Assembly (NCBI GenBank): GCA_000091205.1 | Contig: AP006493.2 | Length of the DNA: 64,000 nt | Direction: 5' to 3' (one strand) | Source of the DNA: Cyanidioschyzon merolae | Taxonomy: Eukaryota | In this document: in pieces, positions 1 to 64,000 of the stretch | Position numbering within the stretch: the first letter of the stretch is position 1 | Layout of the letters: each line of letters starts with the position of its first letter | Position numbers and translations under genes: made by a program | The notes under the pieces: generated by a model | The model's database searches: none | Told to the model about the DNA's origin: nothing | What the model saw: the letters and a program-made list of their open reading frames with translations, nothing else

Positions 1-1617
1 GGCGAAGTCGCTGAAAGCATGGGCACTCCGAGTGGATTCTGGCACGAGTTGCAGCAGATATCGGAGCAACTCGGTTTGACTGTAATCAAGGCGATTGGCG
101 GTCTCGCAGCGCTCGTTCTTGTGGGCGGGGCGGCGTTGCGCTTCATTTTCGATCTCGTGAAGGAGTCCAAGTCTCCGGAAACTTTCACAGCGATGGTCTT
201 GCTCACGGTACTGGGGACGGCTTGGGTGACAGACCACATGGGCTTGTCGATGACGCTGGGAGCATTCATGTCAGGTGTGCTCCTCTCGGAGAGCGACTAT
301 CGAAACGAGATTTCTGTGGATGTAGAGCCGTTCCGCGGAATGCTCCTAGGCTTATTCTTTATCACGACCGGCATGTCTGCTGATCTGAATCTTTTCTGGC
401 AGGAGCCGCTGCTTCTAACTGCGCTAATTGCAACACTGCTCGTGGCAAAGTCGTCGATCGCGACGCTCGTGGGGCGTCCTTTTCTCCCGACCTGGTCGGA
501 GGCGGCACGAGTTGGTCTGCTTCTCGGACAGGGAGGTGAGTTCGCCTTTGTCGCGTTTGCATTGGCGAAACGTTTGGGATATCTGCCGGAACCCGTGAAC
601 GCACTTCTGATTGATGCGGTCGTAGCATCGATGGCCTTGACACCGGCTCTGGCAGAGGTTGGCGCCCGCCTCTTCCGTCCTTCGGGTTCGGCTGCAAACG
701 CGCCAGAAAAGCCTGCCATGGAAGCAGACATTTCAGCTACCGCAAAAGGCGACCACGCTCCGGAGACGGAGGAGCAGGCCGCCATGGCGCCTGTGCCCTC
801 CGACAGCGACACCGCCGTCGTTGCTGCAAGTGCGGTACCGTCTGAGTCCACACAGACGCTGCCGGGAGATGTGGTCGACGCAAATACTATACCAGGACCC
901 GAGGAACTGAAGGCGATCATCCCTGGTGATCATGCCCTCAACGATATGGTTGTCATTTGTGGCTATGGCTTGGCCGGACGGATTGTCAGCTGTATGCTGG
1001 CAAAGAAAATTATACCCTACATCGCCTTTGATCGTGATGCACTCGTCGTGAGGCGCGCCGTAGAGCTCAGCGTTCCCTGTGTCTGTGCAGACGTTCGAAA
1101 TGTAGATGCGCTGCGGGCAATGGGGATTGTAGCGCCTGCCGCTTTCGTGATCACCTTCCATGGGAGTCACTTTATGGACACCAAGGATTTTCGTGAAACA
1201 ATTGAAACGATTCGAAATGCTTTTCGTGAGATTCCGATTTTTGCCCGGGCACGCAATCTCGAAGAGCGACGCTACCTCGAAAGCATTGGGGTGCACGCAT
1301 CCTTTCCGGAGAGTTTCGAGACGAGCCTCTTTCTCGGCCGCGAAGTGCTCAAATCGTTCACTCGTCGCGAGGCTGAAGTCGAAGCCATTGTCACTGAGAT
1401 ACGACGCAACGAGCAGCTTCGGGAGGAGTTTCAGCAATGGGAAATCTGGCACAACGCCGCACTGAGCCGCCGTTCTGCTGAGGCGGCCATCGCGAGCTGG
1501 CCAACTGCTGCTCCCGAATCGCCGACTCTGGACCACAACGGGACATCTAATGGAACCGTAACGGATCCGAGTTCACGAGAAGCTCAAACCGCAGAGGAAG
1601 CTCGGCACAGTCGCTGA
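1..1617 (+). CDS. K+ efflux antiporter, KefB/KefC (KEA, CPA2) family. This is the C-terminal part of the transmembrane domain plus an RCK/KTN NAD-binding domain. The 5' end is truncated by the window edge.
   Basis: The open frame runs from base 1, with no stop before the first Met at 19. The transmembrane segment resembles KefC around 'AGVLLSESDYRNEI...PFRGMLLGLFFITTGMS...GQGGEFAFV'. It is followed by a Rossmann-type KTN segment, 'MVVICGYGLAGRIV...AFDRD'. The stop is TGA at 1615-1617. Confidence 0.7.
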   Translation, partial: GEVAESMGTPSGFWHELQQISEQLGLTVIKAIGGLAALVLVGGAALRFIFDLVKESKSPETFTAMVLLTVLGTAWVTDHMGLSMTLGAFMSGVLLSESDYRNEISVDVEPFRGMLLGLFFITTGMSADLNLFWQEPLLLTALIATLLVAKSSIATLVGRPFLPTWSEAARVGLLLGQGGEFAFVAFALAKRLGYLPEPVNALLIDAVVASMALTPALAEVGARLFRPSGSAANAPEKPAMEADISATAKGDHAPETEEQAAMAPVPSDSDTAVVAASAVPSESTQTLPGDVVDANTIPGPEELKAIIPGDHALNDMVVICGYGLAGRIVSCMLAKKIIPYIAFDRDALVVRRAVELSVPCVCADVRNVDALRAMGIVAPAAFVITFHGSHFMDTKDFRETIETIRNAFREIPIFARARNLEERRYLESIGVHASFPESFETSLFLGREVLKSFTRREAEVEAIVTEIRRNEQLREEFQQWEIWHNAALSRRSAEAAIASWPTAAPESPTLDHNGTSNGTVTDPSSREAQTAEEARHSR

Positions 1618-2460
1618 TGCAACGCTCCTAGGCGATGTGGCAGCGGACTCGCGCCACCGCCAAGGCAGTCTGGAGTATACGCTGTGCCAGTGCCGAACTC
1701 ATTGCGATGTGCAAAAGCCGTCACATCGCGTAAGGACTCGCTAACTTGTACTGCTACGCGATCGAGTAAGCAGCCAGAATAGCACCGCACGCATGTTCCC
1801 GCTGGTGACGGAGCAGATGTCGTGCGGAATATATGCAACAGTGCGGTACAGTCGGCGTGCGAACGGCGAACTTGGGCGCACGACTGCTCCAGAATGGGAA
1901 CCGAACGTGTCGCCCGCAGGGCCGCGGCGGAGTCGGAGCGGAGTCCTCAGACAGAGCGACAGGCGTGCCCGTGAGGCAGCCAAGCGCATAGACTTTGCTG
2001 ATTTGCGAAACGCAGAACATTACCATACCGTATCGAGATTGAATACGCACTTGTTTCCGATGCTCACGAGATGAGCTCACATGATCATTTGCGTATAGCC
2101 TACTGATCGAGGTCAGAGAGATCGTGCTTCAGGGTCTCGGGGCATGGATCGTTTTTGAAAACGACGCAAACGGTCGGCTCTTGATCTCTGTCTTTTCTAA
2201 CCTAATATCGCAACGCGAAATAGTCTTGAACTTCTGGAGAGCACACTGCCTCTACCAATGCACGGGGAGCATCAAGCGATGCACCCGATCTGCCAGAGGC
2301 GCGCTACTCGACTCAGGTCGTGTGCGCGAGTTCCTCATACTTTCCAGGGATGCGACGTCTACCAGACACGCGCTGTTCAATAGAAATCCTGCCGGTATGC
2401 CGTGCAAGCTGTTCGTGACGCTCACACTCCGGCACAGATGTGTGAAAGTTGCCGCTGCGC

Positions 2461-3300
2461 TCACAAATCGGAGACGACGCGCGTTACTTGAACGTATTTG
2501 CGCAGCTCTTGTGCAAGGACAGCTGTCGTGCCACGCGCGAACACGTGCCCTGTAGGTTTTCGGTAAACACGAACGTTTTCCTTCGCATAGCCCCGCAGGT
2601 AATCGACTGCCCTGCCACCGTTCTTCACGACACACAGGTCAACATTAGAACCGGAGCCCAGGTCGTTCTCGATTCCCGCCGAGATCGCTTCGTATACAAG
2701 ACATTTTGCCTCTTCTTCAGTGAGCGCTTCATGCCAACGCGCTTCAAACACAGCCATTGCCGCTAGCGAGCCACTACCCATTGATACATAGGGCAACTGG
2801 TCAACGCTTCCGTGCGGGTATACCGTGTACAGCGAAGGGCCATTCAGCTCGTCAACTCCACCTAGAACAAGCGCCGCGGATATGTATCCTTGGTAGCGAA
2901 ATAAGTAGTGTTTTAATCTCGTCATTGCAGCGGCCACCGGAACCAAGTCGCGATCGACGGCCTGCCGGTGCAGCTCCATTTGGCTCGCGATCAACTGCGT
3001 CGTGGCTTCCGTGTCCGCAGCCGTTCCAGCTCCACAGCAGTAAATATTTGATGCTATGTAGTGAATCTTGCTGCAGTTTTTATCAGCCACAACGTTTCCT
3101 TCCGTCGCGCGCGTGTCTGCTCCGAGCACGACACCGCCAGCGAAGAGTACGCCAGCAATGGTCGTCCCGGTTTTGCGTGGCGGCTTTGCCAGGACGTTTT
3201 CGATCCTCTCCTTGGATTCGTTAGACCAGCGTCTTAAAAGCTGCTGGTTGCGCAGAAACAAGTCAAAACTAAATCCCTGGAAGTCCTGCTCGAGAAGCAT
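2461..3300 (-). CDS. PSMB7: 20S proteasome subunit beta type-7 (beta2, trypsin-like, PUP1 family)
   Basis: A 279-aa uninterrupted ORF. The N-terminal propeptide ends at 'GTTIAG', which carries the catalytic Thr. The C-terminal extension is typical of beta2. The stop is TGA. Confidence 0.85.
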
Positions 3301-3673
3301 GTTTAGCAGGCAAAGAGAAACGGGTCAAGAACTGCGCTGAGGCGCACTCCTAACGCGGATGTGTGCGTTTGCAGGACGCTGCACGGATGCGTAGATTCAG
3401 CTGGAGCTTTTCGGGTCGCTCTGTTTCAACCCGTCCCAAATATGCATCATTGGGTCATGATTTCCGTCTGAGGATGCCCTGGATGCGATAGGAACGAATC
3501 AGTATAAATTATTCCTAAATGGTATCTTACTGCCATCTGTGCATTGCACGCGAACAGAGACCTCTGCGCTGCAGGCACAGGCGACTGTCGCCGTTTTGCG
3601 ATCGCCTCCGACCGAGGCCAGGAATTTAGGCGCCCTCAGCGCGATCCGAGCGCATTCGCCGAATAGCGCATTA

Positions 3674-3698
3674 GATGGATGGATGGATGGATGGATGG
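3674..3698. repeat. (GATG)6 microsatellite
   Basis: The sequence reads gatggatggatggatggatggatgg directly. Confidence 0.9.
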
Positions 3699-4254
3699 TG
3701 AGCGGGTCCACCTCGGCAGTGGGCTTGCGAAGGGCACGATGCATCCGAGTGATCGTCTTGCCAGACTTGTTTTTTATACGGTGAGCGCTGGAACACTTGC
3801 ATCCACGGTGCTGCTCACACCTCTAGTCCAGCACCGTCGACGCCGACGCAAGGCGCGCGAAGCAGAGCGCCTCGAGCGTTGACTTTGCTATTCGTGGTGG
3901 GGAGGCGTAGCCTCGGGGGACGCAAAGCGCACACCTGAAACGCTTCTGCAAGTAAATGGTTCCAGCGCAGTGTCAAGTTGCACGACACCGGAACGCAGCT
4001 GTGGCAGGAGCAGGTCGCGGTAGCGTTGTCCGAGGTACGGGCACGGCTTGTCGCTTGAACTACCCCAGTGAATGAGATTGTGAGAGCCCGCTGCGCACGC
4101 ACCGGTAAAACGGTTGCGCTCCACTACTAAAGCGGGAAACAGTTAGGTGCAAGATCGACGCAAAATTACGCTTCACGTTTAGGACTGGAGGAGCTGCGTC
4201 AGCTGCTCTGCTCCGCCGGCCTGCCACACAACGGATGCTGGTCGTGTAATCGGT

Positions 4255-5973
4255 TTAGGCCGTTTTCTGTGCTTTGCGAACGGCGTTATCAACGGCGCGC
4301 TCATTCATTTCCTCTTCGCCGCAGGATACAGTGTACACCCAGAGATCTCCGACTTGCCGAACTGCGACGCAGTTGCATCCTATGCGCCAGATCGCCTGGA
4401 GAATTGGTGTAGGATCATACAGATAATGTTCGGGAAAAGCCTTCTTGAGAGCCTCTGTGGCTTTCTTACCATGGTAATGGGGTATTCTCGAGCATACGTG
4501 ATGCACCACGTGCGTAGTCCCGATGTGATGGTGCAAAAAGTCGATGAGCTTTGGATACGGCCGGTCGACAGTCAGCAGCGCGCCCTTGTTCCAGCTCCAG
4601 TGCTGCGAGTCATAGTGCGGAATATCCACGTCCGTGTGCTGAAGCCATGTATATAGTACAAGCCACATGTTTGTGACCAAATATGGCAAGCCGTACACAA
4701 CGCAAACGCGCACCGGCCCGTCGTATTGGGCCCAGCTATAGAGTAGCCCTAGCGTCGCCAGTACCCCCAGATCTGAGGCTAGCACTCTGAGCTTCCATCG
4801 CCAACCGGGATACAGCGATACTGGTCTCGGCAAGGTCTCGTTCACAGATTGCAGCTCACCTTGTCCAAACGAGAACGGTATAAAGTGATTGGTCAGGCCA
4901 CGAACTGGCCCGCCCGTGGCACCGTACAAAAGATATGCTGGCCAACCCAGGACCAAATGCATGAAAACGTTGAGGGCTCCAAAAGCATCATCTCCAATCC
5001 AGTGCATGATGCGTAGATTTGTCTTCCCTGAAACACTATTTGCGGTATGCGGAACGTGCGTCTCGCCCTCATCCAAATGGTTTGTACGGGCATGATGCAC
5101 TGCATGAGAGCGTTGCCAACTGAAGTAAGGCACCAACAAGCTTGAATGGAGCACAAATCCGATCAGATCCTGCAGCCATGCCGCCGAGCAGAATGCACCG
5201 TGCCCACACTCGTGTGCGATGACCCAGACGCCGGTGGCGATCGTTCCGGTTACCGCAGCGTATAGCGCCCAGAGCACGAGCATGCCAACTTTGGCCAGCG
5301 ACGCCCAGCCCGCCATACGCGACACTACGCCGACCTGGAGGTTCCATAGATACGTGTATCCAAACCAGCCACAGGCAAGCGTCAGCAACACAGACATGGC
5401 CGCGTATGCCGACGAGCGCACGAAGGAGCGTTCGTAGCACTCGTCCGGAATGGCGGCCAGCAGCGCCTTGACCGAAGGAAACTCCCGATTCGTAATCATC
5501 GCCTGATGACCAGTCCCTCCAAGAACAGATACGTCCGTCAGCACCTTGTCACAAGCCTGGGCGTCAGAACGGGCCTGGTCCGACGCGCACATCGTACCGC
5601 ACGCAGTGCTGGCGTGCGGGCAAGCGTCAGCCACACCGCCAGTCCGCCCTGAGCATCCAACGGAAAAACACCGTTTTGCCTCTGGTGTACCTTGTTTTAC
5701 AGTATCATTCGACTTTTCGCCTCTGATTCGACTTTCATATATGCTTGTATTCATAGATGGCGCCGCTGTGTTTCCAAACAACTCCAACTTTACAGTGTGA
5801 AAATACGAAAAGCTTCTAGGGCGAAGAGCGCGCTCGACGGCTGAACGTATCGATCGATCGACCGGATCCGTGGCGAGGATGCCGCGGCCGCTCAGGGCGC
5901 CGCATCGCCGCAGAAAGCACGACGAGATGAGCGCGCGCGCGCTCCGGCGGATCATCACGCCGTACCGCGACAC
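4255..5973 (-). CDS. Membrane fatty-acid desaturase of the FAD2/FAD3 (omega-6/omega-3) family, with a roughly 150-aa N-terminal extension
   Basis: All three histidine boxes are present: 'HECGHGAF', 'WQRSHAVHHARTNH...DEGETHVP' and 'HVVHHV'. The stop is TAA. The true start may be an internal Met (MITNREF...). The N-terminal extension could be a plastid targeting sequence. Confidence 0.75.
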   Translation of the reverse strand: MSRYGVMIRRSARALISSCFLRRCGALSGRGILATDPVDRSIRSAVERALRPRSFSYFHTVKLELFGNTAAPSMNTSIYESRIRGEKSNDTVKQGTPEAKRCFSVGCSGRTGGVADACPHASTACGTMCASDQARSDAQACDKVLTDVSVLGGTGHQAMITNREFPSVKALLAAIPDECYERSFVRSSAYAAMSVLLTLACGWFGYTYLWNLQVGVVSRMAGWASLAKVGMLVLWALYAAVTGTIATGVWVIAHECGHGAFCSAAWLQDLIGFVLHSSLLVPYFSWQRSHAVHHARTNHLDEGETHVPHTANSVSGKTNLRIMHWIGDDAFGALNVFMHLVLGWPAYLLYGATGGPVRGLTNHFIPFSFGQGELQSVNETLPRPVSLYPGWRWKLRVLASDLGVLATLGLLYSWAQYDGPVRVCVVYGLPYLVTNMWLVLYTWLQHTDVDIPHYDSQHWSWNKGALLTVDRPYPKLIDFLHHHIGTTHVVHHVCSRIPHYHGKKATEALKKAFPEHYLYDPTPILQAIWRIGCNCVAVRQVGDLWVYTVSCGEEEMNERAVDNAVRKAQKTA

Positions 5974-6413
5974 GACGCTCGAACGAATGCGTACGCTGCG
6001 GCTTGCGCACGCGGTAGCATTCTAGGCGGGCAGCAGCGGGATCTCTGCCGCGTGCGAAGGGCAATCGCAGCGCGATGTGGTGCGCTCGATGATGCTGGGG
6101 CGTGCTGTCGATATCCTCCCATCAGATACAGAAAGGTATGATATTAGATGCGGCCTGTTCGGTGAACCGCTCGGACGACGCGCGCACGCCCGCTGCGTCA
6201 TCGATGCGTCGGTGTGCGGGAGCGGCGCGCGTTGCTTGCATTCCTCGACGCTAGGCACCGTGTGCAAGTGCCCGAAGAAAGCCGTCGTTGTCGACTGGTG
6301 GCTTGTTAGAGCGGAGCGTCGCAGCTCGTGCGTCTGCAGCGACTCTCGTTGTTACTGGGACGACCTTGGGAAGCGACATGGTTTGCGGGTTCCCAAACTA
6401 GGGTTCTATTCGT

Positions 6414-7469
6414 TTGCAGATTCAATCTTCGTTCAGGATGACGAACATTTGTTTCATAGACCAGGGGCTGCTGCTTCGGAAACGAGGATTTTCCTGTCGT
6501 CGCTGTAGCGTCTGCTGCGACACACAGCGTCGTGCTCGCTTGGGCGCGTTGCCGCGCAGAGCTGGTGCCTCTCGGCTCGTGAATAGCAGCATACAGGTAA
6601 CTGCTGAGTACGCCCAAGCGTTAGCTCAAGCGAATGAGCTCTTCAATCTGTACAATGCGGACGTACCGTGGCCATGGTTCATACGCGGCGTCGTCCACTT
6701 GCAGCATAATCGCGCGGCGCTAGCGGTAGCTGATCTTGAGCGAGCGCTTCTCATGGGTTTTCGGGGTTCCGAGGTGCGTATTTTCGCAGCGGCCGCGCTA
6801 TTCCGTGCCGGCAAGGTTTCAGACGCCGTTACATACTATCTAGAAGTCATGCGAAATGAGATCGGGAGTGTAGGGAACCCATTGGCCGAGCCGAATGAGC
6901 TGCGAAAGCTCATAGGTCCCTATATTCCGCTGTGGAAACCACCGGGAAAGCTCTTTCAGCAGGCAGTGTGTTTCTATTGCGCCCGCAGGTTTGAGGACGC
7001 GTTCCAGGCCCTGGATAAAGTTGTTGCGCTCGGTCGGGACTACATCTACGCTGGCAACGAAGACACTGGAGATCCCCTGACCTGGGAGCACGTTTTGTGG
7101 CGGATAGCATCGTACCGTCGGCTCAAGGGACAAACGCCAATACTATCACAGAGCGAGCTCGCGGCCGTTCCAACAAGTGATATACCTCTGTCTCTGATCG
7201 ACTTGTACAGGACGAATGACGTTGCGGTTGAGGAAGCGCTCTGCCAGCACGAAAGCGAAATAGCGACATTGAGCGACCAGATTCGCTTCCAGTTCTATCG
7301 TGGTCTCTTCTGGCAGCATCGCACCGATTCTCAGTTGCATCAGCGAGCGCTTCGCCATTTCGAGCAGGTCGCGAAACAGATACCTGACGAAAACACCCTG
7401 GATTCTCTCGATGATTCGGCGGCTTTTCTGGTGGATGTCACCCGCATCATGCTCCATCGAACGTTGTAA
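6414..7469 (+). CDS. Hypothetical protein, probably helical repeat (TPR-like). The start is uncertain.
   Basis: A 351-aa ORF with no match to a family I recognise. Its composition is helical and leucine/alanine-rich. Confidence 0.3.
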   Translation: MQIQSSFRMTNICFIDQGLLLRKRGFSCRRCSVCCDTQRRARLGALPRRAGASRLVNSSIQVTAEYAQALAQANELFNLYNADVPWPWFIRGVVHLQHNRAALAVADLERALLMGFRGSEVRIFAAAALFRAGKVSDAVTYYLEVMRNEIGSVGNPLAEPNELRKLIGPYIPLWKPPGKLFQQAVCFYCARRFEDAFQALDKVVALGRDYIYAGNEDTGDPLTWEHVLWRIASYRRLKGQTPILSQSELAAVPTSDIPLSLIDLYRTNDVAVEEALCQHESEIATLSDQIRFQFYRGLFWQHRTDSQLHQRALRHFEQVAKQIPDENTLDSLDDSAAFLVDVTRIMLHRTL

Positions 7470-8018
7470 TTAGACGTGGGCCATCATCATCCGATATATT
7501 TGCGTACAGCAGCGCTTTATATGTGAGAGAATGTTTTGTTGCGCTTCCGCTGCGCGTCGTATGGGCAACGCAAGATTCTGGCCAACAGAGTTGCCAGCAA
7601 ACCTTGCAATAACCTCTAGACCGCCAGTGCCGATTCCCCTGTTGTCCGAGGAACAAAAACAGGCGGACAACTGGTGACCCTCAAAGCGTATGAACGAGCC
7701 CAGGGATGCGCCTCGAGATACAGTGAATAAGCGCGTACCACGTTTTTAAATGCCGCTCTCCGGAACTGATCGAGGATCGATATGACCAGGAAAGAACGAT
7801 GCACACACGTCTTCATGTATCTGGGCTGCAGTGTCGTGCGCGGTATTCTACGCTCCTCTTCGAGGCCATACGCGCGATAATACCCCCAGTGCATGAATGC
7901 GTCTTCTGCGTCGTACGTGCCACGTCTTGGATGATGGCTCGTGCGATTCAGCAATGCCCTGTGAGACGCGCATGCACGCATGCATGCAGTCGTGCATGTA
8001 CCAGGGGCTTAGTGAGCC

Positions 8019-10181
8019 TCACGGTGCTTGCTCGCATCCAGTGAGCTCAGCTTGTCGCGAGACAAGGTCGAAACATAGCTGCTCGATCGCAGCGCAGCTC
8101 CAGCCGTCTGTCTGGGCAACTAGTTCATCCAAAGCAACGGAACCAGGAAGCAAAGCCGTCTCTGATGCTTGTTGGTCAAACGTGGTTCGCATGGGCGTCT
8201 CAGTTGGCGCCCGGGTGAGGTAGAGTTCAAGGATCGCTCGCCGATCGACTGCGCTGGGCAACGGTACCTCGAGCTGCAGGTCAAAGCGTCCCGGGCGCAG
8301 TAGCGCCGCATCGACGCGATCGATACGATTGGTAGCTCCAGTCAACACTACATGCGCATCTGTTTCGTTCATAGCATCTATTTCGGTGAGGAGCGTCCCC
8401 AAGAGACGATTGGCGACATCAGATGCCCCTGCCGACGTGTCTGCATTTCGGATTCCTATAAGGTTGTCGATTTCGTCGAGAAAAACGAGCGCGGGACTCG
8501 AGCTGCGTGCGATCGAGAAAATTTCACGTAGCGTTCGCTCGGATTCTCCCAGATACGCGGAATAAAGATCGGCGCTGCTAACATGAATGAAGGTGAACGG
8601 AGCTCCTTGTCGCCAGAGCGTCTCCACTGCAGCCCGAACGAGACGCGTTTTCCCGCATCCTGGTGGGCCGTAGAGCAGCACTGCACGAGCAGGTCGCACT
8701 CCCAGTCGCACACAGGTACTGCGGTACAGGAGAGGCCAGGCCAACGCGCGGAACAGCGCTTCTTTTGTGGCGTGGTGTCCACCGAGGGCATCGAATCCAC
8801 GAAACTGATGTCGCAAACTTGACGCATTAGTTCCGTCCACGAGAACATCCAGGCATTTTGGGTGCTCAATTCGATACGTCTGGTGCGCTCGCGCGGCAAC
8901 GCCACCGGCTCTCTGAAAAGAAAATCCACAACTGGCGAGGCGAACGTAATCACTGGCCACGTAGCCGGGCGTTTGTGCCGCCAGAGACGCCGGGTCCGGT
9001 GCTCCAAGCGCTCGCATCAGCGCGATCCGCTCCTCGAATGTAGGTACCGTGGCGTGAATGAGTCCTTCGAAGCGACCCCCTCGTCGCAAAGAGACCGGCA
9101 TGTCGCCGAGCCTTCTCACAGTCGCCACACAAACGACTCGCGAACGCCCAGCCGACAGTCGATGCTCGATCGTATCAAACCAGTTCACAAGTAGAAGCGG
9201 AAGCGCGTCCGTTGCTTCAGAAGCGTTTCTCGCGGCGAAAGGCGCTCGCTCACCACACACTCGATCAATATCTTCGAAGAGAATGATGGTGTTTTTGCAA
9301 GGGCGTTCTTCGCAGGACGCTCTACTCAGTCGCCAAAATATCTCAGCGGTTAGCGCCTCTAGATTTGAGCGAAGCGTCCCCAGGTCGCGCCCCTTTTCTC
9401 GGAGCCTGAAAGTAATGTGCTCCGCTTCCAAGTCCTGCGATGCTTGCCTGACGGCGTACGTCTTGCCGACCCCGGCAGGGCCTGCCAAAATACACCCATG
9501 AATGACGCCGCCGCCATATGCTCGAGGCAGGCACCAGAGCGTCTTGATGTAATCAATGAGCTTCTTCGCAAAACGGAAGTAAACTTGAGTATCGGGGGTC
9601 GCGTCCCCGATAGCGCGCACGAGCGTATGTTCAACTCGTTTGGGCGTTCGGTGGATTTGGGTTGCGAGCGTAATCCAATTTCCTCCGTGGACTCGAAGGA
9701 CTCGCCAACGTTGGTGAATCACTGCACCGGCAACGACAGGCAAATAGAGCAGAAGCGCTCGCAGTGAGGCGGAATCTTCGCACTGTGGTGGACCAAGCGA
9801 TGCATCTGCCTCGGGGAACAACAACTCCTCGAGCCAGAGCTCAGATGCAGGAGCCCGGGGACCAATGACCTGCACGCATGCTCGGTTCTGCTCTGGAGGG
9901 GCTCCTTTGTCTGCAACTGCGTCAAACGCAGCAGCTGGTGCTGCAATACGCACTGCGTTGACGTCGTGCAGCTCTGAACGCACCAGGTGCGGCGGGTTCT
10001 CATCGCACACGAGCGGAGCGTCCACCACCTCCCGAGCACTGCTTGGCCAGAGCGTACAAAGCGCAGACCCGTAGAGCGTGACGACTGAGCCTACGGTGAC
10101 ATCTTTTGGCCACTCGCTAAGCGATAAAAATGCTTTCCCGGAACTCGTGGTTCTCCCGTTGCAGCTTGTCATTCCAAACAC
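8019..10181 (-). CDS. Type II AAA+ ATPase with two ATPase domains (PEX1/PEX6/AFG2-like)
   Basis: D1 carries Walker A 'GPAGVGKT' and Walker B 'ILFEDID'. D2 carries 'LLYGPPGCGKT', 'LVFLDEID' and 'ATNRIDRVDAALLRPGRFD'. It is a 720-aa single ORF and the stop is TGA. Confidence 0.75.
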   Translation of the reverse strand: MFGMTSCNGRTTSSGKAFLSLSEWPKDVTVGSVVTLYGSALCTLWPSSAREVVDAPLVCDENPPHLVRSELHDVNAVRIAAPAAAFDAVADKGAPPEQNRACVQVIGPRAPASELWLEELLFPEADASLGPPQCEDSASLRALLLYLPVVAGAVIHQRWRVLRVHGGNWITLATQIHRTPKRVEHTLVRAIGDATPDTQVYFRFAKKLIDYIKTLWCLPRAYGGGVIHGCILAGPAGVGKTYAVRQASQDLEAEHITFRLREKGRDLGTLRSNLEALTAEIFWRLSRASCEERPCKNTIILFEDIDRVCGERAPFAARNASEATDALPLLLVNWFDTIEHRLSAGRSRVVCVATVRRLGDMPVSLRRGGRFEGLIHATVPTFEERIALMRALGAPDPASLAAQTPGYVASDYVRLASCGFSFQRAGGVAARAHQTYRIEHPKCLDVLVDGTNASSLRHQFRGFDALGGHHATKEALFRALAWPLLYRSTCVRLGVRPARAVLLYGPPGCGKTRLVRAAVETLWRQGAPFTFIHVSSADLYSAYLGESERTLREIFSIARSSSPALVFLDEIDNLIGIRNADTSAGASDVANRLLGTLLTEIDAMNETDAHVVLTGATNRIDRVDAALLRPGRFDLQLEVPLPSAVDRRAILELYLTRAPTETPMRTTFDQQASETALLPGSVALDELVAQTDGWSCAAIEQLCFDLVSRQAELTGCEQAP

Positions 10182-10744
10182 TTCGGTGAAGCGTCTGCCA
10201 GCTTGAGGTGTTTGGCTCTCTTACACCGTGCGCTTACGCTGATCGAACCAACTTGGTACCTTAAGCACGTCGTAAATCGTCAACCAGCTGCCAACACGTG
10301 TACTCTTGGCGGCCTTGTACCGGCGTCGCTGGAGCCGCACCGCCCCAGGAGTAGAACGCTTGTCCTGGTTATGCCAGTGCCAACTGCTCCTAATGGTGTG
10401 TGCTCCACAGCGTACTCGTGACAAATAGCAGTCACCAGTAGAATGTCATGCCATTATAAAAACAACGCTAGGCACAAGAACGAGCCTTATTGTCATTTTG
10501 GCGACTACAGCACCGAAGCGGGAAACCTTCCCGACACCTTCAATACGTCGAGCAGTAGGAAGTGCAGGAACGAGTCCAGCGCTCACGCCTTCATTCATCG
10601 GGGGATAAAATGGAACAGGTCCAGCAGCTCGGTTGTGGGCGTCCATGTTCAGGGGTCGCTTTGTATTCTCATCATCACCAGACTCGGCAGGCTCTTTTTG
10701 CGACTGATTCACGCTCTTCTCTAGTGTAGCCTTTCAGCTCGGTT

Positions 10745-11580
10745 TGGTTTCATCCACGTTGGAGAGTAAAGCAGGAGATCGAAATCACGATGCAATATTC
10801 CGTATAGATCGTAGACGGATTGTCTGTAGGATATATATTCTCTAGTGAACAGTGAAAGGAGAACCGCAATCATCATCCTTTAGCTCTGCCATGCCACGGT
10901 GCTAAGATAGTTGAGGAACACTGGATGAACGAAGTACATGCGTTCTGCGCCAAAAACCGATATTGTGAATGACTGCTGTTGTTCAATGGTGGATAACGAT
11001 CCGCTGATCACCACACGGAAAGCAAAAGTGAAGATAACAGCCACCAGGGGCGTGCCTGTTTCTCAACAGCTTGTTCGTGTGGTCCTGAAAACACTGGGAT
11101 ACAGTCGCAAAAAAGGGTCCTGGTTCATACACAGCCAGCTTCCATGGGAATCGAAACTACTACAGGTTTCCTGCGACTCAGTGATCGGCATGAAGCAGGG
11201 GAACCTTGGTTTGTTTTCCCAGTGGATGAGACTTGCTTCAGGTAAAATGGTCGAAGCGTATACAGGTATTCGTGCAGACAGAACCCGTTGTGTGTACGAT
11301 CGAGCTCGTAGAGAACGGGGACATGATCATACGTTCTACCTAAAGTGCATGCACTTGGCGACGTCAGTTTCGCTCGTAGACAAGGCTCATACAACAGCAG
11401 CAACCACTTTGTTGAACCATTGACAACTTTTTCCCTGACGTCCGGCGACGCCCTTCTATTAGACAACGTGACATTTCACGATGCCCTTCGCTTTGTCTTT
11501 CTTCCGCAAGACCTTCTCGCTCGGGGAACGCCATCACCTATGGGCTTGAAGCGGTGCATTCATTTTCAAAAATAAGAAAT
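10745..11580 (+). mobile_element. Decayed repeat module with a Tc1/mariner-like HTH remnant. It is a second copy of the module at 47145..47800 and is contiguous with the Fanzor-like fragment at 11590..12030.
   Basis: Its nucleotide and peptide sequence is similar to 47.1-47.8 kb. Shared peptides include 'GVPVSQ(Q/K)LVRVVL(K/E)T', 'MRLASG' and 'KAHTTAA / EGSYNRS'. The junction sequence 'ttcaaaaataagaaat' matches the 5' end of the 48.1-kb mini-element. Confidence 0.45.
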
Positions 11581-11589
11581 CTAATATTT

Positions 11590-12030
11590 GAGCTAGGGTG
11601 TAAACTTTAGAAGGTCGAGATGGAGAAAAGCCAGCAAAGCGCTCCAGCAATAGAAAAGCACGGAGGACTGACAGAGCAGCAAATTGCGCAGAGGGCGCGA
11701 GTTCTAATAATACATAAAATAGTCAGTTCCACCAGAGGCGACAAACGCATGAAGTTCGTGAACCGATTCTACAACTCCACCATCAATTTCAGACAGTGTA
11801 TGGCGTTGAAGACGAGGCCCGAGGAGAAGAGGCGGTCTAACTTTGTAGGGCAGTGTCTCAGACTCGAAGTGCGTCCGGACAAACTGAAACTGGTTGTATG
11901 CGGAAGGCCAAAAAAAGACTGGGAGGCCTGTGCACCTGGGTATCAATGTACCCTATATGGTCGTGGGTTATTTTTCGTTCCATTAATCACATTTTACATA
12001 CCTCAGGCTGTACATACTCCGATCTAATCT
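11590..12030 (+). mobile_element. C-terminal fragment of the TnpB/Fanzor-like family (degenerate RuvC-III 'VNRFYNSTINFRQC')
   Basis: The peptide 'DKRMKFVNRFYNSTINFRQCMALKTRPEEKRRSNFVGQCLRLE' aligns to the copy-A C-terminus 'DKKRMEFVNRDFNAAINIRRCAVLGNRPPE'. It also aligns to the 39-kb tail 'LKTRPEELTRSNFMGQNLRL'. A terminal-repeat-like sequence, 'aaagactgggaggcctgtgcacc', follows it. Confidence 0.5.
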
Positions 12031-13874
12031 GCTTCTCCAGCTCCGTTTTCAGCAGTCGATGGATGCTGATGACCGTTTTTAAGTCCCGGTGTCGCTGCTC
12101 CAGACTATGGTCTATGCATTTGATGAGTCGGCGAAAGCTGCGATCTACGCTTCGCCTGGCACACTCATCTTCATCGTACACAGCCTCGGTTCGCCCTTTC
12201 CAGCGATGCCACTCGGCTGTGATGAGGTATTGGCGTACGCATCCGCAACGCCTCCTCCTCCGAGCGCCGCCCCGTCGCACGTGAACACTTGCTTCGTCGC
12301 CCGATCAACGCCCCCTGACGGAGAGAAAAGACTTCCTGAAGTGTCCGTCTCCGTTGGCACGCTCGATGGCTTCCGTACCACGCGCGGGCTTCCTTCAGAC
12401 GACGCCCTCGGCGACTACTTTATCCGTTGAACACGCGCAAGCACGAGCTTTTCCATTCCATAGAGGTTTTTTTGTGTCACGCAATATTTCCCATGACAGA
12501 ACACCGCAAGGAAAATCTCGGACGGAGAGCCAGGCGTGGAATTTTGGATCTGTCCGCCTTCCTTGGTACGAAGCGGTGACACACGCTTCTCGGGAAGCGA
12601 TAGCTGCGGTGGCTGAAGTCAAAGTCTACGACCCTTTCTTCCTCGCAAACGGAAGAGATGGGAGCCTCTGGGAGCATATGCCGTAGGTGGATTCACACTG
12701 CTGTCGAATGCAGTTTTGTCCGTAGCCATAGATAAGGACGATTTGTCTGGCAAACCGAATCCAGTGCGATGCGTGAGAATTTGACTGAGCTTTCGGCATG
12801 AGCTTGTAACCAAGTCGTCACTGGTCGACGTCGAGCTTTTCATGCGGAATCTCGCTACGCGAAACGCCGCGCCAACGAGTTTCTTTTGAAGCAGAACGAT
12901 TGAAAACTTGCAGAATACGTGTTTTCAACATGTTACACTTATGACAGGGAGAAGCGTGGAGGCTTGTACATATGAATCGGTTGATGACCCAGGTTTTTTA
13001 CGAGCCCTGGTTCGAAGGCGTCGCCAATCATCCTGATTCCGGTGACCTTACCAATTTCAGAAGCAAAGCGGTGATGGAGCCACTCCAAAAACACAACCGA
13101 GAACGCTAGAACAACGTACGAATTCGCAGTTTCATTGCTGGTCTACTTTGAATGTCGAAGATGAGCTTCTAAAAAAATTTGGAAAGGCAAGAATAGAGCC
13201 AGCAATTCAGCATTCGATTTTAAACTGAAGCGGGTGTAGAGCGCGCCAAGCACCTCATGGTCCGCAGGCACAGCGACAATGCTTCGCGTCATCGACTGCT
13301 TTCGAGAGTGAATCGAACTTTATGGTTCACCTGTACGGGCAAGGTTTGTGACGTGTTCCAGCCACGAACGTCTGGCACGGTGCGGCGCATGGTGCTCCAC
13401 TCCTGAACCAGCAAGCGTGCAGGAATCGTTCGCCGATGCGCGCATGACGTGCTTACTGGCTTGGCAACCAGAATTTTGTGTGCAGCATCGGGTTCATGAC
13501 AGGAATGCAGAACTGATGAATTCCGGTTCTTTTCAGGACCAAGAGATGCAAAGCAGATCGCATCGCATTCTTATTGAATGAACACGATCTATACGGCCCG
13601 TTTCCGGAAGCGGCGCCCTCCAAGACCTAGACAATTCGGTGGAGAAGGTACCCTGTACCCTATGGACGCGAATACGATATCCCCTTGACAAGCAGGCGTG
13701 ATCGATGCGGTTTTCGATGGCTCTCAATTGTGCCGAGGCGCTCCGTGGATACGGTGGCTCGTCTGGATGCGCGTCGATGGAGGACTCGTATCGTTCATAA
13801 GGGATTTGCATACCAGCCCTGGGGGACACGTTGCGTCGACCGGTCTCCTACGAGCGACCTGTCGAAGCACCCTT

Positions 13875-15074
13875 TCAAGATTTCTTGAATGCCTGGCCAT
13901 AGTCCATCTTGGGTTCGAGTTTCTTGTTCTCCGATAGTTTGCGCACGGCTTTCATAAAGTCGTCCATCACAACATAGTCACGCTCTTCCCGTATCGCAAA
14001 CATGCCAGCCTCAGTGCAGATATTCCGGAGATCTGCACCATTGAATCCATCTGCCAGACGGCAAACAGCCTCGTAATCGACGTCGCCACGAATGTTTAGC
14101 GAGCGCGCGTGAATACGCAAGATCTCAAGGCGTCCCTGTTCGTTCGGCAGTGGTACCTCTATCTTACGGTCGAGTCGTCCAGGCCGGAGCAGCGCCTCGT
14201 CGAGCACATCTGGACGGTTGGTGGCCATCACCAGCTTCACTGCCGCGAGTTCATCAAAACCGTCCATTTGCGCAAGCAGCTCCATCAGTGTACGCTGGAT
14301 TTCCCGGTCCGCAGAAGTGCCTTCACTGAAACGTTTCCCGCCAATCGCATCGATCTCGTCCATGAAAATGATGCACGGTTGATGATCCCGTGCGAATGCG
14401 AACATCTCCCGAATGACTCGCGCGGATTCCCCGATGTACTTATCGACGATGGCTGACGCGACAACCTTCAGAAAGTAGGCATCCATGTTCGAGGCGATCG
14501 CTCGAGCTAAGAGCGTCTTACCGGTACCAGGCGGGCCGTACAAAAGGACGCCTTTGGGCGGTTTGATCCCGACCCTGATGAAGAGTTCTGGGTTCGTCAG
14601 CGGTAACTCCACCGCCTCACGCAGCTCCCGAATCTGTTCACTGAGTCCGCCGATTTCCGAATAGTCTATTCGCTGCCGTGTTTCTGCATCAGCAAGCATT
14701 TTATGGACCAGAGGATCCACTTCCCGTGGAAGAATGCGCATAATCGTGAGCGTCGTCATATCGAGCGCCACCCGCGTGCCTTTCTTCAGTCGCCGTCGCG
14801 GTAAACGTGCTTTGCAGCCGACCACGTAGCGCGGCCCTGAAGACGCTTTTACGATAAACTTCTCCTCGGTGAGAGGCCGTAGTACTTCGCCCACGATCTG
14901 GCCGACGGACTGAAGTGCTCGCAGGTCTTCTTCGGTTTTCTCGAATTTCGCTCTGACCTGCCGCAGCGTTTCTCGGTGCCCGCGAATTTTCTCGGACAGT
15001 TGTTCATGCTGCTGGAACACCCGTCGGTACTCCTGAAGAGCGGCCTGTCTGCGAGGATCCTCCCCGGTCGACAT
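13875..15074 (-). CDS. RPT4: 26S proteasome regulatory subunit RPT4 (PSMC6/S10B)
   Basis: A 399-aa uninterrupted ORF that is collinear with PSMC6. Recognisable segments include '[13 protein letters not shown]', 'FIVKA', 'GPRYVVGC', '[13 protein letters not shown]' and '[13 protein letters not shown]'. The stop is TGA. Confidence 0.9.
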
Positions 15075-16592
15075 CGTCTACGCAACAGACGTCTCTGAAC
15101 AGTTCTGTGCGCTGTCAAGCGTCCGCTGAACTAAAGCGATATCGGTGCGCGGGGTGGCGAGCCTTCGATTTAGGGCGAGGCCGCGAACGCACCGGATTCA
15201 GGCAGGTGCGCTGACGGCGGGCACTCGGCACCTGGAGGATCGTATTTAGGAACCATGCTTCCCAAAGGAAAGTCTGGGTGATGGCTTCTGAACCTTGAGG
15301 GACCTGGTGTCCAATGATGCACGCTCGCGGGGATGCGCACAACCATCGTGCACCATTGGAGATCCCGTGGTTCGTGTCACCGAGACTGCGCCGAACGAAA
15401 AATCCAGCGAGGTGTTGACGTTTCCCCATGAGGTAGTGTCGAGCTGCTGACGAAATTAGCCAGCATTTTGTCCGGGATTTTATTGGCTATCGTCGGCGCA
15501 TTCAGCAAGACTCACTAGAACCGGCGATCTTCATCAATTGCCCTTGCGCCAGCGTTCAGCATTTGCGGTAGGCGATACGCGGGGTGCGTTACGGAGCGAC
15601 GGCTCCTGCTATTAGCGTCCGCGTCTCGAATGTCGCAGCATGGTCCATGGACCAACGACTCTCATCGAGCAGGGCGTGTCGTTCGTACGCGAGAGCAGAG
15701 GTCTGTCTCACAGCGACGAGGGCGCCTCAGAGCTGCCCGTGGCAATCTGCATTGCATTGGGACAGGGTAATCTTGGGAAACCTTGCAAAGTGGGAGGCAG
15801 CGTTCCTTTGGCGTCATCGAGCCTCCTACGATAGACCAGGACCATGTCAGGTGTTTGCTGTGCGGACGATCCAGGATGAGGCGCTATCTCGGGACGTGAA
15901 CCAGAGATTTCCTCGGAATCGTACCGAGTGTCACAGCACGCGCTCAGAACGTGCGAGCATCAAAAAAGCCCAAGGATATACGGCGCATATTTTCGGGAAA
16001 CACTGAATAAGTGGGTCTTCTCTCTTCGTTCAACGCGGGTTTTCGTTCCTCAAGCGTCCAGTACCAGCGCTGCAGTGAGACGCGCCACCTGGCCGTATGC
16101 TAGCGCAGCGGGAACCAAAAACATCGGATCCTCGAAACCTCGTATCAGGGATGCGTTGCACCGCCAGAGACGGGTTACACGGACGTCCCTCGCTGCAATG
16201 CCGTGGGATGCACCCCGAAGCGATGCTCGACCAGAGTCTATGCAACGCGCGACGCCTGTGGATATTACGCCCAGCTATCTATGTCTGCGCCACGGACGCG
16301 AAATGGGATCGCAGTCATATCCTAGAGACGGCGTACTGTTTGTACAGATATATACCTAAATGTACAGATCGCATCTTCTCCCCACGAGGCAGTACCCAGT
16401 TGCCGTGATTTTCGGACAGGCAACGCGCCCGCTGGGAGCACGCATCGCAGGATGTCACGGCCACGCGCATGCGCTGCGTGTGATCGGGGCACCAGCTTCG
16501 CGACGCGCGCGCGTCCATTATGCGTCCGTTGGCGTTCTTCATCGTAACCGACGTTTCTCGTGAACGTGCGCTGTGCGACCACCTACAAATAG

Positions 16593-17003
<411 letters not shown>

Positions 17004-17305
17004 GGTTTTCGGTGGTATGTGATTTACAGCGAAACTGCTGGCTTTGTGATTGTGAAGGAGAGACTTTGAGCGCTTCGAGTGGAAAGTAGTTTCCCGCGTT
17101 GCGCTCGCGGCACAGTTGTGGAAAGCGGTAAAGTTTGTTTTTCTTTCAGAGTCTATTGTCCAAACTCAGTTTTTTTTGTTCGGGCGTTCTCGGCAAGCAG
17201 TTTTATAATATTTGTTTGCCGAATAGGACGATCGTGTGCGTATATGCCCTGCGCAGCACTCGTCTCTGTCGTGGCTGAACGTCCGTCACGTCCGCAAGCT
17301 CGCAG

Positions 17306-18292
17306 CTACGCTCGCTTTTGATCGCGTCTGGAAGACGGCTTGGAAACTGACTTGCGCTCGACCCGGGAGCGCTTCGCGCAGTCAGGACGTCGTCGGGTGG
17401 GTCGCTTCGCGGGTACCAACTTTGGTGTTGGCACCGGCAATGGTGGCGGCTCGTCCACCACTAGTCGCCGGACATGCGCCGCTTCGAGGAAAGCGCAGCC
17501 GCATGGCCCCGGCGAATGATTTTTCCTTCTCATGATAAAAGGAAGCAGGGCTCCTGAGGTAGAATCCTCCTCCGGCCAGTCTACTTGCACGCATTCCTTC
17601 TCCAGAATCCGGGAACAGGTTGACCAACTGAACCGAACAATACTAGGAAAACCGAAAATCGGGTCCAGGTGCTTGCGGAGCCACCGCTGCGTCAGCGGGT
17701 CTGCGGGATAGCCAGAGCCGTACTCGCGCGAGAAACGCAGCTGTGGGTCATTCGCCTCCTCAGGGAAGGTCCATGTTCGAAGGGCCTTGTCTCGGGTGAC
17801 CTTCGCAATGATGCTAGCCGCAGCTACCACTGCGAATCGTGACTCAGCCTCGCTTTGGACAACGATACGAGGTATCTTGGGGAAGATGCGTTTAAGCCGC
17901 ATCTGGTACGCATCCGGCTCACCAACGGTGTCCACAAAAAGCCCTTCGATAAACATTCCGGAGGAAAGCGCATCCTTCACGAGCGAGATGGTGGCAGCAT
18001 AGCTGGTCTCGTTGAGGTTCACTCGTTTCCGCCCGAGCATCGTTGCGGAGAGCATTTCTGGACTCAGTATACGGGTCCTACTGTAGATCCAGTCCGCATT
18101 TTCTCCAAGGGTTTGAAAGATTCGTTCCCGGCACTGTGCCGAAAGCTTTTTGCTATCGCGTACTCCAGTAGCTTCCAGTTCCTGCAGGCGGCCCGCTTGA
18201 CACGCACAGCATGCATAGACAAGGGGACCTAGCACAGGCCCGCGACCGGCCTCATCAATACCCATAATGAAAGACTCTGACACAGGTTCCAT
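17306..18292 (-). CDS. RNASEH2A: Ribonuclease H2 catalytic subunit A
   Basis: The N-terminus reads 'GIDEAGRGPVLGPLVYACC', which carries the catalytic DE residues. 'DSKKLS' and 'VDTVG' are also present. It is a 328-aa single ORF ending with a TAG stop. Confidence 0.85.
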   Translation of the reverse strand: MEPVSESFIMGIDEAGRGPVLGPLVYACCACQAGRLQELEATGVRDSKKLSAQCRERIFQTLGENADWIYSRTRILSPEMLSATMLGRKRVNLNETSYAATISLVKDALSSGMFIEGLFVDTVGEPDAYQMRLKRIFPKIPRIVVQSEAESRFAVVAAASIIAKVTRDKALRTWTFPEEANDPQLRFSREYGSGYPADPLTQRWLRKHLDPIFGFPSIVRFSWSTCSRILEKECVQVDWPEEDSTSGALLPFIMRRKNHSPGPCGCAFLEAAHVRRLVVDEPPPLPVPTPKLVPAKRPTRRRPDCAKRSRVERKSVSKPSSRRDQKRA

Positions 18293-18627
18293 GAGCTAGT
18301 TGCCTATGACAACCTATGTGCGATTATGAACGTCGTATGCCGCCGAACTGAAAGTAAACTTGCGGGTCGACAGTGTTATTCTTGGCGCGTTCCCTCGTGG
18401 GCAGGTGCGAGCTGGACGCTCCCGCACAGCGGCGCTCTGTCACGCGTTCACCAAAGCGTCGAACTCGAGGCTGCTACGCTCTTGTTCAGCTCACCTGAGG
18501 CTCGTATTTATGAAGAGAGTGAGCGACGTGTTCGGGGTTAACACCTAGAGCAGTCAGTAACAGCTGTGCTCGCGAGTTTGTGAACGGCACGCTGGCAGCA
18601 CTAGGACAGGTAGTCTTGCAGGAGTGC

Positions 18628-18669
18628 AGCGGCAGCAGCAGCAGCAGCAGCAACCGAAGAAGAAGAAGT
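18628..18669. repeat. (CAG)n followed by (AAG)n microsatellite
   Basis: The sequence reads gcagcagcagcagcagcagcaaccgaagaagaagaag directly. Confidence 0.85.
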
Positions 18670-18896
18670 ACTGCAAGTATGGTCAAGCCTCCAGGTTGCC
18701 GCGTTCAGACTCGTCGCAGCGCTGGAACCAGAGCCCAGCGGCAGCTGTAGAGGCTCACCCCAGGTACCGTCAAACCTATAATTTGCCGCGTACAGACCAG
18801 ATGAAGAAATGCTGTTTCGGACGTGTGCACGACATGTTTACAAGGCACGTTCGAATCGATGCCACATTGCCGATATGTTTTGGAGCATTGATGCCA

Positions 18897-20330
18897 TTTG
18901 CACCCATGTCAGAACAGAATAGAATAGAACGAGTCCAGTCAGGGAACGCGGGAGAGCATATTCAAGTGGGAATCCCTTCCAATTGCTCTCAACGCGAGCC
19001 TTTGGGGGCGTTTTCGTCAACTGCTTACGTTTCCTCTCTATGATCGCTGACTTTAACGACGTCGGCTTCCGCTTTCCGTCCGACTCTGTTGTCCGCATCC
19101 GAAGGACGTTCATGGCAGCGTTCAAGTGCCCGATTTCGACGCTGCCGGCTGTTGTCTACGCATTTCGTGCACAGGCAAACGTTGCGATCTACGCGTCGCT
19201 TGCCATACTGTTCGTTTTGGTGTACAGTCTGGGTGCGGCCTCCGCGGCGGCGAAAAGTGGATATGGTCAGGTATGCCCGAAGGTCCACCACGCCTCCGTA
19301 TCCGAAGGCCGCTCTGTGGCGCGACAAACGCTTGCTTTATGACTTGGTACGAGCCCTTACGGGGTAACGGGGGCTTCCGCGTCTGCCATTCTCTGATTCC
19401 GCACCTGGTGTTGTACGCTACGTTTGCGAGCCTCTTCTGGGTCGCGATCCGAGGCGACTAGTCGGTCCGCTGCACGCGCGGGCGCGCGCTGCTGCATTTG
19501 TTGTAGGTTTAGAGATGGCGATGTTGTCCATGAGGAATCATATACCGTCAGGAAAATCTGGGCTAGAGAATCGGTCGAGAAGTCTGGATCCGCGTACGCT
19601 CACTTCATGTAGAGCCGAGAAGTACGCTACAATGGAATCCATCACTGTGATGATCGAAGACTGAACTGAAGACTCGTTACGATGGAAACGGTATAGACGG
19701 GAGCCTTTGGGAGCATATTCCCTGAGAGGTATGCTGCTGGTGGTGCTGGTGCTGGTGCTGGTGCTGGTGGTGCTGGTGCTGGTGGTTCCGAGGTCGTATT
19801 CGTCGTTGACCACACAAAAAATAAGACAGCTGGTCATTCGTGTCTGATCGATTATTGTTCGTGACAAGTCCAGTAAACTTGCGGAATGAGCTTTTGCGCA
19901 AGTCAGCGAGAGACATCGTCGAGTTCGTGCTCCTCGCGAGTCCAGCAGCGCGTATTGGTGCGCTCACGAGTTGCCCCGAAACAAAAATATCTGTATTTTG
20001 AAGCACTCATGATTTGAGCGTGCTCCAGGTAAGAAAAGGAGCAGAGTGGAATCTTGTGTGAACAAATTGATCCGCAGCATCGTAGATATGGCGAGCCCGT
20101 GTCCAACATAGTCACGAATCGTATTGATTCCGGTGGTAACGGGTCGCAGGAACCAGGCTTCCAAATCCGATCAGGAGTTCTGGAACTGCTTATGAGTCCG
20201 TGAGCACTTAGAACTGCGCATCGAACGCTGAGGGTGTAGATCTGAATGTGAGTTGGGGAGAAAAGCGGATAGCTTGGACAAAGCGCGTAGTTTCCTGTTC
20301 TTTTTTAATTTAACTCTGGTGTTGCACCGG
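18897..20330 (+). repeat. Left arm of a large inverted repeat, paired with 23545..24976
   Basis: Every ORF in this arm has a near-identical partner on the opposite strand in the right arm. The coordinate sums are constant at about 43873-43879. Examples are 19126..19461(+)=24412..24747(-) and 19964..20164(-)=23715..23915(+). Confidence 0.9.
19735..19790. repeat. (GCTGGT)n microsatellite inside the left inverted-repeat arm
   Basis: The sequence reads ctggtggtgctggtgctggtgctggtgctggtggtgctggtgctggtgg. Its partner at 24093..24139 is one 6-nt unit shorter. Confidence 0.85.
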
Positions 20331-21036
20331 GCGCCAGACCCGAGAGCCGCGCTCTCGAATAATGCGGACCCTGGAAGCCACTTAGGTTACTCATCGAACT
20401 AGGAATGCATCAACCAATCAGAAAGCAGCATCGGTGATCATGCATTCGGAAGCGTCGGCAGCTTACTACCCAGGCGTTCTCACTGAAATACCTCACATAC
20501 TCAATCAATACCGAATGGGATACACCGAGGGCCAGAAGCGGGAAAAAGATAAGAGCTTCGCGAGCGCTGCTTGTTGCTCGCAACCGCTGCTTGTCTGGAC
20601 GCATTGAAAATGACTGAAGGCCGGCTCTGTCTCTAAATCTCCGCCCACAACCCGCGATCCATGCAACACTCAGGCACGAGATATCGCCTTCCGGTACACT
20701 GCAGGGGCCCACATCCGCAACACAGAAAACTCCTTTTCATCGTTACGGTCGGTTGGTGTGTAGCATTTCCGTTGACTCGCTCACATCAGTCTGCGTTCAC
20801 GAATTGAAACTCTGGCCGCAGCGAATGGCCAGGACCGCCACACCTCACCAGTCTGGTCTCGTTGGAAAGCCTCCAAAGCATCCCTCTGCTCCTATTACGC
20901 GCCTCGTATCCGTGTGGTATCGCCGGCCAGTGCACTCTGTATCCGGAAAGGTCCCGGCGAACGGCATCGACACCCGTGTCGCAAAAGCGCCTTGAACGCA
21001 CACAAACACACGCGCACATAGATCATTGCGCAACGT

Positions 21037-21852
21037 TTGCTTCTAAAGCGTGCCGTCTGTTGCGGCTGTGCGACTTCGAGCTGGGCGGTGCCCGGACTAG
21101 GTCCAATGAGCAACGCTTTCGTAACCGGGCTGGAATCATGCAAGCTTAGGCAAAGTGTTCGCTTCGAAATTGAAAACGGTGCGAACGCGGAACCGCACGC
21201 TTCGCTGGACAGGTGGCGGCGTTCACCAGCTCTGGTGCGGAGGCGTACTCGTTCTCTGCGGTTGCCGCTTTGGCAACTGCGTAGGCAATCCGGCTGCATT
21301 CGAATTCGACTTCTGTGTGCAAACTCAGAACCCAGTTCGACTGGGCGACCACGAGTGACACCGTACCCATCACAGCGGGCTATTTTCTCGAACGATAAGA
21401 AAGCGTTCACGCCGGCGGAGCTCAACGACTTATTCGTACGATGCAACGAGCCGCCACGCGATGAACGTAAAATTTTACGTTGCTTGAAATACTCTTTCTC
21501 GGTAGTTTCCGCTCGTCTGCTTGGGAAAGATCAGCGCCTTGTTGCATTTGTGCGCAGTATTTCCGATGGTGTTATGAACGCGACTCTTTGGGACGTGCTG
21601 GTGGACCCGAATCTGCCCAACCCGGCCGTCATGCGTCGGAATATCATTCGAAGGATGCTGGACGACCTCAGTAGGGATATTCCATTATGCTCAGTGGCCA
21701 TGATTGCTCCGGAAGATCTCGTAATATTCTACGAAAAAGAGTGCGGTTTCGTGGCCGAGCCAAACGGTATCCGTGCGATGCGGCTGGTTCGTTGGCCGGA
21801 AAATCTCGATGAACTTGACCCTATAGAGACCGAAGACGGTGGCCAGATATAG
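21037..21852 (+). CDS. GNAT-family acetyltransferase resembling plastid NSI/SNAT-type enzymes. The start is uncertain.
   Basis: The C-terminal half, 'LVAFVRSISDGVMNATLWDVLVDP...IAPEDLVIFYEKECGFVAEPNGIRAMRLVRWP', is collinear with plant NSI ('[24 protein letters not shown]...[20 protein letters not shown]'). The N-terminal approximately 130 aa are arginine/serine-rich. Confidence 0.55.
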   Translation: MLLKRAVCCGCATSSWAVPGLGPMSNAFVTGLESCKLRQSVRFEIENGANAEPHASLDRWRRSPALVRRRTRSLRLPLWQLRRQSGCIRIRLLCANSEPSSTGRPRVTPYPSQRAIFSNDKKAFTPAELNDLFVRCNEPPRDERKILRCLKYSFSVVSARLLGKDQRLVAFVRSISDGVMNATLWDVLVDPNLPNPAVMRRNIIRRMLDDLSRDIPLCSVAMIAPEDLVIFYEKECGFVAEPNGIRAMRLVRWPENLDELDPIETEDGGQI

Positions 21853-23544
21853 GGCAGTGAGGCGGCGACTCGGAAACCGGCAAGTCGACCAGGATGAACA
21901 CGACTATGAGCCGGGACGCGAATCGGTGCTGTGCACCGCGAAATCGATTTCGTAGCGATCCTGTTTAAGCTTTGCTTGCCCACAGCACGAACGCTACGTT
22001 GTGACTTCGAAGCTGCGTCAGCGTTAGAGGATACGCAGGAATCGGTGACACTGCTACAATTCTGGTGCAGCGTTCGCCATGCGGGTCCCGATTCCGAGAA
22101 CGAGGTACTGTTCTGCGCACGGCACGCTCCTCTTTGAATGCAGCAAATTTTTCGCGGACGCAGGATCCGATAGTCTATCTGAAACGTCCCCGGGTGCGTG
22201 AGTGCCACCAGTAACCAGACGAAGGTTTTCAGCGGCTCAGGAGATGCACACGCTTTTCACAGATTCCCGGGTCATGCTCTCCGTCGGGAGTAGAGGTTCG
22301 ACCCATACAGCGACGATCCGAAACGGAGCGTATCGTGGTCGCTTACAGTAAAGCGGGATTCGGCGTCGCTGTGTTCGGCCAACAAAGACAGATTGGCTCT
22401 CGGTCGATTTAATGGTTGTCGAGTCAAGGTGCAGGTACAACAATGGTTTTCGAGAAGAGCGCGTTTGTCGGATTATAGCAAGTTACGCGACGAATCCGGT
22501 GACGCTGCTGATGCCTCTCGACGTACACACTGCCGACAAAAAACCGCCTGATGACCTCTGCTGCAGAGTCACACGACGACCCAATCTTTTATGCTTTCGA
22601 AGCAAACGTACCCAACTGGGAGGGTTGCGCGTCGTCTTCGGCTTCCAGATCCGGAACACTCGTGCTCTGGGTTGCTTGACGCTGCTCGTTGCACGAACCG
22701 GTCACGAGTATCTAGGAGGAATGTTTGTCGGAGGTCGCATACTACATTGATCAGTTTGGAGACGTGACTATTTCCAAATATGCGAATTGACACTAAGCAC
22801 ACAGAGGCGCTAAATCGTTTCTTGTGGCGAGTTTGCCTGCTCCTGGACGACTACAGCAAGAGAAGTCTGCTGTGGTGCCTCTCGGGTCCGTTCACGAACG
22901 GTTCTAGACTTTACCGTTCAGATGCTCATTTTCCATTTTCATCACGCAACCAGCGCGCTGTATTAGTCGTACAGTATATTCAAATTACGCATGGCATTCC
23001 ATGAATTGATAAGAGGCAGCCCTGAGTTGCTGTTGGCATATGTTTGGGACAAACGCCTGATGCAGCAATGGGAGACCATTCTCGCGCGGGTGCACCAGGC
23101 GCCATGCGTTGGAGCTCGCAGACGCCGCGCTATGAACTACCCAGCTCACCGGATACGCGCCTCATGCGGATTTTTGCGTCAATGGCCAGCTATCCAAGTC
23201 ACCGGGAATACGACGTGCTCCGCAAGGTAGGCTCGAACAGCGCGGGCCCGTACCGTACTCCACGTACGACGCACGATGGGTTTTTGACGTCCGCGTTTAC
23301 AATGCTGCTCACCATCTTTCGAATCGAAAGGTTAAGGAGCGCATAGTGCTGGGCAAGTGCACGTGGAATCGTTTTTTCTGCTACAGGATCGTTTACAGCA
23401 CCAACGCATCCGCGACTGCGTCGTTGCTAGTTGCGTGAGGGAGAGTGCCGACTCTTCTGTTGGAGTACAGGATTGTTTACTCCAATCAGGCTTTATCGAT
23501 TGCACGATAAAGCAGGCGCCTGCTGCTTGCATCCTGTGGCACAA

Positions 23545-24976
23545 CGCACTTGCGCAACGCCAGAGTCAAATTAAAAAAGAACAGGAAACTACGCGCTTTG
23601 TCCAAGCTATCCGCTTTTCTCCCCAACTCACATTCAGATCTACACCCTCAGCGTTCGATGCGCAGTTCTAAGTGCTCACGGACTCATAAGCAGTTCCAGA
23701 ACTCCTGATCGGATTTGGAAGCCTGGTTCCTGCGACCCGTTACCACCGGAATCAATACGATTCGTGACTATGTTGGACACGGGCTCGCCATATCTACGAT
23801 GCTGCGGATCAATTTGTTCACACAAGATTCCACTCTGCCCCTTTTCTTACCTGGAGCACGCTCAAATCATGAGTGCTTCAAAATACAGATACTTTTGTTT
23901 CGGGGCAACTCGTGAGCGCACCAATACGCGCTGCTGGACTCGCGAGGAGCACGAACTCGACGATGTCTCTCGCTGACTTGCGCAAAAGCTCATTCCGCAA
24001 GTTTACTGGACTTGTCACGAACAATAATCGATCAGACACGAATGACCAGCTGTCTTATTTTTTGTGTGGTCAACGACGAATACGATCTCGGAACCACCAG
24101 CACCAGCACCACCAGCACCAGCACCAGCACCACCAGCAGCATACCTCTCAGGGAATATGCTCCCAAAGGCTCCCGTCTATACCGTTTCTATCGTAACGAG
24201 TCTTCAGTTCAGTCTTCGATCATCACAGTGATGGATTCCATTGTAGCGTACTTCTCGGCTCTGTATGAAGTGAGCGTACGCGGATCCAGACTTCTCGACC
24301 GATTCTCTAGCCCAGATTTTCCTGACGGTATATGATTCCTCATGGACAACATCGCCATCTCTAAACCTACAACAAATGCAGCAGCGCGCGCCCGCGCGTG
24401 CAGCGGACCGACTAGTCGCCTCGGATCGCGACCCAGAAGAGGCTCGCAAACGTAGCGTACAACACCAGGTGCGGAATCAGAGAATGGCAGACGCGGAAGC
24501 CCCCGTTACCCCGTAAGGGCTCGTACCAAGTCATAAAGCAAGCGTTTGTCGCGCCACAGAGCGGCCTTCGGATACGGAGGCGTGGTGGACCTTCGGGCAT
24601 ACCTGACCATATCCACTTTTCGCCGCCGCGGAGGCCGCACCCAGACTGTACACCAAAACGAACAGCATGGCAAGCGACGCGTAGATCGCAACGTTTGCCT
24701 GTGCACGAAATGCGTAGACAACAGCCGGCAGCGTCGAAATCGGGCACTTGAACACTGCCATGAACGTCCTTCGGATGCGGACAACAGAGTCGGACGGAAA
24801 GCGGAAGCCGACGTCGTTAAAGTCAGCGATCATAGAGAGGAAACGTAAGCAGTTGACGAAAACGCCCGCAAAGGCTCGCGTTGAGAGCAATTGGAAGGGA
24901 TTCCCACTTGAATATGCTCTCCCGCGTTCCCTGACTGGACTCGTTCTATTCTATTCTGTTCTGACATGGGTGCAAC
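23545..24976 (-). repeat. Right arm of the large inverted repeat, paired with 18897..20330
   Basis: It is the reverse complement of the left arm. Arm-encoded peptides are more than 95% identical. Similarity ends at the sequences revcomp-matching 'ttttttaatttaactctgg' and at '...VLTWVQ'. Confidence 0.9.
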
Positions 24977-26003
24977 GCAAGTACTAGCAGACAGCTCGAT
25001 GCGTTTGCGAAGCAGCGATACCCCCAGTTGCACGAGCACGCTGCTGCTCCAGTGGCTATCAGCACGCGCATCCGGTGAACTCATGTCCTCGTCCGTGCCT
25101 AGACACTGCTTTTCGCAGTCGGCAGGTTTGTCGCGTGCAACGAATATCTGGAAACGCAGCGCCGGCCACGTCGAAAAGCTTTCTTCAGGATCTGCGTTTA
25201 TTTTCTGCTTTGGCGACGACACTTTGCGGGTTTTCAGACTGTCAGCCCCCGAAGCGCTTCAGAGGAACAATATCACTGAATGCGAACTCCAGTCACCTTT
25301 CATACAGCACGTCAAACGAACGCACCCGCACATTCCTTGTTTCGCTTCTATCGGCGGTGAGTCGTGGCATATCAAGCACTCACCAGCGTTACAGGCATCC
25401 TCCTCCCGACTGCTAACATGCTAGCGACACGCGACCAGACAAACGGACGGAGCAGCAGACGTTCTGAGCATAGATGCTCGTGTCCGCTCTCTGGCTACGG
25501 GCATTCCCGCGACACCCGATCCGTCAAACGGATGGATCGTTGAACGATCTGCATACCGATGCCGCGTAACCGACACCCTGTCCGCAAGATCCATTTTTAT
25601 ACAGAATCTGTTCCGAATGCCCTTCGATCCAGGGCGACCTGCCCACCAGCTCTGATCCCGGTCGACAGGGCGGGGTTTGCATCGACCCGAGCCCGGGTCC
25701 GATTCTGAGTCCAAAGCCCCTGTCCTATGGCGACGCCAGCGTTTCCGCATCAGTACCACCGGGGCGCACCAGGCGACGCTGTGTTGGCACTGTGTGCCGA
25801 AACGTCGCCCTGGAACGGGTCCAGCGTCATGGCGTGCGGGTCAGCTGGCCCCGATGCTGGCTATCGCATGTGCCTCTCTGGCCCAGCTCTTGTGGCACTT
25901 TTTCCCGAATAAATTTTGTTCGTGATTCGAGAAGGCATTCGCATCAGCACGAGTTGCAAGTGCGGGCTGGGGCGAGGCATTTGCACACCGCGGTGCGCAG
26001 CTC

Positions 26004-28562
26004 ATGCGCCACTGGCGGCCTCGTCGAGCGCACCCACACAGTCGAATCCTTTGGGTGTTTCTCTCTCTCTTCAACATATTTATCTGCTATGCTGCTACGG
26101 TCGCGCTTGGCGGAGAGGTTTCTGCACACGCATACGACCGGTGCAACTCATCCCTGATGGCAACGGCTGGCTTCAACGACAGTGCCGCACAACAGTTTGT
26201 CTTTCAAACAGCACTAGAATTGCTCTATACCAGTTTCGCATCATCAGAGGCTGCAGCGAGCCTAGTGCGCCGTGGATATGCCCATAATGTCCTTGAGTAT
26301 GCGGCCATGTTAGCGATGAGGGGCAACGCTTCCGACTGTCCCTTCTTTCGCGAGCTGCTACGTGAATACGGTACGGCCTTCGCTCGAAACCCCAAAGCTC
26401 TCGCCAGTGATTTCTTCGCTGCATTACCACTGGCGGCCGCTATCCATTACGGTCTCGAAAATTCTTGGATAACTGTGTCTGACCCTGGTCTCGACCCAGC
26501 AGTGATCCGTGCGGTCTGTAAGCCGGACTGGACCCTGCGCGGTGCGCAGAATCAAGCGATGATCAAGGCAGCCGGCACTGCGCTCTGTCTCGCGTCGATC
26601 CCTTCCCAGATTTTAGGCGGATCAGCCACAACCACGTATGCTGCGTATATCGAGGCAGTATGGGATGACTTTGCGGTACGCGCCCAAGGCGATACCACCG
26701 AGAATGCTCCGCAGTATAACGTGATATTTCTCAGCGGTTTGTGGGTCCTGGTCAACCTGAACCAAACGAGGTGCGATTGGCTACAAAAGTCTGCGAATGC
26801 CTTCAACATGTTCATGGATTTCGCGAACCAGGTGTCGCCCCTCGGTATACTGCCGAGTTACGGCGACGACGGACTCGGGACGCCGCTCGTTTTCGCTGGC
26901 GACTGGGCCAGCGTGCTGGCGCTCGCTGCGAAGCTCTACGCCGGCCACGTAACCGGGAGTGGCGACATGACTGCAGTGTCGCTCCTCGAGGCCGCGGCGT
27001 ATCGCGTCTGGCAGTTTCAAACTAGCGGGCCGCTCACAACCAAAGCTGGCAATTCGGTTGGCGTTTTCCTCCATCCTGTCCGCTCAACACAGCCGTTGTT
27101 TCACATGGCGCTGCTAGCACACCCAACATGGGCCGACTTGCGAGCAGGCGCTACTGCTGCTGTGGGCGCAAACAGCGCCGCAACCCGTGCAATTGTGACA
27201 GCGCGCGTGCCTCAAACGCCCGACAAAGTCATCGTTACCGCGACGGATGGCTCCGATGCCGGGAATCAGTCCCTTTTCGCCTGTGCGAGTGTGTATTCAT
27301 CGCCTTTCGCGTACCATGCCCATGCACAGCAACTGGGAACAATGGCCATGCTCTCGATGAACGATGCCGTACTTCTGTACGGCCTCGGCTACAATAATCG
27401 CCTCCAAAATCAGTCAAATACAATGGTGCTCGTTCCGCGTCAACAACTATCCATGCCCAGTGTCATGAATGGCATCTGGCAGAGCGCGATGCTCCCGACC
27501 GAGAATCTGGAGCCATATGTCGCCGGAATGTCGTTTGAGACACTTGCAACAGGTCTTCTGTCCCTGCAGCAAACCGCGAGTTTGTTGCGCAACTTCAACC
27601 GGACTGTGACGTTTCGAGTGCAGTACCGAGGACCCGGAACCGGCAAGCTTACAGTGCGCAACCTGAGGCTCGTATCAGGTGCCGGAGAGGAGCGCGCTGC
27701 ACCACTGCTGGCCTCCACGGGCATGCGCGGTGCGAGCGATAACGGTGCAGAGGTCGCCTTCGAGAACTGCGGCGGTGATGCGGTTGCCTTCAACACATAT
27801 GCCCTGCGCAACGGCAGCGTCACCTTCAGCGTCACCGAATACCCGTATGTTGCTTTTGATTGGAAGTTCGAGGTTTTTCCGAACACTGCTTGCGAGCCGG
27901 GAAAGCCACCGCCAGCTGGTGCCGGCAGTATTACCGCACCTTCTTACACATTGTTGATCTTTCGGGCATCGCCCTCGTCGCTATTCGATATCAACGTGCT
28001 TACGGACCCGATGCCTCGACCCCGAGACGTTGAGGCGGCGCCTATGACATCGCTAGGCGAAGCAGGATCAAGCCCGTGGCAGGCAGCCGCTCGGTATCGC
28101 ATACGCGGGTACGGCACAGCGGATACTATCTGGACCCGCGAGCTCTTTCTCTCGGCGATTGCAGAGCGGACCCTCCTGGTCCGTGACACCGTCGAGTGCG
28201 GCGACGCGCTCCTCCAGAGAGGTTATGCGTCGATAGGACCTGTTTGGAACTTTCTCGGAACCGCTTACCAACTGAACTCAAGTGACCGTACCGTATACAT
28301 ACGGGGCTTTCCCAACGCTGTCACGAAAGTTGCTCACGACGACCGCCTGGTAGCCGAAGTGCGCGTGCGCTCCAACACAACAGCTCAACTACAAGTATCG
28401 AACACGCAGCTCTTGTGGGCGAACGTTAGACCAGTAGTCGTTCGCGCTCAAGCTCCGATCACGAGTTCGCAAAAGACGTTGCGTTTTGAAACGACCATCC
28501 GCCTCGTTTCAGAGTCACCGGCTGGTGCGCTGTGGCACAAATACCAAACACTCGACTTTTGA
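26004..28562 (+). CDS. Large secreted or membrane-anchored hypothetical protein (852 aa) with an N-terminal signal peptide
   Basis: A hydrophobic N-terminus, 'ILWVFLSLFNIFICYAATVALG', is followed by a long uninterrupted ORF. There are many N-glycosylation-type sequons. I recognise no confident family; it could be a polysaccharide lyase or heparinase-like fold. Confidence 0.45.
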   Translation: MRHWRPRRAHPHSRILWVFLSLFNIFICYAATVALGGEVSAHAYDRCNSSLMATAGFNDSAAQQFVFQTALELLYTSFASSEAAASLVRRGYAHNVLEYAAMLAMRGNASDCPFFRELLREYGTAFARNPKALASDFFAALPLAAAIHYGLENSWITVSDPGLDPAVIRAVCKPDWTLRGAQNQAMIKAAGTALCLASIPSQILGGSATTTYAAYIEAVWDDFAVRAQGDTTENAPQYNVIFLSGLWVLVNLNQTRCDWLQKSANAFNMFMDFANQVSPLGILPSYGDDGLGTPLVFAGDWASVLALAAKLYAGHVTGSGDMTAVSLLEAAAYRVWQFQTSGPLTTKAGNSVGVFLHPVRSTQPLFHMALLAHPTWADLRAGATAAVGANSAATRAIVTARVPQTPDKVIVTATDGSDAGNQSLFACASVYSSPFAYHAHAQQLGTMAMLSMNDAVLLYGLGYNNRLQNQSNTMVLVPRQQLSMPSVMNGIWQSAMLPTENLEPYVAGMSFETLATGLLSLQQTASLLRNFNRTVTFRVQYRGPGTGKLTVRNLRLVSGAGEERAAPLLASTGMRGASDNGAEVAFENCGGDAVAFNTYALRNGSVTFSVTEYPYVAFDWKFEVFPNTACEPGKPPPAGAGSITAPSYTLLIFRASPSSLFDINVLTDPMPRPRDVEAAPMTSLGEAGSSPWQAAARYRIRGYGTADTIWTRELFLSAIAERTLLVRDTVECGDALLQRGYASIGPVWNFLGTAYQLNSSDRTVYIRGFPNAVTKVAHDDRLVAEVRVRSNTTAQLQVSNTQLLWANVRPVVVRAQAPITSSQKTLRFETTIRLVSESPAGALWHKYQTLDF

Positions 28563-29540
28563 CGCCTTCGCACGGACACCTTGCCGACGTGTCCGCGCAC
28601 GCATGCAGTCAGTTGCCGCGCACGCATGCGTCCATCGCTGTGCGTTGTTTGTGGCGCAGCATGCAGGGCACATGCCGCATCCGCCGCTAGGCACTGCATC
28701 AGCGCCTGCTGTGGCATTCGCGCTCGTGCTGGGCGGCAATACAGCGAGATCTCTCTGCTGCTTGACAGAGGGTCGACGCAGACAAGGGATCCCCGAGTGC
28801 ACGCTTGATAGCAGCGTGCGGTGAAGCACCCATCGTTCCACGCCCTACCTCCACGTACCATCGTCCATACTTCCCCTCGCGGATCCTGGATACGGTGAAA
28901 TGACGCTGGCGCCCGCAGCATCACCGATGCGATACGATCAGGAGTACGTTGCAAATCAGGCGAGCATCCGCAGGATGATGGATGTATGATGTAAGGTCGA
29001 TGCCTTGAACCGGAATCTCCCAGATCATTCAATGATACCGGTGAACAAGCTAGTGAGTTTCTGGTCCTTCCAGATACGTTACGGCGTAGTGCAACATCCA
29101 GAGCGATGATCCATAGTGCATGTGATGCTAGACCGAGGCAGCGCCCTTGCGGGTGCCGCGCACGCGTCATTTGGTTGACACGGCGCTGGATGCGCCGTCG
29201 CAGCCATGGACGTCCTGCAGAGGTGGAACAGCTTTGGGCTGCGTTGATGAGAGTCAGCTCAAGGCATGGAGATATCTGGCACAAGACCCGGACTAGTCAC
29301 TGGTTTGTGCACTGCCGCGTTTCGGTTCACATTGTGGAGTGCGTATCGCACACGGCCGCTGCCGGGAACCAGTGGCATGCATGAGCAAAACGAGCTAGGT
29401 GCTTTTCGCAAATATCGCAAATGCGCAAATGCCCCGAGGATGAAAGATCTGCTTTTTGATGCTTGTTTGTTATTGCATGGTCAGTAGCAGCCGGCACTGG
29501 TCTGCGAACTGAAGCGAGATCCGCTGATGACTGGCGGTGC

Positions 29541-30098
29541 TCAAAGCATCCAGCCAGCTGTGCTACATTCGCGTTGTCGAGCCAGGAGCGCGAGCACTGT
29601 GACAAGGCGCGATCGCTGCATCACCGCAGCATCTGGTAATCGCTGGGCGTAAGTAGTATCTTCCCAGCAGTTCCCTGGGGAACGCGTGTCTTTTCCGAGC
29701 ATACAGTCTCCATAGGACTCATGTGTTCCGCTCTCGTGCCGCAGTTCACAGGCTAATCGCTCTGCCAGCATTGTTCCGCACGGGCATGTGAACCATGTGC
29801 TGTGCGTTTGCGGCAGTCTCCATTGAGCCGGTATGCCTGTCGTGCAACCATATGCAAGCGGATTATCTTCAAGTCCCCGATACTGCATGTTCTGGATCAA
29901 GCGGTCACCGTCGACGCTCCCGTCCATCATATGAACACACAAACCAAGAGTGATGGAGCTCTCGTCGATCACACGAGCAAACCGCCTTCGGAGCGGGCAT
30001 ACAGCGACCTCCATATTGCGATAGTACGTGCGCTGGACTTGGTTTCCGATGCGAACAGGAACCGCTTTCCCCTCGTGACGAGGCACTAAGCAGAGCAC
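29541..30098 (-). CDS. Hypothetical cysteine-rich protein
   Basis: A 185-aa ORF with no family I recognise. It may be an artefact of GC-rich sequence. Confidence 0.2.
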   Translation of the reverse strand: MLCLVPRHEGKAVPVRIGNQVQRTYYRNMEVAVCPLRRRFARVIDESSITLGLCVHMMDGSVDGDRLIQNMQYRGLEDNPLAYGCTTGIPAQWRLPQTHSTWFTCPCGTMLAERLACELRHESGTHESYGDCMLGKDTRSPGNCWEDTTYAQRLPDAAVMQRSRLVTVLALLARQRECSTAGWML

Positions 30099-30198
30099 AC
30101 TACAGCATTCAACTATTTGTTTCCTGACTGTATCCGTGTACGTGTGGCTGTGCTTCTCGTTCTGATGGATTCCAGTGAGCAGGCGGCTGCTGCGTTCA

Positions 30199-31281
30199 TC
30201 ACGGATTGTATCCGACCGTTATCACAGCATTTGCGATAACAAGCCGATCATCGCCCGGCCTATCACCGTGCTCCCCGAGATAAATGCCGGAGCTCGCCGC
30301 CAAGCCGCCAGGTACGATTTCCACCTCAACTTGCCCATATGGAAAGAGTCGCCGGAGAGCGTGCTTGTCGACGCGATTGTGGAACTCTGGCGGCAAGCCT
30401 AGTAGAACATGTACTCGCATTTGTTGGAGGTCCCCCGGTGGCGGCAGAAACTTCCGTAGTCCGGGGTACGAATTGCGGTGCAAGGCATCGTTGCAGGCCC
30501 GTTCAGCCGCTACCTGAGCGTCTTGTCCGTGCAAGTCCACGCCGAAGCCAACCTCGATAGCGAATACCTCGGTGGGCAGCCCGGATAGGGCCTCAGTGTG
30601 CCCGAAAGTCGTGCGATGTTCATCCGAAGCCATCAATAGAGTTCGTGGTTTGCTCTGGCCAGATGAAGTGCGACCGCCTGGGCCCACAAGCGGTTGCCAA
30701 CGCCGCTTTCGGGCTTGCGTCAGTTGAAACCAGTTCCGCAGAACGTTCCGCAGTCCAAACAGGTACGCAGTTCCAGGCAGGTGTCTCCAATAAGTTTGCG
30801 CTCGAGAGCTGGTTGCACGGACGGTCACTGCGCGCCGCCCTTCAGTGGCCAGTGGAGCCCGCAGTTTCTTCCTCTGAAAGCGACACGTCTCAATACGACA
30901 ACCGCTTGTCAACAGCCCTGAGCACTGCCCGGTGTCCAAGCATTGAGAGCACCAAGTCGCTTGCGGCGACACGCTTACAAAGAGCGCCACCAGGATACGT
31001 CGATGGCTTCGCTGTACCTGTGGCATGCGCGAAACCCGCACCCACGCAGGAACAAGTACGACCACAGTGTCGTGGGCGCCGACGTCGCCCTCCACAACAT
31101 TCCCTGGAGCCAGCACTGGGAGCGCGCCCCAGAACCCCTCTGTTTTCTGTACGGCATCCGGCATAGCGCTTCCATCGGCGGAGGAGTTGCACAGGGTACG
31201 CTCGGCACCTGGGAAAACTGTTTTCGAACGATCCATGCTCCCGAAACAGGTGCTCTGCTGTCGGTTGAGGAACTGCGACAT
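30199..31281 (-). CDS. Lin0512-family (TIGR02058-like) conserved protein. The true start is probably the internal Met near 30690.
   Basis: The C-terminal roughly 160 aa carry 'MASDEHRTTFGHTEALSGLPTEVFAIEVGFGVDLHGQDAQVAA...PYGQVEVEIVPGGL...VIANAVITVGY'. This is remembered similarity, not a database hit. The N-terminal 200 aa of the ORF overlap other frames and look non-coding. Confidence 0.4.
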   Translation of the reverse strand: MSQFLNRQQSTCFGSMDRSKTVFPGAERTLCNSSADGSAMPDAVQKTEGFWGALPVLAPGNVVEGDVGAHDTVVVLVPAWVRVSRMPQVQRSHRRILVALFVSVSPQATWCSQCLDTGQCSGLLTSGCRIETCRFQRKKLRAPLATEGRRAVTVRATSSRAQTYWRHLPGTAYLFGLRNVLRNWFQLTQARKRRWQPLVGPGGRTSSGQSKPRTLLMASDEHRTTFGHTEALSGLPTEVFAIEVGFGVDLHGQDAQVAAERACNDALHRNSYPGLRKFLPPPGDLQQMRVHVLLGLPPEFHNRVDKHALRRLFPYGQVEVEIVPGGLAASSGIYLGEHGDRPGDDRLVIANAVITVGYNP

Positions 31282-32029
31282 CGTTTGAAATGGGGTGGTA
31301 GTTACGCAACTTGAACACCGATCGCAGTCGTGAACTCAGAGAGCCTCGATATCCAGTTTATCGAACCTAGATCATCGAGATTTTCGCTCAGCTCGACGCC
31401 TTGGTGGTGATTACAACAGGACCCATCCGTATCCGTGCAGCGTTCGCAGCGGTGCTATGCAGGCGCGGGCCTCGGCGCTCACGACAGGCTCAGTAGCCAG
31501 AGGATCGGATGAACATGGCATTATTTTCAAAACGACGTCTGCTTCGTGGCAGACAGAGACTGGAGATCTGGTGTGGCATGATAGATGCTTTTTCTGATGC
31601 CAATATTCGATGTACAATTGGGGTTACCTGGCTGGAGTAAATGATCCTGCATCCCCGTATGATCGGAACATTCACCAGAGGCGCCGCCCGAGTGCCATGC
31701 CTCGCAGCGCGCCGTTACGTCCCGTTCCGTTGCCAGGTCGAAGTGCCAGACCCGCAAACCGCGATAAACGGTACGTCCGGGGTATCTAGTGTGCAGTTTT
31801 GATCCGTCTGCGGCAGGTAGCTTCCGGTGGTACGCACGGGAGCCGTCAGGAGCGCTGAGTCAACCACCTGAAGCTGGTTGGTGCTCGGCTAGCAGGATCC
31901 CCGCGCTGGAGGTTCACGGTCTCCGTTGGGATAGCGTGCCCCGCGCGTTTCGCGTTTAAGCACGGGCCAAAGCTGCTTACCAGAGCAGTGGACCTGCTTG
32001 GGGAGCTCGCGTACTGCTCAATCTGAGGA

Positions 32030-33202
32030 ATGGCTCCTGATGATCAGCCCGAGGAGCTCGACGCGGCAAAAGTCCTCGCGGAGCTGCAGCGTCTTCCAGA
32101 CAATAAACGCTGTGCAGACTGCGGCGCGTATCATCCGCAGTGGGCTACAGTAACGTACGGCACGTTCATTTGTCTTGAATGTTCAGGTCGACATCGCGGT
32201 CTCGGCGTGCATGTTTCGTTTGTACGCTCTGTGAGTATGGATCGCTGGAAACCTCTGGAGCTGCGTCAAATGCAAGTCGGCGGGAACGCTGCGTTCATAG
32301 ACTTCATGCGGCGCTTCGCCGGCATCACGCCCAGCGTCTCTGCTGACATTCCCGCCAAGTATGCGACTCCAGCTGCAGCAATTTACGCGCAACGTATTCG
32401 AGCACTAGCACGAGGCGAGCCCTGGCAAGACCCTGAACCTGGGCGCGTACCTCGTATGCCAGCGCTCAGTGGGTGCTCCGATAGTGGCGGGCCAGCCGCA
32501 CCTGCAAGTGTATCAAGCGGTGCTTTTCCGGGGGGGTTTCCACGACAAACACCACTCCTTGCACAATCGGGCCGGATCGAGAGCGTCTCCAGCCGCCCAG
32601 TGAGCCTCTCTGGTGGTCGCTCAATGCGTTCCGTTCCCCATGGTAGCGTCGACCATGATGCTTTGAGCGTGGAGCAAGCTCTAAAGACTGCCGGCTCTAC
32701 GCTAAGCGAGCTGACGGAGCAGGGTACGGAACTTGCGCGCACAGCGACGATGAAGTTGAGCGCATGGATCTCACGGGCAGCCAATCTACTGGAGGGTCCG
32801 AATACAGGTCATCAAGAGCTGACCTCGCATACGGAATCCATTCAGATGACGAGACGCACCGATAACGGCTCGTACACTGGTGCCGTCCGCGACGACAACG
32901 ACGATGAACAGCAAAGTCTGCTGGCGGGCATTCGACACCTACCAAAAGGCAGTGGCCTGGAAGGCATCGGCAATCCGCGACGTCCAGCGCCCACTGAGGA
33001 ACAACACAGCGCATCGCGATCGTCGAATTCTACGGAGAACTCGAGCATCTTTAGAGGTTTCTTAGGCAATGAATCGAGCCTATCGTCAAGTTTGAGGCGA
33101 GATCTTCGACACCTGCAGAGAAGTCAGCGAAACCTGGACGATGGCCCCTCCACAGCATCGGATGCTTCGGTCCATTACGCGTCCCAGAAGCGCTTTCAAT
33201 AG
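32030..33202 (+). CDS. ADP-ribosylation factor GTPase-activating protein (ArfGAP1/Gcs1-like)
   Basis: The N-terminal ArfGAP zinc finger reads '[46 protein letters not shown]'. It is a 390-aa single ORF. Confidence 0.85.
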
Positions 33203-36200
33203 CGGAACATTTAGGTACGTATCCCAGCTGTGATGATATGTACCATGTTTCGTTTCATACATCCATTACAGGAATGGTCTGCCTAACAGCGTAGGGCAAT
33301 TGCAGCATAGCAAGGCTGTATGCGCTGTAGGCAGAAGGAGCTGGCGTCAAGAGGTAGCGATTGCTGTCACGTTTTCTGCAGAAGAGCTATTTCGTCGCTG
33401 TAAAGATGAGAAGCATCATCGTATGCGCTTCGTGCATTCGTATCCGTGTCCGCAGCTCGAGACTGCTCCATTGCAGGTAGCTTGCGGATGCGGGAGAGCA
33501 CCCAAAGAAGGTGTCCAGCTCAGAAGCTCGCGAATTGTCGATTTTGAGACACGCTTCAGCACAGGGCGTGAAACTCGGGACGCAATGTGGCGAAATATCG
33601 AGCAACGAGGAACTCGATGCTGCGTCGAGCTTATATTTGCCGTGCGTACGACATAGGCAACTCGTGGAGATGCTTATATCCGCGGATTCGGGGTAATAAT
33701 GTTTACATCAGAGTCATATCGACATCTCGCGACGCGCACAGTGTCCAGAAACGAGTTGCCAGCGCCAGCTCCGGCACTGCGGTTTGCGCCCGGTGCATTT
33801 CGTGGTTCGAGTCAATGAACCGCGACTCGCATGGCTGGAAATACGCATAATGATTAGTACTTACGTCACATCGAATTCTTTAGCCTCGTCGCGCAATGCA
33901 GTGCTTCCCCATTTCAGTTTAGCAGGCCCATTTCGGAGGCATTCCAGACCGTTCGCGAACCAGTTCGCATAGCAGGCCAAGGCGTACGTGCCTAGAATGG
34001 GCTTCCAGCCACGAAGCCCCTTGCTTGGCAGCAGCGCAGAGCGGCTAACGACTTTGGCTCTGGTGAAGCGCTCTCTCCGAGCCACGCGTTGCTTCGGATG
34101 CTTCTGCCATTGAATACCATCGTGACTAACGCACGAACACAATCTGGAACGGCAGCGGTTGCTTGCTTCCAATAATCGAGCTTGTGTCAGCAAGCCATAA
34201 GGAAGCTCCTGGAAGTGCGGAACGACTTGTAAAGGGAGCTGGTAACCGCTGAAAGCTCGCTGCCCTGGAGAACGTCCAGCTTGACGTTTCAAATCCCGCC
34301 TGCAATCCCTGAGCCAGCGCACCCAGTGAAGGCATTACATGGAAACGTACCGAGAACAACCAAACTGGAGCAGTTTTGTATCCCAGTCGTATGACTACTC
34401 CATGTCACCGCTTATCTTATGGCGCACCCTTGATATATCCAGTAACATCGAAAAATGGAGCAGGAATCTCATTTACCAATCGTCCAGGGAAATCGATCCC
34501 AGTCTTGAGAAAGACAGCACTTGTGCATTGCGAGATCGCTGATCTGCACCATAGCGAATGCCCTGCTCCGAGCAAGAATCAAGTTCTCTCTCTCCTGACA
34601 ACTGCTTTTTTCGCCGTAAGTTTTTACGGGTTTAGCACACCGTTCTCACTGAGTATTCAAGGATTTCCTCGAATCCTCGCTCCACACACAAAGCCGCTGG
34701 AAGCTCCAGAAGCACGAATATTTTCGGCTGTTGATCGAGACGTTGAACTCTGGACGCAGAACATGTTTGCATTCACTGTTGCTGATCGATGCACAAAACA
34801 CCACGCCTTTCACTTTCGATCGCGTCACCATCAGACCTTCGCTCTGCTGACGATAATCTTTTTCGCCAAACCGTCTCCGTTTCACGGACGTCATCTCAAC
34901 CGGTTTCATCATATAACCAGGCTGGAGATACATGAATGTCGCATTGAATCCATCGATGGGAATCGTACACCATTGATGTCTAGACTCGTTGGGTGCCCTC
35001 GTCGAACGAGCTGAAGTGGAGCCCATGCTCGCTGCAGCAAGTCTGCATCCACTGGGTCCCATTAAATGACGTCATTTGTCGGTTACTTCCATTCCGACGC
35101 ATCGAAGGTTATGAGTGCTCGCTTCTTGCCTATGTAGGAACGAGACCGTTGACATCTCTCGCCCAGTGTCATGGCAGCCTATCAGAGATCATCCGCATGA
35201 GCTGTTTGGACGCACACGGACTCTCTGAATGAAGCGTACAACGCATCAGCCTCTGCTCGATGAGATGCTCAGAGCGTCGAGATGGTTCCAGACAACACAG
35301 TTTCGCTTACTGGTACGCTTCCTAGTGCTGATCATGTCCGACACCTAAGGATATCGAACCCTGAAATAATCAGGTCGCGTTGCATAGTGTGTACCGAGCA
35401 TAAGATGTCACGTGAAGTTTTGGTCCAAAATCGAATAGAAATGCAGACAGCTGGTAGATCATTGACCAGAAATTATTGCGACTGGTTGCTTGAAAAGGTG
35501 CGTCAAGGCAAGGGATGCCCGGCGAGAATCTCTCGAGTAGGAAGATATACCGTCCCTCATGGCGTCGTACAGCTCAAAGTTCGAAGATTATCACCCTGAC
35601 GTGTTTTACTACGGAATGCCTGACAACAGCATTGGACTGATGTTTCGGCTCCGTTACTTTTCCCTGGGTGTACTTCATCGTCCGTAAATCGGAACGATTT
35701 TCTCTTCTTTTTCAAGTCGTTTCCTCTCCGTCCCGTTCACCTGGCGGGCTGGCATAAATATGGCTGCTACCCTCTGTATCCGTTTTCCGTCTCGGAGCCG
35801 GAGACAGTGTGTCGAGGGCGCGTTGGAGGCTCATCTCCTCTATGCACGTGTTCACTGTTCCTGAATTATATTTCCGTTACGATCCCTTTTCGAGGATACC
35901 CATGTACCGACGAACACGTTTTCGTTCGCTCCCTCGCATTAGCAAGGAAGCAGCACATCTGTTTTTGGATATTGAACGCAGGAAAAACTTGTACAAGAAC
36001 ATTTTCTCGACTAAGATTGGTGCCACGGACATGAACGACCGTCCATAGGTATGTCAGGGCATCGACAAAAAATTTGGGAAGGAGCGAGACACAAGGAGAC
36101 CCTCTACGACGGAGACGGTGTTGAGCGATCCCGTCTGTTTCATGATTCGTAGGAGCACAGGCAACTGATTCGCCCGCTTCTGCTGAAGTTTTCGGAATGC

Positions 36201-37029
36201 TCGCTTGTCTCTTCTCTACGAACGCTCGTCTGATCTTCGTTGAGTACCCATGTACATGTCTACAATTTCTCCCGAATACAGTCTCATCAACTGAGACGAA
36301 AACTCGTGCCGCTCGTGATAAGCGTTGACGCGTCAATATGAAATCAATATTAATTGTCGTTCAAAGCGCGACGCTCTGTTATTATAGAAACGTTCCACTC
36401 TCCGGATTTATTCGTAGTATGCCCTAGGGCACGTGCGGACCGCAGGGGATGTATGGGGAGACACTCGTGTACATACATAAAAGTCGAGGAGCTCTTTCCC
36501 GGCGCAAGTCTTTTCGTATAAACACTCGAAGAAAGGTGTCTCATGCATCCTGTTACCCTAGATTGACCTATTTTGGACGATGAAGATCGTTTTGTCACCG
36601 GCTATCCGCAACTGCATACGCTCTCTCCGCACTATTTCCATTCGCAATAGAATATCTTCCTTTCGAGGAATCCCTGCAAGAAAATCGTACAAAAAACAAA
36701 ATAGGATGCGCCTGTCCAGGTACACCACATTTCGCTATACAGAGCAGAACGCTAACCTTCGGTAACCGTTTCCTGAAACACGAAAAGGCATCAAGAATGA
36801 TAGCCGTGTTAGCACCTTGTCCCCGCTACTGCCTCACCCGAGGATCGTCAGTTCGGGGGCTGTGGATGATGGCGCGCGCCCCCGATGACAGGCCATGCCT
36901 GATCGCGGGCTCGGGCGGCCTGAACGCCCGTATGTCACGTGACTTAAATTTGATTTTTCCTCCTACAAGTAGTTACGCTCCTTCATCATACCTATACTTG
37001 GCTGTCTCCCACGGCGTGGAAACTGAAGC

Positions 37030-38214
37030 ATGGATAGACTTGATGAGCTGCGCAAGGGGCAGTCCAGTCCTGACAATGGTTCCGGGGTCCAAGAAAGCGC
37101 TGGTGACATGCGAAGCGACCTGGAGGCAGGGCCTAGCACGTCCGGTGCGACTCGCACCGCCGTGCGCACTGGAACAGGCCGCTCGCTAGGGGAGCCTGGA
37201 GCTGTTGGCGACGCAAGCAAGAGCGACACCGTGTTCGATCGTATGGAGAACGGTCTTGCCAGACTCCAGCATCGCTTTTTGCGCGGCATCCCGGGTTCGA
37301 GTCGCAGAGGCGCGCAGCGCACTGGCGATGCCTCTGGTGCTGCTGAGAGCTCCGAGGCAGGCGAGGCTAGCGAAAGCAGCACGCAGCTGAGCACCTTTTA
37401 CGAAAAAGTGGATATGGTGAAAGCTCAAATCGCTGACTTGGTTGCGGAAACAGAACAGATACGTGCTGCACACAGGGCGCGGCTTGAGGATCCTACTCGG
37501 ATGCAGCCACCCCCGGATATGCGTCGAGCGCGAATGCTTGCCATCGATATTAAGCGCCAGCTTGACGAGATGAAGCTCGAAGAGCAAAAAAAAGCATCGC
37601 AAACTCGAGGACAGGCTTCGAGCTCGGCTCAAGCTCGGATAATCGGTGGAACACATGCCGCGCTCTCGCGCCGTTTTCTCAGTGCCTTGAAGGACTTCCA
37701 GCAGCTCCAAGGTGAATGCGATAGCGAGCTCCGGGAGCAGGCCGAACGCGAGCTCCGGATCATGAATCCCGATATCACACACGAACAGGCGACTGCAATT
37801 CTTGAAGCTGCCGGCTCGTCTGGTAATGCGGGCGAACTCATGCGCCAGCAGATGTTACAGGCCACCGACCGCGACTATGAGCAGATTCGTATTGTAGCAC
37901 GAGATATGGAAGAGCGCGCAGCAGCGCTGCGTGAGCTCGAGTCTGGCATGGAGGAGTTGCGGAACATTTTCCTCGACATGAGCGTCTTGGTCGAATCGCA
38001 GGGCGAAACTCTAGATGAGATCGAGAAGAACATCGCCGCCGCCAAAGTTTCGACTAAACGAGGTACACGCAAGCTGCAGACGGCTCGGAAACGGCAGCGG
38101 ACTTATTATCGTCTAATGTTTTGTGGGTTTTATTGCTTGATTATTTTACTCGTGGTGATTCTCGTTCCCGTTCTGGTTACGACGTTGCGAACGTCTACCA
38201 GTACAGGTGGCTAG
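37030..38214 (+). CDS. Syntaxin (Qa-SNARE) with a C-terminal transmembrane anchor
   Basis: The SNARE motif reads '...ELRNIFLDMSVLVESQGETLDEIEKNIAAAKVSTKRGTRKLQTARKRQ'. It is followed by the hydrophobic tail 'MFCGFYCLIILLVVILVPVLV'. Confidence 0.8.
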   Translation: MDRLDELRKGQSSPDNGSGVQESAGDMRSDLEAGPSTSGATRTAVRTGTGRSLGEPGAVGDASKSDTVFDRMENGLARLQHRFLRGIPGSSRRGAQRTGDASGAAESSEAGEASESSTQLSTFYEKVDMVKAQIADLVAETEQIRAAHRARLEDPTRMQPPPDMRRARMLAIDIKRQLDEMKLEEQKKASQTRGQASSSAQARIIGGTHAALSRRFLSALKDFQQLQGECDSELREQAERELRIMNPDITHEQATAILEAAGSSGNAGELMRQQMLQATDRDYEQIRIVARDMEERAAALRELESGMEELRNIFLDMSVLVESQGETLDEIEKNIAAAKVSTKRGTRKLQTARKRQRTYYRLMFCGFYCLIILLVVILVPVLVTTLRTSTSTGG

Positions 38215-38398
38215 GATCCGGCAAGCGCCCTGATCAGAGATGACGGCACCGCCTGGGTCGTGCCAGATCTATCCCGTACGAGATGACATCGATCAGAGCG
38301 CCCATTCTACTGGCCTATACAGCGGCCACTTGTCGAGGTGACGGTGCACGGGCGCGCGCTGAGGTCTCTCCATCCACGACGGAGCCGCAACCGCGACA

Positions 38399-39007
38399 CT
38401 ATCGCTTGTCTCGGGACGCCGAGGCCCGTCGTTTCACGGCGTGATCGAATGAGTGGGCAGCGTTCCGCTTTTCCCAGAGCAACGATACCCCACGGGTTGT
38501 CAGCACAAGACTCGTACCGAGCGCGAGCACTCCGGTCAGCGTGGCAGCATGCGCACCGCGACGCATTCGTCGCCACTCGAGTCCTGCACGCCAGCGTATC
38601 CAGCGCCATGGATCAGCGCGAGAGTCTGCAGCTTCACTCCGGGGCGCCGTAAACGCAGCAAAGCCTGCAGCGTCGCGGACCGCTGACGCGCGACGAAAGG
38701 CCCGCCAATAGGCCTCTGTGGCGGCATCCGCATAGCTGCTGTTCGGTGAGCAGGTAAACCGCGAACCAAACCTACTTGATGCTGCCTCGTGCGGTTCCCG
38801 TGTACTCGAATGCTTGCGCAACTCTTCACAGCGCTTGTACGCTTCAGTCACCTTCTTGAACTCTCGCTCCGCCAGCGCTTGCGTTTCCGGTGGGTGCTTG
38901 TCGGGGTGCCAGCGCAACGCGAGGCGAAGGTATGCGGCGCGTAACTCCGCCTGTTCCGCGTTTCTTGATATGCCAAGCAGCTTGTAGGGATCCTGCCCCT
39001 CAAGCAT
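38399..39007 (-). CDS. J-domain (DnaJ/Hsp40) protein
   Basis: The N-terminus reads 'DPYKLLGISRNAEQAELRAAYLRLALRWHPDKHP...EFKKVTEAYK', containing the HPD motif. A hydrophobic C-terminal segment is present. Confidence 0.75.
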   Translation of the reverse strand: MLEGQDPYKLLGISRNAEQAELRAAYLRLALRWHPDKHPPETQALAEREFKKVTEAYKRCEELRKHSSTREPHEAASSRFGSRFTCSPNSSYADAATEAYWRAFRRASAVRDAAGFAAFTAPRSEAADSRADPWRWIRWRAGLEWRRMRRGAHAATLTGVLALGTSLVLTTRGVSLLWEKRNAAHSFDHAVKRRASASRDKR

Positions 39008-39129
39008 GCCTTCCCTGCGGACTGCGTCCGCGTAACCACAGACTGTAAAGGGTTATGAAATAGTGCGCTTTAGTGTGAACAGCTGACTTGAGGGATCAAG
39101 GTGATTGGTGCGGCGCGCGCAAAAACGTC

Positions 39130-39760
39130 GTCTGATTGGTTTGTTTGCGGCCTGTCACCTCAGTTGTGTTCCACCGCAGGAGCGTGTCATCAAAAGCTTG
39201 TTCGCGATTTATTAGAGATGCGTTCGAAGTGCGTTCATTTGAAGAAATGAATAATCCAAGGGATAGGCATGGGTATGCAAGTGGGGATCCTGGAAGTCTG
39301 GTGTCGCCAGTTGCCGGGAAAAACGAAAAAATCCTCTTCTTGCTGAGTATCAAGCGGAGAGGAGCATATGACGAAGAAGAGGACGCAGGGAGGCGATTGG
39401 CGACAGAAGGCGTTTGCCCGACGGAATGATGACGAGACTGCAATGAAAGAGAGGGCGCGAGTTCGAGGAAGCCGTGCAGTGGTGCGTTCAACCAAGGCAA
39501 AGCATGCAAGGAGTTCGTGAACCAAGACTTCAAAGCTGCCTTCATTGTGAGAAATGTGCGATGCTGAAGACGAGACCCGAGGAGCTGACGCGATCGAACT
39601 TTATGGGACAGAATCTCAGGCTCAAAATGTACAAGGAGAACTTGAAGCCGGAGCAGGAACTGCTCAAAAATGGCTGGGGGGCGTCTGTAAATGTGCAAAT
39701 ATATGGACTCTGTGGTTGCGTATCGTTTCATTCCATGGAACGTATTCGCAGATCGTAGCT
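39130..39760 (+). mobile_element. Internally deleted (MITE-like) derivative of the TnpB/Fanzor-like family
   Basis: An NLS-like N-terminal remnant, 'GDPGSLVSPVAGKNEK', is followed by a degenerate RuvC-III segment 'FNQGKACKEFVNQDFKAAFIV' at 39516..39548. The C-terminal tail 'AMLKTRPEELTRSNFMGQNLRLKMYKENLKPEQ' and the terminal motif 'ggggggcgtctgtaaatgtgc' follow. Confidence 0.55.
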
Positions 39761-42700
39761 GCTTCTTTTATTTTGATTGCTTAGGTTTCACGAGTAGCTT
39801 GGGTTTGTGGAACACATGAGTGCCCTTTGCACCCTTATTACTCCAAATGTACAGAGGATCTTCGCATACCTTGGTACACTGCCCTTGGTGTCTCAAGTGC
39901 TCCCTGTAAGATTTACGCAGCTACTGTATTTTGATAGAGTAGGAGTCGAAGTTGGCAGGAATGCACGTTTAGGGTCCACATTCCTCTGTGCACAAGTGCC
40001 CCTACTATCTTCCGTGTCTGTATGTTAAGGTGTCTTTGGTATCAAATGCAAGTGAGAACCGAGGTCACCAAATGTACTACGGCCTGTTGACTGCGCTGTC
40101 GCAAAGGAGCCGATGGATGCTCGCTGGACTCGCCGAACGCAGATAACAAGACACTGTACGTGAGCGGGTAATTGGCACTGGCGGCTTCATGGTCAAGGCG
40201 CGTTTGCTATAGGCAGACGTGGTGTGGTTGCGAAAAGGGGGTCCAGCGTCACCACCAGCACAAGCACCAGCATATCGATAGAAAGAATGTGGGCCACATG
40301 GAGCAGCTTCACTCCGAATGTCACGTTTGTGCCCATGTGTGCTGCATTCTGCCTGTGATGGAGTTCCAATTTGCATCGCTGTACGATGAAAAACATGTCC
40401 TGTGCCTTGATGGAGCTGTCGGCGAACGAGTCCACATGATGCGTCGTCCCGCGAATAAAGGCAATCATGACCAAGCGAAACATTTAAACTTGGTACTTGA
40501 TGCCAGCAGTTCTGCAAGCTGCGCAGAGAAATCGCTTCGAGCGTGGAGTGCAAGTTTTCAGCATCGGTGAGCAAGAAATGCGCTTGCATACTGCTTGTCG
40601 TCATCGCTTCTCGCTGGCGGCAGAACGAGTCTCCTGCATGTCAACCGCGGAGCTTTCAAAGAGAGCGAACATTCCCATGTACAGATTATTTTGAACCGGT
40701 GTCATTGACGTGTAAAATAGTCTCACGATCATTAAATTCAGATCATTTAAAGATAGCGTCCAATCTAGCGACGGGATGAAGCGCATTCCAACCGGTGCAT
40801 CGGGTTTTTGGGGTAGCGTATTCCACTGTACCAGCGGTCCCGTATAGTTAGAAGAGAACCACAAAGACGGCCGGCAGCCTTGTTCACCTGTCGGAGACTG
40901 CGCTGTACGGCACCATGCGGACCTCATGTTTCCCGCTGCTGTCACGTGTCGCGTAATATATAAATATCATGAACAATATCGAGCACCGAAACACCATCAT
41001 CGTCTCCCAATTTTCCTGAACAACTGTTTCCAATGTATAATCAGGCGCTTCCGCTCTTATCGAATACGGTTCATGCTAATCCCGTGCAGTGCTGACAGCG
41101 AGAATACAATTCTCTTAATCGTCGATCAATTTTCTTCCTTGGAATTCTTCAGTGTTTCGGCGCAATGCCAACGCTGACTCATAAAGGATTCCCTGGAAAG
41201 TTCGCTCGAAACAAAGCGGCTGTATGCTACGGGAATGCGAGACTTTTCTGGATGCGTATCAAAAAATTAAAGACTCGGTTCAGAAATCGGTTGCATGCAT
41301 GGAAGCCAGAGGAATCGCACTGTCGGAAGAACCTCACCATCGACTGCGGCACCATCCGACGTTCGGTGAGTTTATCGTGCATTATATCGCGCGTCCGGCT
41401 CTGTCTAACTCTCTTCTACTTGGCCTGTTCAGTCATGCGCCCGAGCTCATCACGCGGTGATGACGTCCTGAGCTCATCGGTTGTGGTCAACGAGAGCCGA
41501 TTCATGCTCTCGAGAAAAGCCCTCGTCGACAGAACAGCAGTGCAGCCCTTGCGCCCACCAGCACGTCCATTCCCATCTGCTACCAGCACCACAAGACGCT
41601 ACGTATCGACCGTCTCTCGTTCTGACTCATGGAACAAGTAGACGAATGAGTCCCTTTGGCATCCTTACAACCCAAGCCGTTGGCAATTCTGGCATGGTTT
41701 CAGGTACTCCTGGGAGGCATCATTCGCTCGAGCCTTTCGACGAGTCATATACGATTTGAATGAAGCATACCAAGCGTCGAAATTTGTTCGATTTGGTGCT
41801 CAGGCATCGAGATGTGTACGAACGCCGTAATTTCACATTTGGGGGGTCTCTCCTGTTGCCCATCATGTCTGGCTCAAGACGGTACCGCCCCGTGCACGAG
41901 GTCAGCAGCTTTATTTGCTTTCCGTTTGAGTCTTTCGCACCAGCCTCTGGATCTAGAGTTGCTTGGGCTGCGGCGGTGGCTTTCAGCAAGCGATCAGCGC
42001 TCACCTGGAAGTCTTTCTCTGCGCCTACCCTGAACAACTGGATATTGGTCTTTTTCCTCGACACAGGCCTAGCGTTCACAAAGTGAACAATGTTTCATAT
42101 GTTGTGCGTCTCTATCGTCCGTGTGGGCTTCTATGCATTTTGCTCCTCGTCGACGAGGAATCATGAACATGTGCCGCTAATGCTCTTCTTGAAATTCTGT
42201 GAATGCGACAAATTTCTCTTAGGGATCACTTGAAGCGCATTGAGGAGGCCAAAGAATACTGTGCAGAAAAATTTTCTCTTGGATAACATATGCCTTGATC
42301 TTACAACTGGAGACCATATTCAATAAGCGCTTGAGGGACTTCGGGCACTCAGATTCGGATAAGGCGTCGGTTTTGCTTTTCTTCTGAACGGCGCTCTGGG
42401 AAAAAGCGAAATGGCGCAGCATGCAATCTGGGTAGGGATCATGGTTCATATAACTTTTGCGTTAAACGTCCGTCGGTCTGAGGCCGAGGGCAGTGCAATG
42501 CGCTTAGACGATCTGAAGCGTCTAGCGCTCTCATTTTGGCACCTCTTTCGAACTCGACGCAATCTCGAGATCTTCCAAAAGGAGTACGTCATTTGTCTCC
42601 GTCGGCACACCCCAGAATTCATTCCATCAGGATGCACCTCCTCGGCATATGAGGTGAGGCTACGAGGGATGCAACGTCCACAGCGTTCGCTTCATGAAGA

Positions 42701-45419
42701 GCTCGACATTGAACCGTTATAATTATGGTGTTCTAGGGTCGTTTGATACATTTTGGCAAGCGCGTTGCAGATCTTGCTATATCCGACGTACGATGGAGAC
42801 GTGCCCAAGTATTCTGGGAAGCAAGTGTCCGCAAGTCGAGGATCCTACGATCAGGCCGTGTTCCATCCAGGATCCCGTGTACAAGTTGTGGTATCGCACG
42901 AAGGTTTCATTGAAGAATTCTCGACAGATGAGGAGAGCTAGCCTTGGTGCGTCAGGAACTCGTATGAATAATTGCTTGAAGGGATACGTTCAGGCAAAGG
43001 AGCATAAGCGGGTCTTCTTCTCGTGAAATGCGAATCATCCCCTATTGCGTTCTGGATCTAATATTTTGCAGGATTCTCCCCCACAATGTGCTCGAGCAGA
43101 TAGGCCTTGGCAGAGTCTCAGACTGATCTTTCCACTCCGATACGTTTTCCCACACCCGTGCTCGTCACCTGTTTCAAGAAGAGCTTTACCTTCTGCTCCA
43201 CATGGTAAGCAGCACAGAAATATACGTTGTACGCGATATAGGTCCAAATCCTCGGGATTCAGACACACTGGGTGGAAAATGAATCTGAAGCTCGCCGTTT
43301 CTATACATGTACGAATCGATTCTTTCTAGAGGACCTTCTGGTCTACTTATCCATCCCGAGCATGCTCATGGACAGAAACGAGATTGCCCGCTCGCCCTCT
43401 CACGCACGAGCGGAGAAGCAACCGAGCGGCTCAGGTATTATGAAGGGAAGGAGCGATTTTTGGAAGAAGATTTTGTGAAGGAACGGTGCCACGGGTGCAA
43501 AGGACAGGTTTACTGATCCGCGAAGATGAACATTTCGCGTTTGACAACCGAGAAGACGACCTCAACTCGATCAAATCGGGGAGCAGAGACTGGTACGAAG
43601 AGCCGCTCAATGCCGAGGTGAATCTGTGCGCCCATTCTCAGCTCCCGATTCAAGGCAAGCAATCTTGTGTAAGGTCAGGACAGAGGGATTCAGAAAGGAG
43701 AGGACACTTCGGGTGTTCGATGAAGGACGAGGTGAAGAACGATACCGTATGTTTGATCGTTTCTAGGTGACTACACAACTGAATCGCCTGTAGCGGTAAC
43801 GTTTTCTTGGAATGCACGCGTGTCATTTCTTTACAAACATATATATGGCCCCCTTGGGTTCTCAAATAGACGTCTACGATTCCTCCCAAGTCGAGCCGAA
43901 CTGAGTGCGATGAGCATCCGTCCCTCTTGCACTATACAATTAGGTTTGAGCACAAATTATACAACGTACTGCTGAGTGCGTGACGGTCTGGGATACAAAG
44001 TGCACTTTTTCGTCGCTCCATCCGTGTCTTTCCGTCACCAGCCATATTACAGGTACAGAGACGTCGTATCCTGCGGCATCTTTCGCATCATTTCTGAGAA
44101 AACGTATGGAGTCGAATGGATTGGCGCGGATACTCTCGTGTTGATAGAGTTTCATAATTTCTGTGGTGGGTTAACTTCGTTTGCGATAAGGACATCGATA
44201 AGGATGGTTCAAATATCTGCTGACCCGAGAGTGACAGACATCTGAAAGTGAGGCGGTTTTTGGGGGGGCCAGCAGTTAGAGCATAAAGCCTTTCTGCGGC
44301 TTTGCTCAAATCTCCAAGATACACTCCATCTCTTGAATACCTAGAACCAAGATGATCAAAAAAGCCGCAATGGTACACGTGTTGCAGAATTCATTGGACT
44401 GAGTTTAACGGAAACCTCTAATTTACAGCCGTGTCGAGATGAGAGCTGGAACAGAGCCGTGTCTCAGACAATTCGGCATCCATCGGATGCAAAGAAACAA
44501 ATGATTGCGTTGCGGGCGCTCCCGACACATCTCTGTTAGATCGATACAAAGCTACTCCAAGCGCAAACGTTGTAAAGTGAACAGTGGATCATTAGAGGCG
44601 GACACATCCTAAGAAAGTCTGTTTCTCAGAGCATTCTCGCTGGATCGAACAGACAATTACATGATTGTACATAGCCCTCTCGGACGCATTGCCATGACCG
44701 GGAGTGCGTCTGCGGCTCTTCCAGAGTACCCGAAGAAGGTGCGCTTTTACTGTAAACGGGGTAGCTTGAGGAGAACGTGCACTGGGCCCAGACTAGCTCT
44801 TCACTTTCGCACTATTGACGGGACAATGTTTCTCTGGCCAACTGGTACCATTCTCTTCTTTTCCATCCACATTCTCTGACAGTGAGCATACGGAATATAG
44901 GTCTCAACCAGTGATCGAGTACGGTTGCTCGTCCCTCTCGCCACTGGTGGGCTCAAGCGGCATTAAACTAGAAGACATGCACCATGAACACTGCAAGTGC
45001 GACCACTATCCAGCTAAACGAATCCAGGGTAGTTTACCAGCAGCGGGGTTCTCGTCGAGGCAGCTTCATGCATCAATGCGGAACCGCGTTTCCGCAACGT
45101 TCGGCGTTGGTGTGCGAAACGACAACACGATTCTCTCCCAAACCTCCGTCAACGTATCGTTGCCATATCGCGGCTCCCTGAGCTTCCGTCTGTGCCTGTG
45201 CGGGCCGGGTGCAAACGGCAAAAGTCTCTGGATGAGCAAGCAGCAGCGCATGGCTCAGGGGTCTTCTTGCCTGAATGGCGCGTTGAGCAGGCAAGTCCCG
45301 TTCGGCAACCGGAGCTGCGGATCACTTTCGCGCTGTGTTTGTGTCTCCGAGTTATCCCAGTAGGAACGAAATCGTTCTGCCCACGCCTCTGCAGTGACAC
45401 GCGAAATCAAGAAAAGGGA

Positions 45420-46403
45420 CTAGGCTGTCGATATTCGTTCCCACAAATACACGAAACCCTTCTCATCGCGAGTAACTCGGTAGACGTCGTCCAGAAAAGT
45501 AACATCTAAATATCCGGTGGGATCGAAGAGCTCTTTCAGCACCTGCTGGCGCTGCTCATTCATTATGGACACGAAATTTGCTGGCTGCAACGAAGACGAG
45601 ATGCCCTGGATCCAAACCCGCGCCGAGTTCGACACGTCTGCCCCGTAGAAAGCCTGTACGGTGTAGACACCGTCAATACCCCCGAATACCCGAAATTCTA
45701 CACGGTTCTCTGCTCTACCAGTTTCACTTACGTGCGCTCCATGGAACTGCGCAGGTACTTTTTCCGGAGCGTGTATTTGCTGCGTCACCTCTCCGAGGTG
45801 CACCAGGCCTGGCTTCGCGCTCGACGTTAGGTACAGAAGCGCCCTTCTCCGACCCAGAATCATTCGGTCAGTATACACAAGGCGCCATGTGCCCAAGAGC
45901 TTCGACTCCAATTCGCACAGCGGGGCCTTGGTGGGATTCTTCTTCTCGAGCCGGGCCAGCTGCGATGCGATGGCGTCGCGTTCGAACTCGTTAAGCGCAA
46001 AAATGCCTCTGTCTGGACCAGCGATCTTCACAATCTCGGAAACAAACAATGCAGAAGCAGACTGTGGTTGCTCCAAGTCAGAAGTGTCTCCATTATTGGG
46101 CTTTCTCGGGCCAGAGCGCTGCGCTTTCACGTCCGCATCGAGCACGCTGTGCAGAGTCCTACGCGCGAGGCGTCCCGGACTCCGCTTACCGTACAAAGCA
46201 GGTAACGCCAATCTATTCTGGGTACTATGCAGTTCCTTTCGGTCACAACCAGTGTGCAGTAGTGGCTCCAACGTGAAGGAACTGAGGAAAGCGGCCTTCA
46301 TCCTGTTTGGTGCCTCCAAACGCCAGGGTGAACAAAAAATTTTAGTCAAAGCGTTGAACGATTGCACCTGTTCATGGCGGGCCCGGCGTGCGGATTGCCT
46401 CAC
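45420..46403 (-). CDS. Plastid-lipid-associated protein (fibrillin/PAP family)
   Basis: The fibrillin signature region 'LLGTWRLVYTD' and a 'FERDAIASQLARLE' segment are present. It is a 327-aa single ORF whose N-terminus is consistent with a targeting peptide. Confidence 0.65.
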   Translation of the reverse strand: MRQSARRARHEQVQSFNALTKIFCSPWRLEAPNRMKAAFLSSFTLEPLLHTGCDRKELHSTQNRLALPALYGKRSPGRLARRTLHSVLDADVKAQRSGPRKPNNGDTSDLEQPQSASALFVSEIVKIAGPDRGIFALNEFERDAIASQLARLEKKNPTKAPLCELESKLLGTWRLVYTDRMILGRRRALLYLTSSAKPGLVHLGEVTQQIHAPEKVPAQFHGAHVSETGRAENRVEFRVFGGIDGVYTVQAFYGADVSNSARVWIQGISSSLQPANFVSIMNEQRQQVLKELFDPTGYLDVTFLDDVYRVTRDEKGFVYLWERISTA

Positions 46404-46409
46404 GGGGCG

Positions 46410-46980
46410 ATCGATTTTTTTTTCAGATTTTCTTTTCAGATGACAAACCGTTTAGATTGACCAAGGATCCCAGAATTCGGAATGGATATTCGCCTTCGGG
46501 AAAGCGTCTACTATGAAGCACCTACCTTCATGTGTCATTACTTATACTTCCTCTCGGATATGCTGGTCGTTTCGTATATTCTATCGTGTACCAAGTGCCT
46601 GCCGTGAAGACACGCCGTAACGCGCTTATACCACTGAAGCAGATCCTGCACGGAGACAGAACGGCTTTGGCATACCACTGAGGGCGTCGGCTCGAGGCGT
46701 GATTCATCCGATACGGGGTCGGAGCACATAATCATTCTGGGAGCCTGCGACAGCGCGAAGCGATATACTAGGAGTCCACTGCGACCAGGGCGACGCTCAG
46801 ACGCAGCGTACGCACTCCTCGTTCCAGAATGAATTGCGTTGCGAACGAGTTGCACAGGTCTCGCCACAGCACCTGCCACTGGAGGAAGCATGAAGCACTA
46901 GCTAGCCCCAGACACTCGTCCGGCTCGCGGGACCTTCCGCCTCGAAAGTAAACTTTCGAACATACGGAAACTTTCCCCAT
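46410..46980 (-). repeat. Dispersed repeat 'X' of about 0.6 kb, in minus orientation. Other copies are at 57470..58060 and partly at 63260..63670.
   Basis: It is about 80% identical over roughly 570 nt to 57.47-58.06 kb. It starts at 'ttcgaggcggaaggtcccgcga' and ends in an A-rich stretch. The paired pseudo-ORFs 46538..46891(-) and 57713..57931(+) share '...PTPSVVCQSRSVSVQDLLQWYKR'. Confidence 0.8.
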
Positions 46981-47144
46981 TTCAACGCTTACTATCAAGG
47001 TCATGCGAAACTGTTATCGAGTTGCTAGTTAGCCGTTAGTTTCTGCTCTTTCAGCAATCTGTCGGGACTCACTATGATTCTGGGAGCCTACATGGCGATT
47101 TATGCGTTGCGATACGCTACTGAAACTGTAACAATGCAATTACG

Positions 47145-47800
47145 CTTCATCCACACTGCCGTGTACAGCAGAAGATCGAAACTAAGGTGCAATGTAGTCT
47201 ACGTATCGAAGATAAATTTCGTGTAGGATATATGCTGTACTGAAAAGTGGAACGAGGACGACATTCCTTCTTCAGGTCACTCAGAACACAGTACTCAGAT
47301 TGTTGAGTGATACTAAGAAAAACAAGTGGATGTTCTCCGTATCGAAAACCGAGATTCTTAAAGCGCGTTTGCGGGCAACAGTACAGAACGACTCATTGAT
47401 CACATTACGGCAAGCTAAAGCGACGATCGCAGCAATCGCGGGCGTCCCTGTCTCTCAAAAGCTTGTTCGTGTGGTCCTGGAAACACCAGGATCCAGTCCC
47501 GAAAAAGAGTACTAGTTCACGCACGGCCAGCTTCCATCGAAATTGCAACGACAGCGTTCCTAGAACGCTCCTATCGGTATGTAGCACAGGGACGTCGGTC
47601 TGTTTTTTTAGTTCATGAGACTTGCCTCTGGCGAGACAGTCCTATCGAAAAGGGGAATTCGCAGAGCAGGGATCCCGTTATGCTTACGATCGAGCTCTAG
47701 GAGAACGAGGATACCGTCTGTGTTAGCCGTAGTGGACTGATTTCACAGCCGCAGTTTCTATCGTAGAGAAGGCTCATACAACAGAAGTATCCACTTCATC
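47145..47800 (+). mobile_element. Decayed HTH module (Tc1/mariner-like transposase remnant). This is the second copy of the module at 10745..11580.
   Basis: The peptide 'KATIAAIAGVPVSQKLVRVVLETPG' and 5' nucleotide similarity match the 10.7-11.6 kb copy. It lies between repeat X (46.4-47.0 kb) and the Fanzor-like mini-element (48.1 kb). Confidence 0.45.
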
Positions 47801-48134
47801 GGATCATTCCAGTCTTTTTCCTAACTTCTTGCAACTTGGAGCTAGTGGACAACGCAGTATTTCATCTTTCCCCTTGTGTTCTAGCTTTTGCCAATGGTAT
47901 GGTGGAGTAGTGCTGCTTTTCATTTCGCGATACTGTCTCTGATTCATCCCCACCGAAGGACTGGTTTCTTCGATGAAAGGTAATGACGTCTCCAGTGTGT
48001 GAATCACAGAAGAATTCAGCACGCGGTGACACATCGGTGCACATTGCGTCTTCTTGCGTATGTCCATCTGCCTCAGGGGAGGTCCCTACCTAGGGGCATA
48101 AAGAAGTGCGTTCATGTTCAAAAAAATGAAAATT

Positions 48135-48480
48135 CCAAAGGCAAGTTATGAACATGAAAGTCGAGGATCCTGGAGGACCGGTGTCGCCGGGTTCGAAGAA
48201 AACGAAAAACTACTCTTCACGCCGACCATCGAGCGAAGGGAGGCAAGTAGCACAGACGAGAGAAGATAGACGGGAAAACATATTTACCCTACTGGGCGGT
48301 GACAAGACTTTAGTGGCACAGAGTGCACGAGTTCTTGCAATCTTCGCGGTGGTTTATTCAACCAAGGCAATGCGCACAAAGAGTGCGTGGACCGAGACTT
48401 CAACGCTGCCATCTATATCAGACGATATGCAGTGCTGAGGACGACATGCGCGGAGCTTATTGGATCCAGCCCCAGCTGAG
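48135..48480 (+). mobile_element. Internally deleted (MITE-like) derivative of the TnpB/Fanzor-like family that retains an intact RuvC-III motif
   Basis: An NLS-like region, 'KVEDPGGPVSPGSKKTKNYSSRR', is followed after a frameshift by 'FNQGNAHKECVDRDFNAAIYIRRYAVL' at 48391..48420. Confidence 0.6.
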
Positions 48481-48947
48481 CTGAGTTTCGCGGGCGCATG
48501 CCTGACCCCCCAGTTTTTATTGAACATGGCGACGTGACGGGTCGTATCCGTGGAAAGAAACGTCTATAGCGCATCCGGCCGTGCCAAGGAAAGCTTCTAG
48601 GTGTGCTACGAATTGCAGCACACGCTCTGTCGGCTTTCGAGAACTGAGAAATCGCTGGAGCAGCGACGCATCGCGCTCGAGTCGACGGCTGTGCATTTCG
48701 GATAGTCGGCAGAGCTCTAGACCGTATACATCGAAAAATTGTCCTGCTTGATTCCATTGCGCCTAGAGTATGATCTTCTCGTATCCGAGGCTCACCTCTA
48801 AGGACTATGAGAATCTCTCAGGCATGGAGTGATCATTTTCCCTGGTAGAAATGCGAATCTGAAGGATCCGACTTCGCCGTTCAGGGAGAACACAGGCAGG
48901 CCCACACCAGGACGCTGCATCGACGACGCCTGCCAGGGGCTGTAACG

Positions 48948-50330
48948 ATGATCACGGCATTGAGGCGCTACGCTTTTGAGCACCGGAACGAGGAGTCGGT
49001 TTTTCTTTTAGGCTGTCGAGCTATGTGGTCTCAGTTGGCACCTGTTCACTCTCTGCAACGGCTAGAGCGCAAGTTTCGTGCGCGGTGCCGTTCGCGAAAG
49101 CCGCTGCTGCGTCTGCACCACGGTTCTGGAGACGGGGAGTTCTCCGTCTCCCGCCGGGAGTTGCTGAAGCACTCCGCCGCAGCCCTCACTGCAGCAGCTC
49201 TGTCGCAGCTTGGGGTAGCTGCCTTGACTGAGCGGCATGTAGTAGATGAGGCCGCTGCGGCAAATAGGACCTTGTCCGGCGCTTCAGGAGTGGTCAACAA
49301 AGACCCGGAGTCGCTGTTGCGTTGGGCGCTTCCCATTGACAACGAGCACTTGCGGCAGCTCCAGACGGAGCTCGAGGCGACGCTGCGGGAGCTTCGGCAG
49401 AAAAAGTGGTCCCAAATTTCTAGTCATGTCCGCAAGGCCTCACAAATGACTAGTAGGAACGCAAATGACTTGCTTGCGGACGTGAGTGAAGCGAAAACCG
49501 CAGAGGCGCAGCGGGCTCTCAGTACGCTGCAGTCAATGCTCGGAAGTTTGCAGGCTTCTGCGGATGCAAAAGACGCTGAAAATTTCGAAAGTATGGCGAA
49601 GGACGCTCTGCGCCAGGTTGGAACGCTAGAAGAGCTCTCTGTTAAAGGCTTTCCTTTCCAGGTCCCGGAGGAATACAGCCATCTCCCACAGCTTCTGGGG
49701 CGGGCAACCGTCGAGTTTGTCCTACGCAAGAGCGGCGAGGAGGGCTCGCCCAAGCAGTTTGATATCGATGGCAATCTCTATGACAGGGCACGGCTCGTAA
49801 TGGTTGTTGATGGGTATTCCGCTCCGGTGACTGGTGGTAACTTTGTGGATCTCGTCTCCCGAGGCTTCTACAATGGTCTACGTATCATTCGATCCGACGG
49901 TTTCGTAATTCAGACCGGAGATCCCGAACCAGAAGGCAAGATCCACGGCTTTATCGACTCCAAAACAAACCAGGAGCGAACGATTCCTTTAGAAATTTTC
50001 GCGAAAGGAGATCCGATGCCTCTTTACGGCACAACGCTCGAGGACGACGGAAGAGGCGGTCAGGCCACGGTGCTTCCACTAACGGCCTTTGGAAGCCTGT
50101 GCTTTGCACGTAACGAATTCGAGCCGAATAGTGGCTCGAGCCAGTTTTTCTGGTTCCTGTTCGAGCCAGATCTTACTCCCGCGGGGCGAAACCTGCTCGA
50201 CGGGCGTTTCGCTGTCTTTGGGTACACGACCGAAGGCGCCTTTTTCTTGCGGGATGTCAAAGTCGGCGACATCGTGGAATCAGCCAAGGTTGTGCAGGGA
50301 CTCGAGAATTTGCGTCAGCCGACAGCGTGA
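48948..50330 (+). CDS. CYP38: Thylakoid-lumen cyclophilin-type peptidyl-prolyl isomerase (CYP38/TLP40-like) with a twin-arginine signal
   Basis: A Ser/Arg-rich presequence is followed by an 'RRELLKHSAAALTAAALS' twin-arginine motif and hydrophobic core. The cyclophilin domain reads 'LVMVVDGYSAPVTGGNFVDLVSRGFYNG...GFVIQTGDP'. Confidence 0.8.
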   Translation: MITALRRYAFEHRNEESVFLLGCRAMWSQLAPVHSLQRLERKFRARCRSRKPLLRLHHGSGDGEFSVSRRELLKHSAAALTAAALSQLGVAALTERHVVDEAAAANRTLSGASGVVNKDPESLLRWALPIDNEHLRQLQTELEATLRELRQKKWSQISSHVRKASQMTSRNANDLLADVSEAKTAEAQRALSTLQSMLGSLQASADAKDAENFESMAKDALRQVGTLEELSVKGFPFQVPEEYSHLPQLLGRATVEFVLRKSGEEGSPKQFDIDGNLYDRARLVMVVDGYSAPVTGGNFVDLVSRGFYNGLRIIRSDGFVIQTGDPEPEGKIHGFIDSKTNQERTIPLEIFAKGDPMPLYGTTLEDDGRGGQATVLPLTAFGSLCFARNEFEPNSGSSQFFWFLFEPDLTPAGRNLLDGRFAVFGYTTEGAFFLRDVKVGDIVESAKVVQGLENLRQPTA

Positions 50331-50730
50331 ATGTGCTCGATGCGTTGAAGAGTCCAGGGCGCTCGCTCACGGTGACTAGATTTAGCGATGAATCCAAGTT
50401 CTCTAGAAGTCGAACCTGGTAGGAATGTTCGTGTCATTTGTGAAAAAATGCTGCAGGCACCGAGTGCGCCACGACTCGATTTGGGTGTCTCCAGTTTCTT
50501 GCAGGTAAGGATCGATCGTAAATAGAACGGGGTTTAACTCAGAACAATCCACGAATGAGATCGCACAGGTCGACTATGCGACAGTGTGGGGCTCGTGATG
50601 AACAGCATCCCCCGACGGCGACTTTTGAGGGGCGAAACGATCTCGTTCACTGAGAGCATCGTTGTATACCCGTCCACAGACGACCCGTCTTCGCCGAGCA
50701 TGGAGCACACCGTAGCGTTTCGAATACAGC

Positions 50731-52038
50731 CTAACAGGCGCGCTGTCTTGGTGCTTCCGATGCCGCCTTGAATGCCCGGTATTCTGGTACGAGATGCCGC
50801 AGTTGCACCAGGATACTGCTCAGCAGGCCAATGTCAATGATGTGATTCAGCCACCGCGTAAGGCTAGAATATAAACCGATATCGCGGATGAGGAAGCCAC
50901 GACCTATGGAGCGCATGATGCTTTCAGCAACACCCTCAGGGCTGGCACCTGTAAACCGATCCAGGAAACGCAGAATGGCCAGCTTTGGCTGGCCTGCATA
51001 GAGATTTGTCCGCGTATAGCTTGGATGGACGACTAACACATCGACACCAAGGTCACGCACCTCCACCGCCAGCGACTGTGCAAACGAGGTCAACGCCGCT
51101 TTCTCGGCGCCATACAAGGTCGCGAATGGCGTTGGCAGAAAGAAACTCGAAGAGCTCGTGAAAACAAGCAGTCGTCTTCGAGAGGTTCGCGACGTCGCAC
51201 CGGTACGTTCCAAGTCACCGAAACGATGCTGGTTTTGGGCCCAACGTTCCAGCACATAATGCGTCAGCCGCAACGCCGCCGTGACGTTGCACTCCCAGTT
51301 GCGCATCTGCTCCGCGAGGCCTCGCTGCCAATAGAACGACATTAGAAGGTAACCAGCATTGGAAAACACCAAACGCAATGTGTCTGCAGCAAAGAGATCA
51401 GCTGTAGCTTCCTTCACATCCGAGAGGTAGCCGGGTATCACACCTACTTCTTTCTCCAGTGTGTTGTTCGCTGGGGTAGCGTCCGAGAGATCCGTCGCCA
51501 CTACGCGGAAACTTCGCTCCGGAAACTCAGTGTGCAGCTGCTCCACGGCTTTTGGTAAAAGCGCATCGTTTCGAGCAACCAGAACCACGTTGATGCCCTG
51601 CCTAGCCAACTCTCGAACAATGCATAACCCTATTCCAGAAGAAGCCCCTGTCACAAGCGCCCAGGGCTCTTTTGCTACGTCGACGGGGTTCCGCGGCTCT
51701 TCGGCTGCAGCGGTGCCCGCGCCACCCCTCTTTACTGAGTTCGCTCGCTTCCTCCTGGACTCCTGGGTGCTCGCAGGTTGCGAGGAACGTCGTCCGATCG
51801 TACGATCGACTGCCTCGGCTACCGACTCTGATCCAGAAGCACGCGCTGACTCGAGGTCCGCGAAGTAGCGTCGGCACAGGTTGCACCGTGGGGCCCAGCT
51901 CATGAACAGCAACGGGCCAAAATAAGAGACAATCAGGCACGTCAGCGAGATGCTCGCCAGCAAGCCATAAATATGCCAAGCATTGATAGCCAACCTCCAG
52001 ACAATAGGAAACTGAGGAAACATCTTGTGGAATGGCAC
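50731..52038 (-). CDS. Short-chain dehydrogenase/reductase with an N-terminal transmembrane segment (3-ketoacyl reductase-like)
   Basis: The SDR motifs are the Rossmann 'WALVTGASSGIGLCIV' segment, 'NAG', and the catalytic 'YGAEKAAL' (YxxxK). The N-terminus is hydrophobic. Confidence 0.75.
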   Translation of the reverse strand: MPFHKMFPQFPIVWRLAINAWHIYGLLASISLTCLIVSYFGPLLFMSWAPRCNLCRRYFADLESARASGSESVAEAVDRTIGRRSSQPASTQESRRKRANSVKRGGAGTAAAEEPRNPVDVAKEPWALVTGASSGIGLCIVRELARQGINVVLVARNDALLPKAVEQLHTEFPERSFRVVATDLSDATPANNTLEKEVGVIPGYLSDVKEATADLFAADTLRLVFSNAGYLLMSFYWQRGLAEQMRNWECNVTAALRLTHYVLERWAQNQHRFGDLERTGATSRTSRRRLLVFTSSSSFFLPTPFATLYGAEKAALTSFAQSLAVEVRDLGVDVLVVHPSYTRTNLYAGQPKLAILRFLDRFTGASPEGVAESIMRSIGRGFLIRDIGLYSSLTRWLNHIIDIGLLSSILVQLRHLVPEYRAFKAASEAPRQRAC

Positions 52039-52184
52039 CCGAGCTCGCTTTGAGAGCGCCTTTCTTCGGCTTGTGACGTGAAGCGCGCATCCCGTGTGCC
52101 GAGAGAAATGTACACTGGTAGTATGAGTACCGGGGCTCTGCTGCCAACTCGATCACGAATGGGCGGCTGTGGACCTGATGCTCT

Positions 52185-54341
52185 ATGCTGCTGCTTGTTG
52201 TAGAGGTTGTGTATGGAAAGGGGCGCTCCCTACTTCAACAGGCACAGTGCATGCACCCGCACCAGAGCAGCGAAGCGGACGAGTCCTCAACAGGCGTACA
52301 AAACGAGTCTGCACCGCGCTGGGCGAATACTCGTTTGACAAAGGGCCCCAGCGAAGCGGCGCCTGAAGCACCGGTAAGCGACCTTAGCCCTGAATCATCG
52401 ACCGCGCTCCCAGCGGTTGGCGCTGCTAGTGAACGCGGAGAAGTGTGTGAGGCCTGGCGAAAGCAGCCTGCAACAGGTACGGAGTCAGTTGACCCGCCGG
52501 CCCGAGCGAATGACTTTCGCAAGCCAAAAGGGTATGCGCGCCGGGAACCGGAGGACTGCCCGAAATGGCTCGATTTCAGGGCGGGAAACCCAGAGATTCC
52601 ACTGGACACCGTTACTGGACGCATTCATTTGCTTGCAGACCGGCAGAGCGCTCGTCGTGTTCAAGAGCCCCAGCTGGAGAGCAGTGCTCCCGCGGCGAGC
52701 ACCACAGCGGCTGTGCGTAAACCCACGGAATCGAGCCTGGGGGACCACATTGCGCGCTCCATACTGGAGCATAAACAATCCACTTTGAACGAAGACGAGG
52801 ACCAAACGAAGAGAGCCGAAGTCGAAGTGGGTACACCCAAGACGCTGGCGGAGGCATCCAGCGACTCGGTGAAGGGTTCACATGCCACTGGAGAGGTGCC
52901 GGCTGCTCACTGGAAATCGTCTCCTAGCTCGCTAACTTGCTCGGACTTTGCCCGACGGCATGCAAAAGCTTCCATGATTTTCGATCAAACGACATTGCTC
53001 TGTATGCTTGGAGTTCCCGGTTATTTGAGCACTGCCGATCTGGCCCAGTTTGTAGCACCATTCAGGAGTAGAATTCGCCGAATGCGAATTGTTTGGGACT
53101 TGTCCTACTCGAATTCGTACGCGGTTTTGCTGCGCTTCCTGAGCCCAGACGATGCTGTCCTCTTTCGAATGGAGTACGATGGGCGAGCGTTTTCAGAGGC
53201 TCTCGCTCCCGAGCGATGTCGGGTGCTCCCTGTGGAGCGCGTGGTCTATCGCTGCACATCAAAACAGAGTTCCCGTTTGGTCGCCTCGTTGGCGCTTCCT
53301 AGCGAGCAGGACGGGGACGAAATCGTGGAATATGACGAGTCAACGTCGAGTGACGCGGATATCGGACATCTGGAAGAGTGGCCTACCTGCCCAGTGTGTC
53401 TTGATCGGCTCGATCTCGAGTCTATACTGGTGGGCCTCTGCAATCACGCCCTGCACACGGCCTGTCTGGCACGTTGGGGCGATCCATCGTGCCCCGTGTG
53501 CCGCTTCGTGTCGGAGACGCTGAACCCACAAAAAACCTCTTGTCAGGTCTGTAACGCTCAGACGCAGCTCTGGATCTGTCTCGTTTGTGGGCATGTGGGA
53601 TGCGGGCGCTATGTGCAACACCATGCGCTTGCGCATTTTCGAGACACGAACCATGTCTTCGCCATGGAACTGCAAAGTGGGCGCGTCTGGGACTATGGTA
53701 GCGACTCGTACGTTCACCGCGTGCTGCTGAACGAAGTCGATGGGAAGCATGCAGTGCTCGAGATGCGTGCGTCGACCGGCAGCCGCGCTGTCGCAGCGAG
53801 CGGTGTTCCTTATCACAGCGATGGAGGTGCGAATGCACCGGCAAGCTCATCCCAGCGAAGCGCTCCGGAGATAGACGAGGAACGCACGCAGCTTTTTGCT
53901 GCGACGATTGCTAGCAAAGTTGACTCACTTTCACAGGAGTATGAAATGCTTCTGCTTTCGCAGCTGGAGTCGCAGCGGCTGTGGTACGAGGCAAAGGCGA
54001 CAGAGTTGGAGCGAGCTTGGAGCAAACGCGTTCAGGAACTCGAGCAACGCCTTGAGCGACTCAGCAAACCGAAGTGCTCGCGAGACGCAGCCACGGGTGA
54101 TGGAGCAGGTAATGAGTTTGATGCCAAGCTTTTACGGGAGCTGAACGAGCGCTTGCTTCGTGACGCTGCTGCTTGGCGCGAGCAAGTCGAGCGTCTCAAG
54201 AGGGAGCGCGACGAGCTTGCCGAGCAAGTGAATGACCTCCTGCAGCACATTGAGGCGAGCGCGAAGCTATCAGCCCGAGGAAACAATTCCACGAGCATTC
54301 GGCTAGAGGCGCTTCGCAACAGGCGCATCACAAAGCCCTAG
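52185..54341 (+). CDS. BRAP2: BRCA1-associated protein BRAP2/IMP-like E3 ligase (RING-H2, ZnF-UBP, coiled coil). The start is uncertain.
   Basis: The RING-H2 finger reads 'CPVCLDRLD...CNHALHTACLARWGDPSCPVCRF'. The ZnF-UBP region reads 'CQVCNAQTQLWICLVCGHVGCGRYVQHHALAHFRDTNHVFAMEL'. A C-terminal coiled coil follows. Confidence 0.85.
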   Translation: MLLLVVEVVYGKGRSLLQQAQCMHPHQSSEADESSTGVQNESAPRWANTRLTKGPSEAAPEAPVSDLSPESSTALPAVGAASERGEVCEAWRKQPATGTESVDPPARANDFRKPKGYARREPEDCPKWLDFRAGNPEIPLDTVTGRIHLLADRQSARRVQEPQLESSAPAASTTAAVRKPTESSLGDHIARSILEHKQSTLNEDEDQTKRAEVEVGTPKTLAEASSDSVKGSHATGEVPAAHWKSSPSSLTCSDFARRHAKASMIFDQTTLLCMLGVPGYLSTADLAQFVAPFRSRIRRMRIVWDLSYSNSYAVLLRFLSPDDAVLFRMEYDGRAFSEALAPERCRVLPVERVVYRCTSKQSSRLVASLALPSEQDGDEIVEYDESTSSDADIGHLEEWPTCPVCLDRLDLESILVGLCNHALHTACLARWGDPSCPVCRFVSETLNPQKTSCQVCNAQTQLWICLVCGHVGCGRYVQHHALAHFRDTNHVFAMELQSGRVWDYGSDSYVHRVLLNEVDGKHAVLEMRASTGSRAVAASGVPYHSDGGANAPASSSQRSAPEIDEERTQLFAATIASKVDSLSQEYEMLLLSQLESQRLWYEAKATELERAWSKRVQELEQRLERLSKPKCSRDAATGDGAGNEFDAKLLRELNERLLRDAAAWREQVERLKRERDELAEQVNDLLQHIEASAKLSARGNNSTSIRLEALRNRRITKP

Positions 54342-54849
54342 AGGTATCGGTTGTTTGTTATTCCTGCACGATACTGGATGGGATGCTCGACACGATGCAA
54401 TAAAAACGCACTATGAGAAATGGCTGTATTCCGAGCGCGTTGCTACTCATGGATCCCTCGTCGATGCAGAGCGTTGTTGTTTGGGTGCCACGTGAGCCTG
54501 CCTCCTGGCGTCCTCGATGCTCGTCGCCATGTATCGTACCGCGAGTCCAAGGCTCGTTGGACTATGGCAAAGTAGGATCGAAATGTAAGCATGAAGTGTA
54601 GGATCAAACTCTCGATTCATGGGCGATGCGCGAATAGAGATCGTGATGCGTACTGATGACTAACTGGGGATGATCGAAACATCAGCAATCATTTGAAAGC
54701 ATCACTGATGATTCATTTTGGGGCGCTATCGACGTAACGAGTTGCTGCAGCGCCAGAGAAGCCCCTTGATGGCTTGTCGTCTCAGAATCGAGCGTTGTAT
54801 CCATGCCTGATGGTCAACGGGACTGGAAAATTACCGAAATGGAACTGTG

Positions 54850-57175
54850 GGAATGTTTGCAGCGGTATCGCGAGCTTTCACATGCCGACACCGAACACTT
54901 TCCAAAAGTCGAACGATGCCGACCGTGTACAGCAGTGGCGGACGGTGCGCCCTAGACGACGTCTCCATCAGACGTGTAGACGCCTCCCCGTCTTTTTGGA
55001 CCGGCCACCCACTACTGTCTCCAACTTTTTCTCATATTGTTTGACCTTGAGAGGTTGTCCAAAAAAGTTCCTTCTTGTTCACTCTGGAGGTCTGTTCCCC
55101 AGCACCGCACATCTCCGGATATTGATAGCGGCATTAAAATCTCGATTCACAAACTCCATCCGTTTCTTGTCATTACTAGTTGTACTTACTAGTGCAAGTA
55201 GCCCTCGCACTTTTGCCATCCTTTGCATTTGCTTTTCCGTCTGCGGTCCGTACTTTGCTATTTCCTCAGGACTCCTCTGGCACTTTTCCATCTCAACTCT
55301 CTGAAGTATACTCCCCAGCTCATGGAGTGTATACGATGTTCGAAACTCATATACAGGTATCGTAATGAAACGCCGTGCACACTCGTTGTACGTTCTCGTC
55401 GTTGGAGCTCGAGTAGTCCCTTTTTGGGTCTTCCATAGCCCTGCCCCATACGCTACTACGAGACTCTGATTCTCGTCCTTTTTGAAGGCACTCAACTGAT
55501 TGAAAATGTCGGCAAACGCCCGCTGCCTCCCACCATATAGATTCATACGCAAACGAGACCACCGGGGCTTGGTATATTCCTCCCACAGTGCATCCCAATG
55601 AGCAACACGAACTTCCATGAATTTCCGAAAAGCTTCAAAGTCCGCTCTTTGGCTCGACACCTCGCTCAAAGCTTCCAGGTGATCCTTCATCCCTCCATTC
55701 CATGTCTCGATTCTCGATTGTATCTCGATCTCGAGCACCTCAAAAGACGCTTGTCTTTCTGGCTTTAGTTGCCGTCTGTGCCATCTTACCCACGCTTCGA
55801 TGCTGCGATGGTTATGATATTCGTATTCCCAGCGTCCGCGCCAACCATAAAGTTGTTAGCCTCCACCTCCTGCGTCGCAGGACCCGCCTTTCTCTCATCT
55901 TCATGGCTCACCAAGGGCGGGACTCGACGATCTTTCTTCAATAGCCGTTAGTGTACACCCAAGGCTACACCATCGGTTTCGATCATCCCAGTGGACAACT
56001 TTGCTTGCTCGCTCTCAGACGTTTGAAATTGAAGATGTTCTTCCAGTACGTCTGCCGGTATTCGCCGGCGAAGTCCTCCCTACTAGCATCGAACTGGGGA
56101 CTGATCTCCTTCATGATGCCGTGAAGGATTCTGGAGTCGGTACTCACAAAATGTGACTTGATGTTGCACATTGGAACCGCGTTGAGGTGCTTTCTCATTA
56201 GGAAAGCTTTCCGTCTCTCCCACTCTTCATTTTTTCCTCACTCTGCTTCATCTCTGCCTTGCGTTCGAGCTCTGGTCCAGAAACACGAAATAGCGCAGGA
56301 CGAGGCGATAGTATTTTTCTTTGTCTTTTTTCAACTCTGATATCTGTCTGCTGGATTCGCCAGCCCCAAGACTGCACCGTGCTCATGTATAACCGAACGG
56401 ATGAGGGAATTCTCATTTGTGCTCCTGCTTGACGGCTTCTTATCGACGAATTCGACTTCATCTTCATGCTGGCGATCTTTCGCTTTTCCATTGATAATCG
56501 CCCATATTCCTTTGCGAGAGATGCCCGGGTACAGCGCAAACACGGCACGTATTATGAGACGTTCGAGTTTCACGATTACGTGATTCTTCAGGTTCGTGAT
56601 GTACTTCGTCGCCCCTTATACGTAAACATTCGAATCACCTCTGTATGGAGTACTGTTGAAGCTGTGGAAGGGACATTTTTTGTGGAGGTCATGCACTCGC
56701 TCCTTCCTCATCGATGCTTTTCTTGTGTCAGCCATCAGGTGACGAATAAAGCTCTTATCGAAAAACTCGTCCGGAATCTCGACCGTTTCCATGTGCATCA
56801 CGTCGCGATACATCTCGCTCGCCAAATGCATCAGTCCTGACGACGCCTTGACGATACTCTTGGAGTACCAGTCGACACGGTTTCTGATAGCTTCTTGCTA
56901 CTTGAACGGATCCATGATATGTACAAGAAGACAGGCTTTCACCACCATCTCGTTGCACAGTCGTCTTTCTTGCCGCCTTCGACCTAGGGCCTTCCCCTTT
57001 CGGTCCTTCTTCTCTCTTTTTTCTTCTGGATTCCGCATTGTCTTTTGCTTTTTTTTTTCTGGCAGCCGGCGACCCTGGACCTCCAGGATCGTCAACTCGC
57101 TTTTTCATAGCTTTTTTTTTCATCTTTTTTGTGAAAAAGAACGCTCTTTGAACCCTCCTGTTATATGCCACGACA
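54850..57175 (-). pseudogene. Copy A: the longest copy of the TnpB/Fanzor-like (OMEGA RuvC nuclease) element. Its coding region is decayed into several frames.
   Basis: The best fragment, 55079..55738(-), carries the RuvC-II-adjacent block '...ITIPVYEFRTSYTLHELGS...' and the RuvC-III block 'RMEFVNRDFNAAINIRRC'. The lysine-rich N-terminal region 'KKMKKKAMKKRVDDPGGPGSPAARKKKAKD' lies at 56755..57171(-). The middle segments at 56331..56573(-) and 55983..56198(-) match copy B at the peptide level. The 3' terminus at 54960-54990 carries the hairpin AGACG-cctccc-CGTCT. Confidence 0.65.
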
Positions 57176-57469
57176 AAACGCTCGAATATTTTTAGTCGAG
57201 GGTTGAAACGGCATCGGACTGGAAGCTATGATTTGTTACGACTTCCACACAAATACAGCTTGCCTGTTAGAACAGCAAGAAAACGTGTCGTCACGGTCGC
57301 GTTTCTCTTCAAAGGCGACATATGCGTCGTGTCTCGTAAGTGCCATACTTGGAGATGCACGTATCGAGCGCGCCATACAGGAAAAAGGACAGTGACTTAC
57401 GATTTACAAGAAACGATGTAAAATTTTTTCCCGCTCTACGATAAGCGTTTAAGGGGAAACAGATCGCCG

Positions 57470-58060
57470 TATTATCGGAAGCTTATGTTCGAGGCGGAAG
57501 GTCCCGCGACCCGGTCGAGTCTACCGGGCTAAAGCTCGGTATGCCTCTAAAGTGGCCGCTGCCGCTGCTGCTGCAAGACCTGCGTAGCTCGTTCGCAACG
57601 CATTTTATCCTGAGACTATGCACAGGATGCTGCGTTGGGCCTCGCCCTGGTCGCAGTGGAACCCTAGTACAGCACTTCGCGCTGGCGCAGGTAGTAGGTC
57701 TTTCTGCGCACTTTGCATGTTCCCAGAATGACAAATAGCCCTGATTCCGTTTCAAGTGAATCATTCCTCGAGCGGACGCCCTTAGTGGTATGGCAAAGCC
57801 GTTCTGTCTCTGTACAGCACCTGCTTGAGCGGTATAAGCGCTACAGCGGGTGCTCACAACAGGCTCGGCGCTCGATAGAACATACGAAACGACCAATATA
57901 TCAGAGAGGTAGTATGGATAATGGGACTTGAGGACAGGTGCACTATGATCGAGATATCCCCGGAAGCCATCGTGCGTTCCGAATTCTGGGATGCATGGTC
58001 AATGCAAACGTTCTTTCATCAAAAAGAAAAAAACGCTCCGGAGGCGGACTCGTCATCGAG
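57470..58060 (+). repeat. Repeat 'X', plus orientation, immediately upstream of the copy-A N-terminus
   Basis: See 46410..46980. The order and opposite orientation relative to the Fanzor-like ORF match the 46-48 kb locus. Confidence 0.8.
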
Positions 58061-58410
58061 ACGCGCATCGCTCTGGATCGAATCTCCGGAAGGCGCTTCT
58101 GGGCGATCGCGAAAGCCCTCAAGTGCATCTTTGTATTCTCAACGGATAGCATGATTTATTCGGGGCGCTCAGTCTCGAGCGTTCCCTCTGACTTAAAGCA
58201 ATACCTTCGTGGATCCGACAGCTGTGTTATCAAAGAGCACTGTACCTAGTTTTGGCGAGGCCTATAGTGCTGGAGAACAAAACGATCACGGGTTTGTAGC
58301 GATCTCGGCACCAGTGCTGGAAACAACCCTGCACTGGAGCTCGGGCGATCTAAAACCCGTAGTCGGACTTTTTCGAAGATCTGTCTGGCAAGGAAGCAAA
58401 TCGTGGAAAT

Positions 58411-59486
58411 GTGCTCTTTGGAATGACGTCAGGGATCGACGAGGCAGCAGCTGAGCTTCAGGGAAGTCTCTTTGGGGAGGTCTCGCCTGCGATCGACACG
58501 CCGGGTGCGGCGCTTGCACGTTCGTACCCCGTCCGCATCACCGTTGTCGGAGCTGGTGACGTTGGCGTTGCTTGCGCCTATAATATTTTGACCCGAGATA
58601 TTTGTAGTGAGCTGGTACTGGTGGACGTTCTCAAGGACAAACTCAAGGGTCAAGTTATGGACTTGTAGCATGGAGGTGCGTTCTACAGCACCCGCATCCG
58701 GCTGCCGAGTCCCACGAGGGTACAGCACATTCGGCAGTATGTATTATAACGGCAGGTGCGCGTCAGCGGCCCGGAGAAAGTCGTCTCGAGCTCATGGATC
58801 GCAATGCCGCATTGTTCAAAGGCATTATTCCGCCCCTGGTGCAGTATTCGCCGAACACAATCCTGTTGGTTGTGAGTAACCCCGTTGATCTATTGACACA
58901 TCTAGCGTGGCAGATGAGTGGCTTGCCTCGCGAACGTGTGATTGGCTCAGGGACATATTTGGACTCTTCGCGTTTCCGCACACTTCTGGCGCAGCGGCTG
59001 GGCATCGATACCGCTTCTGTCCAGGCCATGGTACTGGGCGAGCACGGAGACTCCTCGTTTGTGTACCGGAGTGGTATTACGGTTGGTGGCGTGCCGTTGC
59101 GAACATGCTTCGAGCGCATGACCGACGCTGCGAGCGCGTCCACAGCATTCTATGATCTGGTGAAAGGTGTCCATCAGCAAGTTGTAGCCGCGGCTTACGA
59201 GGTCATTAAGCTGAAAGGCTACACCAACTGGGCCATTGGCAGCGCTGTTGGAAGCATCGTTACAACGATTGTGCATGATCGGCGCAAAGTGCTGCCAATA
59301 ACGACGCATGCGGGCTCGTTGCGAGGCCTCGAGTCGGCGGATGTATTCTTGTCGTTGCCATGTGTGCTAGGTCGGAATGGTGTCGTTGAAGTACTACAAA
59401 TACTGCCGTTCATGGAAAGTGACGAGAAAGAAGACCTCCAATCCAGCATAGAGGCACTCCAGAGCACGGCGAAGAAAGCATCTTGA
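58411..59486 (+). pseudogene. LDH: L-lactate/malate dehydrogenase (LDH-like) carrying an in-frame TAG and a 1-nt frameshift. It is either a pseudogene or affected by sequence errors.
   Basis: The N-terminus '[20 protein letters not shown]...[17 protein letters not shown]' is typical of LDH. A TAG at 58666-58668 sits exactly where 'DLQHG' is expected. After a -1 shift near 58700 the other frame continues '...TAHSAVCIITAGARQRPGESRLELMDRNAALFKGIIP...' through to 59486. Confidence 0.7.
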
Positions 59487-60599
59487 GCATGTTGCCTGCG
59501 CATGGTAACGCGTTGGATGCGGATCGTTTACAGGGACGTTAATCAAATGCCTCGTCGAAGTGCGGGCTCTGCACAAGCGTGCTCGGTCTGTACTCAAAAT
59601 AAGCGGATGAACAAGGAGGACTGAGATATGCTGGATACCTATGCCAAACTGGTAGGTCTTGGCACCGTAGAAAAGGTGTGGAGGGGAGCGTCCGTAACCA
59701 TCTCGGCGAGCTTGTTCCAAATGGACAGCATTGCTGGAGGACAAGGTGGCACCAGAATTGCAACTGCAGAGTAGCGTTCGCCTACTATCATCATTGAAAC
59801 CTGCTAGTCGTGTCATGGATACCGGACGTGCTGGAGTTCGCATCCGCAACAGCGAACAAGGATCAAATCAACTGACTCAAAAATCTCCAAAGCGATGCGT
59901 GGATGAAAGCTGGTGAAAGTTGCGGGTCTGGTACGGCATAACGTACGCTTACCCGGATGCCGATATGCATCGCACCTGACCCGAGATACCCTGGTTCAGG
60001 TCAACCATCCTAAACCGCAGGATAAAAGTATGCCATGATTTAACGTTCACTGATGTTGGCTGGACGGCATCGCAACGCTCCACGAACCTGGGCGCGGCGC
60101 CGAAGGCTTAGTTTCCGAGTATGACCGTGACAGACTTTGCTCTATGCGTATGGATCTGGAAAACACGAGCCGGAAGTGTGCATCAGCACGCATGGGCGAC
60201 GAATAAAACCCTTAAAGCGACGTGCGAACAGTGACCTAACGATGCAAGTGGAACGAACCGAATACCCTGAGGTAGGTATGATGGCACAGCTTCTGCCTTG
60301 AGAGCAGCTGCACAAGCGCTTCAGTGCGGTAAAGCCGAAATCGTGCCGAAACGTCCGATTCGCGTCAGCGCTTCTAGTGAACAGGAATGTGCCTCCAGCT
60401 TCTCTGACGTTCCTCTCGCGTCCCAGCAATTCTGGTACAAAGTTTCGCTCTATGCAGCACAGGCGCTGATGCAGCGCTCCTTCGGAAGCCCTGCCTTCCG
60501 CAAACTTGCACCGAGACGTTCCGTACGCAGCTATCGTGGTTATGCTTCAAAACCGGAACGGTATTGCAGTGTCTTGGAAGCGTCGGCTAGAGCTTCTGA

Positions 60600-62850
60600 G
60601 ACCGAAACGTCTCGTAAGACCACCGCACCCGACGACAACAAACATCTTTCGAAACAAAAACGTTGCTGCCGGCAGTAGACAGTACTGGCGAGAAACTCGC
60701 CCTAGACAAGAAGTCGCCAACTGACGTGCAGACGCCTCCCCGTCTTTTCCGACCGGCCACCTACTGTGGGTACCATTTGTTCTTATATAGTTCCAGTTTA
60801 AGAGGTTGTCCAACAATGGACTCTCGTGTCACCGCTGGGAGTCTTTTGTCTATTCCCGCACATCTCCGTAGATTGATTGCAGCGTTAAAGACTCGGTTCG
60901 CGAACTCCATACGTTTCTTGCCGATGGTAGACGTACTTACTAATGCAAGTAGTCCACGAGCTTCTTCCCTCCTTTCCATTTCCTCTCCCGTCAGCTGTCC
61001 CTTACTTTTTTATATCATGACGACTCCGCGGGCACTTTTCAATCTCCATCTTCTGAAGAGTACATCCCAACTCGTGGTGTGTATACGATGTTCGGAACTC
61101 ACCCACAGGTACCGTAGCGAGACCCAGTGCGCACTCCTTGTCCATTCCTGCCGTTGGAGCTGGTGTAGTCCCTTTTTTCGGAGCCCAGCCCCCTACATCA
61201 TATGTAACAACGAGCCTCTGACTTGATCGTCTTTCAAGCCGTTCAACCCATTGAAAAAGCTCGCGAATGCGTGATGCTTACCACGGCACAGATTCATACG
61301 CAAACGTGCCCAGCGGTGCTTTGTATACTCGCCCTACAGCGCCACGGAATGAGCAACCCCAACTTCCAAAAATTTCAGAAAAGCTTGAATGTCCGCTCAT
61401 CGGCTCGTCACCACGCTCAAAGCCTCCAGGTGATCCTTTATTCCTACATTCCACGTAACGATCTTCTTCCTTGCATTCGTTATACCGGATTCTCGATAGT
61501 ATCTCTCTCTCTCGAAAACCTCAGCAGAAGCATATGTTTGTGGCGTAAGGTGCAGTCAGTGCAATCTTCCCTTCGCTTGTGAACAGCGATGGTTATGAGA
61601 TTCGTGCTCCAGGGACTAAGGCCGACGCCAAAGTGGTTTTCATGGGGCTTATACGTTCCATAGCCCGTCAACCTGTGTTCGTTCTTCGGCAAGGGCCGTA
61701 AAGAAGACGGGATAGGACGAGCTGCCTTCAACCGCTGATGGTGTACACATATGTGCGCCACATCGAGATCGATTGTTCCAGTGAATAACCTTTTTTTGGC
61801 CGGTTCGGGACACTTGAAATCGAAGATATTCTTCTCGTAGGCGTCCCGATCTTCACCGGAGACCTATTTGTTGATTACATCGAGCTATGGATAGATCTCT
61901 TTCCTGAAGATGCAAAAGGACTATGGGGTCGATATTCACAAAATGTGACTTGAACGCGCATAACCGACCGACATTGAAGCGCATCTGGAGAAGACTTCAA
62001 TGTCGTTTCTCGCACTCGTCTTTTTTTCCACACTCAGCTCCATGCCGACCCTGCGATCGAGGTCTCGGACCGAAAACATGAAGCAGGGCAGGTTGAGAGA
62101 GTAACAACTCTATCCGTCGTTTCTCATATCCGAGAGTTTTCTCTTGGGTTGACATGACCCAAGACCGAACGATGTTTTAGAATAGTCGCGCGAATTACAG
62201 AAGCATCATTCATTATCCTGCGTGATGTCCTCTTGTCGACGAGTCTGATCTCCTGTTCATGCTGGCGATCGTTCTTCATACCGTCGATGATTGCAAGCAT
62301 CCCTTCGCGAAATAGGCCATGGTACAGCACAAAGGCGACGCGTATCATGAAACAATCGAGGTTTGCCATTTTATGGTTCCTCACATTCATAAGGCACCTC
62401 TTTGCCCTGTATTCGTAAATGTCTGCGTCACCCCTGTGTTCAGCACCGAAGACGAGGAATTTGGCGTAATTTTTGAGGAAGGCATGCACTCGCTCACTTA
62501 TCCCCGATGTTTTCCCATTAAAAACAATCAGGTAGTTGATGAAAGTCTTTTGGAAAAATTTTTCCGGAAACATCACTTTCGCGATAAGCGTTACGTCCCG
62601 ATGCAGGTCGCTGTCCAAATGCCAACGTCCTAAAGAGAAGATACAAACATACCTGGCGTACGAACCGACACGGTTTCTGATAGCGTCTCGCAACAATCAG
62701 TCGTACGGATCATTGATATGTTGGAGAAGATAAGATTCCACCACCATCTTGTCGTACAGAAGTCACAATTTCGGCCTTCGATGTAAGGCCCTCCCATGTT
62801 GCTTCTTCTTCTGTTCTTGACCCTCTTCGCTAAGCACTACGTCTCGTTTC
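60600..62850 (-). pseudogene. Copy B: second long copy of the TnpB/Fanzor-like element. It is more decayed than copy A.
   Basis: The ORF 60761..60979(-) reads 'LLALVSTSTIGKKRMEFANRVFNAAINLRRC...GQPLKLELYKNK'. The ORF 62124..62696(-) matches copy A at '...GMLAIIDGMKNDRQHEQE...'. The 3' end at 60721-60745 contains 'gacgtgcagacgcctccccgtctttt'. Confidence 0.6.
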
Positions 62851-63259
62851 TTTCTGACATCCGGCAGCACCGGCCACCCCAAACCCACAACCTCCAAATA
62901 CATAAGTCTAATTTTTGTTTTGGGAGAAAAACTCATTGGACGCTTCTGCTTTGAACGGCGAAAATAAGTTGAATACCCTTACTTAATGATTGAAACGCCA
63001 TAGGAGCCAAAACTATACTTTGCTACGATTCGATCAGAAATACAAGTGGCCCCGATAGAGCAGTCGCTCCAGAAGAGGTCATTACCGCGTTTCTATTGAT
63101 CGGCGAGATGCACGTAGCGTGACGTGACGGCCAGATTTCGCGATGCGTTACCAGGACGCACGATATAGAAAATGCCAAAAAATTGACAATATCCAAAAAC
63201 GGGGTACCAAGTACTAACGCCACCTACTGTAGACGTTAAAAGGAAGAAGTCTTTGCGTA

Positions 63260-63670
63260 TGGTCAAGCAGTGACATATAGGCGGAGGGTCGGCAAGCAGC
63301 GAGACTCTACCAACCGCTAATACCGGTTGACCATACAGTTGCGAGTGAAGTGACACACCCTAGCATCCCATCCGAAAAAGAACAGATTCTGGAACAAGGA
63401 GCGGATATATTGCGTCTAAGCGTGACCTAGATTGCGGTAGACTAATGGTATAGCGCTTTACGCTATCGCAGGCAAAAGGTCTGCAAGAACAGCTTGAAGG
63501 CTCCAAAGAAAATAAATTTCCCTGATCCCATGTTGCATGAACCAAGACCCTTCCAAAGCGCTCAGTGGTAGGCCAGAGCTGATCTGTTTGAAGAGTGCAA
63601 CAGCAACGAAGAAAGAGAGGCTACGGCGGGTGCTCAGAGCAGGTAGACGGCGCAGGAGAGAAAGTCTGAT
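63260..63670 (+). repeat. Partial repeat 'X' upstream of the copy-B N-terminus
   Basis: The sequence 'ggcggagggtcggcaagcagcgagactctacc' matches X 'ggcggaaggtcccgcgacccggtcgagtctacc'. The sequence '...gctacggcgggtgctcagagcaggtagacgg' matches X '...gctacagcgggtgctcacaacaggctcgg'. Confidence 0.5.
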
Positions 63671-64000
63671 ACGATCAGTACAGCCGAGATAAAGTAAATG
63701 CGACGGAAGGGAAAGAAACTGGTCAGCGGGATGGACGATTCTCCGAAACCAGTATCGATCCAGGAATTTCGCCGGTCTATCCAGTGGGCAAGTTCCACCA
63801 GACCAATAAAAGCATAGCGCCGGAGGTAATTCCCTAATGGCTCTAATATGCTAAATGAAAAAAATGACATATGCAGAGGAGCTCAGACGGTACCGCCGAA
63901 AAAAAAATCCCTAACGAGTCCGGAATGGTAGACGTCAAAATCACAGACGCTTTCGCGCTGGGATCATCGCGTTAATGGTGGGACTGGGGGGAATGGGGGG

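Follow-up and report, generated by a model that had tools for sequence, protein, structure and literature searches.

In the red alga Cyanidioschyzon merolae 10D, a single gene on the nuclear chromosome of 852,849 bp that bears the CMK genes is enclosed by two long inverted segments of nearly identical sequence. What kind of event places such segments on both sides of a gene? A preliminary description had proposed a transposon of the foldback or long-TIR type that had captured a gene, a cruciform-prone structure or an assembly artefact, and had named a local segmental inverted duplication as the alternative to a mobile element. We examined these readings using the repeat itself, the corresponding loci of relatives and independent assemblies of the same locus.

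Geometry of the inverted repeat

The window, that is, the whole stretch of 64,000 nucleotides that was analysed, contains the following features at and around the repeat; the two arms were delimited by repeat finding and global alignment.

17306–18292, minus strand: left neighbour, RNase H2 subunit A (BAM80633.1; Pfam RNase_HII, E = 2.9e-44), pointing away from the repeat
18898–20325, plus strand: left arm of the inverted repeat, 1,428 nt
19732–19786, plus strand: (TGCTGG)n microsatellite of the left arm, mirrored in the right arm at 24093–24141
20326–23553, no strand: unique spacer, 3,228 nt, with the SNAT/NSI-like gene and ~2.5 kb without an annotated gene
21106–21852, plus strand: SNAT/NSI-like gene, 248 aa, an exact match to the C. 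merolae 10D protein BAM80634.1 ('hypothetical protein, conserved')
23554–24975, minus strand: right arm, the reverse complement of the left arm, 1,422 nt
26004–28562, plus strand: right neighbour, CMK301C (BAM80635.1), likewise pointing away from the repeat

The arms are ~99.2% identical in the global alignment. They differ by 11 substitutions (positions 19005, 19119, 19207, 19609, 19610, 19684, 19793, 19987, 20040, 20312 and 20320) and by one 6-nt indel at 19741–19746, their sole difference in length, which falls within the (TGCTGG)n microsatellite; the length of this microsatellite also differs between strains. The arm ends are sharp, with similarity dropping abruptly on both sides, and the centre of symmetry lies at 21936.5. 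A match of such length and identity cannot be a product of chance, and no other repeat pair within the window exceeds ~82% identity. The near-identical reverse-complement arms, the 3.2-kb spacer and the centre near 21937 given in the preliminary description were all borne out, while its arm coordinates (18897–20330 and 23545–24976) proved right in position and off by 1–9 nt at the ends. The accession numbers run without a gap from BAM80633 through 80634 to 80635, so no protein genes are annotated within the arms.

The product of the enclosed gene matched the rice chloroplast serotonin N-acetyltransferase 1 (SNAT1; 6k5m, 7dai) with an E value of 3.4e-10 over residues 116–225, and 199 relatives of it were found at E ≤ 1e-3. 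The earlier label of an NSI-like GNAT is fair on the strength of the rice match, although BAM80634.1 had no match to Pfam families at E ≤ 0.1. The acetyl-CoA-binding motif Q/R-x-x-G-x-G/A (GNAT motif A) is absent from the protein: YQGQGLGKA of SNAT1 aligns with NLPNPAVMRR, and LP(D/N)Pxx(M)x(R)N replaces the motif in all 12 of the 12 closest relatives. The missing motif, together with the lack of a Pfam match, makes it doubtful that BAM80634.1 is catalytically active.

The repeat in independent assemblies

Over 25 assemblies built independently from metagenome or SRA data (samples from JGI, ENA and Logan) of strains 98–99.5% identical contain the same arms, ends and spacer, and both the flank-arm-spacer and the spacer-arm-flank joins were reproduced among them. 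The left arm is joined to the RNase H2A flank in contigs L014, L015, L016 and L045; in L025–L028, L030, L032, L033, L041, L047, L048, L051 and L052, it is the right arm that meets the CMK301C flank. Short-read contigs of ~3.3–4.6 kb are made up of the spacer and, on either side, an inner arm end, the two being inverted to each other (L007, L009, L010, L017–L023, L050 and L053); L007, L050 and L053 include 400–850 nt of both arms, inverted, together with the spacer on a single contig. Short-read contigs usually break at the arm ends, as a true repeat predicts, and one of them (L040) is a collapsed arm whose first base lies exactly at the outer end. The structure, with identical ends, is common to all the fetched C. 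merolae-type contigs that cover the locus.

If a single-copy segment had been doubled and inverted in the reference, the arms would be an artefact. The general risk attached to repeats, at which short-read contigs break, is what speaks for this reading. However, the arms differ by 11 sites and an indel, several of these sites are polymorphic in wild strains as well, and many independent assemblies show both inverted arms around the spacer, each connected with its own flank. The artefact reading is refuted by these data, and we give it practically no weight.

The locus in relatives of C. merolae

In two more distant relatives, whose orthologues are 82% and 73% identical, the genes for RNase H2A, the SNAT/NSI-like protein and the CMK301C orthologue occur in the same order and with conserved orientations. 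The intergenic gaps of these relatives measure 1.4–2.1 kb and 1.1–1.5 kb, as against 2.8 and 4.15 kb in 10D. Their contigs, one locus each from two lineages, contain no inverted repeat of at least 25 nt and no detectable homology to the arm. With the left arm subtracted, the gap between RNase H2A and the gene in 10D is 1,385 nt, compared with 1,381 nt in one relative. Since the SNAT/NSI-like gene has the same neighbours in relatives that lack the repeat, it stands at its ancestral place and was not captured. Judging from these loci, the repeat is apparently a lineage-specific gain around a resident gene.

Ends of the arms and further copies

The repeat is flanked by GATGCCAT on the left and by CGCAAGTA on the right. 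A check for target-site duplications at 18897 and 24976, as advised in the preliminary description, revealed no direct repeat of any length. The first bases of the arm are TTGCACCC and its last bases GGTGTTGC, with CCAT/ACCG flanking the left arm and CTTGC/CGCAA the right arm, and no TIR, LTR or Helitron-type ends were found on the arms. Neither arm has the TG...CA ends and 4–6 bp duplication of a solo LTR, or the 5'-TC...CTRR-3' ends at AT of a Helitron. Convincing microhomology was not found at the arm junctions, and the scanned arm ORFs and the enclosed gene yielded no transposase-like ORF or Pfam match.

A search for additional copies of the arm, in the fetched contigs, the metagenome collection and the window, gave no recent copy and one ancient copy; diverged copies may lie elsewhere in the 10D genome. 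All six matches to an arm 24-mer in the metagenome collection were at the repeat locus, as were all the contigs listed as carrying the arm ORF. The fetched related contigs contained no second recent arm copy, and the only further copy within the window was the following.

12004–13237, plus strand (as the left arm): ancient third arm copy (blastn, MAFFT; nhmmer E = 6e-68)

This copy, 6 kb upstream of the repeat, is ~61% identical to the arm (55–67% by block) over arm positions ~150–1425. The match runs to within ~20 nt of the inner end of the arm, nothing in this copy corresponds to the arm's outer 150 nt, and no similarity extends past the arm ends on either side. Because the similarity halts at the arm ends on both sides, the original arm and its copy are indistinguishable. 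The end of the ancient copy near the inner end of the arm hints at a discrete unit with defined ends, a feature more to be expected of a mobile element than of a random duplication.

The surroundings of the ancient copy are a mosaic of other ancient dispersed repeats.

Sequence exchange between the arms

Wild haplotypes were taken from short-read contigs, in which mid-arm haplotypes may be assembler mosaics; the case for conversion therefore rests mainly on near-spacer sites and on the 10D reference. The sites were chosen within 125 nt of the unique spacer because phasing is reliable there. At site 20201, T and A were seen 10 and 4 times on left arms, and 3 and 24 times on right arms. The corresponding counts were 10 and 5 versus 2 and 27 for G and A at 20287, and 8 and 7 versus 1 and 28 for A and G at 20312. 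Both alleles thus occur on both arms at these three sites and also at 20184; at 20320 the T allele alone does. An 18-nt insertion at 20125 is carried by the left arm in some strains and by the right arm in others, and the G at 20255, which is private to 10D, is present there on both arms. The shared polymorphisms, taken together with the 10D-private base on both arms, indicate that sequence is exchanged between the arms by gene conversion.

Coding potential of the arms

The candidate for a gene in the arms that we considered is the following.

19040–19342, plus strand: 100-aa ATG ORF of the left arm, mirrored at 24531–24833 on the minus strand; probably not a gene

Among 5.8 billion proteins, the only relatives of this ORF belong to its own ≥90% cluster, and it is not annotated at NCBI. 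All eight of its eight variants are non-synonymous and none is synonymous; moreover, the frame is shifted in the ancient copy, and mismatches between the arm and that copy are evenly spread over codon positions, with no periodicity. Between strains, the arms diverge by 0.4–1.1%, compared with 0.3–1.5% for intergenic and 0.13–0.65% for coding sequences. As this divergence is intergenic-like and not coding-like, the arms look non-coding. Rfam gave no match on the arms, and a tRNA search (ARAGORN) returned nothing. The earlier statement that the arms contain no convincing ORF holds.

We nevertheless weighed the possibility that each arm bears a functional unannotated gene, either this membrane-like ORF or a non-coding RNA, whose copies are matched by conversion as in the palindromes of mammalian sex chromosomes. 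The ORF is intact on both arms in every strain seen, its codon score (0.071) is the same as for the enclosed gene and falls at the ~95th percentile of the null, a borderline value, and the ancient copy is still recognisable whereas the intergenic DNA of the sister species fails to align. The arms may encode a short orphan protein or contain an RNA gene that has escaped annotation. However, the isolation of the ORF among known proteins, its variants, its disruption in the ancient copy, the intergenic pace of divergence, the empty Rfam result and the reference without an arm gene annotation make a gene-bearing palindrome very unlikely.

Orientation of the spacer

A perfect palindrome of the cruciform type needs little or no spacer, whereas the arms here are 3,228 nt apart. 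Cruciform extrusion and lagging-strand hairpin formation fall steeply as the spacer lengthens. A cruciform-prone structure at the repeat is unlikely, because the spacer disfavours extrusion.

Ten of the 12 arm-spanning contigs have the spacer in the reference order, and the remaining two, which may be assembly or amplification artefacts, have it flipped. In the latter (L029, JGI 3300050365, and L031, JGI 3300050369), the RNase H2A flank is followed by an arm and then by the spacer end that lies farther away in the reference. These contigs, together with the recombination between arms that is demonstrated by the shared near-spacer alleles, raise the question of whether crossover between the arms flips the 3.2-kb segment appreciably often, with both orientations coexisting and possibly serving regulation. 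Homologous recombination is efficient in C. merolae. For this alga, a sexual cycle that includes meiotic recombination is reported (PMC13353863), which also counts in favour of an invertible segment. Against it, not one of seven contigs from the right flank is flipped, and the arm in L029 and L031 matches the right-arm type over its whole length, as predicted by an assembler path switch in the identical outer 220 nt; unrelated chimeric junctions occur at 21035–21070 in the same sample series. Artefacts of assembly or amplification account for the two flipped contigs equally well. Furthermore, no recombinase-like ORF or Pfam match came up at the repeat or next to it when the arm ORFs, the enclosed gene and both flanking genes were scanned, and the orientation should matter little to a gene that lies, with its upstream 780 nt, entirely within the spacer. 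We consider frequent inversion unlikely.

The two flipped contigs, combined with the ancient copy that shares an arm boundary, suggest a broader version of this reading, in which a recombinase-free nuclear flip-flop segregates in both orientations in natural C. merolae populations and the arm is a repeat unit with defined ends that had gone unrecognised. This combination is likewise improbable.

Mobile element or local duplication

Mobility could have produced the repeat in either of two ways. A foldback or long-TIR DNA transposon would be a mobile 6-kb unit with terminal inverted repeats of 1.43 kb and the acetyltransferase gene as cargo, and the geometry fits, with long, near-identical and sharp-ended inverted repeats around one gene. 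But the target-site duplication is missing, no transposase was recognised in the scanned arm and spacer ORFs, neither the unit nor the arm was found twice in the fetched contigs, and the gene, having the same neighbours and orientation in repeat-free relatives, is a resident and not cargo. The transposon with a captured gene suggested by the preliminary description is not supported and is close to refuted. Alternatively, a discrete non-autonomous element of ~1.3–1.4 kb could have landed twice, in opposite orientations around the gene, the copy at 12004–13237 being an older insertion. The existence of this third copy, the end of its similarity ~20 nt from the inner end of both arms, like a defined terminus, its position among other ancient dispersed repeats, and the agreement of the arm-subtracted gap with that of a relative all speak for two landings. 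Nevertheless, neither arm has a target-site duplication or terminal repeats of its own, the outer 150 nt are unmatched in the old copy, and two recent insertions 3.2 kb apart are improbable with no other recent copy found; the arm identity is explained by exchange, as seen in the shared polymorphisms, and does not need recent insertion. We regard two landings as quite unlikely.

The reading that we consider probable is a local inverted segmental duplication, in which ~1.43 kb of intergenic DNA that appears to be non-coding became doubled and gene conversion keeps the two arms alike. The lack of target-site duplications and of any other recent arm copy in the contigs and collection searched supports this alternative to a mobile element.

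Comparison with known inverted repeats

The large palindromes found on the X and Y chromosomes of mammals (e.g. human P1–P8) are subject to gene conversion between their arms (PMC8600007, PMC8327919, bioRxiv 10.1101/800185). The C. merolae repeat resembles them in its inverted arms of >99% identity, its unique spacer and the upholding of identity by exchange. It differs in size, with arms of 1.4 kb instead of 10 kb to 1.5 Mb, and in its setting on an ordinary chromosome arm of a unicellular organism with a 16.5-Mb genome. Large palindromes are defined by arms of >10 kb and multi-copy genes, whereas the present arms, at 1.43 kb, contain no annotated gene and their ORFs show no signs of constraint; the sole demonstrable gene is in the spacer. 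Nor is there a link to a sex or mating-type region, the mating-type region of C. merolae being located between CMK076C and CMK078C in another part of this chromosome (PMC13353863). The likeness is one of mechanism, not of size class or gene content.

The plastid large inverted repeat and the yeast 2-micron plasmid also have inverted copies that evolve in concert and a segment between them that is invertible in principle. Unlike these, the C. merolae repeat is nuclear, its arms contain no rRNA or other genes, and it lacks a dedicated recombinase such as FLP of the 2-micron plasmid; compared with such flip-flop systems, a coexistence of its two orientations would rest on 2 of 12 contigs that may be artefacts. 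Transposons of the foldback and long-TIR kinds share the long terminal inverted repeats and the short internal segment, but at the C. merolae locus no target-site duplication, no transposase and no other recent arm copy were found, and the gene is in its ancestral, syntenic position. The closest resemblance in kind is to inverted duplications generated by template switching or break repair, with a one-off local copy of intergenic DNA, sharp ends and no insertion signature; as the C. merolae junctions show no convincing microhomology, we can only infer the mechanism of formation.

Origin and maintenance of the repeat

The second arm may have arisen by a single inverted duplication event in the C. 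merolae lineage, via template switching or break repair. Later homologous recombination between the arms, mainly as non-crossover gene conversion, would have repeatedly wiped out their differences, and the ~99% identity would then reflect homogenisation and not youth. A rare crossover between the arms would flip the 3.2-kb spacer, with presumably little effect on the gene enclosed in it. The repeat is an ordinary and small one, and the class to which we assign it is that of inverted segmental duplications. With arms of no evident function, it is most likely a neutral structural feature of the C. merolae chromosome.

Structure of the inverted repeat

The window belongs to the 852,849-bp nuclear chromosome on which the CMK genes lie: two of its open reading frames (ORFs), at 21106–21852 and 52185–54341, are identical to BAM80634.1 and BAM80643.1, respectively, of C. 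merolae strain 10D. A repeat search of the window returned two colinear inverted matches, interrupted by a microsatellite length difference alone. Global alignment placed the arms as follows.

17306–18292, RNase H2 subunit A, left neighbour (BAM80633.1)
18898–20325, left arm
20326–23553, spacer
21106–21852, plus strand, enclosed SNAT/NSI-like gene, 248 aa (BAM80634.1)
23554–24975, right arm
26004–28562, CMK301C, right neighbour (BAM80635.1)

The arms are 11 substitutions and one 6-nt indel apart (19741–19746, within a (TGCTGG)n array), and the similarity drops at once outside both arm ends. The preliminary description had reported a near-perfect inverted repeat with a spacer around a gene, its arms differing by a few substitutions and a single 6-nt microsatellite length difference; both methods bore this out, and only the end coordinates had to be shifted, by 1–9 nt. 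The spacer measures 3,228 nt, and the centre of symmetry, previously placed near 21937, was computed as 21936.5, about 85 nt beyond the stop codon of the enclosed gene. Other repeat pairs in the window have identities of at most about 82%. At the four junctions, the search for microhomology gave just a 4-nt TTGC/GCAA coincidence, which is not significant. A literature search found no prior description of this repeat.

On the left-flank side, we also observed a ubiquitin ORF (16599–17003, plus strand, 134 aa) in which 58 residues continue past the C-terminal GG; this tail has no apparent resemblance to L40 or S27a, the ribosomal proteins to which ubiquitin is usually fused. Metagenome gene calls include an identical 134-aa product. 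The ORF could contain an intron after the ubiquitin unit, or encode an unusual extension.

The repeat in independent samples

To assess the assembly, contigs were gathered by exact-product look-ups with the enclosed protein, its variants and one arm ORF. Contigs covering the locus came from over 25 samples (JGI, ENA and Logan) and were 98–99.5% identical to the window, a divergence that agrees with the 0.71% reported to separate 10D from MS1, a Yellowstone strain (PMC13353863). Contigs of 3.3–4.6 kb consist of the spacer with the inner end of an arm on each side, the two being inverted relative to each other (409 + 427 nt of arm sequence in L007, about 690 nt per arm in L050 and 849 + 200 nt in L053). 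An unbroken path from the RNase H2A flank through the whole arm into the spacer is present in L014, L015 and L016, and the corresponding path from the CMK301C flank in L025–L027, L047, L048, L051 and L052. Many short-read contigs end about 40–140 nt from an arm end, and one (L040) is a collapsed arm whose first base lies exactly at the outer end; such breaks are the behaviour expected of a true repeat. The independent contigs with both arms inverted, together with the joins between flank, arm and spacer, rule out the assembly artefact that had been considered at the outset.

Synteny and the transposon question

A foldback or long-TIR transposon carrying a captured gene had also been proposed. 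The outer flanks read ...GATGCCAT up to the left arm and CGCAAGTA... from the right arm onwards, and no target-site duplication is present there. Terminal repeats, TG...CA ends and Helitron ends are likewise missing from each arm taken singly. A search with a 24-mer of invariant arm sequence matched six metagenome contigs, all six at this locus, and every contig among the matches listed for the 100-aa arm ORF maps here as well. A search for additional arm copies had been suggested; within the window, one old copy was found, at 12004–13237.

The most telling evidence against a transposon with a captured gene came from gene order. In two more distant relatives, RNase H2A (minus), the enclosed gene (plus) and the CMK301C orthologue (plus) are kept in this order on contigs unbroken across the region, the enclosed-protein orthologues being 82% and 73% identical to that of C. 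merolae. The intergenic gaps are 1.4–2.1 kb and 1.1–1.5 kb in these relatives, versus 2.8 and 4.15 kb in 10D, and their contigs contain no inverted repeat of at least 25 nt. Comparisons of the arms and both intergenic regions with the sister-species loci (tblastn, sensitive blastn and nhmmer) gave chance-level matches only. Since the gene order is kept in relatives without the repeat, the enclosed gene has not moved from its ancestral position, and it was the C. merolae lineage that acquired the repeat on either side of it. The transposon reading was therefore rejected, having failed with respect to target-site duplication, ends, copies in the contigs retrieved and synteny alike; the repeat is real and lineage-specific.

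The enclosed gene

The activity of the enclosed protein is a question separate from the repeat. The protein matches rice chloroplast serotonin N-acetyltransferase 1 (SNAT1; 6k5m) with E = 3.4e-10 and has 199 relatives at E <= 1e-3, in keeping, as far as homology goes, with its initial assignment as an NSI-like GNAT. However, no Pfam acetyltransferase domain was found in it, and the acetyl-CoA motif of SNAT1, YQGQGLGKA (Q/RxxGxG/A), is replaced by LP(D/N)PxxMxRN, at residues ~165–180, in the enclosed protein and its 12 closest relatives. With the motif replaced and no Pfam family assigned, the predicted acetyltransferase activity is doubtful, and the protein and its relatives may form a conserved SNAT-family branch that is non-catalytic or atypical. 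An apparent truncation in a '165-aa' haplotype proved to be an alternative start call only, the 248-aa ORF being intact.

Exchange between the arms

We then compared arm alleles among strains. The arm identity of a contig was assigned by its unique spacer end, and phasing by reads and k-mers is reliable for sites up to 125 nt from the spacer.

Allele counts at four arm sites
20201: left arms T 10, A 4; right arms T 3, A 24
20287: left arms G 10, A 5; right arms G 2, A 27
20312: left arms A 8, G 7; right arms A 1, G 28
20320: left arms T 8, A 7; right arms C 28, T 1

At 20201, 20287 and 20312, each allele occurs on left and right arms, and at 20320 T alone is common to both. At 20255, a G private to 10D is found on both of its arms, with C in 42 of 42 other arms. 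An 18-nt imperfect tandem duplication at 20125 (mirror ~23754), consisting of GATTCCGGTGACGTAGCG adjoining GATTCCGGTGGTAACGGG, is polymorphic among strains: most right arms carry it, as do three left arms (L015, L019 and L044), and it is missing from most left arms and two right arms (those of 10D and L042). Neither 10D arm has it. At 19599, 19690, 19830 and 19894, the 10D arms are alike and differ from all wild arms linked to the right flank. Because recurrent identical mutation at so many sites is implausible, these shared states point to arm-to-arm transfer, and gene conversion between the arms explains all of the shared polymorphisms. In their inner parts, the arms differ more from each other in most wild strains than in 10D, where left-type sequence seems to have replaced that of the right arm, apart from the last 14 nt of this arm. 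As mid-arm haplotypes in short-read contigs may be assembler mosaics, the argument for conversion rests mainly on the near-spacer sites and the 10D sequence. Given gene conversion, the arm identity of ~99% is no evidence of a young duplication, and the youth at first ascribed to the palindrome is no longer called for.

Orientation of the spacer

Among the contigs that cross a whole arm, 10 of 12 have the reference order and two, L029 (JGI 3300050365) and L031 (JGI 3300050369), are flipped, running from the RNase H2A flank through the arm into the far (right) end of the spacer. Both spacer orientations might coexist through crossover between the arms, and the conversion, which shows that the arms recombine, would in principle lead one to expect occasional crossover and inversion. 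However, the arm in both contigs is right-type along its whole length, and an assembler path switch within the identical outer 220 nt would give exactly this pattern; furthermore, none of the seven contigs starting at the right flank is flipped, and unrelated, mutually differing chimeric junctions occur at 21035–21070 in the same sample series. The two contigs may reflect a genuine inversion isomer, or else an artefact of assembly or amplification, and we consider coexisting orientations improbable. As regards a recombinase-driven switch, the Pfam scan of the arm ORFs, the enclosed gene and the two flanking genes revealed no recombinase-like ORF. One inversion between 10D and MS1 Ha3 is described in a 2026 Plant Cell paper, which does not state its position; for MS1 Ha3, PMC13353863 reports a T2T assembly from PacBio data.

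Six contigs of one series of small JGI assemblies (L025, L026 [12669–12874], L027, L031, L051 [1–22] and L052) end or enter unrelated sequence 40–70 nt upstream of the ATG of the enclosed gene. Junction sequences are present in L026 and L051 and are unlike each other, which points to chimeric junctions or to structural variation at this site.

Content of the arms

BAM80633.1, BAM80634.1 and BAM80635.1 are consecutive, and so no protein gene is annotated in either arm of the 10D reference. The longest arm ORFs are the following.

19040–19342 (mirror 24531–24833), 100-aa ATG ORF
19538–19837, minus strand, 99-aa ATG ORF

The 100-aa ORF has no homologues outside its own cluster of at least 90% identity, and each of the eight variants seen in it, whether in an arm or in a cluster member, is non-synonymous. 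Its codon-usage score, 0.071, equals that of the enclosed gene and ranks near the 95th percentile when set against out-of-frame ORFs; it is probably not a gene, though a coding role is conceivable. Between-strain divergence of the arms (0.4–1.1%) resembles that of neighbouring intergenic DNA (0.3–1.5%), unlike that of coding sequence (0.13–0.65%). The arm ORFs 19677–20006 and 23873–24196 have no exact product on record, and Pfam searches of arm and spacer ORFs gave noise only. Rfam returned no match in the whole window at the gathering threshold or in 18700–25200 at E <= 1, and ARAGORN found no tRNA. The arms are apparently non-coding, as the lack of a convincing ORF had indicated.

C. merolae centromeres are short and AT-rich; the GC content here is 53–54%, as in the rest of the window, the arms show no AT enrichment, and a centromere was dismissed. 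Cruciform or hairpin formation, raised earlier, is unlikely, the 3.2-kb spacer disfavouring it. The question of a source of hairpin RNA or siRNA for silencing does not arise, as RNAi machinery is missing in C. merolae (PMC11376382).

An ancient third copy

Sensitive self-comparison of the window revealed a third arm copy at ~12004–13237, in left-arm orientation, 55–67% identical in blocks and spanning arm positions ~150–1425 (nhmmer E = 6e-68). Its mismatches with the arm show no preference among the three codon positions, and a 1-nt gap disrupts the 100-aa frame, a pattern that does not look like protein-coding conservation. Past the arm ends the similarity is lost on every side, in both flanks and at both ends of the spacer, and the copy consequently gives no indication of which arm is the original. 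Its similarity stops within ~20 nt of the arm's inner end; this coincidence is the sole observation favouring the arm as a discrete repeat element, which we regard as a minor possibility.

The third copy sits amid a mosaic of other ancient repeats, pairs of which include the following.

10749–11488 with 47146–47875
11690–11983 with 39450–39736
54879–57914 with 60626–63696, 3.1 kb

Old dispersed or segmental repeats of 58–69% identity are abundant in the lower-GC intergenic stretches of the window (10749–13237; 39226–39795; 46428–48466; 54879–57914; 60626–63696; 34559–35363 / 41085–41894). Pfam searches of ORFs in the neighbouring ancient repeats matched nothing save an unrelated DnaJ gene. These repeats may be what is left of unclassified elements, or the members of a multi-copy family that has diverged.

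Discussion

The C. merolae repeat is maintained by gene conversion. We class it with the inverted segmental duplications whose arms undergo gene conversion, as a further example of a familiar structure and not a novel type of element, and nothing points to a function. Mammalian sex-chromosome palindromes hold arm identities above 99% via arm-to-arm conversion (PMC8600007, PMC8327919). The C. merolae repeat is like them in this mechanism, but differs from the mammalian 'large palindrome' class in size and gene content. Its concerted evolution also resembles that of plastid inverted repeats.

Among photosynthetic eukaryotes, C. merolae is valued for having one of the smallest and most repeat-poor nuclear genomes, and its strain 10D serves as a genetic model in which homologous recombination is efficient. 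The interval from RNase H2A to CMK301C calls for caution in gene targeting and short-read mapping. The repeat adds one more case in which high identity of duplicates may stem from homogenisation rather than youth, and, at 1.4 kb, it offers a natural gauge of how often ectopic recombination occurs in C. merolae and how long its tracts are.

Follow-up and report, generated by a model that had tools for sequence, protein, structure and literature searches.

Short internally deleted Fanzor1 copies in Cyanidioschyzon merolae and their link to an IS630/Tc1-mariner-type transposase pseudogene

The 64,000-nt window analysed here (the whole stretch of DNA, from contig AP006493.2) is eukaryotic and intron-poor, and its host is Cyanidioschyzon merolae 10D, an alga whose genome is among the smallest and best-finished of eukaryotes. 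Four of the proteins encoded in the window are identical to annotated proteins of strain 10D. Near 39 kb and 48 kb the window carries two short sequences, M39 and M48, that resemble little more than the two ends of a nuclease gene, and the question they raise is whether such minis descend from a deleted copy that went on to multiply or are fragments of longer insertions that decayed where they stood. C. merolae is cited as free of MITEs, and its main Fanzor family has gone without an assigned class since 2013; the origin of the minis bears on both points. We consider it likely that M39 and M48 are inactive remains of a subfamily of the Fanzor1-carrying CMe-1 family that arose by internal deletion and was amplified from one master copy. 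The history that the minis reflect is an ordinary one for transposons, set in a genome of unusual compactness; what is new is their physical link to an IS630/Tc1-mariner-type transposase pseudogene, and they are not a new kind of element.

The parent family is represented in the window by two full-length units, F1 and F2 (Table 1), which are both decayed, share 67.7% identity over 2167 nt and have a repeat unit of about 2.5 kb. Relatives were sampled at 80 metagenome loci amounting to about 1 Mb, with more than 514 stretches confirmed; most of the loci on which the present account draws thus come from metagenome contigs of C. merolae-like populations and not from the 10D assembly itself. A full-length DNA profile was built from 21 full-length copies, and its consensus contains a single ORF of 734 aa without interruption. 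Introns were considered as the cause of the frame breaks in F1 and F2 and rejected on account of this uninterrupted consensus. The 734-aa consensus has a basic NLS-like N-terminal segment (MKKQVDDPGGPVSPAARKKQK), and further along the RuvC-I aspartate, the TS zinc-finger region and the RuvC-III 'RD' follow in order (VVGADPGNTNIITIA, FRTSYTHHELGC...EKCQRS and, near the C-terminus, FVNRDFNAAINIRR). The motif order described for Fanzor1 is D-X(125,275)-[TS][TS]-..-RD (PMC3627910). The zinc-finger region of the consensus is degenerate, its cysteines being partly replaced when read by eye (HH..C..C).

Direct searches with the nuclease were uninformative: single ORFs, the 734-aa consensus and profiles gave nothing significant against Pfam, and a single sequence or shallow profile gave E=0.08 or no match against the PDB. 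A profile search of the whole protein library returned 1225 relatives, many of them 600-700 aa long. The deep profile A7, made from one family member and 36 distant full-length homologues, matches three solved Fanzor1 proteins, those of Parasitella (9CF0, E=2.6e-21), Spizellomyces (8GKH, E=1.2e-12) and Guillardia (9CER, E=1.5e-5), and it is these matches that identify the parent gene of the minis, at the level of sequence, as Fanzor1. An AlphaFold2 model of P0005 from a 25-sequence alignment had a mean pLDDT of only 38.8 and was unusable for comparison of the RuvC fold. As a separate observation, the Fanzor ORF contains an in-frame tandem repeat of 75-78 nt at consensus 1481-1560 (unit approximately VTKDEEKKEADPATQKVQDNDFVVG), present in 1 to 6 copies depending on the locus (e.g. 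L008 1071-1373, L048 9417-9791).

A Fanzor1 element of about 3 kb, CMe-1A, has been described from C. merolae, with about 150 copies that are about 80% identical to their consensus (PMC3627910), no TIRs, TSDs that could not be determined and no assigned class (Bao & Jurka 2013, PMC3627910; Repbase). Its 5' 635 bp constitute a separate repeat of about 70 copies, TE-N2_CMe (PMC3627910). The family seen here matches that description in its host, in the size and cargo of the element, in the likeness among copies (about 75-80%), in the lack of TIRs and of determinable TSDs, and in a 5' segment of about 635-660 bp of the same kind as TE-N2_CMe. Thus F1 and F2 are taken as CMe-1A copies, an assignment made by the description in PMC3627910. 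The repeat, about 650 nt long, precedes most full-length copies; it adjoins the nuclease unit in either orientation, and it also occurs alone, as in the window about 90 nt upstream of the transposase segment described below. We had considered the segment as a coding part of the element, and rejected this because it is the separate TE-N2 repeat, found alone and in both orientations.

Two features of this repeat may be recorded in their own right. To judge from the copies in Table 1 and those at L005, L060, L078 and L079, the repeat meets the Fanzor unit on its left at one point, in both orientations, and it contains an internal inverted repeat of about 190 nt (profile 211-407 against 497-691). 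Full-length copies that lack TE-N2 have instead a conserved upstream stretch with a 12-nt palindrome, GGACACGTGTCC. The constant point of joining, together with the palindrome upstream of the TE-N2-free copies, suggests site-specific insertion.

Table 1. Positions of the elements and reading frames discussed, numbered along the window
Feature	Position	Strand	Remarks
Second V copy	10749-11579	plus	about 170-nt deletion near 3' end
ORF inside second V copy	10938-11423		weak HTH_Tnp_Tc3_2 match
M11, third deletion derivative, other breakpoints	11589-11990	plus	Fanzor part after second V copy
211-aa ORF across M39	39096-39731	minus	antisense to M39
M39, complete type A mini, 596 nt	39155-39750	plus	two abutting profile matches
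Solo TE-N2_CMe-like repeat (about 650 nt)	46422-47057	plus	matches the description in PMC3627910
V, degenerate IS630/Tc1-mariner-type DDE transposase pseudogene	47146-48102	plus	directly upstream of M48
M48, type B Fanzor remnant	48103-48470	plus	same junction as M39; leader replaced by V
F1, full-length Fanzor1 unit, CMe-1A type	54836-57376	minus	ORF with frameshifts and stops
TE-N2-like segment upstream of F1	57377-58030		
F2, second full-length Fanzor1 unit	60554-63160	minus	more decayed than F1
TE-N2-like segment upstream of F2	about 63160 to about 63769		diverged

Against the 21-copy profile both minis resolve into two matches. M39 aligns with consensus 151-431 at 39150-39431 (E=9e-25) and with consensus 2174-2454 at 39422-39694 (E=1e-32), which places its deletion junction near 39425-39431, and M48 aligns with consensus 230-335 at 48104-48211 (E=2e-15) and with consensus 2199-2366 at 48316-48464 (E=2e-10). 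Read from left to right, M39 starts with a left terminus; next come a 5' leader, the first 55 or so Fanzor1 codons and the junction, and then the last 100 or so codons with a degenerate RuvC-III motif and a 3' tail. The translations of M39 (GDPGSLVSPVAGKNEK and FVNQDFKAAFIVRN) and of M48 (EDPGGPVSPGSKKTKN and VDRDFNAAIYIRRYAVL) both contain the DPGGP..SP..KK motif and the RuvC-III motif. These motifs and the two-part matches bear out what had been read from the letters, namely that the two copies join the NLS-like N-terminal segment to the RuvC-III and tail segment. The internal deletion had been put at about 1.8 kb of coding sequence; we place it at consensus ~433-2175, or about 1.74 kb. Beside coding sequence the minis retain about 120 nt of 5' leader and about 60 nt of 3' tail.

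The two minis are colinear, with 67.7% identity over 365 nt (E=4e-28). A mini-only profile, made from eight mini copies at loci outside the window, finds M39 as one continuous match at 39155-39746 (E=1.6e-123) and M48 at 48072-48470 (E=6.7e-78), and gives two distant matches on each of the full-length copies in the window. M48 is truncated at its 3' end, at position ~449 of the 607 of the mini profile, and so lacks the last 150 nt or so of other minis.

The junction itself bears on the origin of the minis. Consensus ~432 is joined to consensus ~2176 at 13 independent loci in the roughly 1.1 Mb sampled, a count from which repeats of one locus across several metagenomes were removed. Six of these are of a form that we call type A (M39, L014, L020, L049, L057 and L075), and seven are of type B (M48, two copies at L025, and L036, L086, L091 and L092). 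In a multiple alignment all mini copies are colinear through the junction and agree to within a few nucleotides, and the type A copies have in common a left boundary near consensus 150 and a right end. Over the shared segments pairwise identity is 66% between minis and 75% between full-length copies, and only 52% between a mini and a full-length copy; the minis form a star-like clade of their own, apart from the full-length copies, with diagnostic differences from all of these that are common to the minis. A single junction at 13 unrelated loci in a separate mini lineage points to a deleted master copy that multiplied, and to judge from these sequences the minis bear the signature of such an event long ago.

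It might be argued that each short copy goes back to a separate full-length insertion, deleted and decayed where it stood, with no mobilisation afterwards. All copies are old and full of indels, and other deletion forms exist (the M11 type discussed below, and a form at L009, L011 and L017 with consensus position 403 joined to 1100), so deletions do happen in the Fanzor family. We nevertheless regard this explanation as very improbable, as it would have to account for junctions at 13 independent loci that differ by no more than a few nucleotides, for the separate mini clade with its diagnostic differences, and for a type A left boundary that is absent from full-length copies. The sequence-only reading had expected unrelated decay to leave randomly differing breakpoints without shared termini; what we see is one junction throughout and, in type A, common boundaries. 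Its description of the minis as non-autonomous deletion derivatives holds good to this extent and can be extended, as the copies were amplified after the deletion; it requires amendment for M48, which belongs to another subtype than M39. With regard to the form at L009, L011 and L017 (e.g. L009 4689-6467), we note that it appears to be a single locus in three metagenomes.

C. merolae recombines homologous DNA efficiently, and this lends some weight to the alternative that the minis spread by segmental duplication or by gene conversion between existing insertions, and not by transposition. Types A and B share their junction and differ to the left of it, and at least one recombination or replacement event is needed to account for that. 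However, the flanks of the 13 loci are unrelated on both sides and contain different genes (DnaJ, aminotransferase, Spc25/SKA1, NUDIX, ParA and others), and conversion could shift a junction among existing copies and yet would not create the short left boundary at new loci. Duplication or conversion as the means of spread is accordingly an unlikely account.

How type B differs to the left became clear from the sequence upstream of M48. In type B (M48 and the six others) a segment of about 960 nt, V, takes the place of some 42 nt of the leader; upstream of M48 this segment is degenerate and yet of full length. The consensus pseudo-protein of V scores 62 bits with Pfam DDE_3 (cut-off 28.6; E=7.4e-17) and 105.6 bits with NCBIfam transpos_IS630 (cut-off 100; E=3.2e-30); it has an HTH and the motifs DET, LLLDNVAFH and NPIE, with 35 residues from the second D to the E, and intact relatives of about 295 aa are found in other metagenomes. 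Since V is a transposase pseudogene, M48 is the tail of a composite of transposase and deleted Fanzor, and V and M48 together are one composite element of about 1.5 kb. V occurs at 10 independent loci, at each of which it is followed by a deleted Fanzor remnant, and V itself is a pseudogene in every copy. None of these 10 loci in about 1.1 Mb combines V with a full-length Fanzor gene in one element.

The second copy of V in the window leads a different Fanzor remnant, M11, in which V and consensus ~228-265 are joined to 2102-2456 and the tail. This arrangement (10749-11990 in the window) recurs at L032 and L088, giving three loci in all, and the C-terminal coding region retained in it exceeds that of M39 and M48 by about 75 nt. 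As M11 keeps more C-terminal sequence than type B, an ancestor with both V and a full-length Fanzor gene would be needed, and it is from the M11-type breakpoints that we infer such an autonomous element.

Elements in which a DDE transposase lies upstream of Fanzor1, in the same orientation and within one repeat unit, are known from the mariner/Tc1-associated Fanzor1 group of other eukaryotes and of viruses (PMC3627910; PMC10530073), and the V-bearing composites resemble these. They differ in that the transposase is here found only with a deleted Fanzor remnant and always as a pseudogene, and in that TIRs and a TA duplication were not found. The paper on CMe-1A (PMC3627910) makes no mention of a deletion subfamily of about 600 nt, of the M11 type or of an associated transposase, and it leaves the class unknown. 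The deleted forms seen here are joined to an IS630/Tc1-mariner-type transposase pseudogene. A Fanzor family has thus given rise to an amplified deletion subfamily that is coupled physically to a transposase gene of this type, and the coupling provides a concrete candidate for the movement of the family, with ends and junctions that can be tested.

From these arrangements we propose the following course of events. A single in-frame deletion of about 1.74 kb in a master copy would have removed the sequence from codon ~55 to just before RuvC-III, leaving in place the leader at the left end and some 360 nt at the 3' end with the right end included, and the deleted master would then have been copied to many new sites. 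Its junction is seen in two forms, the non-coding type A of about 600 nt and the type B of about 1.5 kb in which the transposase replaces about 42 nt of leader. The M11 type would represent a second and independent deletion in an ancestor with transposase and full-length Fanzor. Type A may have moved in trans, most plausibly by means of the IS630-type transposase of its type B relatives, and after this burst all copies would have drifted neutrally, with no present function. Mobilisation of type A in trans is itself something that we infer, and the transposase in question is only a candidate.

The ends of the elements are a difficulty for this proposal: an IS630/Tc1-mariner mechanism would predict TIRs and a TSD and neither was found. 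Type A and V-bearing elements have the same left terminus, TTTCA[AC]CTCA[AG]TT..GTT[TC]CA, and the same right end, ..TTTTTCGTTTCACTGA, and in the consensus ends the TTTCA[AC]C motifs stand as direct and not as inverted repeats. Comparison of the left end of each copy with the reverse complement of its right end gave only matches of 8-18 nt at the level of chance, and no TIR was found in the consensus ends. Aligned flanks show no evident duplication, with boundaries that are resolved only to about 5-10 nt because the copies are about 20% decayed; TA often lies a few nucleotides outside both ends of a mini, which is not beyond chance, and a TA target duplication is not demonstrable in the aligned ends of V-bearing elements. 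On the left, full-length copies extend beyond the minis by about 150 nt or more, and the minis therefore lack the left end of the full-length family.

The term 'MITE-like', which had been applied to M39 and M48 at the outset, does not fare well by these results: direct end motifs, the lack of TIRs in single copies and consensus ends, the lack of an identified TSD and the different left end make it only loosely apt. M39 does resemble MITEs and other non-autonomous derivatives in being short (596 nt, the usual size being below about 800 bp) and non-coding, with all frames broken, in having a single internal deletion and both end regions, and in belonging to a set found at many unrelated sites. 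Dispersal of many copies from one deleted master, a further trait of MITEs, is seen in the 13 junction loci and the 3 of M11 type. M48, being part of a transposase-bearing composite of about 1.5 kb, does not share the size and coding trait, and the minis as a whole are unlike MITEs in their lack of TIRs or a recognisable TSD, their modest copy number, their age and a left end that is not that of the full-length family. A survey of MITEs reported none in the C. merolae genome (PMC3964958), which fits the absence of TIRs in the minis.

Two other ways of reconciling spread with such ends may be considered. The minis, of which little more than the element ends and the 3' region coding for guide RNA would have been kept, could be hitch-hikers on the Fanzor system, retained or copied through a nuclease that full-length copies provide in trans, by RNA-guided cutting of empty sites and recombinational repair; we give this little credence, though if true it would account for spread without TIRs or TSDs in an efficiently recombining alga. 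A weaker variant is that an IS630-type transposase and Fanzor ends make up a hybrid element that moves in a way departing from canonical Tc1/mariner transposition, with TTTCA[AC]C repeats at its ends that are direct and not inverted.

A related idea is that the minis are guide-RNA satellites, which keep the 3' 360 nt or so and which owed their retention or spread to Fanzor protein that full-length copies provided in trans. In Fanzors that have been characterised, the source of the guide RNA is 3' sequence adjoining the right end, and its conservation extends into the ORF; stand-alone extra guide-RNA copies are reported from Chlamydomonas (PMC10530073). In keeping with this idea, the 3' end is kept over 360 nt or more in both of the independent deletion classes, and behind the stop codon small hairpins occur in both lineages. 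Against it, RNAalifold, applied to the 3' regions of 29 full-length copies and 13 minis, gave practically no structure common to them (-0.38 kcal/mol), folding z-scores for the full-length tail are modest (mean -1.2), and Rfam gave no match. Conservation is flat along the mini (0.63-0.73), without a better-kept 3' block, and the full-length Fanzor1 copies in the window are all broken. We think it improbable that the minis are such satellites.

The Chlamydomonas elements provide a useful comparison in another respect. Like the minis, many CRe-1/2/3 Fanzor1 copies and the stand-alone guide-RNA copies (PMC3627910; PMC10530073) keep the 3' terminal region and lose internal or 5' parts. The CRe-1/2/3 copies are Helitron2-like with variable 5' truncation, whereas the minis have a constant 5' boundary and a constant junction, as expected if they go back to a single master copy and were not truncated again and again; a conserved RNA structure could not be demonstrated here. 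With respect to hairpins in general, full-length right ends (e.g. 54836-54900) have a 10-bp terminal hairpin, CGTCGTTCGA/TCGAACGGCG, just inside the right end; one full-length subfamily has the hairpin AACGTTTTTC/GAAAGACGTT with a shifted register, and in the minis the place matching the full-length terminal hairpin is taken by GGGTA..TACCC, likewise a hairpin, and variants of it.

What remains of the amplified subfamily that we favour appears to be inert. Every mini copy is broken in all frames, and M39 has no intact ORF on the plus strand. In the mini consensus the N- and C-terminal parts are fused in frame, save for one shift in an A-run, and therefore the original deletion of about 1.74 kb was probably in frame, as far as the consensus allows us to say. 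With RuvC-I and RuvC-II gone, what is left of the protein cannot act as a nuclease. None of the relics is annotated, and repeat annotation stands to gain from them.

M39 lies about 150 nt upstream of the DnaJ-like gene BAM80639, and this allows its state to be followed among strains. Among 10 strain variants examined at this locus, no empty site or other polymorphism for presence of M39 was seen; all carry it, with 98.7-99.5% identity, similar to that of the flanks. There is no sign of recent movement or present function, and young copies were not found, so mobility is deduced only from the distribution of copies. The claim that the family was mobilised in trans is therefore kept as a reading of that distribution, given that the copies are old (about 66% identity) and that M39 is present in all 10 strain variants.

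The 211-aa ORF that runs antisense across M39 is probably a chance ORF. Gene callers predicted ORFs of 200-220 aa at the position of M39 in other strains, but this one has no Pfam match, and no identical sequence occurs in the protein collection.

Two minor observations concern other parts of the window. Among strains, the 147 nt that separate the DnaJ-like gene from M39 (39008-39154) vary clearly more, with 94.6-98% identity, than do M39, the genes and the sequence downstream, with 98.5-99.9%. Elsewhere there is a 1.4-kb inverted repeat with arms at 18898-20325 and 23554-24975, which are 99% identical and 3.2 kb apart; the arms hold (TGCTGG)n-like tracts, and a segment at 12041-12294 is 66% similar to part of the repeat.

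Follow-up and report, generated by a model that had tools for sequence, protein, structure and literature searches.

The interval at 46.4-48.5 kb of the window (the whole 64,000-nucleotide stretch of Cyanidioschyzon merolae DNA analysed here) probably consists, at a rough probability of 0.75, of two dead relics that adjoin, each derived from a different recurrent Fanzor1 composite. The window contains dead copies of two Fanzor-carrying types, the transposase-less family CMe-1A and a decayed Tc1/mariner-type element, and its repeats are largely of ordinary, already published types. The Fanzor-related copies are pseudogenized throughout. An earlier sequence-only reading had described the interval as one composite element in which a repeat (X), an HTH remnant and a Fanzor-like ORF recur in constant order. 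All of the repeats that it described were recovered near the positions it gave by self-BLAST of the window (E from 1e-7 to 1e-92), and the similarities between loci lie far beyond chance. The full triple of X, HTH and mini-Fanzor was found once only; what recurs within the window is the pairs, X then Fanzor three times and HTH then Fanzor twice. The features are as follows.

46428..47051, minus strand: solo X, a TE-N2_CMe-type repeat, 79% identical to positions 2-636 of the CMe-1A consensus over 46439-47051
47052..47115, plus strand: short degraded remnant of a Fanzor-core left end with a 'CTGGGAG' motif (sequence reading; weak)
47110..48100, plus strand: full-length, decayed IS630/Tc1/mariner-type DDE_3 transposase pseudogene (consensus transposase mapping, three frames)
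48103..48560, plus strand: mini-Fanzor, an internal-deletion derivative (CMe-1A protein matches and self-BLAST)
10749..11580, plus strand: second DDE_3 transposase pseudogene, lacking a segment of ~170 bp that bears NPIE (consensus aa 1-229, three frames)
11589..11983, plus strand: Fanzor C-terminal fragment and 3' end (aa 612-721, 54%), contiguous with the transposase pseudogene, X absent upstream
39155..39736, plus strand: mini-Fanzor without transposase or X (consensus 795-1074 and 2809-3083)
54900..57372, minus strand: copy A, Fanzor core of CMe-1A, pseudogene with its ORF spread over three frames (CMe-1A consensus match)
57373..58030, plus strand: copy A, X module (TE-N2 part), abutting the Fanzor core (self-BLAST and consensus match)
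60646..63160, minus strand: copy B, Fanzor core of a more decayed CMe-1A element (consensus match)
63161..63767, plus strand: copy B, X module, degraded, missing the initial ~36 nt of the consensus (self-BLAST and consensus)

The window is of a Cyanidioschyzon-type red alga, with a GC content of 54% and intron-poor genes. A plastid-lumen CYP38 gene lies nearby, and a host AAA-ATPase gene ends at 10181, upstream of the 10.7-kb transposase copy.

Repeat X and the CMe-1A family

CMe-1A and TE-N2_CMe were described previously from C. merolae, the 5' 635 bp of CMe-1A being equal to TE-N2_CMe (Bao & Jurka 2013, Mobile DNA 4:12; PMC3627910). About 150 copies of CMe-1A and about 70 of TE-N2_CMe were reported, of unknown class and without terminal inverted repeats (TIRs); target-site duplications were not determinable and the copies were ~80% identical to their consensus (PMC3627910). 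By consensus match the X-Fanzor pair is this family, with copies A and B as members. Copy A (58020-54900) was aligned with the 3169 bp consensus at 81% over positions 2-3165 and copy B (63767-60646) at 72.6% over positions 37-3166, X being included in both cases; the two align with each other (54879-57914 with 60626-63696) at 65% over 3.1 kb. The Fanzor core of CMe-1A is ~2.5 kb long and in copy A runs from the left boundary at 57372 to a 3' terminal hairpin at about 54900. The partial X that had been placed at 63.26-63.67 kb in copy B is present, but that span is too short, the actual one being 63160-63767.

The retroposon sense strand of X is the plus strand in copy A, with an A-run at the 58.03-kb end, and the minus strand at 46.4 kb, with a short A-run (plus-strand T's) at the 46.42-kb end. 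In the self-BLAST, 46428-47051 matched 58030-57384 at 69% over 659 bp (E 1e-88) and 63696-63229 at 59% (E 8e-20). The first of these matches is inverted in the window; the orientation relative to Fanzor is unchanged, X at 46.4 kb standing to the downstream Fanzor as it does in CMe-1A.

Judged from its sequence, X derives from a non-LTR (LINE) retrotransposon, of which it is the 3' end, truncated on the 5' side and placed antisense to Fanzor. TE-N2_CMe is ~640 bp long with a short A-run at its outer edge, and five LINE copies have 3' ends collinear with its reverse complement, at 64-66% and E 1e-40 to 1e-49 over stretches of 455-489 bp. X follows the LINE through the ORF2 C-terminus, 3' UTR and 3' end, with matches at the protein level too. 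Among the LINE-related sequences, L043 holds a reverse-transcriptase ORF (RVT_1, 46.9 bits, E 3.4e-12), P0102 a FADD box and L004 a 255-aa ORF, situated upstream and on the opposite strand, with 39 homologues, some carrying RVT_1. Pfam searches gave nothing usable for the X ORFs and no match for the 255-aa ORF of L004 or the ORFs of V (see below), and a protein search with the concatenated six-frame X ORFs as query returned no matches. At more than 12 places the outer end of X is an A-run of 6-9 nt beside unrelated flanks. For target-site duplications of X, no shared flank words of at least 8 nt were found at the predicted positions, which is weak evidence given the age of the copies. Of the two identities that the sequence-only reading had offered for X, the A-rich retroposon was borne out by the LINE collinearity and the terminal region of a Tc1/mariner element was not. 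TE-N2_CMe, left unclassified in its 2013 description, can accordingly be assigned to a LINE 3' end on these alignments.

The X/core junction is identical at 11-13 distinct places, so that X and the Fanzor-like ORF are not distributed independently, as the sequence-only reading had allowed they might be. That X is an unrelated SINE-like repeat lying near Fanzor genes by chance is barely credible. X does occur without a complete Fanzor (at 46.4 kb and in L017, L065 and L019), in keeping with the solo copies of TE-N2_CMe in the published count. Against this stand the shared junction, with unrelated flanks outside it, the published number of composite copies and the stub of the Fanzor left end that is retained by several solo X copies. 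For the X-Fanzor pair the chance reading is refuted; it is fair only for the adjacency of X and HTH at 47.05-47.11 kb.

In a Mantel test the X and Fanzor distances were correlated (r = 0.89, p = 0.008); the set is star-like and the signal comes from a single outlier, so that it was not used as proof of co-movement. The terminal inverted repeats and TA duplications that had been proposed for the outer edges were looked for and not found: TIRs were absent from the ends of the consensus, where the best inverted match was 10 nt with a shuffle fraction of 0.02, and from those of copy A, where nothing stood out, and no target-site duplications were detectable around the CMe-1A copies, which are 20-35% diverged.

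The transposase-mini-Fanzor units

The HTH module, placed at 47145-47800 by the sequence-only reading, is present there and continues to about 48100. Profile and consensus mapping show a whole DDE_3 transposase gene of the IS630/Tc1/mariner type, decayed, with a second Fanzor lineage fused to its downstream end. The consensus transposase was mapped with aa 6-214 at 47207-47821, aa 107-241 at 47500-47901 and aa 242-292 at 47904-48056, and the catalytic motifs DET, LLDN..H and NPIE are recognizable across the shifted frames. The Tc1/mariner-like assignment made earlier was supported by profile search with a consensus pseudo-protein rebuilt from the family, which matched DDE_3 with 79.1 bits (cut-off 28.6; E 3.9e-22) over profile positions 4-136 of 146 and HTH_Tnp_Tc3_2 with E 1.7e-4, below the cut-off. 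The profile matches rest on this consensus: raw single-copy frames reached no better than E 0.015-0.03 for the HTH, and Pfam on the raw three-frame HTH translations gave nothing usable. The pseudo-protein is 28% identical to the Mariner transposase of PUl-1, and the D, D and E motifs of the two coincide in the alignment.

Within the window, 47146-47875 matched 10749-11488 at 67% (E 5e-92). The contiguity of HTH module and Fanzor that had been noted at 10.7-12.0 kb is a property of the recurrent unit, in which the transposase is fused upstream of the Fanzor gene, and the junction there does match that of the 48-kb mini-copy (48026-48131 with 11468-11579, 69%, E 2e-7). What remains in the mini-Fanzor at 48103..48560 is the 5' leader with ~45 initial codons and, beyond the deletion, the last RuvC motif (VDRDFNAAIYI) and the structured 3' end; aa 1-44 of the CMe-1A protein correspond to 48148-48282 and aa 660-692 to 48360-48458. 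It was matched by self-BLAST to the mini-Fanzor at 39 kb (48103-48466 with 39226-39595, 67%, E 2e-43) and to the 5' end of copy A (48104-48208 with 57148-57049).

The transposase and mini-Fanzor unit, ~1.45 kb in length, was found at eight other distinct places. The copies are decayed, with a mutual identity of about 67%. They have both ends and the deletion junction in common, the latter also with the mini-Fanzor at 48 kb, and the left end is conserved across 8 copies. Most are internal-deletion minis; in L065 the HTH module is joined to a full-length Fanzor. No TIRs were found: when the left and right ends of 8 copies were compared, even the best inverted matches were short and inconsistent. 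In several units TA stands at the conserved left end or immediately before it, and the right end is placed only approximately. An intact transposase was searched for in L042 and L065 and none was found. Internal deletion of the Fanzor gene gave rise to the ~1.45-kb unit, which was in turn copied many times. As long as its transposase was intact, the HTH-Fanzor lineage presumably transposed by cut-and-paste, the minis presumably being moved in trans.

The sequence-only reading, in which a single Tc1/mariner-type composite carried X as its 5' terminal region, then the transposase, then Fanzor, can be judged against these two sets of copies. It draws on the triple at 46.4-48.5 kb, where the orientation is consistent, and on the documented presence of Fanzor1 on Mariner elements; copies A and B would then have lost the transposase and the 10.7-kb locus X. 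It is nevertheless very improbable. In the CMe-1A consensus and in the 11-13 distinct copies X meets the core at a single nucleotide position and no transposase remnant lies between them. The eight other distinct HTH-Fanzor or HTH-mini units start at their own conserved left end, and X is missing from the 700 bp upstream of each. Since the junction is direct in the one family and X is absent upstream in the other, copy A never lost an HTH module, contrary to the deletion that had been proposed. Fanzor homology also starts at different points, ~110 bp before the ATG in HTH-Fanzor and ~260 bp before it in CMe-1A, X is a LINE tail, and no TIRs were found. L065 was considered as a second X-HTH-Fanzor triple and rejected, X and HTH being 5.4 kb apart there; the spacer contains putative host-gene ORFs, read by eye as chaperonin- and HSF-like.

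At 46.4-48.5 kb, X lies ~60-100 bp from the HTH unit in the 'right' orientation. Such a position is only modestly probable for a chance neighbour, and a nested insertion or recombination event may therefore lie behind the adjacency. Two adjoining relics is the preferred reading. The solo X copies in L017 and L069 are followed by a remnant similar to the short one at 47052..47115, a likeness read directly in the sequences and weak.

The Fanzor core, its boundaries and its spread

The CMe-1A consensus protein contains the motifs GADPGNTN, PVDEFRTSYT and NRDFNAAINI, which form the D...E...RD RuvC set, with [TS][TS] before the zinc-finger region, and the same RuvC blocks are present in the PUl-1 Fanzor1. 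From its family the protein is predicted to be an RNA-guided nuclease. Alignment with the PUl-1 Fanzor1 by hhalign covered the RuvC-II block only (E 4.4e-6, probability 87%). Pfam gave Cas12f1-like_TNB only, below the cut-off (E 0.13-0.51), a precomputed match to DUF8286 was weak and a sequence-profile search of the PDB returned nothing at E<=1. An AlphaFold model from a shallow alignment (pLDDT 31) was unusable.

A 3' hairpin was predicted in 5/5 copies in two sequence versions, with z of about -3 in four (single-sequence folds). RNAalifold gave no consensus structure for 39 aligned 3' ends because the alignment sets the two versions out of register, and Rfam gave no match over the whole window. 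The conserved stem-loops are likely a putative omega-RNA together with the right end of the element; copies without X stop at this sharp right boundary too. At the 5' side a palindrome, GCGCTCAGTGAGCGC, lies 1-2 nt from the core boundary, usually after A|T, and folds no better than shuffled sequences.

In 26 of 36 distinct related copies, picked via Fanzor and not via X, a LINE end falls exactly at the 5' boundary of the core, in both orientations. At least four configurations were seen: an antisense 0.65-kb fragment (X), an antisense 1.2-kb fragment and two further classes, a probable antisense full 5' end (V) and sense-orientation 3' tails of varied LINE length. In the sense-tail class the divergence of the tail is not congruent with that of the Fanzor 5' region, and in L006 the left ends of two Fanzors abut a single LINE fragment. 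LINE ends pile up at this single sharp 5' switch point.

The coincidence in its several configurations, the incongruent divergences and the shared fragment in L006 would all suit a site preference, whereby X and the core became neighbours without moving jointly. Either LINE copies repeatedly integrate at the left boundary of the core, for example at breaks made by a transposase or by Fanzor, or the core inserts preferentially at LINE ends. We consider this unlikely for X, all copies of which share one junction and, as a star-like set, are as old as their Fanzor partners; the outer end is always a natural LINE terminus. Together these features fit one founding event, after which the composite spread.

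Since CMe-1A has no transposase and its outer terminus coincides exactly with the 3' terminus of a LINE, we propose that its copies arose when the reverse-transcription machinery of the LINE used a transcript ending in X. Of the routes considered this is the most likely, at somewhat below an even chance. The target-site duplications that it predicts are not detectable in copies so diverged, an antisense transcript does not by itself account for the fixed right end of copies without X, and solo X copies stop at a discrete point instead of at random truncation points. Copying at the DNA level, in which the fixed 3' hairpin serves as the anchor and the 5' side varies, is a possible but less favoured route by analogy with its precedents in Chlamydomonas CRe-1/2/3 or Mucor MCi-2. 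As to the exact coincidence of LINE end and left boundary, CMe-1A might be a Fanzor retro-mobilized via an antisense LINE tail, the boundary might be a break hot spot that captured LINE cDNA, or both; we regard this as doubtful.

Comparison with known systems

The novelty is low: the X-Fanzor composite was published in 2013 and Fanzor1 is documented on Mariner/Tc1 elements and near LINEs. A Mariner/Tc1 element carrying Fanzor1 is PUl-1 of Pythium ultimum (PMC3627910), and Fanzor1c is associated with Mariner/Tc1 and LINE (Jiang et al. 2023, PMC10530073). The transposase units of the window resemble PUl-1 in having transposase then Fanzor on one strand, a transposase of the DDE_3 type and the RuvC-II block, whereas TIRs of 24-33 bp, as in PUl-1, were not found in them and TA duplications were not clear. 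Fanzor 'ghost' loci have been described (Saito et al. 2023, PMC10432273); like these and MITE-like derivatives, the minis keep the 5' leader and RNA-like 3' region and have lost nearly all of the nuclease gene, but they are not bracketed by inverted repeats.

A fixed 3' end combined with variable 5' regions is known from Chlamydomonas CRe-1/2/3 (Helitron2, 'one-ended') and Mucor MCi-2 (PMC3627910). In common with these, the core has a constant hairpin-bearing 3' end, alternative 5' classes of several copies each, frequent 5'-shortened and internally deleted copies and a 5' end that starts with a small putative hairpin, usually after A|T. It differs in lacking a CTRR end and in having mostly LINE pieces as 5' partners, and no convincing asymmetric terminal inverted repeat (a Helitron2 trait) was found beside the 3' hairpin. 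X resembles LINE-dependent retroposons (SINE-like or tail-sharing) in carrying the last ~590 bp of the LINE and a short A-run as a discrete dispersed repeat; the tail of CMe-1A differs in being antisense to its cargo gene, and neither duplications nor a random 5' truncation series is demonstrable.

For the spread of transposase-less Fanzor1, a small, gene-dense red-alga genome with ~150 copies and a matching LINE would offer a tractable test system. Copies A and B do not differ structurally from the published CMe-1A. Two by-products may be useful: the origin of its TE-N2 part is placed at the 3' end of a LINE, and the core has a single sharp 5' switch point, its other 5' partners (U, LINE tails, V and the transposase) all switching at consensus position ~647.

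Repeats of the window and the CMe-1A element

The window was compared with itself, and every similarity listed in an earlier sequence-only reading was recovered:

46428–47051 and 58030–57384: X (a ~640-bp repeat), 69%, E 1e-88
46428–47051 and 63696–63229: X, 59%
47146–47875 and 10749–11488: HTH module (Tc1/mariner-like remnant), 67%, E 5e-92
48026–48131 and 11468–11579: junction sequence
48103–48466, 39226–39595 and the 5' end of copy A: mini-Fanzor (internal-deletion derivative)
54879–57914 and 60626–63696: copies A and B (X plus Fanzor), 65% over 3.1 kb

That reading had proposed a recurring order of X, HTH module and Fanzor; in three of three cases X lay on the 5' side of Fanzor, with the relative orientation unchanged, and the triple was found once only. 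Genes in the flanks (AAA-ATPase, proteasome ATPase, ubiquitin fusion, RNase H2) have long ORFs without interruption, and a 718-aa BRAP2-like gene recurs unchanged on JGI metagenome contigs beside a plastid-lumen CYP38-type gene. The host suggested by this gene content is a red alga of Cyanidiales type. An inverted repeat pair (18898–20325 and 23554–24975; 1.43 kb, 98.7% identical, ~3.2 kb between) has a 61%-identical relative at 12036–13044, immediately 3' of the HTH–Fanzor relic at 10.7–12.0 kb.

A query assembled from the reading frames of copy A gave 66 homologues, all metagenomic, including the intact P0001 (752 aa). One scan of metagenome contigs yielded 80 loci, taken with flanks of up to 8 kb; stretches encoding relatives number 328 in total.

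CMe-1A is a published Fanzor1 element of ~3 kb with ~150 copies in Cyanidioschyzon merolae, ~80% identical to the consensus; it has no TIRs, and its duplications could not be determined (Bao & Jurka, 2013; PMC3627910). The 635 bp at its 5' end share 95% identity with TE-N2_CMe, a repeat in its own right (~70 copies), and the class of both was left as unknown (Bao & Jurka, 2013). X is identified with TE-N2_CMe, and copies A and B with CMe-1A, because the published consensus aligns with 58020–54900 (copy A) at 81%, with 63767–60646 (copy B) at 73% and, over its first 636 bp, with 46439–47051 at 79%. The recurring X–Fanzor composite is thus already published. Reading frames are broken in both copies.

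LINE sequences at the Fanzor core boundary

In one locus (L004) a 255-aa ORF lies on the opposite strand upstream of an intact Fanzor; among its 39 close homologues, some show RVT_1 and an FADD box. Another locus (L043) has an RT ORF from this repeat that clears the RVT_1 cut-off. The reverse complement of TE-N2 is collinear with the 3' ends of five LINE copies (64–66% over 455–489 bp, E 1e-40 to 1e-49). In translation, X likewise matches the LINE over the C-terminus of ORF2 and the 3' UTR, and its outer end is a 6–9 nt A-run (LINE strand) followed by unrelated flanks at more than 12 places. From this collinearity, the protein matches and the A-run, X is identified as a 5'-truncated LINE 3' end antisense to Fanzor. 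The earlier suggestion of a hitch-hiking retroposon was right in kind; in addition, X regularly serves as the 5' module of CMe-1A. That TE-N2_CMe originates from a LINE is new here. Weak matches (62–68%) to the outer ~120–180 bp of X at 28763–28879 (plus) and 15201–15382 (minus) are probably further LINE-tail fragments.

In all full-length copies the core is sharply bounded, at the 3' end by a long hairpin (two sequence versions, both of which pair) and at the 5' end at consensus position ~647 (CGCGCTCAGTGAGCGC...).

5' neighbours at the core boundary in 36 distinct Fanzor copies
X (antisense LINE 3' fragment): 11/36
Sense-orientation LINE 3' tail (LINE pieces of 0.3 to >1.7 kb): 9/36
Longer antisense LINE fragment: 1/36
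V (repeat of at least 1.6 kb): 5/36
U (~457-bp module): 7/36
Other: 3/36

Elsewhere V extends into coding sequence of the LINE; it probably represents the 5' region of the LINE in antisense orientation. A LINE end falls exactly at the boundary in 26 of the 36 copies, as an antisense 5'-truncated end, a probable antisense full 5' end or a sense 3' tail (...GAAAAAAAGAAT before CGCGC); this pile-up is new here. For the X class, a common founder with co-movement fits, because the junction is identical and divergences are star-like (X copies ~33%, Fanzor copies ~20%). The sense-tail class looks like independent events, since tail and Fanzor divergences are incongruent.

At L006:1–4557 two Fanzor copies in divergent orientation flank one 1.3-kb LINE fragment; the fragment's 3' tail touches the left boundary of one copy, and its truncated 5' end touches that of the other. 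U, seen at L009:7215–7671 and at six further distinct loci and reaching ~610 bp in some copies, occurs in this sample only directly upstream of the core. Close to the junction it has the perfect palindrome GGACACGTGTCC; its outer end lacks an A/T run, and the module may be the native 5' part of the element. In many copies the terminal hairpin is followed directly by a short (GTT/GGT/GAT)n-like run, after which flanks diverge, for example at:

L023:~3130–3145
L046:~2985–3005
L025:~10655–10670

A 10-nt perfect inverted match, GACAAAACGT, links CMe-1A consensus positions 5–14 (window region 58016–58025) with ~62–77 nt from the 3' end. Arm 1 lies at X's outer end and corresponds to a conserved motif of the LINE 3' end, AAACGTTTTGTC on the LINE strand; arm 2 forms the first stem of the Fanzor 3' region (GGAGACGTTTTGTCT). 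Shuffled sequences did as well in a fraction of ~0.02, and the match may be due to chance or to a common recognition motif.

The HTH module and the 46.4–48.5 kb interval

Single HTH-module copies gave only weak HTH_Tnp_Tc3_2 matches (E 0.015–0.03). For the profile search proposed earlier, 11 copies were combined across frames into a consensus: DDE_3 matched at 79 bits (E 3.9e-22, 133/146 profile positions) and HTH_Tnp_Tc3_2, below its cut-off, at E 1.7e-4. The consensus aligns with the Mariner transposase of PUl-1, a Fanzor1 element of Pythium ultimum, with DE(T/A), LLDN..H and NP(I/V)E in register. On the DDE_3 match and these motifs the HTH module is assigned as a whole transposase gene that has decayed in all of the copies seen. 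Fanzor sequence lies directly 3' of it, beginning ~110 bp before the ATG; at L065 this Fanzor is full-length but broken. Such a Tc1-type Fanzor composite in this lineage is new here.

Eight other distinct HTH units carry the same mini-Fanzor, with one common deletion junction and common left and right ends, and X was found within 700 bp upstream of none (0/8). The TIRs that the sequence-only reading had suggested seeking were not found on HTH units; TA at the left end is no more than suggestive.

At 34559–36400 and 41085–43927 (~58–62% identical to each other) a second pairing of transposase and Fanzor, far more divergent, was observed:

34721–35368 and 41170–41832, minus strand: Fanzor-like stretches, 25–30% protein identity to the CMe-1A Fanzor
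36241–36342 (ORF 35866–36336, 'VFVSVDETVFGR') and 43534–43617, minus strand: upstream DDE_3-like remnants

The X at 46.4 kb groups with solo copies (82–85% to L017, L060 and L069). As in that subgroup, a ~60-bp stub from the left end of the Fanzor core comes next, and the HTH-mini unit then starts at its usual left end. We read the interval as two relics side by side and not as one three-part element, the HTH-mini unit possibly having inserted into or beside a CMe-1A remnant. L065 was rejected as a second triple: X and HTH–Fanzor are 5.4 kb apart, and the spacer holds ORFs resembling host genes (chaperonin- and HSF-like by eye).

Fanzor protein and mode of spread

The RuvC motifs of Fanzor/TnpB are present in the protein, which also matches the PUl-1 Fanzor1 around RuvC-II (E 4.4e-6); profile, PDB and structure-prediction tests of the fold gave no result. 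The 3' end is structured and the window copies are dead. As in its family generally, this Fanzor would be an RNA-guided nuclease with its guide drawn from the 3' end.

The HTH–Fanzor lineage would have moved by cut-and-paste. For CMe-1A our preferred guess, held at roughly 35–40%, is that it was copied via the LINE tail. Copying might instead have taken place at the DNA level with the 3' hairpin as anchor, in the manner of the Fanzor1 families CRe-1/2/3 (Chlamydomonas) and MCi-2 (Mucor). An association of Fanzor1c with LINE and Mariner/Tc1 elements has already been reported (PMC10530073).

Follow-up and report, generated by a model that had tools for sequence, protein, structure and literature searches.

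The guide RNA of TnpB nucleases is encoded at the 3' end of their element, overlapping the end of the open reading frame (ORF). Their eukaryotic relatives, the Fanzors, cut DNA under RNA guidance and have an NLS and a rearranged RuvC Glu (PMC10530073). They are defined by a DPG motif together with the alternative Glu (PMC10711439), which is placed immediately before the zinc-finger position, the canonical Glu position being non-acidic (PMC10530073; PMC10711439). [quoted passage not shown] The 5' 635 bp of CMe-1A are equivalent to the element TE-N2_CMe, and CMe-1A has no known transposase, TIR or TSD (PMC3627910).

Here we analysed a stretch of 64,000 nucleotides of C. merolae DNA (the window), and conclude with high confidence that it contains decayed, Fanzor1-bearing CMe-1A transposable elements of the nuclear genome. 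The CMe-1A family is already known, having been published in 2013; neither that publication nor the RuvC-I motif reported below figured in a preliminary description of this DNA, which was made from the letters alone.

Decayed CMe-1A copies in C. merolae chromosome 11

Eight window ORFs exactly match C. merolae 10D proteins (BAM80631–BAM80643), placing the window on chromosome 11 of this strain, in agreement with the algal nuclear region proposed in the preliminary description. The 3169-bp CMe-1A consensus, as given in Additional file 2 of PMC3627910, aligns over its positions 2–3165 to 58020–54900(-) with 81.1% identity (copy A) and over positions 37–3166 to 63767–60646(-) with 72.7% identity (copy B). 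Copies A and B are 68% identical at the DNA level over ~2.1 kb, far beyond chance, and the sequence shared among copies extends a few bases beyond the end of the consensus. The span first singled out, 54850–57175, covers the ORF remnant of copy A, but the element itself runs from ~54889 to 58020.

A tblastn search with repaired copy A as the query found seven related places in the window, and with the consensus alignments this bears out the multi-copy family that had been suspected. In addition to copies A and B, which are full-length, the window contains three derivatives that are truncated or internally deleted, two relics of much greater age and one solo TE-N2_CMe (Table 1), so that the shorter derivatives anticipated earlier do exist. 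Six-frame translation recovered every motif quoted in the preliminary description at its place, including the peptide VDRDFNAAIYIRRY at 48387–48428(+), which lies within one of the internally deleted derivatives. Both degenerate forms were also recovered: the fragment at 11.7 kb matches CMe-1 protein residues 612–721 with 54% identity (E=6.5e-27), and the 39.5 kb form (NQDFKAA) belongs to a derivative whose 3' terminus is unlike that of CMe-1A. A repeat module unrelated to CMe-1A, module X, is located at 47146–47796 and again at 10749–11409, and also occurs beside CMe pieces in two further loci (L021 and L066). Tandem Repeats Finder reported no arrays between 54 and 64 kb.

Table 1 Features of the CMe-1A family in the window.
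Feature	Position	Strand	Basis or remark
Copy A, full-length decayed CMe-1A (TE-N2_CMe-like 5' module and Fanzor1 core)	54889..58020	-	Consensus alignment
Copy A 5' module, equivalent to TE-N2_CMe (consensus 1-635)	57385..58020	-	Consensus alignment
Copy A Fanzor1 ORF remnant (pseudogene)	54959..57108	-	tblastn with CMe-1
Copy A K/R-rich, NLS-like N-terminal stretch (KKMKKKAMKKRVDDPGGPGSPAARKKKAKDN...)	56920..57129	-	Direct reading
Copy A RuvC-I, VGADAGNTN (consensus GADPGNT; Asp kept, Pro replaced by Ala)	55819..55845	-	Direct reading
Copy A alternative RuvC-II Glu motif, YEFRT (consensus DEFRTS)	55337..55351	-	Six-frame translation
Copy A RuvC-III motif, VNRDFNAAINIRRC	55109..55150	-	Six-frame translation
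Copy A conserved 3'-terminal module after RPPE, terminal hairpin at its end; candidate omegaRNA scaffold or cis-acting end	54889..55090	-	Inferred
Copy B, older, more decayed full-length CMe-1A	60646..63767	-	Consensus alignment
Solo TE-N2_CMe (consensus 2-636, 79%)	46439..47051	+	Alignment; also repeat of 57442-58030
Internally deleted derivative, consensus 869-970 joined to 2904-2960	48104..48437	+	Downstream of unrelated module X
Internally deleted derivative, consensus 800-969 and 2835-3083	39160..39687	+	Degenerate NQDFKAA at 39520-39540(+)
3' fragment, consensus 2738-3086	11589..11935	+	Preceded by module X
Ancient relic, 25-30% amino-acid identity, many stops	34721..35575	-	tblastn E=2.7e-9 to residues 464-681, plus 70-134
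Ancient relic, 30% amino-acid identity to residues 486-706, many stops	41170..41832	-	tblastn E=1.6e-14

Once repaired, the copy A protein shares 64% identity with the published CMe-1 Fanzor1, whose 734 residues agree with the length of ~700 aa estimated beforehand. In a tblastn search, CMe-1 covers copy A from residue 18 to residue 732, with the match spread over three frames; relative to the consensus ORF (85% nucleotide identity), the copy carries seven frameshifting indels and seven in-frame stops. Copy B contains 11 frameshifts and seven stops, has no recognisable RuvC-I motif, and its RuvC-III motif (ANRVFNAAINLRRC at 60860–60901(-)) has lost the catalytic Asp (NRV). The window copies are fossils, unable to make the Fanzor1 protein, and the general decay reported in the preliminary description is thereby upheld.

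A rival reading is a family of host genes, namely domesticated nuclease paralogues still in use. A dN/dS of 0.3–0.4 does signal past selection on the protein, and one environmental copy retains all three motifs in a long open frame; however, both full-length window copies are interrupted by 7–11 frameshifts and seven stops each, and none of 36 sequence-search matches came from the NCBI C. merolae proteome. Moreover, ~150 dispersed copies with ~80% identity to the consensus are on record (PMC3627910), and conserved non-coding ends travel with the ORF. We regard domestication as very improbable.

The encoded protein is of the Fanzor1 type

The RuvC-III motif NRDFNAAINI is present in both copy A and the CMe-1A consensus. 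The canonical RuvC-II Glu position of copy A reads VVAYGAG (55439–55459) and is non-acidic, and the alternative Glu motif (Table 1) lies within the peptide ITIPVYEFRTSYT, found by six-frame translation at 55328–55366(-). The lysine-rich N-terminus noted in the preliminary description is likewise there as a basic stretch.

Searches at E<=1e-3 yielded a family of 3630 cluster representatives. A profile built from 13 relatives matches SpuFz1 from Spizellomyces punctatus (8GKH) with E=4.7e-7; the 380 aligned residues include RuvC-I, the alternative Glu motif and RuvC-III, the first of these aligned with VIDPN and the second with DEYKTS. Structure was compared through an AF2 model (pLDDT 83, pTM 0.81) of P0001, a relative that shares 58% identity with repaired copy A and is not itself a window copy; the N-terminal end of this model is of low confidence (residues 1–3 with pLDDT <50, first ten-residue block with a mean of 48). 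In Foldseek, the seven best PDB matches of the model are all Fanzor1 structures (SpuFz, PpFz and GtFz; E=6e-17 to 4e-14); normalised to the target, their TM-scores are ~0.7 for SpuFz and 0.49–0.56 for PpFz and GtFz. Matches to Cas12, Cas12f and Fanzor2 come after these, all with E>=0.02 (Fanzor2 E=0.06, Cas12f E>=0.04). The TnpB/Fanzor-like nuclease first proposed is thus specified as Fanzor1-type by both the profile match and the fold ranking.

Across 97 relatives, the RuvC-I Asp and the Gly that follows (D484 and G486 of P0001) are invariant and the Pro between them nearly so, the alternative RuvC-II Glu (E656) is invariant and the RuvC-III Asp (D725) nearly invariant. DPG is present in 74 of 77 scored relatives, and GADPGNT in the consensus and relatives. 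Between lineages, dN/dS is 0.29–0.40, which shows past selection on the CMe-1-type protein.

These data bear on two other readings of the NAAxNI block. The first, a chance motif in an unrelated domain, could appeal to single-sequence Pfam searches and PDB sequence searches, neither of which gave a significant match, but it is refuted by the profile-to-PDB match, the fold match and the conservation of the catalytic Asp, Glu and Asp, invariant or nearly so, in the 97 relatives; we give it virtually no weight. The second holds that the copies are prokaryotic TnpB of the IS200/IS605 kind, present as contamination or through recent bacterial transfer. Indeed, RDxNAAxNI in RuvC-III is common to TnpB and Cas12f, and the sole Pfam match, a weak one, is to Cas12f1-like_TNB. 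However, the copies sit between exact C. merolae nuclear genes, CMe-1 has ~734 residues with a basic N-terminus, its RuvC-II Glu is at the alternative position and its RuvC-I is DPG; the best fold matches are Fanzor1, with Cas12, Cas12f and Fanzor2 at E>=0.02. No TnpA-like ORF was found in the 10 further window ORFs scanned, and blastn of the region against a phage collection gave no DNA match. Genomic context and fold ranking refute this reading, whose probability we consider negligible.

Zinc-finger loss and detection by Pfam

The CxxC...CxxC zinc finger, located between the Glu and RuvC-III, is complete in none of the 77 scored relatives (0/77 with both pairs), nine of which have the first pair; CMe-1 has neither. 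As read from these sequences, absence of the zinc finger is a trait of this Fanzor1 subclade and not of the window copies alone, which makes retention of nuclease activity in the subclade less than certain.

The same loss explains why the Pfam model PF07282 (OrfB_Zn_ribbon / Cas12f1-like_TNB), the search recommended in the preliminary description, fails here, since the model relies on the missing cysteines. Against a gathering threshold of 26.3 bits, the copy A ORF scores 12.9 bits and the published consensus 11 bits (E=0.13–0.5 for CMe-1 sequences), and repaired copy A gives no match. Across each ORF fragment, repaired copy A, the published consensus and the relatives, even the best single-sequence score, 18.5 bits for the relative P0035 (E=0.0023), is sub-threshold. 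phmmer with P0035 against PDB sequences found nothing significant; the profile alone succeeded. A precomputed Pfam label, PF26935, is a weak match to DUF8286, a domain of unknown function, and was set aside as uninformative. Zinc-finger loss across a large Fanzor1 subclade affects the detection and annotation of such proteins.

A conserved 3' module, candidate omegaRNA or DNA end

Following the residues RPPE, ~200 nt at the 3' end of the element are conserved with a column identity of 0.65–0.81 and no codon periodicity; in the coding stretch just upstream, identity at codon positions 1/2/3 is 0.89/0.91/0.71, and in the flank it is 0.28. A stop directly follows RPPE in 9 of 42 copies, copy A included. 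RNAalifold on the full 380-column 3' alignment found just one short helix, inside the coding part, and the structure that we tested came from a ribosum-scored run on sub-windows. It pairs in 88% of cells, compared with 35–62% when slid, and its covariation is weak, being equalled in 24/500 and 12/500 shuffles. The ~150 genomic and 331 metagenome copies are mostly fossils under neutral decay, so that any covariation signal is diluted. Sense-strand folding is more stable than expected in four of five copies, with z-scores of -1.8 to -4.3 (copy A -1.8, L003 -2.7, L075 -4.3), L064 being the fifth with z=-0.3; the two antisense strands tested gave -1.3 (L003) and -0.75 (copy A). Rfam at gathering thresholds found nothing in the whole window, and the lone match on locus L003 at E<=1, a Listeria sRNA, was dismissed as a chance hit.

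Two palindromic elements mark the boundaries of the Fanzor core: a hairpin, CGTTCGA-CTT-TCGAACG or a register variant of it, near the 3' end, and GCGCTC-GGT-GAGCGC at the 5' boundary.

Taken together, the strongest candidate omegaRNA scaffold is the ~200-nt stretch that follows RPPE; for CMe-1A, the literature searched reports neither an omegaRNA nor activity. The fuller proposal, that the 3' module serves as omegaRNA to a Fanzor1 subclade without zinc finger, near-intact copies of which survive in hot-spring Cyanidioschyzon (the P0001 lineage), we put forward tentatively, as the less probable side of the question. Similarly doubtful, in our estimate, is that the module acts as DNA in cis and not as an omegaRNA, being an end with a hairpin for a trans-acting transposase (e.g. 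HUH/Rep) or a transcription terminator. Such an end would suit an element that has neither TIR nor TSD (PMC3627910) and has a hairpin near its 3' end as well as a palindrome at the 5' boundary of its core, since Rep-mobilised transposons typically have terminal hairpins (PMC10288648); the weak covariation of the larger RNA fold points the same way. Yet the conserved ~200 nt are far above the need of a terminal recognition hairpin, both antisense strands tested fold worse than their own sense strands, and no Rep or Y1 gene was found among the window ORFs scanned. Furthermore, characterised TnpB and Fanzor omegaRNAs sit exactly there, and both roles can coexist (PMC10530073).

Element structure and proposed mechanism

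Hot-spring metagenomes contain one near-intact copy with a long open frame and all three motifs. In metagenome copies, the Fanzor core begins at approximately consensus position 640–650, behind several different upstream modules, which suggests that the published 3169-bp 'element' may be composite. In an empty-site search aimed at the termini and any TSD, all eight metagenome contigs with the exact BRAP2 neighbour carry copy A and break inside it.

CMe-1A could be mobilised in a way so far unclassified among Fanzor carriers, for example through an HUH-type single-strand enzyme acting in trans. Replitrons, which are HUH transposons, were considered as the carrier and rejected, none having been reported in red algae (PMC10288648). 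The family combines the absence of TIR and TSD with hairpins at both core boundaries and interchangeable 5' modules.

The ancestral CMe-1A had a single, intron-less coding sequence for a protein of ~734 aa. Behind a basic N-terminus, this protein comprised a REC-like helical region and a RuvC nuclease in split form, with the Fanzor-type catalytic set of the DPG Asp, the alternative Glu in DEFRTS and the Asp in NRDFNAAINI. On the sense strand, the 3' module is predicted to form a closed multi-helix domain followed by the terminal hairpin. By homology with the tested Fanzor1 and TnpB enzymes, we propose that the live protein would associate with an omegaRNA whose template is the 3' end of the element itself, with a guide derived from sequence just beyond the element end, and the complex would cut matching DNA beside a transposon-adjacent motif. 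Such guided cutting would help CMe-1A to persist or spread.

Significance

As a discovery this locus is minor: the C. merolae Fanzor1 was catalogued in 2013 and the window copies are dead. Its value lies partly in calibration, because a Fanzor was correctly recognised from two short motifs, without tools, where Pfam fails. As the hosts of CMe-1A are thermoacidophiles, a live copy taken from a relative could be of interest for nuclease engineering; if both the omegaRNA and the survival of the P0001 lineage hold true, it would represent a naturally heat- and acid-adapted eukaryotic RNA-guided nuclease.

Comparison with known systems

The window copies and the published CMe-1A belong to the same family, both having a TE-N2_CMe-like 5' module, no TIRs and old, diverged copies. 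Nothing essential differs between them, the window copies being individual decayed members.

Among characterised nucleases, SpuFz1 (8GKH, 9CEU–9CEZ), GtFz and PpFz resemble CMe-1 in overall fold at a sequence identity of just 12–16%. SpuFz1 and CMe-1 have the same motif order, RuvC-I (DP), alternative Glu (DE[FY]xTS) and RuvC-III (NRD), and both are proteins of 600–750 aa with a basic or disordered N-terminus. However, SpuFz1 keeps CPRC...C-NPNC between the Glu and RuvC-III, whereas CMe-1 has HHELGC...EKC and no second pair. RNA-guided cleavage has been demonstrated for SpuFz1; for CMe-1 it is a prediction from homology.

Fanzor2 of Acanthamoeba polyphaga mimivirus (9B0L), a eukaryotic/viral TnpB homologue, has DPG and the alternative Glu like CMe-1, but matches it weakly in structure (E=0.06 over 280 aligned columns) and has a compact, TnpB-like build without the large N-terminal helical additions of CMe-1. 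Bacterial TnpB (IS200/IS605, e.g. ISDra2) and Cas12f have the RuvC fold and the RDxNAAxNI motif in common with CMe-1, at marginal structural similarity (E>=0.02). In most TnpB proteins the RuvC-II Glu is canonical, whereas that of CMe-1 is alternative, and TnpB is a TnpA-associated protein of ~400 aa without an NLS, compared with the ~734 aa of CMe-1.

CMe-1A Fanzor1 elements in a gene-dense nuclear region

Cyanidioschyzon merolae is a unicellular thermoacidophilic red alga, and eight long ORFs in the window match proteins of strain 10D (BAM80631-BAM80643) exactly and over their full length, which places the window on chromosome 11 and bears out the algal-type nuclear setting proposed in the preliminary description. 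The region is intron-poor and gene-dense, has a G+C content of ~54%, and carries ordinary nuclear genes (BRAP2, cyclophilin, syntaxin, proteasome subunits, RNase H2A and others).

One Fanzor1 family, CMe-1, was described in C. merolae in the paper that named Fanzor (Bao & Jurka 2013, PMC3627910). The element CMe-1A is 3169 bp long and exists in ~150 copies that are ~80% identical to the consensus; it codes for the single-exon, 734-aa protein CMe-1. It has no TIRs, undetermined TSDs and an unknown TE class, and over its 5' 635 bp it is identical to TE-N2_CMe, a separate element of ~70 copies (PMC3627910). We aligned the CMe-1A consensus (Additional file 2 of Bao & Jurka) to the window, which revealed two full-length copies, A and B, along with shorter pieces, and a rough repair of copy A is 64% identical to the published protein. 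Since consensus and protein match the window copies, this is the known Fanzor1 of C. merolae, correctly rediscovered. Interest remains in its lack of a zinc finger, shared with a Fanzor1 subclade, in an uncharacterised candidate omegaRNA (the guide RNA of such systems), in the CMe-1A transposition mechanism, and in a nearly intact copy carried by thermoacidophilic relatives in the environment.

Each peptide quoted in the preliminary description lies where it had been placed, far beyond chance. On the minus strand at 54.9-57.2 kb (copy A), a single ~700-residue protein is readable across three frames, in line with the size foreseen earlier, and the lysine-rich N-terminus claimed for it is present as a K/R-rich stretch. 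Copy B (60.6-63.0 kb) shares 68% DNA identity with copy A across 2.1 kb, and the 11.7-kb fragment aligns with family-protein residues 612-721 (E=6.5e-27).

Features of the window, with matching metagenome loci (L numbers)
Feature	Coordinates	Strand	Remark
RuvC-III signature VNRDFNAAINIRRC, copy A	55109-55150	-	
Peptide ITIPVYEFRTSYT, copy A	55328-55366	-	
Peptide VDRDFNAAIYIRRY, 48.4-kb copy	48387-48428	+	
Peptide ANRVFNAAINLRRC, copy B	60860-60901	-	
Degenerate NQDFKAA	39520-39540	+	
K/R-rich N-terminus, copy A	56920-57129	-	Read from sequence
RuvC-I-like VGADAGNTN, copy A	55819-55845	-	Not listed earlier
CMe-1A consensus 2-3165, copy A	58020-54900	-	81.1% identity
CMe-1A consensus 37-3166, copy B	63767-60646	-	72.7% identity
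CMe-1A consensus 2-636 (TE-N2_CMe)	46439-47051	+	
Shorter CMe-1A pieces	11589-11935; 39160-39330 with 39445-39687; 48104-48210 with 48381-48437		
Much older relic	34721-35575	-	CMe-1 protein query, 25-30% identity, full of stops
Much older relic	41170-41832	-	CMe-1 protein query, 25-30% identity, full of stops
5' core palindrome	~57355-57377 (copy A)		Also 5' core boundary of L005, L020, L034 and others
G/T-rich tail	54866-54896; 60613-60643		
Module X, ~650-900 bp	10749-11409; 47146-47796; L021:255-1181; L066:7980-8920		
Inverted repeat, 1.43 kb	18898-20325; 23554-24975		98.7% identity; flanks 3.2-kb segment
Lactate/malate dehydrogenase-like gene	58411-59486	+	Between copies A and B; looks like a pseudogene

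The dehydrogenase-like gene has its Rossmann N-terminus in one frame, an in-frame stop at the expected 'DLQHG' position, and its remainder (end of Ldh_1_N and Ldh_1_C, 58794-59486) in a different frame. The 1.43-kb inverted repeat probably belongs to another repeat family; a portion has relatives (66-73%) at 12041-12294 and in many metagenome loci, and a Pfam search with the ORF at 21037-21852, inside the segment it flanks, gave no match.

Decay of the window copies and selection in environmental relatives

Compared with the consensus ORF, copy A carries 7 frameshifting indels and 7 in-frame stops (85% nucleotide identity) and copy B 11 and 7 (76%), the RuvC-III Asp also being lost in copy B. 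No copy in the window can encode the protein, as the earlier remark that all are decayed by frameshifts had implied. In the set of 81 related loci taken from metagenomes of hot-spring type, a single lineage (L001/L003, encoding the protein P0001) retains a long open frame containing all three motifs; this frame spans 778-819 codons, with an apparently shifted N-terminal start. Between lineages, dN/dS is 0.29-0.40, indicating purifying selection on the protein while the family diversified.

A 75-bp unit (CMe-1A consensus 2117-2196), which codes for ~25 aa (KHEEKKEADPATQEVQENDFVV-like) just ahead of the RuvC-I motif, varies in tandem number among metagenome copies (L001, L004, L017, L020, L035 and others), with a maximum of 7.0 copies (L020:5152-5671); the window copies have one unit only. 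The stretch corresponds to P0001 residues 376-469, disordered in its AlphaFold2 model.

Several hot-spring metagenomes contain contigs (L082-L089) with the exact BRAP2 protein of window 52185-54341 and the same gene neighbours, so that populations close to 10D at that locus are present in the samples; these contigs include the copy-A C-terminal ORF and end inside copy A. The search for an empty site for copy A found none, because every BRAP2-bearing contig also carries copy A. No transposase was found in ten further window ORFs scanned.

Possibly composite anatomy of the element and its derivatives

What all metagenome copies have in common starts near consensus 640-650 with a short palindrome (GCGCTC-GGT-GAGCGC in many copies, GCGCG-GTCGATA-CGCGC in the TE-N2-linked type). 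Four or more distinct modules precede it, among them TE-N2_CMe in one or the other orientation. Given such interchangeable modules, the 3169-bp unit as published may join TE-N2_CMe to a Fanzor core of ~2.5 kb. At the 3' end lies a hairpin, CGTTCGA-CTT-TCGAACG or a variant in a different register; next come a few conserved bases, then a tail rich in G/T with a rough trinucleotide pattern, past which the flanks diverge. This tail occupies the first ~10-25 nt downstream of the hairpin at most loci (GTTTGTTGTTGG, GTTGATGGTG, GGTGGTGGTG) and could either belong to the end of the element or reflect a target preference; the true end seems to lie a few bases beyond the last position of the published consensus.

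The MITE-like derivatives noted earlier do exist as short non-autonomous elements (11.6, 39.2-39.7 and 48.1-48.4 kb), but they are recombinant relatives rather than simple MITEs: they share only internal CMe-1A segments (~800-970 and ~2740-3090), differ at the 3' terminus, and carry another repeat module, X. Module X is unrelated to CMe-1A, its two window copies are 68% identical, and in window and metagenome loci alike it lies directly upstream of CMe-1A fragments. This recurrent pairing suggests a composite non-autonomous family that borrowed internal CMe-1A segments.

A conserved 3' module as candidate omegaRNA

TnpB and Fanzor omegaRNAs lie at the 3' end of the element, and we searched there for an RNA component, using an alignment of 42 non-redundant 3' ends. 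The RuvC-III-coding stretch shows a coding signature (mean column identity 0.89/0.91/0.71 at codon positions 1/2/3). After 'RPPE' the periodicity is gone, conservation is 0.65-0.81 across ~200 nt, and it drops to 0.28 in the flank. The codon directly after RPPE is hypervariable (TTG, TAG, TGG, TCG, TGA; alignment A3 columns ~108-110, copy A 55079-55084), with an immediate stop in 9 of the 42 copies, copy A included; the intact lineage stops eight codons further on. Protein constraint is therefore probably absent from the tail of the 734-aa ORF as published, where it is the nucleic acid that is conserved; the true C-terminus may be RPPE, and the final ~43 codons may represent RNA or DNA sequence that does not code for protein.

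Folding of the sense strand puts the final ~130 nt in one domain, which a long-range stem pairing AGTAGTGGGTGGC with GCCGCCACTACT closes and which has internal hairpins and a separate terminal hairpin. Fold z-scores of sense strands were -2.7 (L003), -4.3 (L075), -1.8 (copy A), -1.9 (copy B) and -0.3 (L064); the two antisense strands tested scored -1.3 (L003) and -0.75 (copy A). In the alignment the proposed structure pairs 88% of cells, and sliding the partners lowers this to 35-62%. Covariation is weak, its score being reached in 24 of 500 shuffles, a signal blurred because most copies are neutrally decaying fossils, and an Rfam search matched no family to the module. An omegaRNA scaffold is a plausible but unproven reading, its main rival being a cis-acting DNA end.

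Fanzor1 fold, catalytic motifs and zinc-finger loss

The repaired copy-A translation retrieved 36 relatives, every one from a metagenome or a read-archive assembly; the annotated C. merolae proteome contributed none. A profile of 13 relatives matched one solved family, Spizellomyces punctatus Fanzor1 (PDB 8GKH; E=4.7e-7 over ~380 residues), aligning vvgaDPgntnii with VVVIDPNKRDILY, DEfrTS with DEYKTS and nrDfnaaini with NRDMLSTCNM. The same profile recovered 3630 cluster representatives at E<=1e-3 among 1.84 billion proteins, marking a very large family.

We modelled P0001, the closest long relative (752 aa, 58% identical to repaired copy A), with AlphaFold2 from a 97-sequence alignment (mean pLDDT 83, pTM 0.81). 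Fanzor1 proteins fill the first seven places among solved structures (SpuFz, PpFz, GtFz; E=6e-17 to 4e-14), with target-normalised TM-scores of ~0.7 for SpuFz and 0.49-0.56 for PpFz and GtFz; Cas12 variants, Cas12f and Fanzor2 rank below, all at E>=0.02. The structural comparison proposed in the preliminary description, made here on a relative of the window copies, thus favours Fanzor1, and its TnpB/Fanzor-like RuvC nuclease is a Fanzor1 by profile and fold, with the catalytic motifs of Fanzors. By analogy with characterised Fanzor1 and TnpB enzymes (PMC10530073), live members would be omegaRNA-guided DNA endonucleases.

Fanzors are defined by a RuvC-I DPG and an 'alternative' Glu that immediately precedes the zinc-finger site, with no acidic residue at the canonical position (PMC10711439, PMC10530073). 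The CMe-1 family fits this definition, with DPG in RuvC-I, Glu at the alternative position and a non-acidic canonical position (VVAYGAG in copy A); all 97 sequences keep the RuvC-I Asp and the DEFRT Glu, and the RuvC-III Asp is nearly invariant. The zinc-finger region of CMe-1 reads DEFRTSYTHHELGCTLQRVEMEKCQ...LLALVSTTSDGKKRMEFVNRD, and both cysteine pairs are present in 0 of 77 scored relatives (alignment A2, 97 relatives; copy A region 55151-55336). The missing zinc finger accounts for the Pfam search, also proposed earlier as a check, in which PF07282 stayed below threshold for the copy-A ORF, the published consensus, P0001 and P0035 (a second relative) and found no match in repaired copy A or in three other relatives; this check fails on a true Fanzor1 and by itself would have told wrongly against a correct idea. 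Most subclade members keep a single Cys in 'GLLWC.ST'. In contrast to the textbook Fanzor, with its CxxC...CxxC zinc finger between the alternative Glu and RuvC-III, the zinc-finger-less state is a trait of the large Fanzor1 subclade nearest CMe-1.

Follow-up and report, generated by a model that had tools for sequence, protein, structure and literature searches.

A decayed Fanzor1 copy of the CMe-1A element in Cyanidioschyzon merolae: relocated glutamate and missing zinc finger as probable family traits

A 219-aa open stretch on the minus strand (55079..55738) of the 64,000-nucleotide stretch of Cyanidioschyzon merolae DNA analysed here (the window) had been read, from its letters alone, as part of a TnpB-type gene with a degenerate zinc finger and a possibly substituted RuvC-II glutamate. 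Does this locus have a rearranged catalytic site as in Fanzor lineages, does it descend like every other copy from an already inactive element, or has just this one copy decayed? The strings quoted in the sequence-only reading are real, since SLVVAYGAG (55439-55465, minus strand, residues 92-100), FRTSYTLHELGS, EKCQRSPEE (55262-55288, minus strand) and FVNRDFNAAINI all occur in the translation of this open reading frame. We conclude with considerable confidence that this locus belongs to a dead copy of the element CMe-1A, called copy A in the following, of which it is the best-preserved fragment, and that both apparent defects go back to the ancestor of the family and are not decay.

A decayed copy of CMe-1A

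CMe-1A is a Fanzor1 element of C. merolae that Bao and Jurka reported in 2013 (Mobile DNA, Repbase; PMC3627910). Its consensus is about 3.1-3.2 kb long, it is present in about 150 old copies with about 80% identity to the consensus, it has no TIRs, and its 5′ 635 bp are equal to TE-N2_CMe (PMC3627910). The same features are found here. Copy A extends on the minus strand over about 3.13 kb (54889..58021), its limits being the positions between which 80 metagenome copies give coverage; the 3′ end was set from alignments and is uncertain by about 5 nt. TIRs are absent, and according to the DNA alignment copy A has its 5′ module (57390..58021, minus strand) in common with the separate repeat TE-N2_CMe, the 5′ 630 nt of the published CMe-1A aligning to 58020-57390 at 78%. 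At least seven CMe-1A copies lie within the window and at least 344 confirmed stretches were found in metagenome contigs. The genes neighbouring the element are eukaryotic, and with 229 homologues and E-values down to 1e-132 the match is far above chance. The neighbouring genes and the repeat family point to Cyanidioschyzon or a close relative as the host; a GC content of 54%, few introns and a neighbour related to plastids had suggested Nannochloropsis, which was dropped on the match to the published CMe-1A. The copy in the window is a decayed member of this element and nothing essential differs; the element and its relocated glutamate were already known.

The family consensus was built from metagenome copies, using 44 copies for the DNA and 120 fragments for the protein. 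An uninterrupted open reading frame of 763 codons is restored by the 44-copy DNA consensus. The published CMe-1 protein (734 aa) reads ...GADPGNTN...RLVVAYGAGRW...VDEFRTSYTHHELGCTLQRVEMEKCQRSPE...KVRGLLALVSTT...FVNRDFNAAINI, and through the RuvC/TNB region its motif string is identical to that of the metagenome-copy consensus. The two are 86% identical over 630 aa and agree in the C-terminal 140 aa except at a few positions; the metagenome-copy consensus has an extra 25-aa repeat unit. A fully intact CMe-1 ORF was found in none of 85 loci, the best one running to 752 codons and containing a premature stop. A second word-indexed protein search with a diverse alignment brought up mostly CMe-1 fragments again and also supplied the near-intact copy of 752 aa that served for the model.

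Compared with the 763-codon consensus the coding region of copy A (54950..57108, minus strand) is degenerate, with 7 frameshifting indels, 7 in-frame stops and 154 differing codons among the 716 that are comparable. Copy A is a pseudogene and has no function of its own; in the annotation the stretch is to be labelled CMe-1A/Fanzor1 pseudogene. The claim that it is the best-preserved copy holds only for the 219-aa stretch, which corresponds to consensus codons ~512-720 and is the longest open part of copy A. This stretch spans the RuvC helices, the RuvC-II strand, the alternative glutamate, the former zinc-finger region of the TNB domain and RuvC-III.

That the gene is of the TnpB type was borne out, and hhalign, fold and motifs place it in Fanzor1. 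A search with the family profile against PDB sequences gave nothing significant, a single-sequence search found SpuFz1 only marginally (E 0.083), and there was no significant sequence match to a solved TnpB. When the AF2 model of P0274 (pLDDT 84, pTM 0.81) was compared with the PDB by Foldseek, the seven best matches were all Fanzor1 proteins (SpuFz1, PpFz1 and GtFz1; E ~1e-16, TM 0.73), whereas Cas12 structures matched far more weakly. At the level of the model the whole protein shows a fold of the Fanzor1 type (WED, REC, RuvC, TNB). With SpuFz1 (PDB 8GKH, 9CEU) the overall fold is common (Foldseek E 3e-16, TM 0.73) at an identity of about 15%; the elements differ in that TIRs of 30-33 bp and TA duplications occur in SpuFz1 and CMe-1A has no TIRs. 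We picture CMe-1A as a ~3.1-kb TIR-less multicopy element of the red alga Cyanidioschyzon or a close relative whose single gene encodes a Fanzor1 protein, a eukaryotic TnpB-type RNA-guided RuvC endonuclease.

The catalytic residues

In canonical prokaryotic TnpB the RuvC-II glutamate lies about 50 residues upstream of the C4 zinc finger and RuvC-I has the form D-[hydrophobic]-G; CMe-1 has instead a glycine for the glutamate, DPG in RuvC-I and no zinc finger. The hallmarks of Fanzors are DPG in RuvC-I together with an alternative glutamate that precedes the first zinc-finger position by six residues (PMC10711439), and at the canonical RuvC-II place they carry G or P (PMC10530073). This alternative glutamate is essential in ApmFNuc (PMC10530073) and sits in the loop after β5, ahead of the TNB domain (PMC11423790); the catalytic triad of SpuFz1 has been described as well (PMC10432273, PMC11423790). 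What had been taken for a substituted RuvC-II is this standard Fanzor arrangement.

The conservation of the motifs was counted in diverse relatives (up to 79 sequences). In RuvC-I, where the family consensus is GADPGNTN, the relatives have D in 79/79, P in 75/79 and G in 79/79. Copy A reads GADAGNTN (55819-55842, minus strand, in another frame than the 219-aa ORF); the proline is changed to alanine and the catalytic aspartate (codon 55834-55836) is retained. The canonical place of the RuvC-II glutamate at the end of strand β4 corresponds to the glycine of VVAYG (55445..55447, minus strand, codon derived from the ORF frame). It had been noticed correctly that this position is non-acidic, for it is glycine in copy A, in 34 of 37 CMe-1 copies and in all 78 relatives; the distance of SLVVAYGAG from TS, which had been given as about 60 aa, is actually about 36-42 residues. 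The alternative glutamate is present in each of the 79 relatives and is intact in copy A (VYEFRTS, family consensus VDEFRTS; codon 55346..55348, minus strand). In V-D-E-F-R-T-S-Y-T-H there are six residues from the glutamate to the position equivalent to C1. For RuvC-III, R-D-x-N, we counted R in 77, D in 77 and N in 76 relatives, the aspartate being found in 77/77. The motif of copy A, NRDFNAAINI / FVNRDFNAAINI (55118-55153, minus strand), has an intact catalytic aspartate (codon 55139..55141), and all three D-E-D residues are still encoded in this copy. Numbered by the consensus, they are D460, E632 and D701.

An hhalign comparison with SpuFz1 (probability 97.9%, E 3e-13) paired D, E and D with D383, E541 and D606. 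Like CMe-1, SpuFz1 has a glycine at the canonical glutamate place, the alternative glutamate in D-E-[YF]-[KR]-T-S, N-R-D in RuvC-III and [HR]GLL in the second hairpin; RuvC-I is DPN in SpuFz1 and DPG in CMe-1. In the AF2 model the strand with the canonical glutamate place comprises residues 617-623, the alternative glutamate lies in the loop following β5 before the TNB domain, and the RuvC-III aspartate starts the helix 724-737. The suggested rearrangement of the catalytic site in the manner of Fanzor lineages stood up, given the DPG motif of the family and an intact alternative glutamate aligned to E541. Catalysis would use the alternative glutamate of DEFRTS along with the aspartates of RuvC-I (DPG) and RuvC-III (NRD). 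A conserved helix with WEEY, which precedes the glycine by about 42 residues, was considered as the site of the relocated glutamate and rejected, since the alternative glutamate is downstream, in DEFRTS (PMC10711439, PMC11423790; hhalign with E541).

Copy A could also have lost by local decay what its ancestor still had, namely a normal CxxC...CxxC and a canonical RuvC-II glutamate. The copy is heavily mutated (154/716 codons off the consensus), and three changes in the range of the motifs, D->Y, H->L and C->S, are private to it, the family consensus being VDEFRTSYTHHELGC. However, the 120-fragment, the 44-copy and the published CMe-1 consensuses are all without the cysteines and the canonical glutamate, and glycine stands at the RuvC-II place in 34/37 copies and 78/78 distant relatives, so that we regard local decay alone as practically out of the question. 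The comparison of copies which the sequence-only reading had suggested was run and revealed neither CxxC...CxxC nor a canonical glutamate in the other copies. The odd motifs of copy A are no evidence for a new catalytic arrangement or for an inactivation of the whole family.

The missing zinc finger

The C4 zinc finger has been termed strictly conserved in Fanzor and TnpB, and CMe-1 as an exception was not remarked on (PMC3627910). The first former zinc-finger hairpin of copy A, VYEFRTSYTLHELGS, reads TSYTLHELGS (55310..55339, minus strand) with leucine at C1, where the consensus has H, and a C2 without cysteine; the second, KVRGLLALVST (55181..55213, minus strand), has leucine at C3 and lacks C4. 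No CxxC is found between the TS motif and RD in copy A. A degenerate zinc finger had been claimed for this copy, and the motif is indeed missing; it did not decay in copy A, being absent family-wide instead. CxxC...CxxC is absent from the 44-copy consensus, from the 120-fragment protein consensus and from the published CMe-1 protein. Among the 104 nearest cluster representatives none has two CxxC motifs and 103 have no CxxC at all. The diverse relatives have no cysteine at C1, C2 or C4, and C3 is cysteine in 57/79. Pfam PF07282 matched only below the threshold (12.8-23.7 bits, cut-off 26.3). At E<=1e-3 there are 1320 cluster representatives; the cluster look-ups gave a taxon name, Tetrabaena socialis, for a single member of the clade. 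An intact clade protein from Tetrabaena is PNH08370.1. A large clade is fixed for the absence of the zinc finger, which is not a degeneration of copy A. By the zinc-finger motif definition of 2013 these proteins fall outside Fanzor1; the later criteria, based on RuvC and on the fold, include them.

The zinc finger of SpuFz1 is CCCC (CPRC...C-x4-C), and CMe-1 has at these places H, no counterpart, L and none, its C2 position falling within a SpuFz1-specific insertion. In the CMe-1 family and the large surrounding clade the TNB domain has lost the ligands of its C4 zinc ribbon, and its two hairpins would persist as a zinc-free fold.

Alternatively, a zinc site might have been rebuilt in the CMe-1 lineage from His639, His640, Cys644 and Cys654 (THHELGC-x9-C in the consensus). 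These four residues lie within the region of the first hairpin and are kept among the copies (H 32/37, H 37/37, C 35/37 and C 29/37), yet this conservation is not above that of neighbouring residues. The relatives, moreover, vary at 639 (H/Y/F), 640 (H/W/Y) and 644 (T/S) and have a gap at 654 in 56/79, and the nearest outside relative (P0122) reads THAETGQ without a cysteine. A rebuilt site is in our opinion quite improbable, and we retain the reading of a TNB domain that has lost its zinc ligands.

Precedents for both traits of CMe-1 exist in prokaryotes, in TnpB2/TvTnpB (PMC10530073), in the RIIr clades and in the zinc-finger-less RIIIr-4 (PMC10691335). The canonical glutamate can shift by about 45 residues in prokaryotic TnpB clades (PMC10530073, PMC10691335), and whole TnpB branches without the C4 zinc finger are regarded as probably active (PMC10691335). 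These clades are bacterial or archaeal, borne by IS200/605 or IS607 and much smaller, and they have no direct relationship to the CMe-1 clade; in RIIIr-4 the rearrangement concerns RuvC-III and not RuvC-II. Because the loss is already documented in prokaryotic TnpB branches (PMC10691335), the point about the zinc finger is incremental. For the clade as a whole the loss appears to have passed without comment in the literature searched.

Relatives of the Fanzor1 type in giant viruses (IMG/VR GVMAG contigs, L086/L087) share IIAYGAAKF, VDEYNTT and RGLRWC...NRDMNAAKNI. Unlike in CMe-1, their zinc-finger positions still carry cysteines (TTKICSCC ... WCSSTNC), and for this reason these relatives look like a zinc-binding sister state ancestral to the zinc-finger-less clade.

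Selection on the family and the element ends

Variants found in a single copy have a dN/dS of 1.08 (range ~1.0-1.1), compared with 0.26 for variants present in at least six copies. For shared variants the ratio is 0.26-0.32 overall and 0.10-0.15 in the RuvC/TNB half; in codons 627-715, which comprise the alternative glutamate, the former zinc finger and RuvC-III, it is 0.10, compared with 1.04 in singletons (Fisher p 3e-14). The low ratio of the shared variants and the invariant D-E-D in 79/79 relatives show that the zinc-finger-less protein was under purifying selection, and the earlier alternative of an inactive ancestor of all copies is rejected.

A non-functional founder, whose copies were multiplied passively by the machinery of another element and whose odd motifs are frozen damage, would account for the lack of an encoded transposase, of TIRs and of an intact ORF in the 85 loci, and Bao and Jurka class CMe-1A as "non-autonomous", in quotation marks (PMC3627910). 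But the older variants of the master lineage are mostly synonymous (dN/dS 0.26-0.32) and only the private ones are neutral, the consensus is an uninterrupted 763-codon ORF, and relatives of at most 50% identity agree in the motif states and keep D-E-D without exception. We consider such a founder very improbable.

Purifying selection means that the CMe-1 protein mattered; it does not by itself mean DNA cleavage. From the sequences we infer that the ancestral CMe-1 protein was an active omega-RNA-guided nuclease. The zinc-finger-less clade might instead have been selected without cutting DNA in vivo, as an RNA-guided binder, as a transposition cofactor or in dependence on a partner protein that would replace the zinc ribbon. 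In the Fanzor1 structures that have been solved, the TNB domain contacts stem-loop 1 of the omega-RNA and shapes the substrate cleft (PMC11423790), so a remodelling of this domain could change the function; some catalytically altered derivatives of TnpB have other roles (PMC10691335), and CrFNuc-1 did not cleave in vitro (PMC10530073). On the other side, D-E-D and the motifs DPG, DEFRT[ST] and NRDxNAAxNI are invariant, which would be unexpected were catalysis dispensable, zinc-finger-less prokaryotic TnpB clades are thought to be probably active (PMC10691335), and GtFz1 still cuts despite a more drastic change of its active site (PMC11423790). A protein that does not cut therefore seems unlikely to us.

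A further-reaching view, to which we give an even chance as a whole, takes CMe-1 as a member of a large Fanzor1 clade (1,300 or more clusters at 50% identity) that occurs in red algae, in green algae and in numerous eukaryote-like metagenomic contigs without a taxonomic assignment. In this view the clade has dispensed with the zinc finger and is still an active RNA-guided endonuclease, the TNB segment without zinc is under stronger constraint than any other part of the protein, and the cysteine-bearing giant-virus relatives mark the transition. Motif-based searches have the C4 zinc finger built in, for example in the regular expression of PMC10711439, and since a selectively maintained Fanzor1 clade does without it, searches for CxxC...CxxC or PF07282 miss its proteins. 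If members of the clade are active, the TNB fold can work without zinc and zinc coordination is not required for the function of Fanzor1; the clade would then be a naturally metal-independent TNB scaffold.

The ancestral nuclease would cut a target set by the 3′ flank and possibly by the T-rich 5′ flank, which is a TAM candidate only. At the 3′ end of CMe-1A the non-coding segment 54894..54952 (minus strand) is a candidate for the right end and the 3′ part of the omega-RNA. It contains a GC hairpin (54937-54952) and a terminal hairpin of about 10 bp (54894-54918). An RNA structure at this end has no statistical support (three invariant pairs in RNAalifold, MFE z-score -0.18), and Rfam gave no match there, the sole match being a sub-threshold snoRNA-like one at the other end. 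Two variants of the terminal hairpin pair in different registers, which is not column-wise covariation. The 5′ module of the element also occurs on its own, as a solo copy of TE-N2_CMe at 46439-47045.

A broken copy of the CMe-1A element

The 219-aa open reading frame at 55079..55738 on the minus strand lies in copy A, a decayed Fanzor1 copy of about 3.1 kb (about 54889-58021). Its translation contains all the strings that the sequence-only reading had quoted and reads, always on the minus strand, SLVVAYGAG (55439-55465), FRTSYTLHELGS with its TSYTLHELGS part at 55310-55339, EKCQRSPEE (55262-55288), KVRGLLALVST (55181-55213) and FVNRDFNAAINI (55118-55153). The distance from SLVVAYGAG to the TS motif is about 36-42 residues and not about 60 as had been stated. 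Three-frame translation places a RuvC-I-like motif, NNFMVGADAGNTNIIT (55819-55842, minus strand), in another frame just upstream of this reading frame, and further homologous pieces interrupted by stop codons lie upstream of the motif; the gene is therefore broken, and the 219-aa frame is only its longest open stretch. Copy A is dead: relative to the consensus open reading frame it carries seven frameshifting indels and seven stops in frame, and 154 of 716 comparable codons encode a different amino acid.

A word-indexed protein search found 229 homologues, without exception short JGI and ENA metagenome fragments, and scanning the cluster representatives in full with HMMER gave 1,320 proteins at E<=1e-3, including many of 600-700 aa. 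With 80 related loci taken from metagenome contigs the repeat could be delimited to about 58,044..54,890. A majority consensus of 44 copies recovered an uninterrupted reading frame of 763 codons, which is 86% identical to the CMe-1 protein published for the red alga Cyanidioschyzon merolae over 630 comparable residues and agrees with it in all but a few of the last 140 C-terminal residues. At the DNA level, the published CMe-1A consensus aligns over its first 630 nt with the window at 58020->57390 (78% identity). CMe-1A has been described as an element with a consensus of ~3.17 kb, without TIRs, with undetermined target duplications, with ~150 old copies of ~80% identity to the consensus and with a 5′ module of 635 bp in common with TE-N2_CMe (Bao and Jurka 2013, PMC3627910), and this description fits the repeat found here. 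We therefore conclude that the element belongs to the already published Fanzor1 family CMe-1A and is itself not new. The best-preserved copy found (L085 3001-5259; JGI 3300050362, contig Ga0504780_000149) is open over 752 codons, plus upstream sequence, with a disturbed start region and one premature stop (Q to stop) that precedes the consensus end by ~35 codons. Precomputed Pfam data assign PF26935 (DUF8286) weakly to the N-terminal halves of numerous CMe-1 fragments (P0274-P0340), whereas hmmscan on P0274 gave no such match at E<=0.1.

The catalytic site and the missing zinc finger

The RuvC-I signature of Fanzor proteins is D-P-G (PMC10711439) and their RuvC-II motif is reorganised, with Gly or Pro at the canonical glutamate position and an alternative glutamate that precedes the first zinc-finger cysteine by six residues (PMC10711439, PMC10530073). 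Cleavage by ApmFNuc is abolished by E467A (PMC10530073), and in SpuFz1 the metal-binding triad consists of D383, E541 and D606, the glutamate being located on the loop that joins strand beta-5 to the TNB domain (PMC10432273, PMC11423790). The CMe-1 consensus has the motifs GADPGNTN, RLVVAYGAG, IPVDEFRTSYTH and FVNRDFNAAINI. In a profile-profile comparison of a 57-sequence clade profile with SpuFz1 (sequence from the 2013 supplement; probability 97.9%, E 3e-13, 329 columns) the CMe-1 motifs were paired with VIDPNK (D383), LDEYKTS (E541) and NRDTLSTCNM (D606).

We also modelled the structure of P0274, a near-intact CMe-1 copy of 752 aa, with AlphaFold (pLDDT 84, pTM 0.81; low confidence only in the disordered residues 380-469, with pLDDT below 50). 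Strand 478-485 has the RuvC-I aspartate at its end and strand 617-623 the glycine; the alternative glutamate directly follows strand 650-654, and the second aspartate is located where helix 724-737 starts. Solved Fanzor1 structures have been described with this same topology. The top PDB matches of a Foldseek search were all Fanzor1 proteins (SpuFz1 with E 3e-16 and TM 0.73, then PpFz1 and GtFz1); Cas12 proteins matched far more weakly. The pairing with SpuFz1 together with the topology of the model shows that SLVVAYGAG is an ordinary Fanzor RuvC-II strand. The predicted catalytic glutamate is not a residue of this strand but the E of VYEFRTS, whose codon is still present in copy A (55346-55348, minus strand) along with those of both catalytic-site aspartates. 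Thus, of the two explanations offered by the sequence-only reading, a rearranged catalytic site holds, the relocation being an already known Fanzor feature.

No CxxC is found between the TS and RD motifs in the 219-aa translation of copy A, and the zinc-finger cysteines are missing from the CMe-1 consensus as well, which contains neither an intact CxxC...CxxC nor a canonical glutamate. Of the four zinc ligands of the SpuFz1 TNB domain (C1 to C4), C1 corresponds to His in CMe-1, C2, which sits in an insertion specific to SpuFz1, has no counterpart, C3 corresponds to Leu and C4 to nothing. When 78 full-length relatives (50%-identity cluster representatives) were aligned with the consensus, position C1 was H, Y or F, C2 was D or T, C3 was Cys in 57 sequences (motif RGLLWC) and C4 was absent, and the RuvC-I Asp, the Gly, the alternative Glu and the RuvC-III R-D-x-N were invariant or nearly so. 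Two CxxC occur in none of the 104 nearest representatives with both flanking motifs, and 103 of them lack CxxC altogether; the Pfam TNB/zinc-ribbon model gave sub-threshold scores only. The absence of the zinc finger is therefore a trait of the whole clade, for which "degenerate" was the wrong word.

Only one Cys of CMe-1 falls in the zinc-finger columns of the 2013 alignment, and no other sequence of that data set has the RGLLW motif; the C4 finger was nevertheless termed strictly conserved (PMC3627910). Loss of the zinc finger has a precedent in prokaryotic TnpB branches (PMC10691335). Relatives from giant-virus MAGs (IMG/VR; L086 2959-4749 and L087) have the clade motifs IIAYGAAKF and RGLRWC but, unlike CMe-1, retain cysteines at the zinc-finger positions (TTKICSCC ... 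WCSSTNC), so that the loss looks derived within this Fanzor1 subgroup, as judged from these sequences. L088 resembles a deletion variant without the first hairpin of this region. In the accessible papers searched we found no statement on a clade-wide absence of the zinc finger in Fanzor1, and a large, selectively maintained clade without it is the only, modestly new, point.

Selection on the family

Single-nucleotide variants of 37 non-redundant copies were binned by the number of copies sharing them. Private variants, which arose after insertion, have a dN/dS of 1.08 and reflect neutral decay. The ratio is 0.52 for variants common to 3-5 copies and 0.26 for those common to at least six. For variants in at least four copies it is 0.15 between RuvC-I and RuvC-II and 0.10 in the segment with the alternative glutamate, the former zinc finger and RuvC-III, as compared with 1.04 for singletons in that segment (Fisher p 3e-14). 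Since orthologous copies sampled twice push shared variants towards neutrality, the test is conservative. These low ratios show that the protein without zinc finger was under purifying selection while the family diversified, and selection is strongest in just the part that lost the zinc ligands. Both local decay only and descent from an already inactive founder, the other explanation put forward earlier, are thereby rejected. Bao and Jurka gave a related informal argument from surviving intact reading frames (PMC3627910). From the invariant triad we infer that the ancestral protein was probably a nuclease; purifying selection is no proof of this activity.

Just upstream of the RuvC-I strand there is a 75-bp (25-aa) tandem repeat with ~1 to 6 units between copies (e.g., L085 4149-4449), whose unit duplicates QDNDFVVGAD, the lead-in of the catalytic strand. 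The model of P0274 is disordered here (residues 380-469), shared variants are little constrained (dN/dS 0.81), and copy A has an 87-bp deletion in this region at about 55910.

Element ends and the surrounding window

If it worked like the Fanzor1 enzymes characterised so far, the ancestral CMe-1 protein would bind a putative omega-RNA, transcribed at the element's 3′ end, that overlaps the end of the reading frame and extends into the flank, and it would cut matching DNA with the D460/E632/D701 site (consensus numbering). The last 60-75 nt of the element contain two hairpins (54889-54952, minus strand; 3′ ends of the metagenome loci L005-L083), a GC-rich one (GGCG...CGCC) and a terminal one of 10 bp. 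The latter occurs in two subfamily variants, CGTCGTTCGA-CTT-TCGAACGGCG and AACGTTTTTC-TTTT-GAAAGACGTT, with pairing registers offset by 3 nt. Beyond it ~10-18 nt are conserved (...TTTGGTG) before the flanks diverge. The hairpins showed neither covariation nor a thermodynamic signal, and nothing in Rfam matched them.

A T-rich tract of the form tttt[c/t]ttt[c/t] directly adjoins the element start CGATGACAAAACGTTT on its 5′ side in nearly all full-length copies (e.g., 58022-58035, in minus-strand sense, and L013-L075) and in the solo TE-N2 copy. This tract may reflect a preference for certain target sites or TAMs, or it may belong to the element without having been recognised as such; it is reminiscent of Chlamydomonas Helitron2 elements carrying Fanzor1, for which an "insert after TTTT" rule has been reported. 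Across the 5′ boundary of the element, the Rfam model of the C/D-box snoRNA snR75 matches below threshold (57983-58073, minus strand; 25.5 bits, gathering score 40, E 0.019), probably by chance.

Besides copy A, six or more CMe-1/Fanzor1 relics that differ in age lie in the same 64 kb, at 60705-63767, 34721-35368 and 41170-41832 on the minus strand and at 11590-11916, 39490-39647 and 48360-48458 on the plus strand. One relic, copy B, has a DNA identity of 68% with copy A, and the remaining ones show 25-55% protein identity. This density is far above chance for ~150 copies in a genome of roughly 16 Mb, and the window is thus a repeat-rich region. The 5′ 630 nt of CMe-1A also match 46439-47045 (plus strand, 79%), a solo TE-N2_CMe-like repeat with no Fanzor reading frame attached, and 63386-63767 (minus strand, 68%), probably the 5′ module of copy B.

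The host genes next to copy A encode an intronless BRAP2-type protein of 718 aa (BRAP2, RING, zf-UBP; 52185-54341, plus strand) and a CYP38/PsbQ-like peptidyl-prolyl isomerase (50731-52038, minus strand), the latter indicating a plastid-bearing host. The same locus occurs in several JGI metagenomes, where the BRAP2-type RING/UBP protein, a short-chain dehydrogenase and the CYP38/PsbQ-like lumenal isomerase adjoin, and these neighbours point to a photosynthetic, intron-poor eukaryote.
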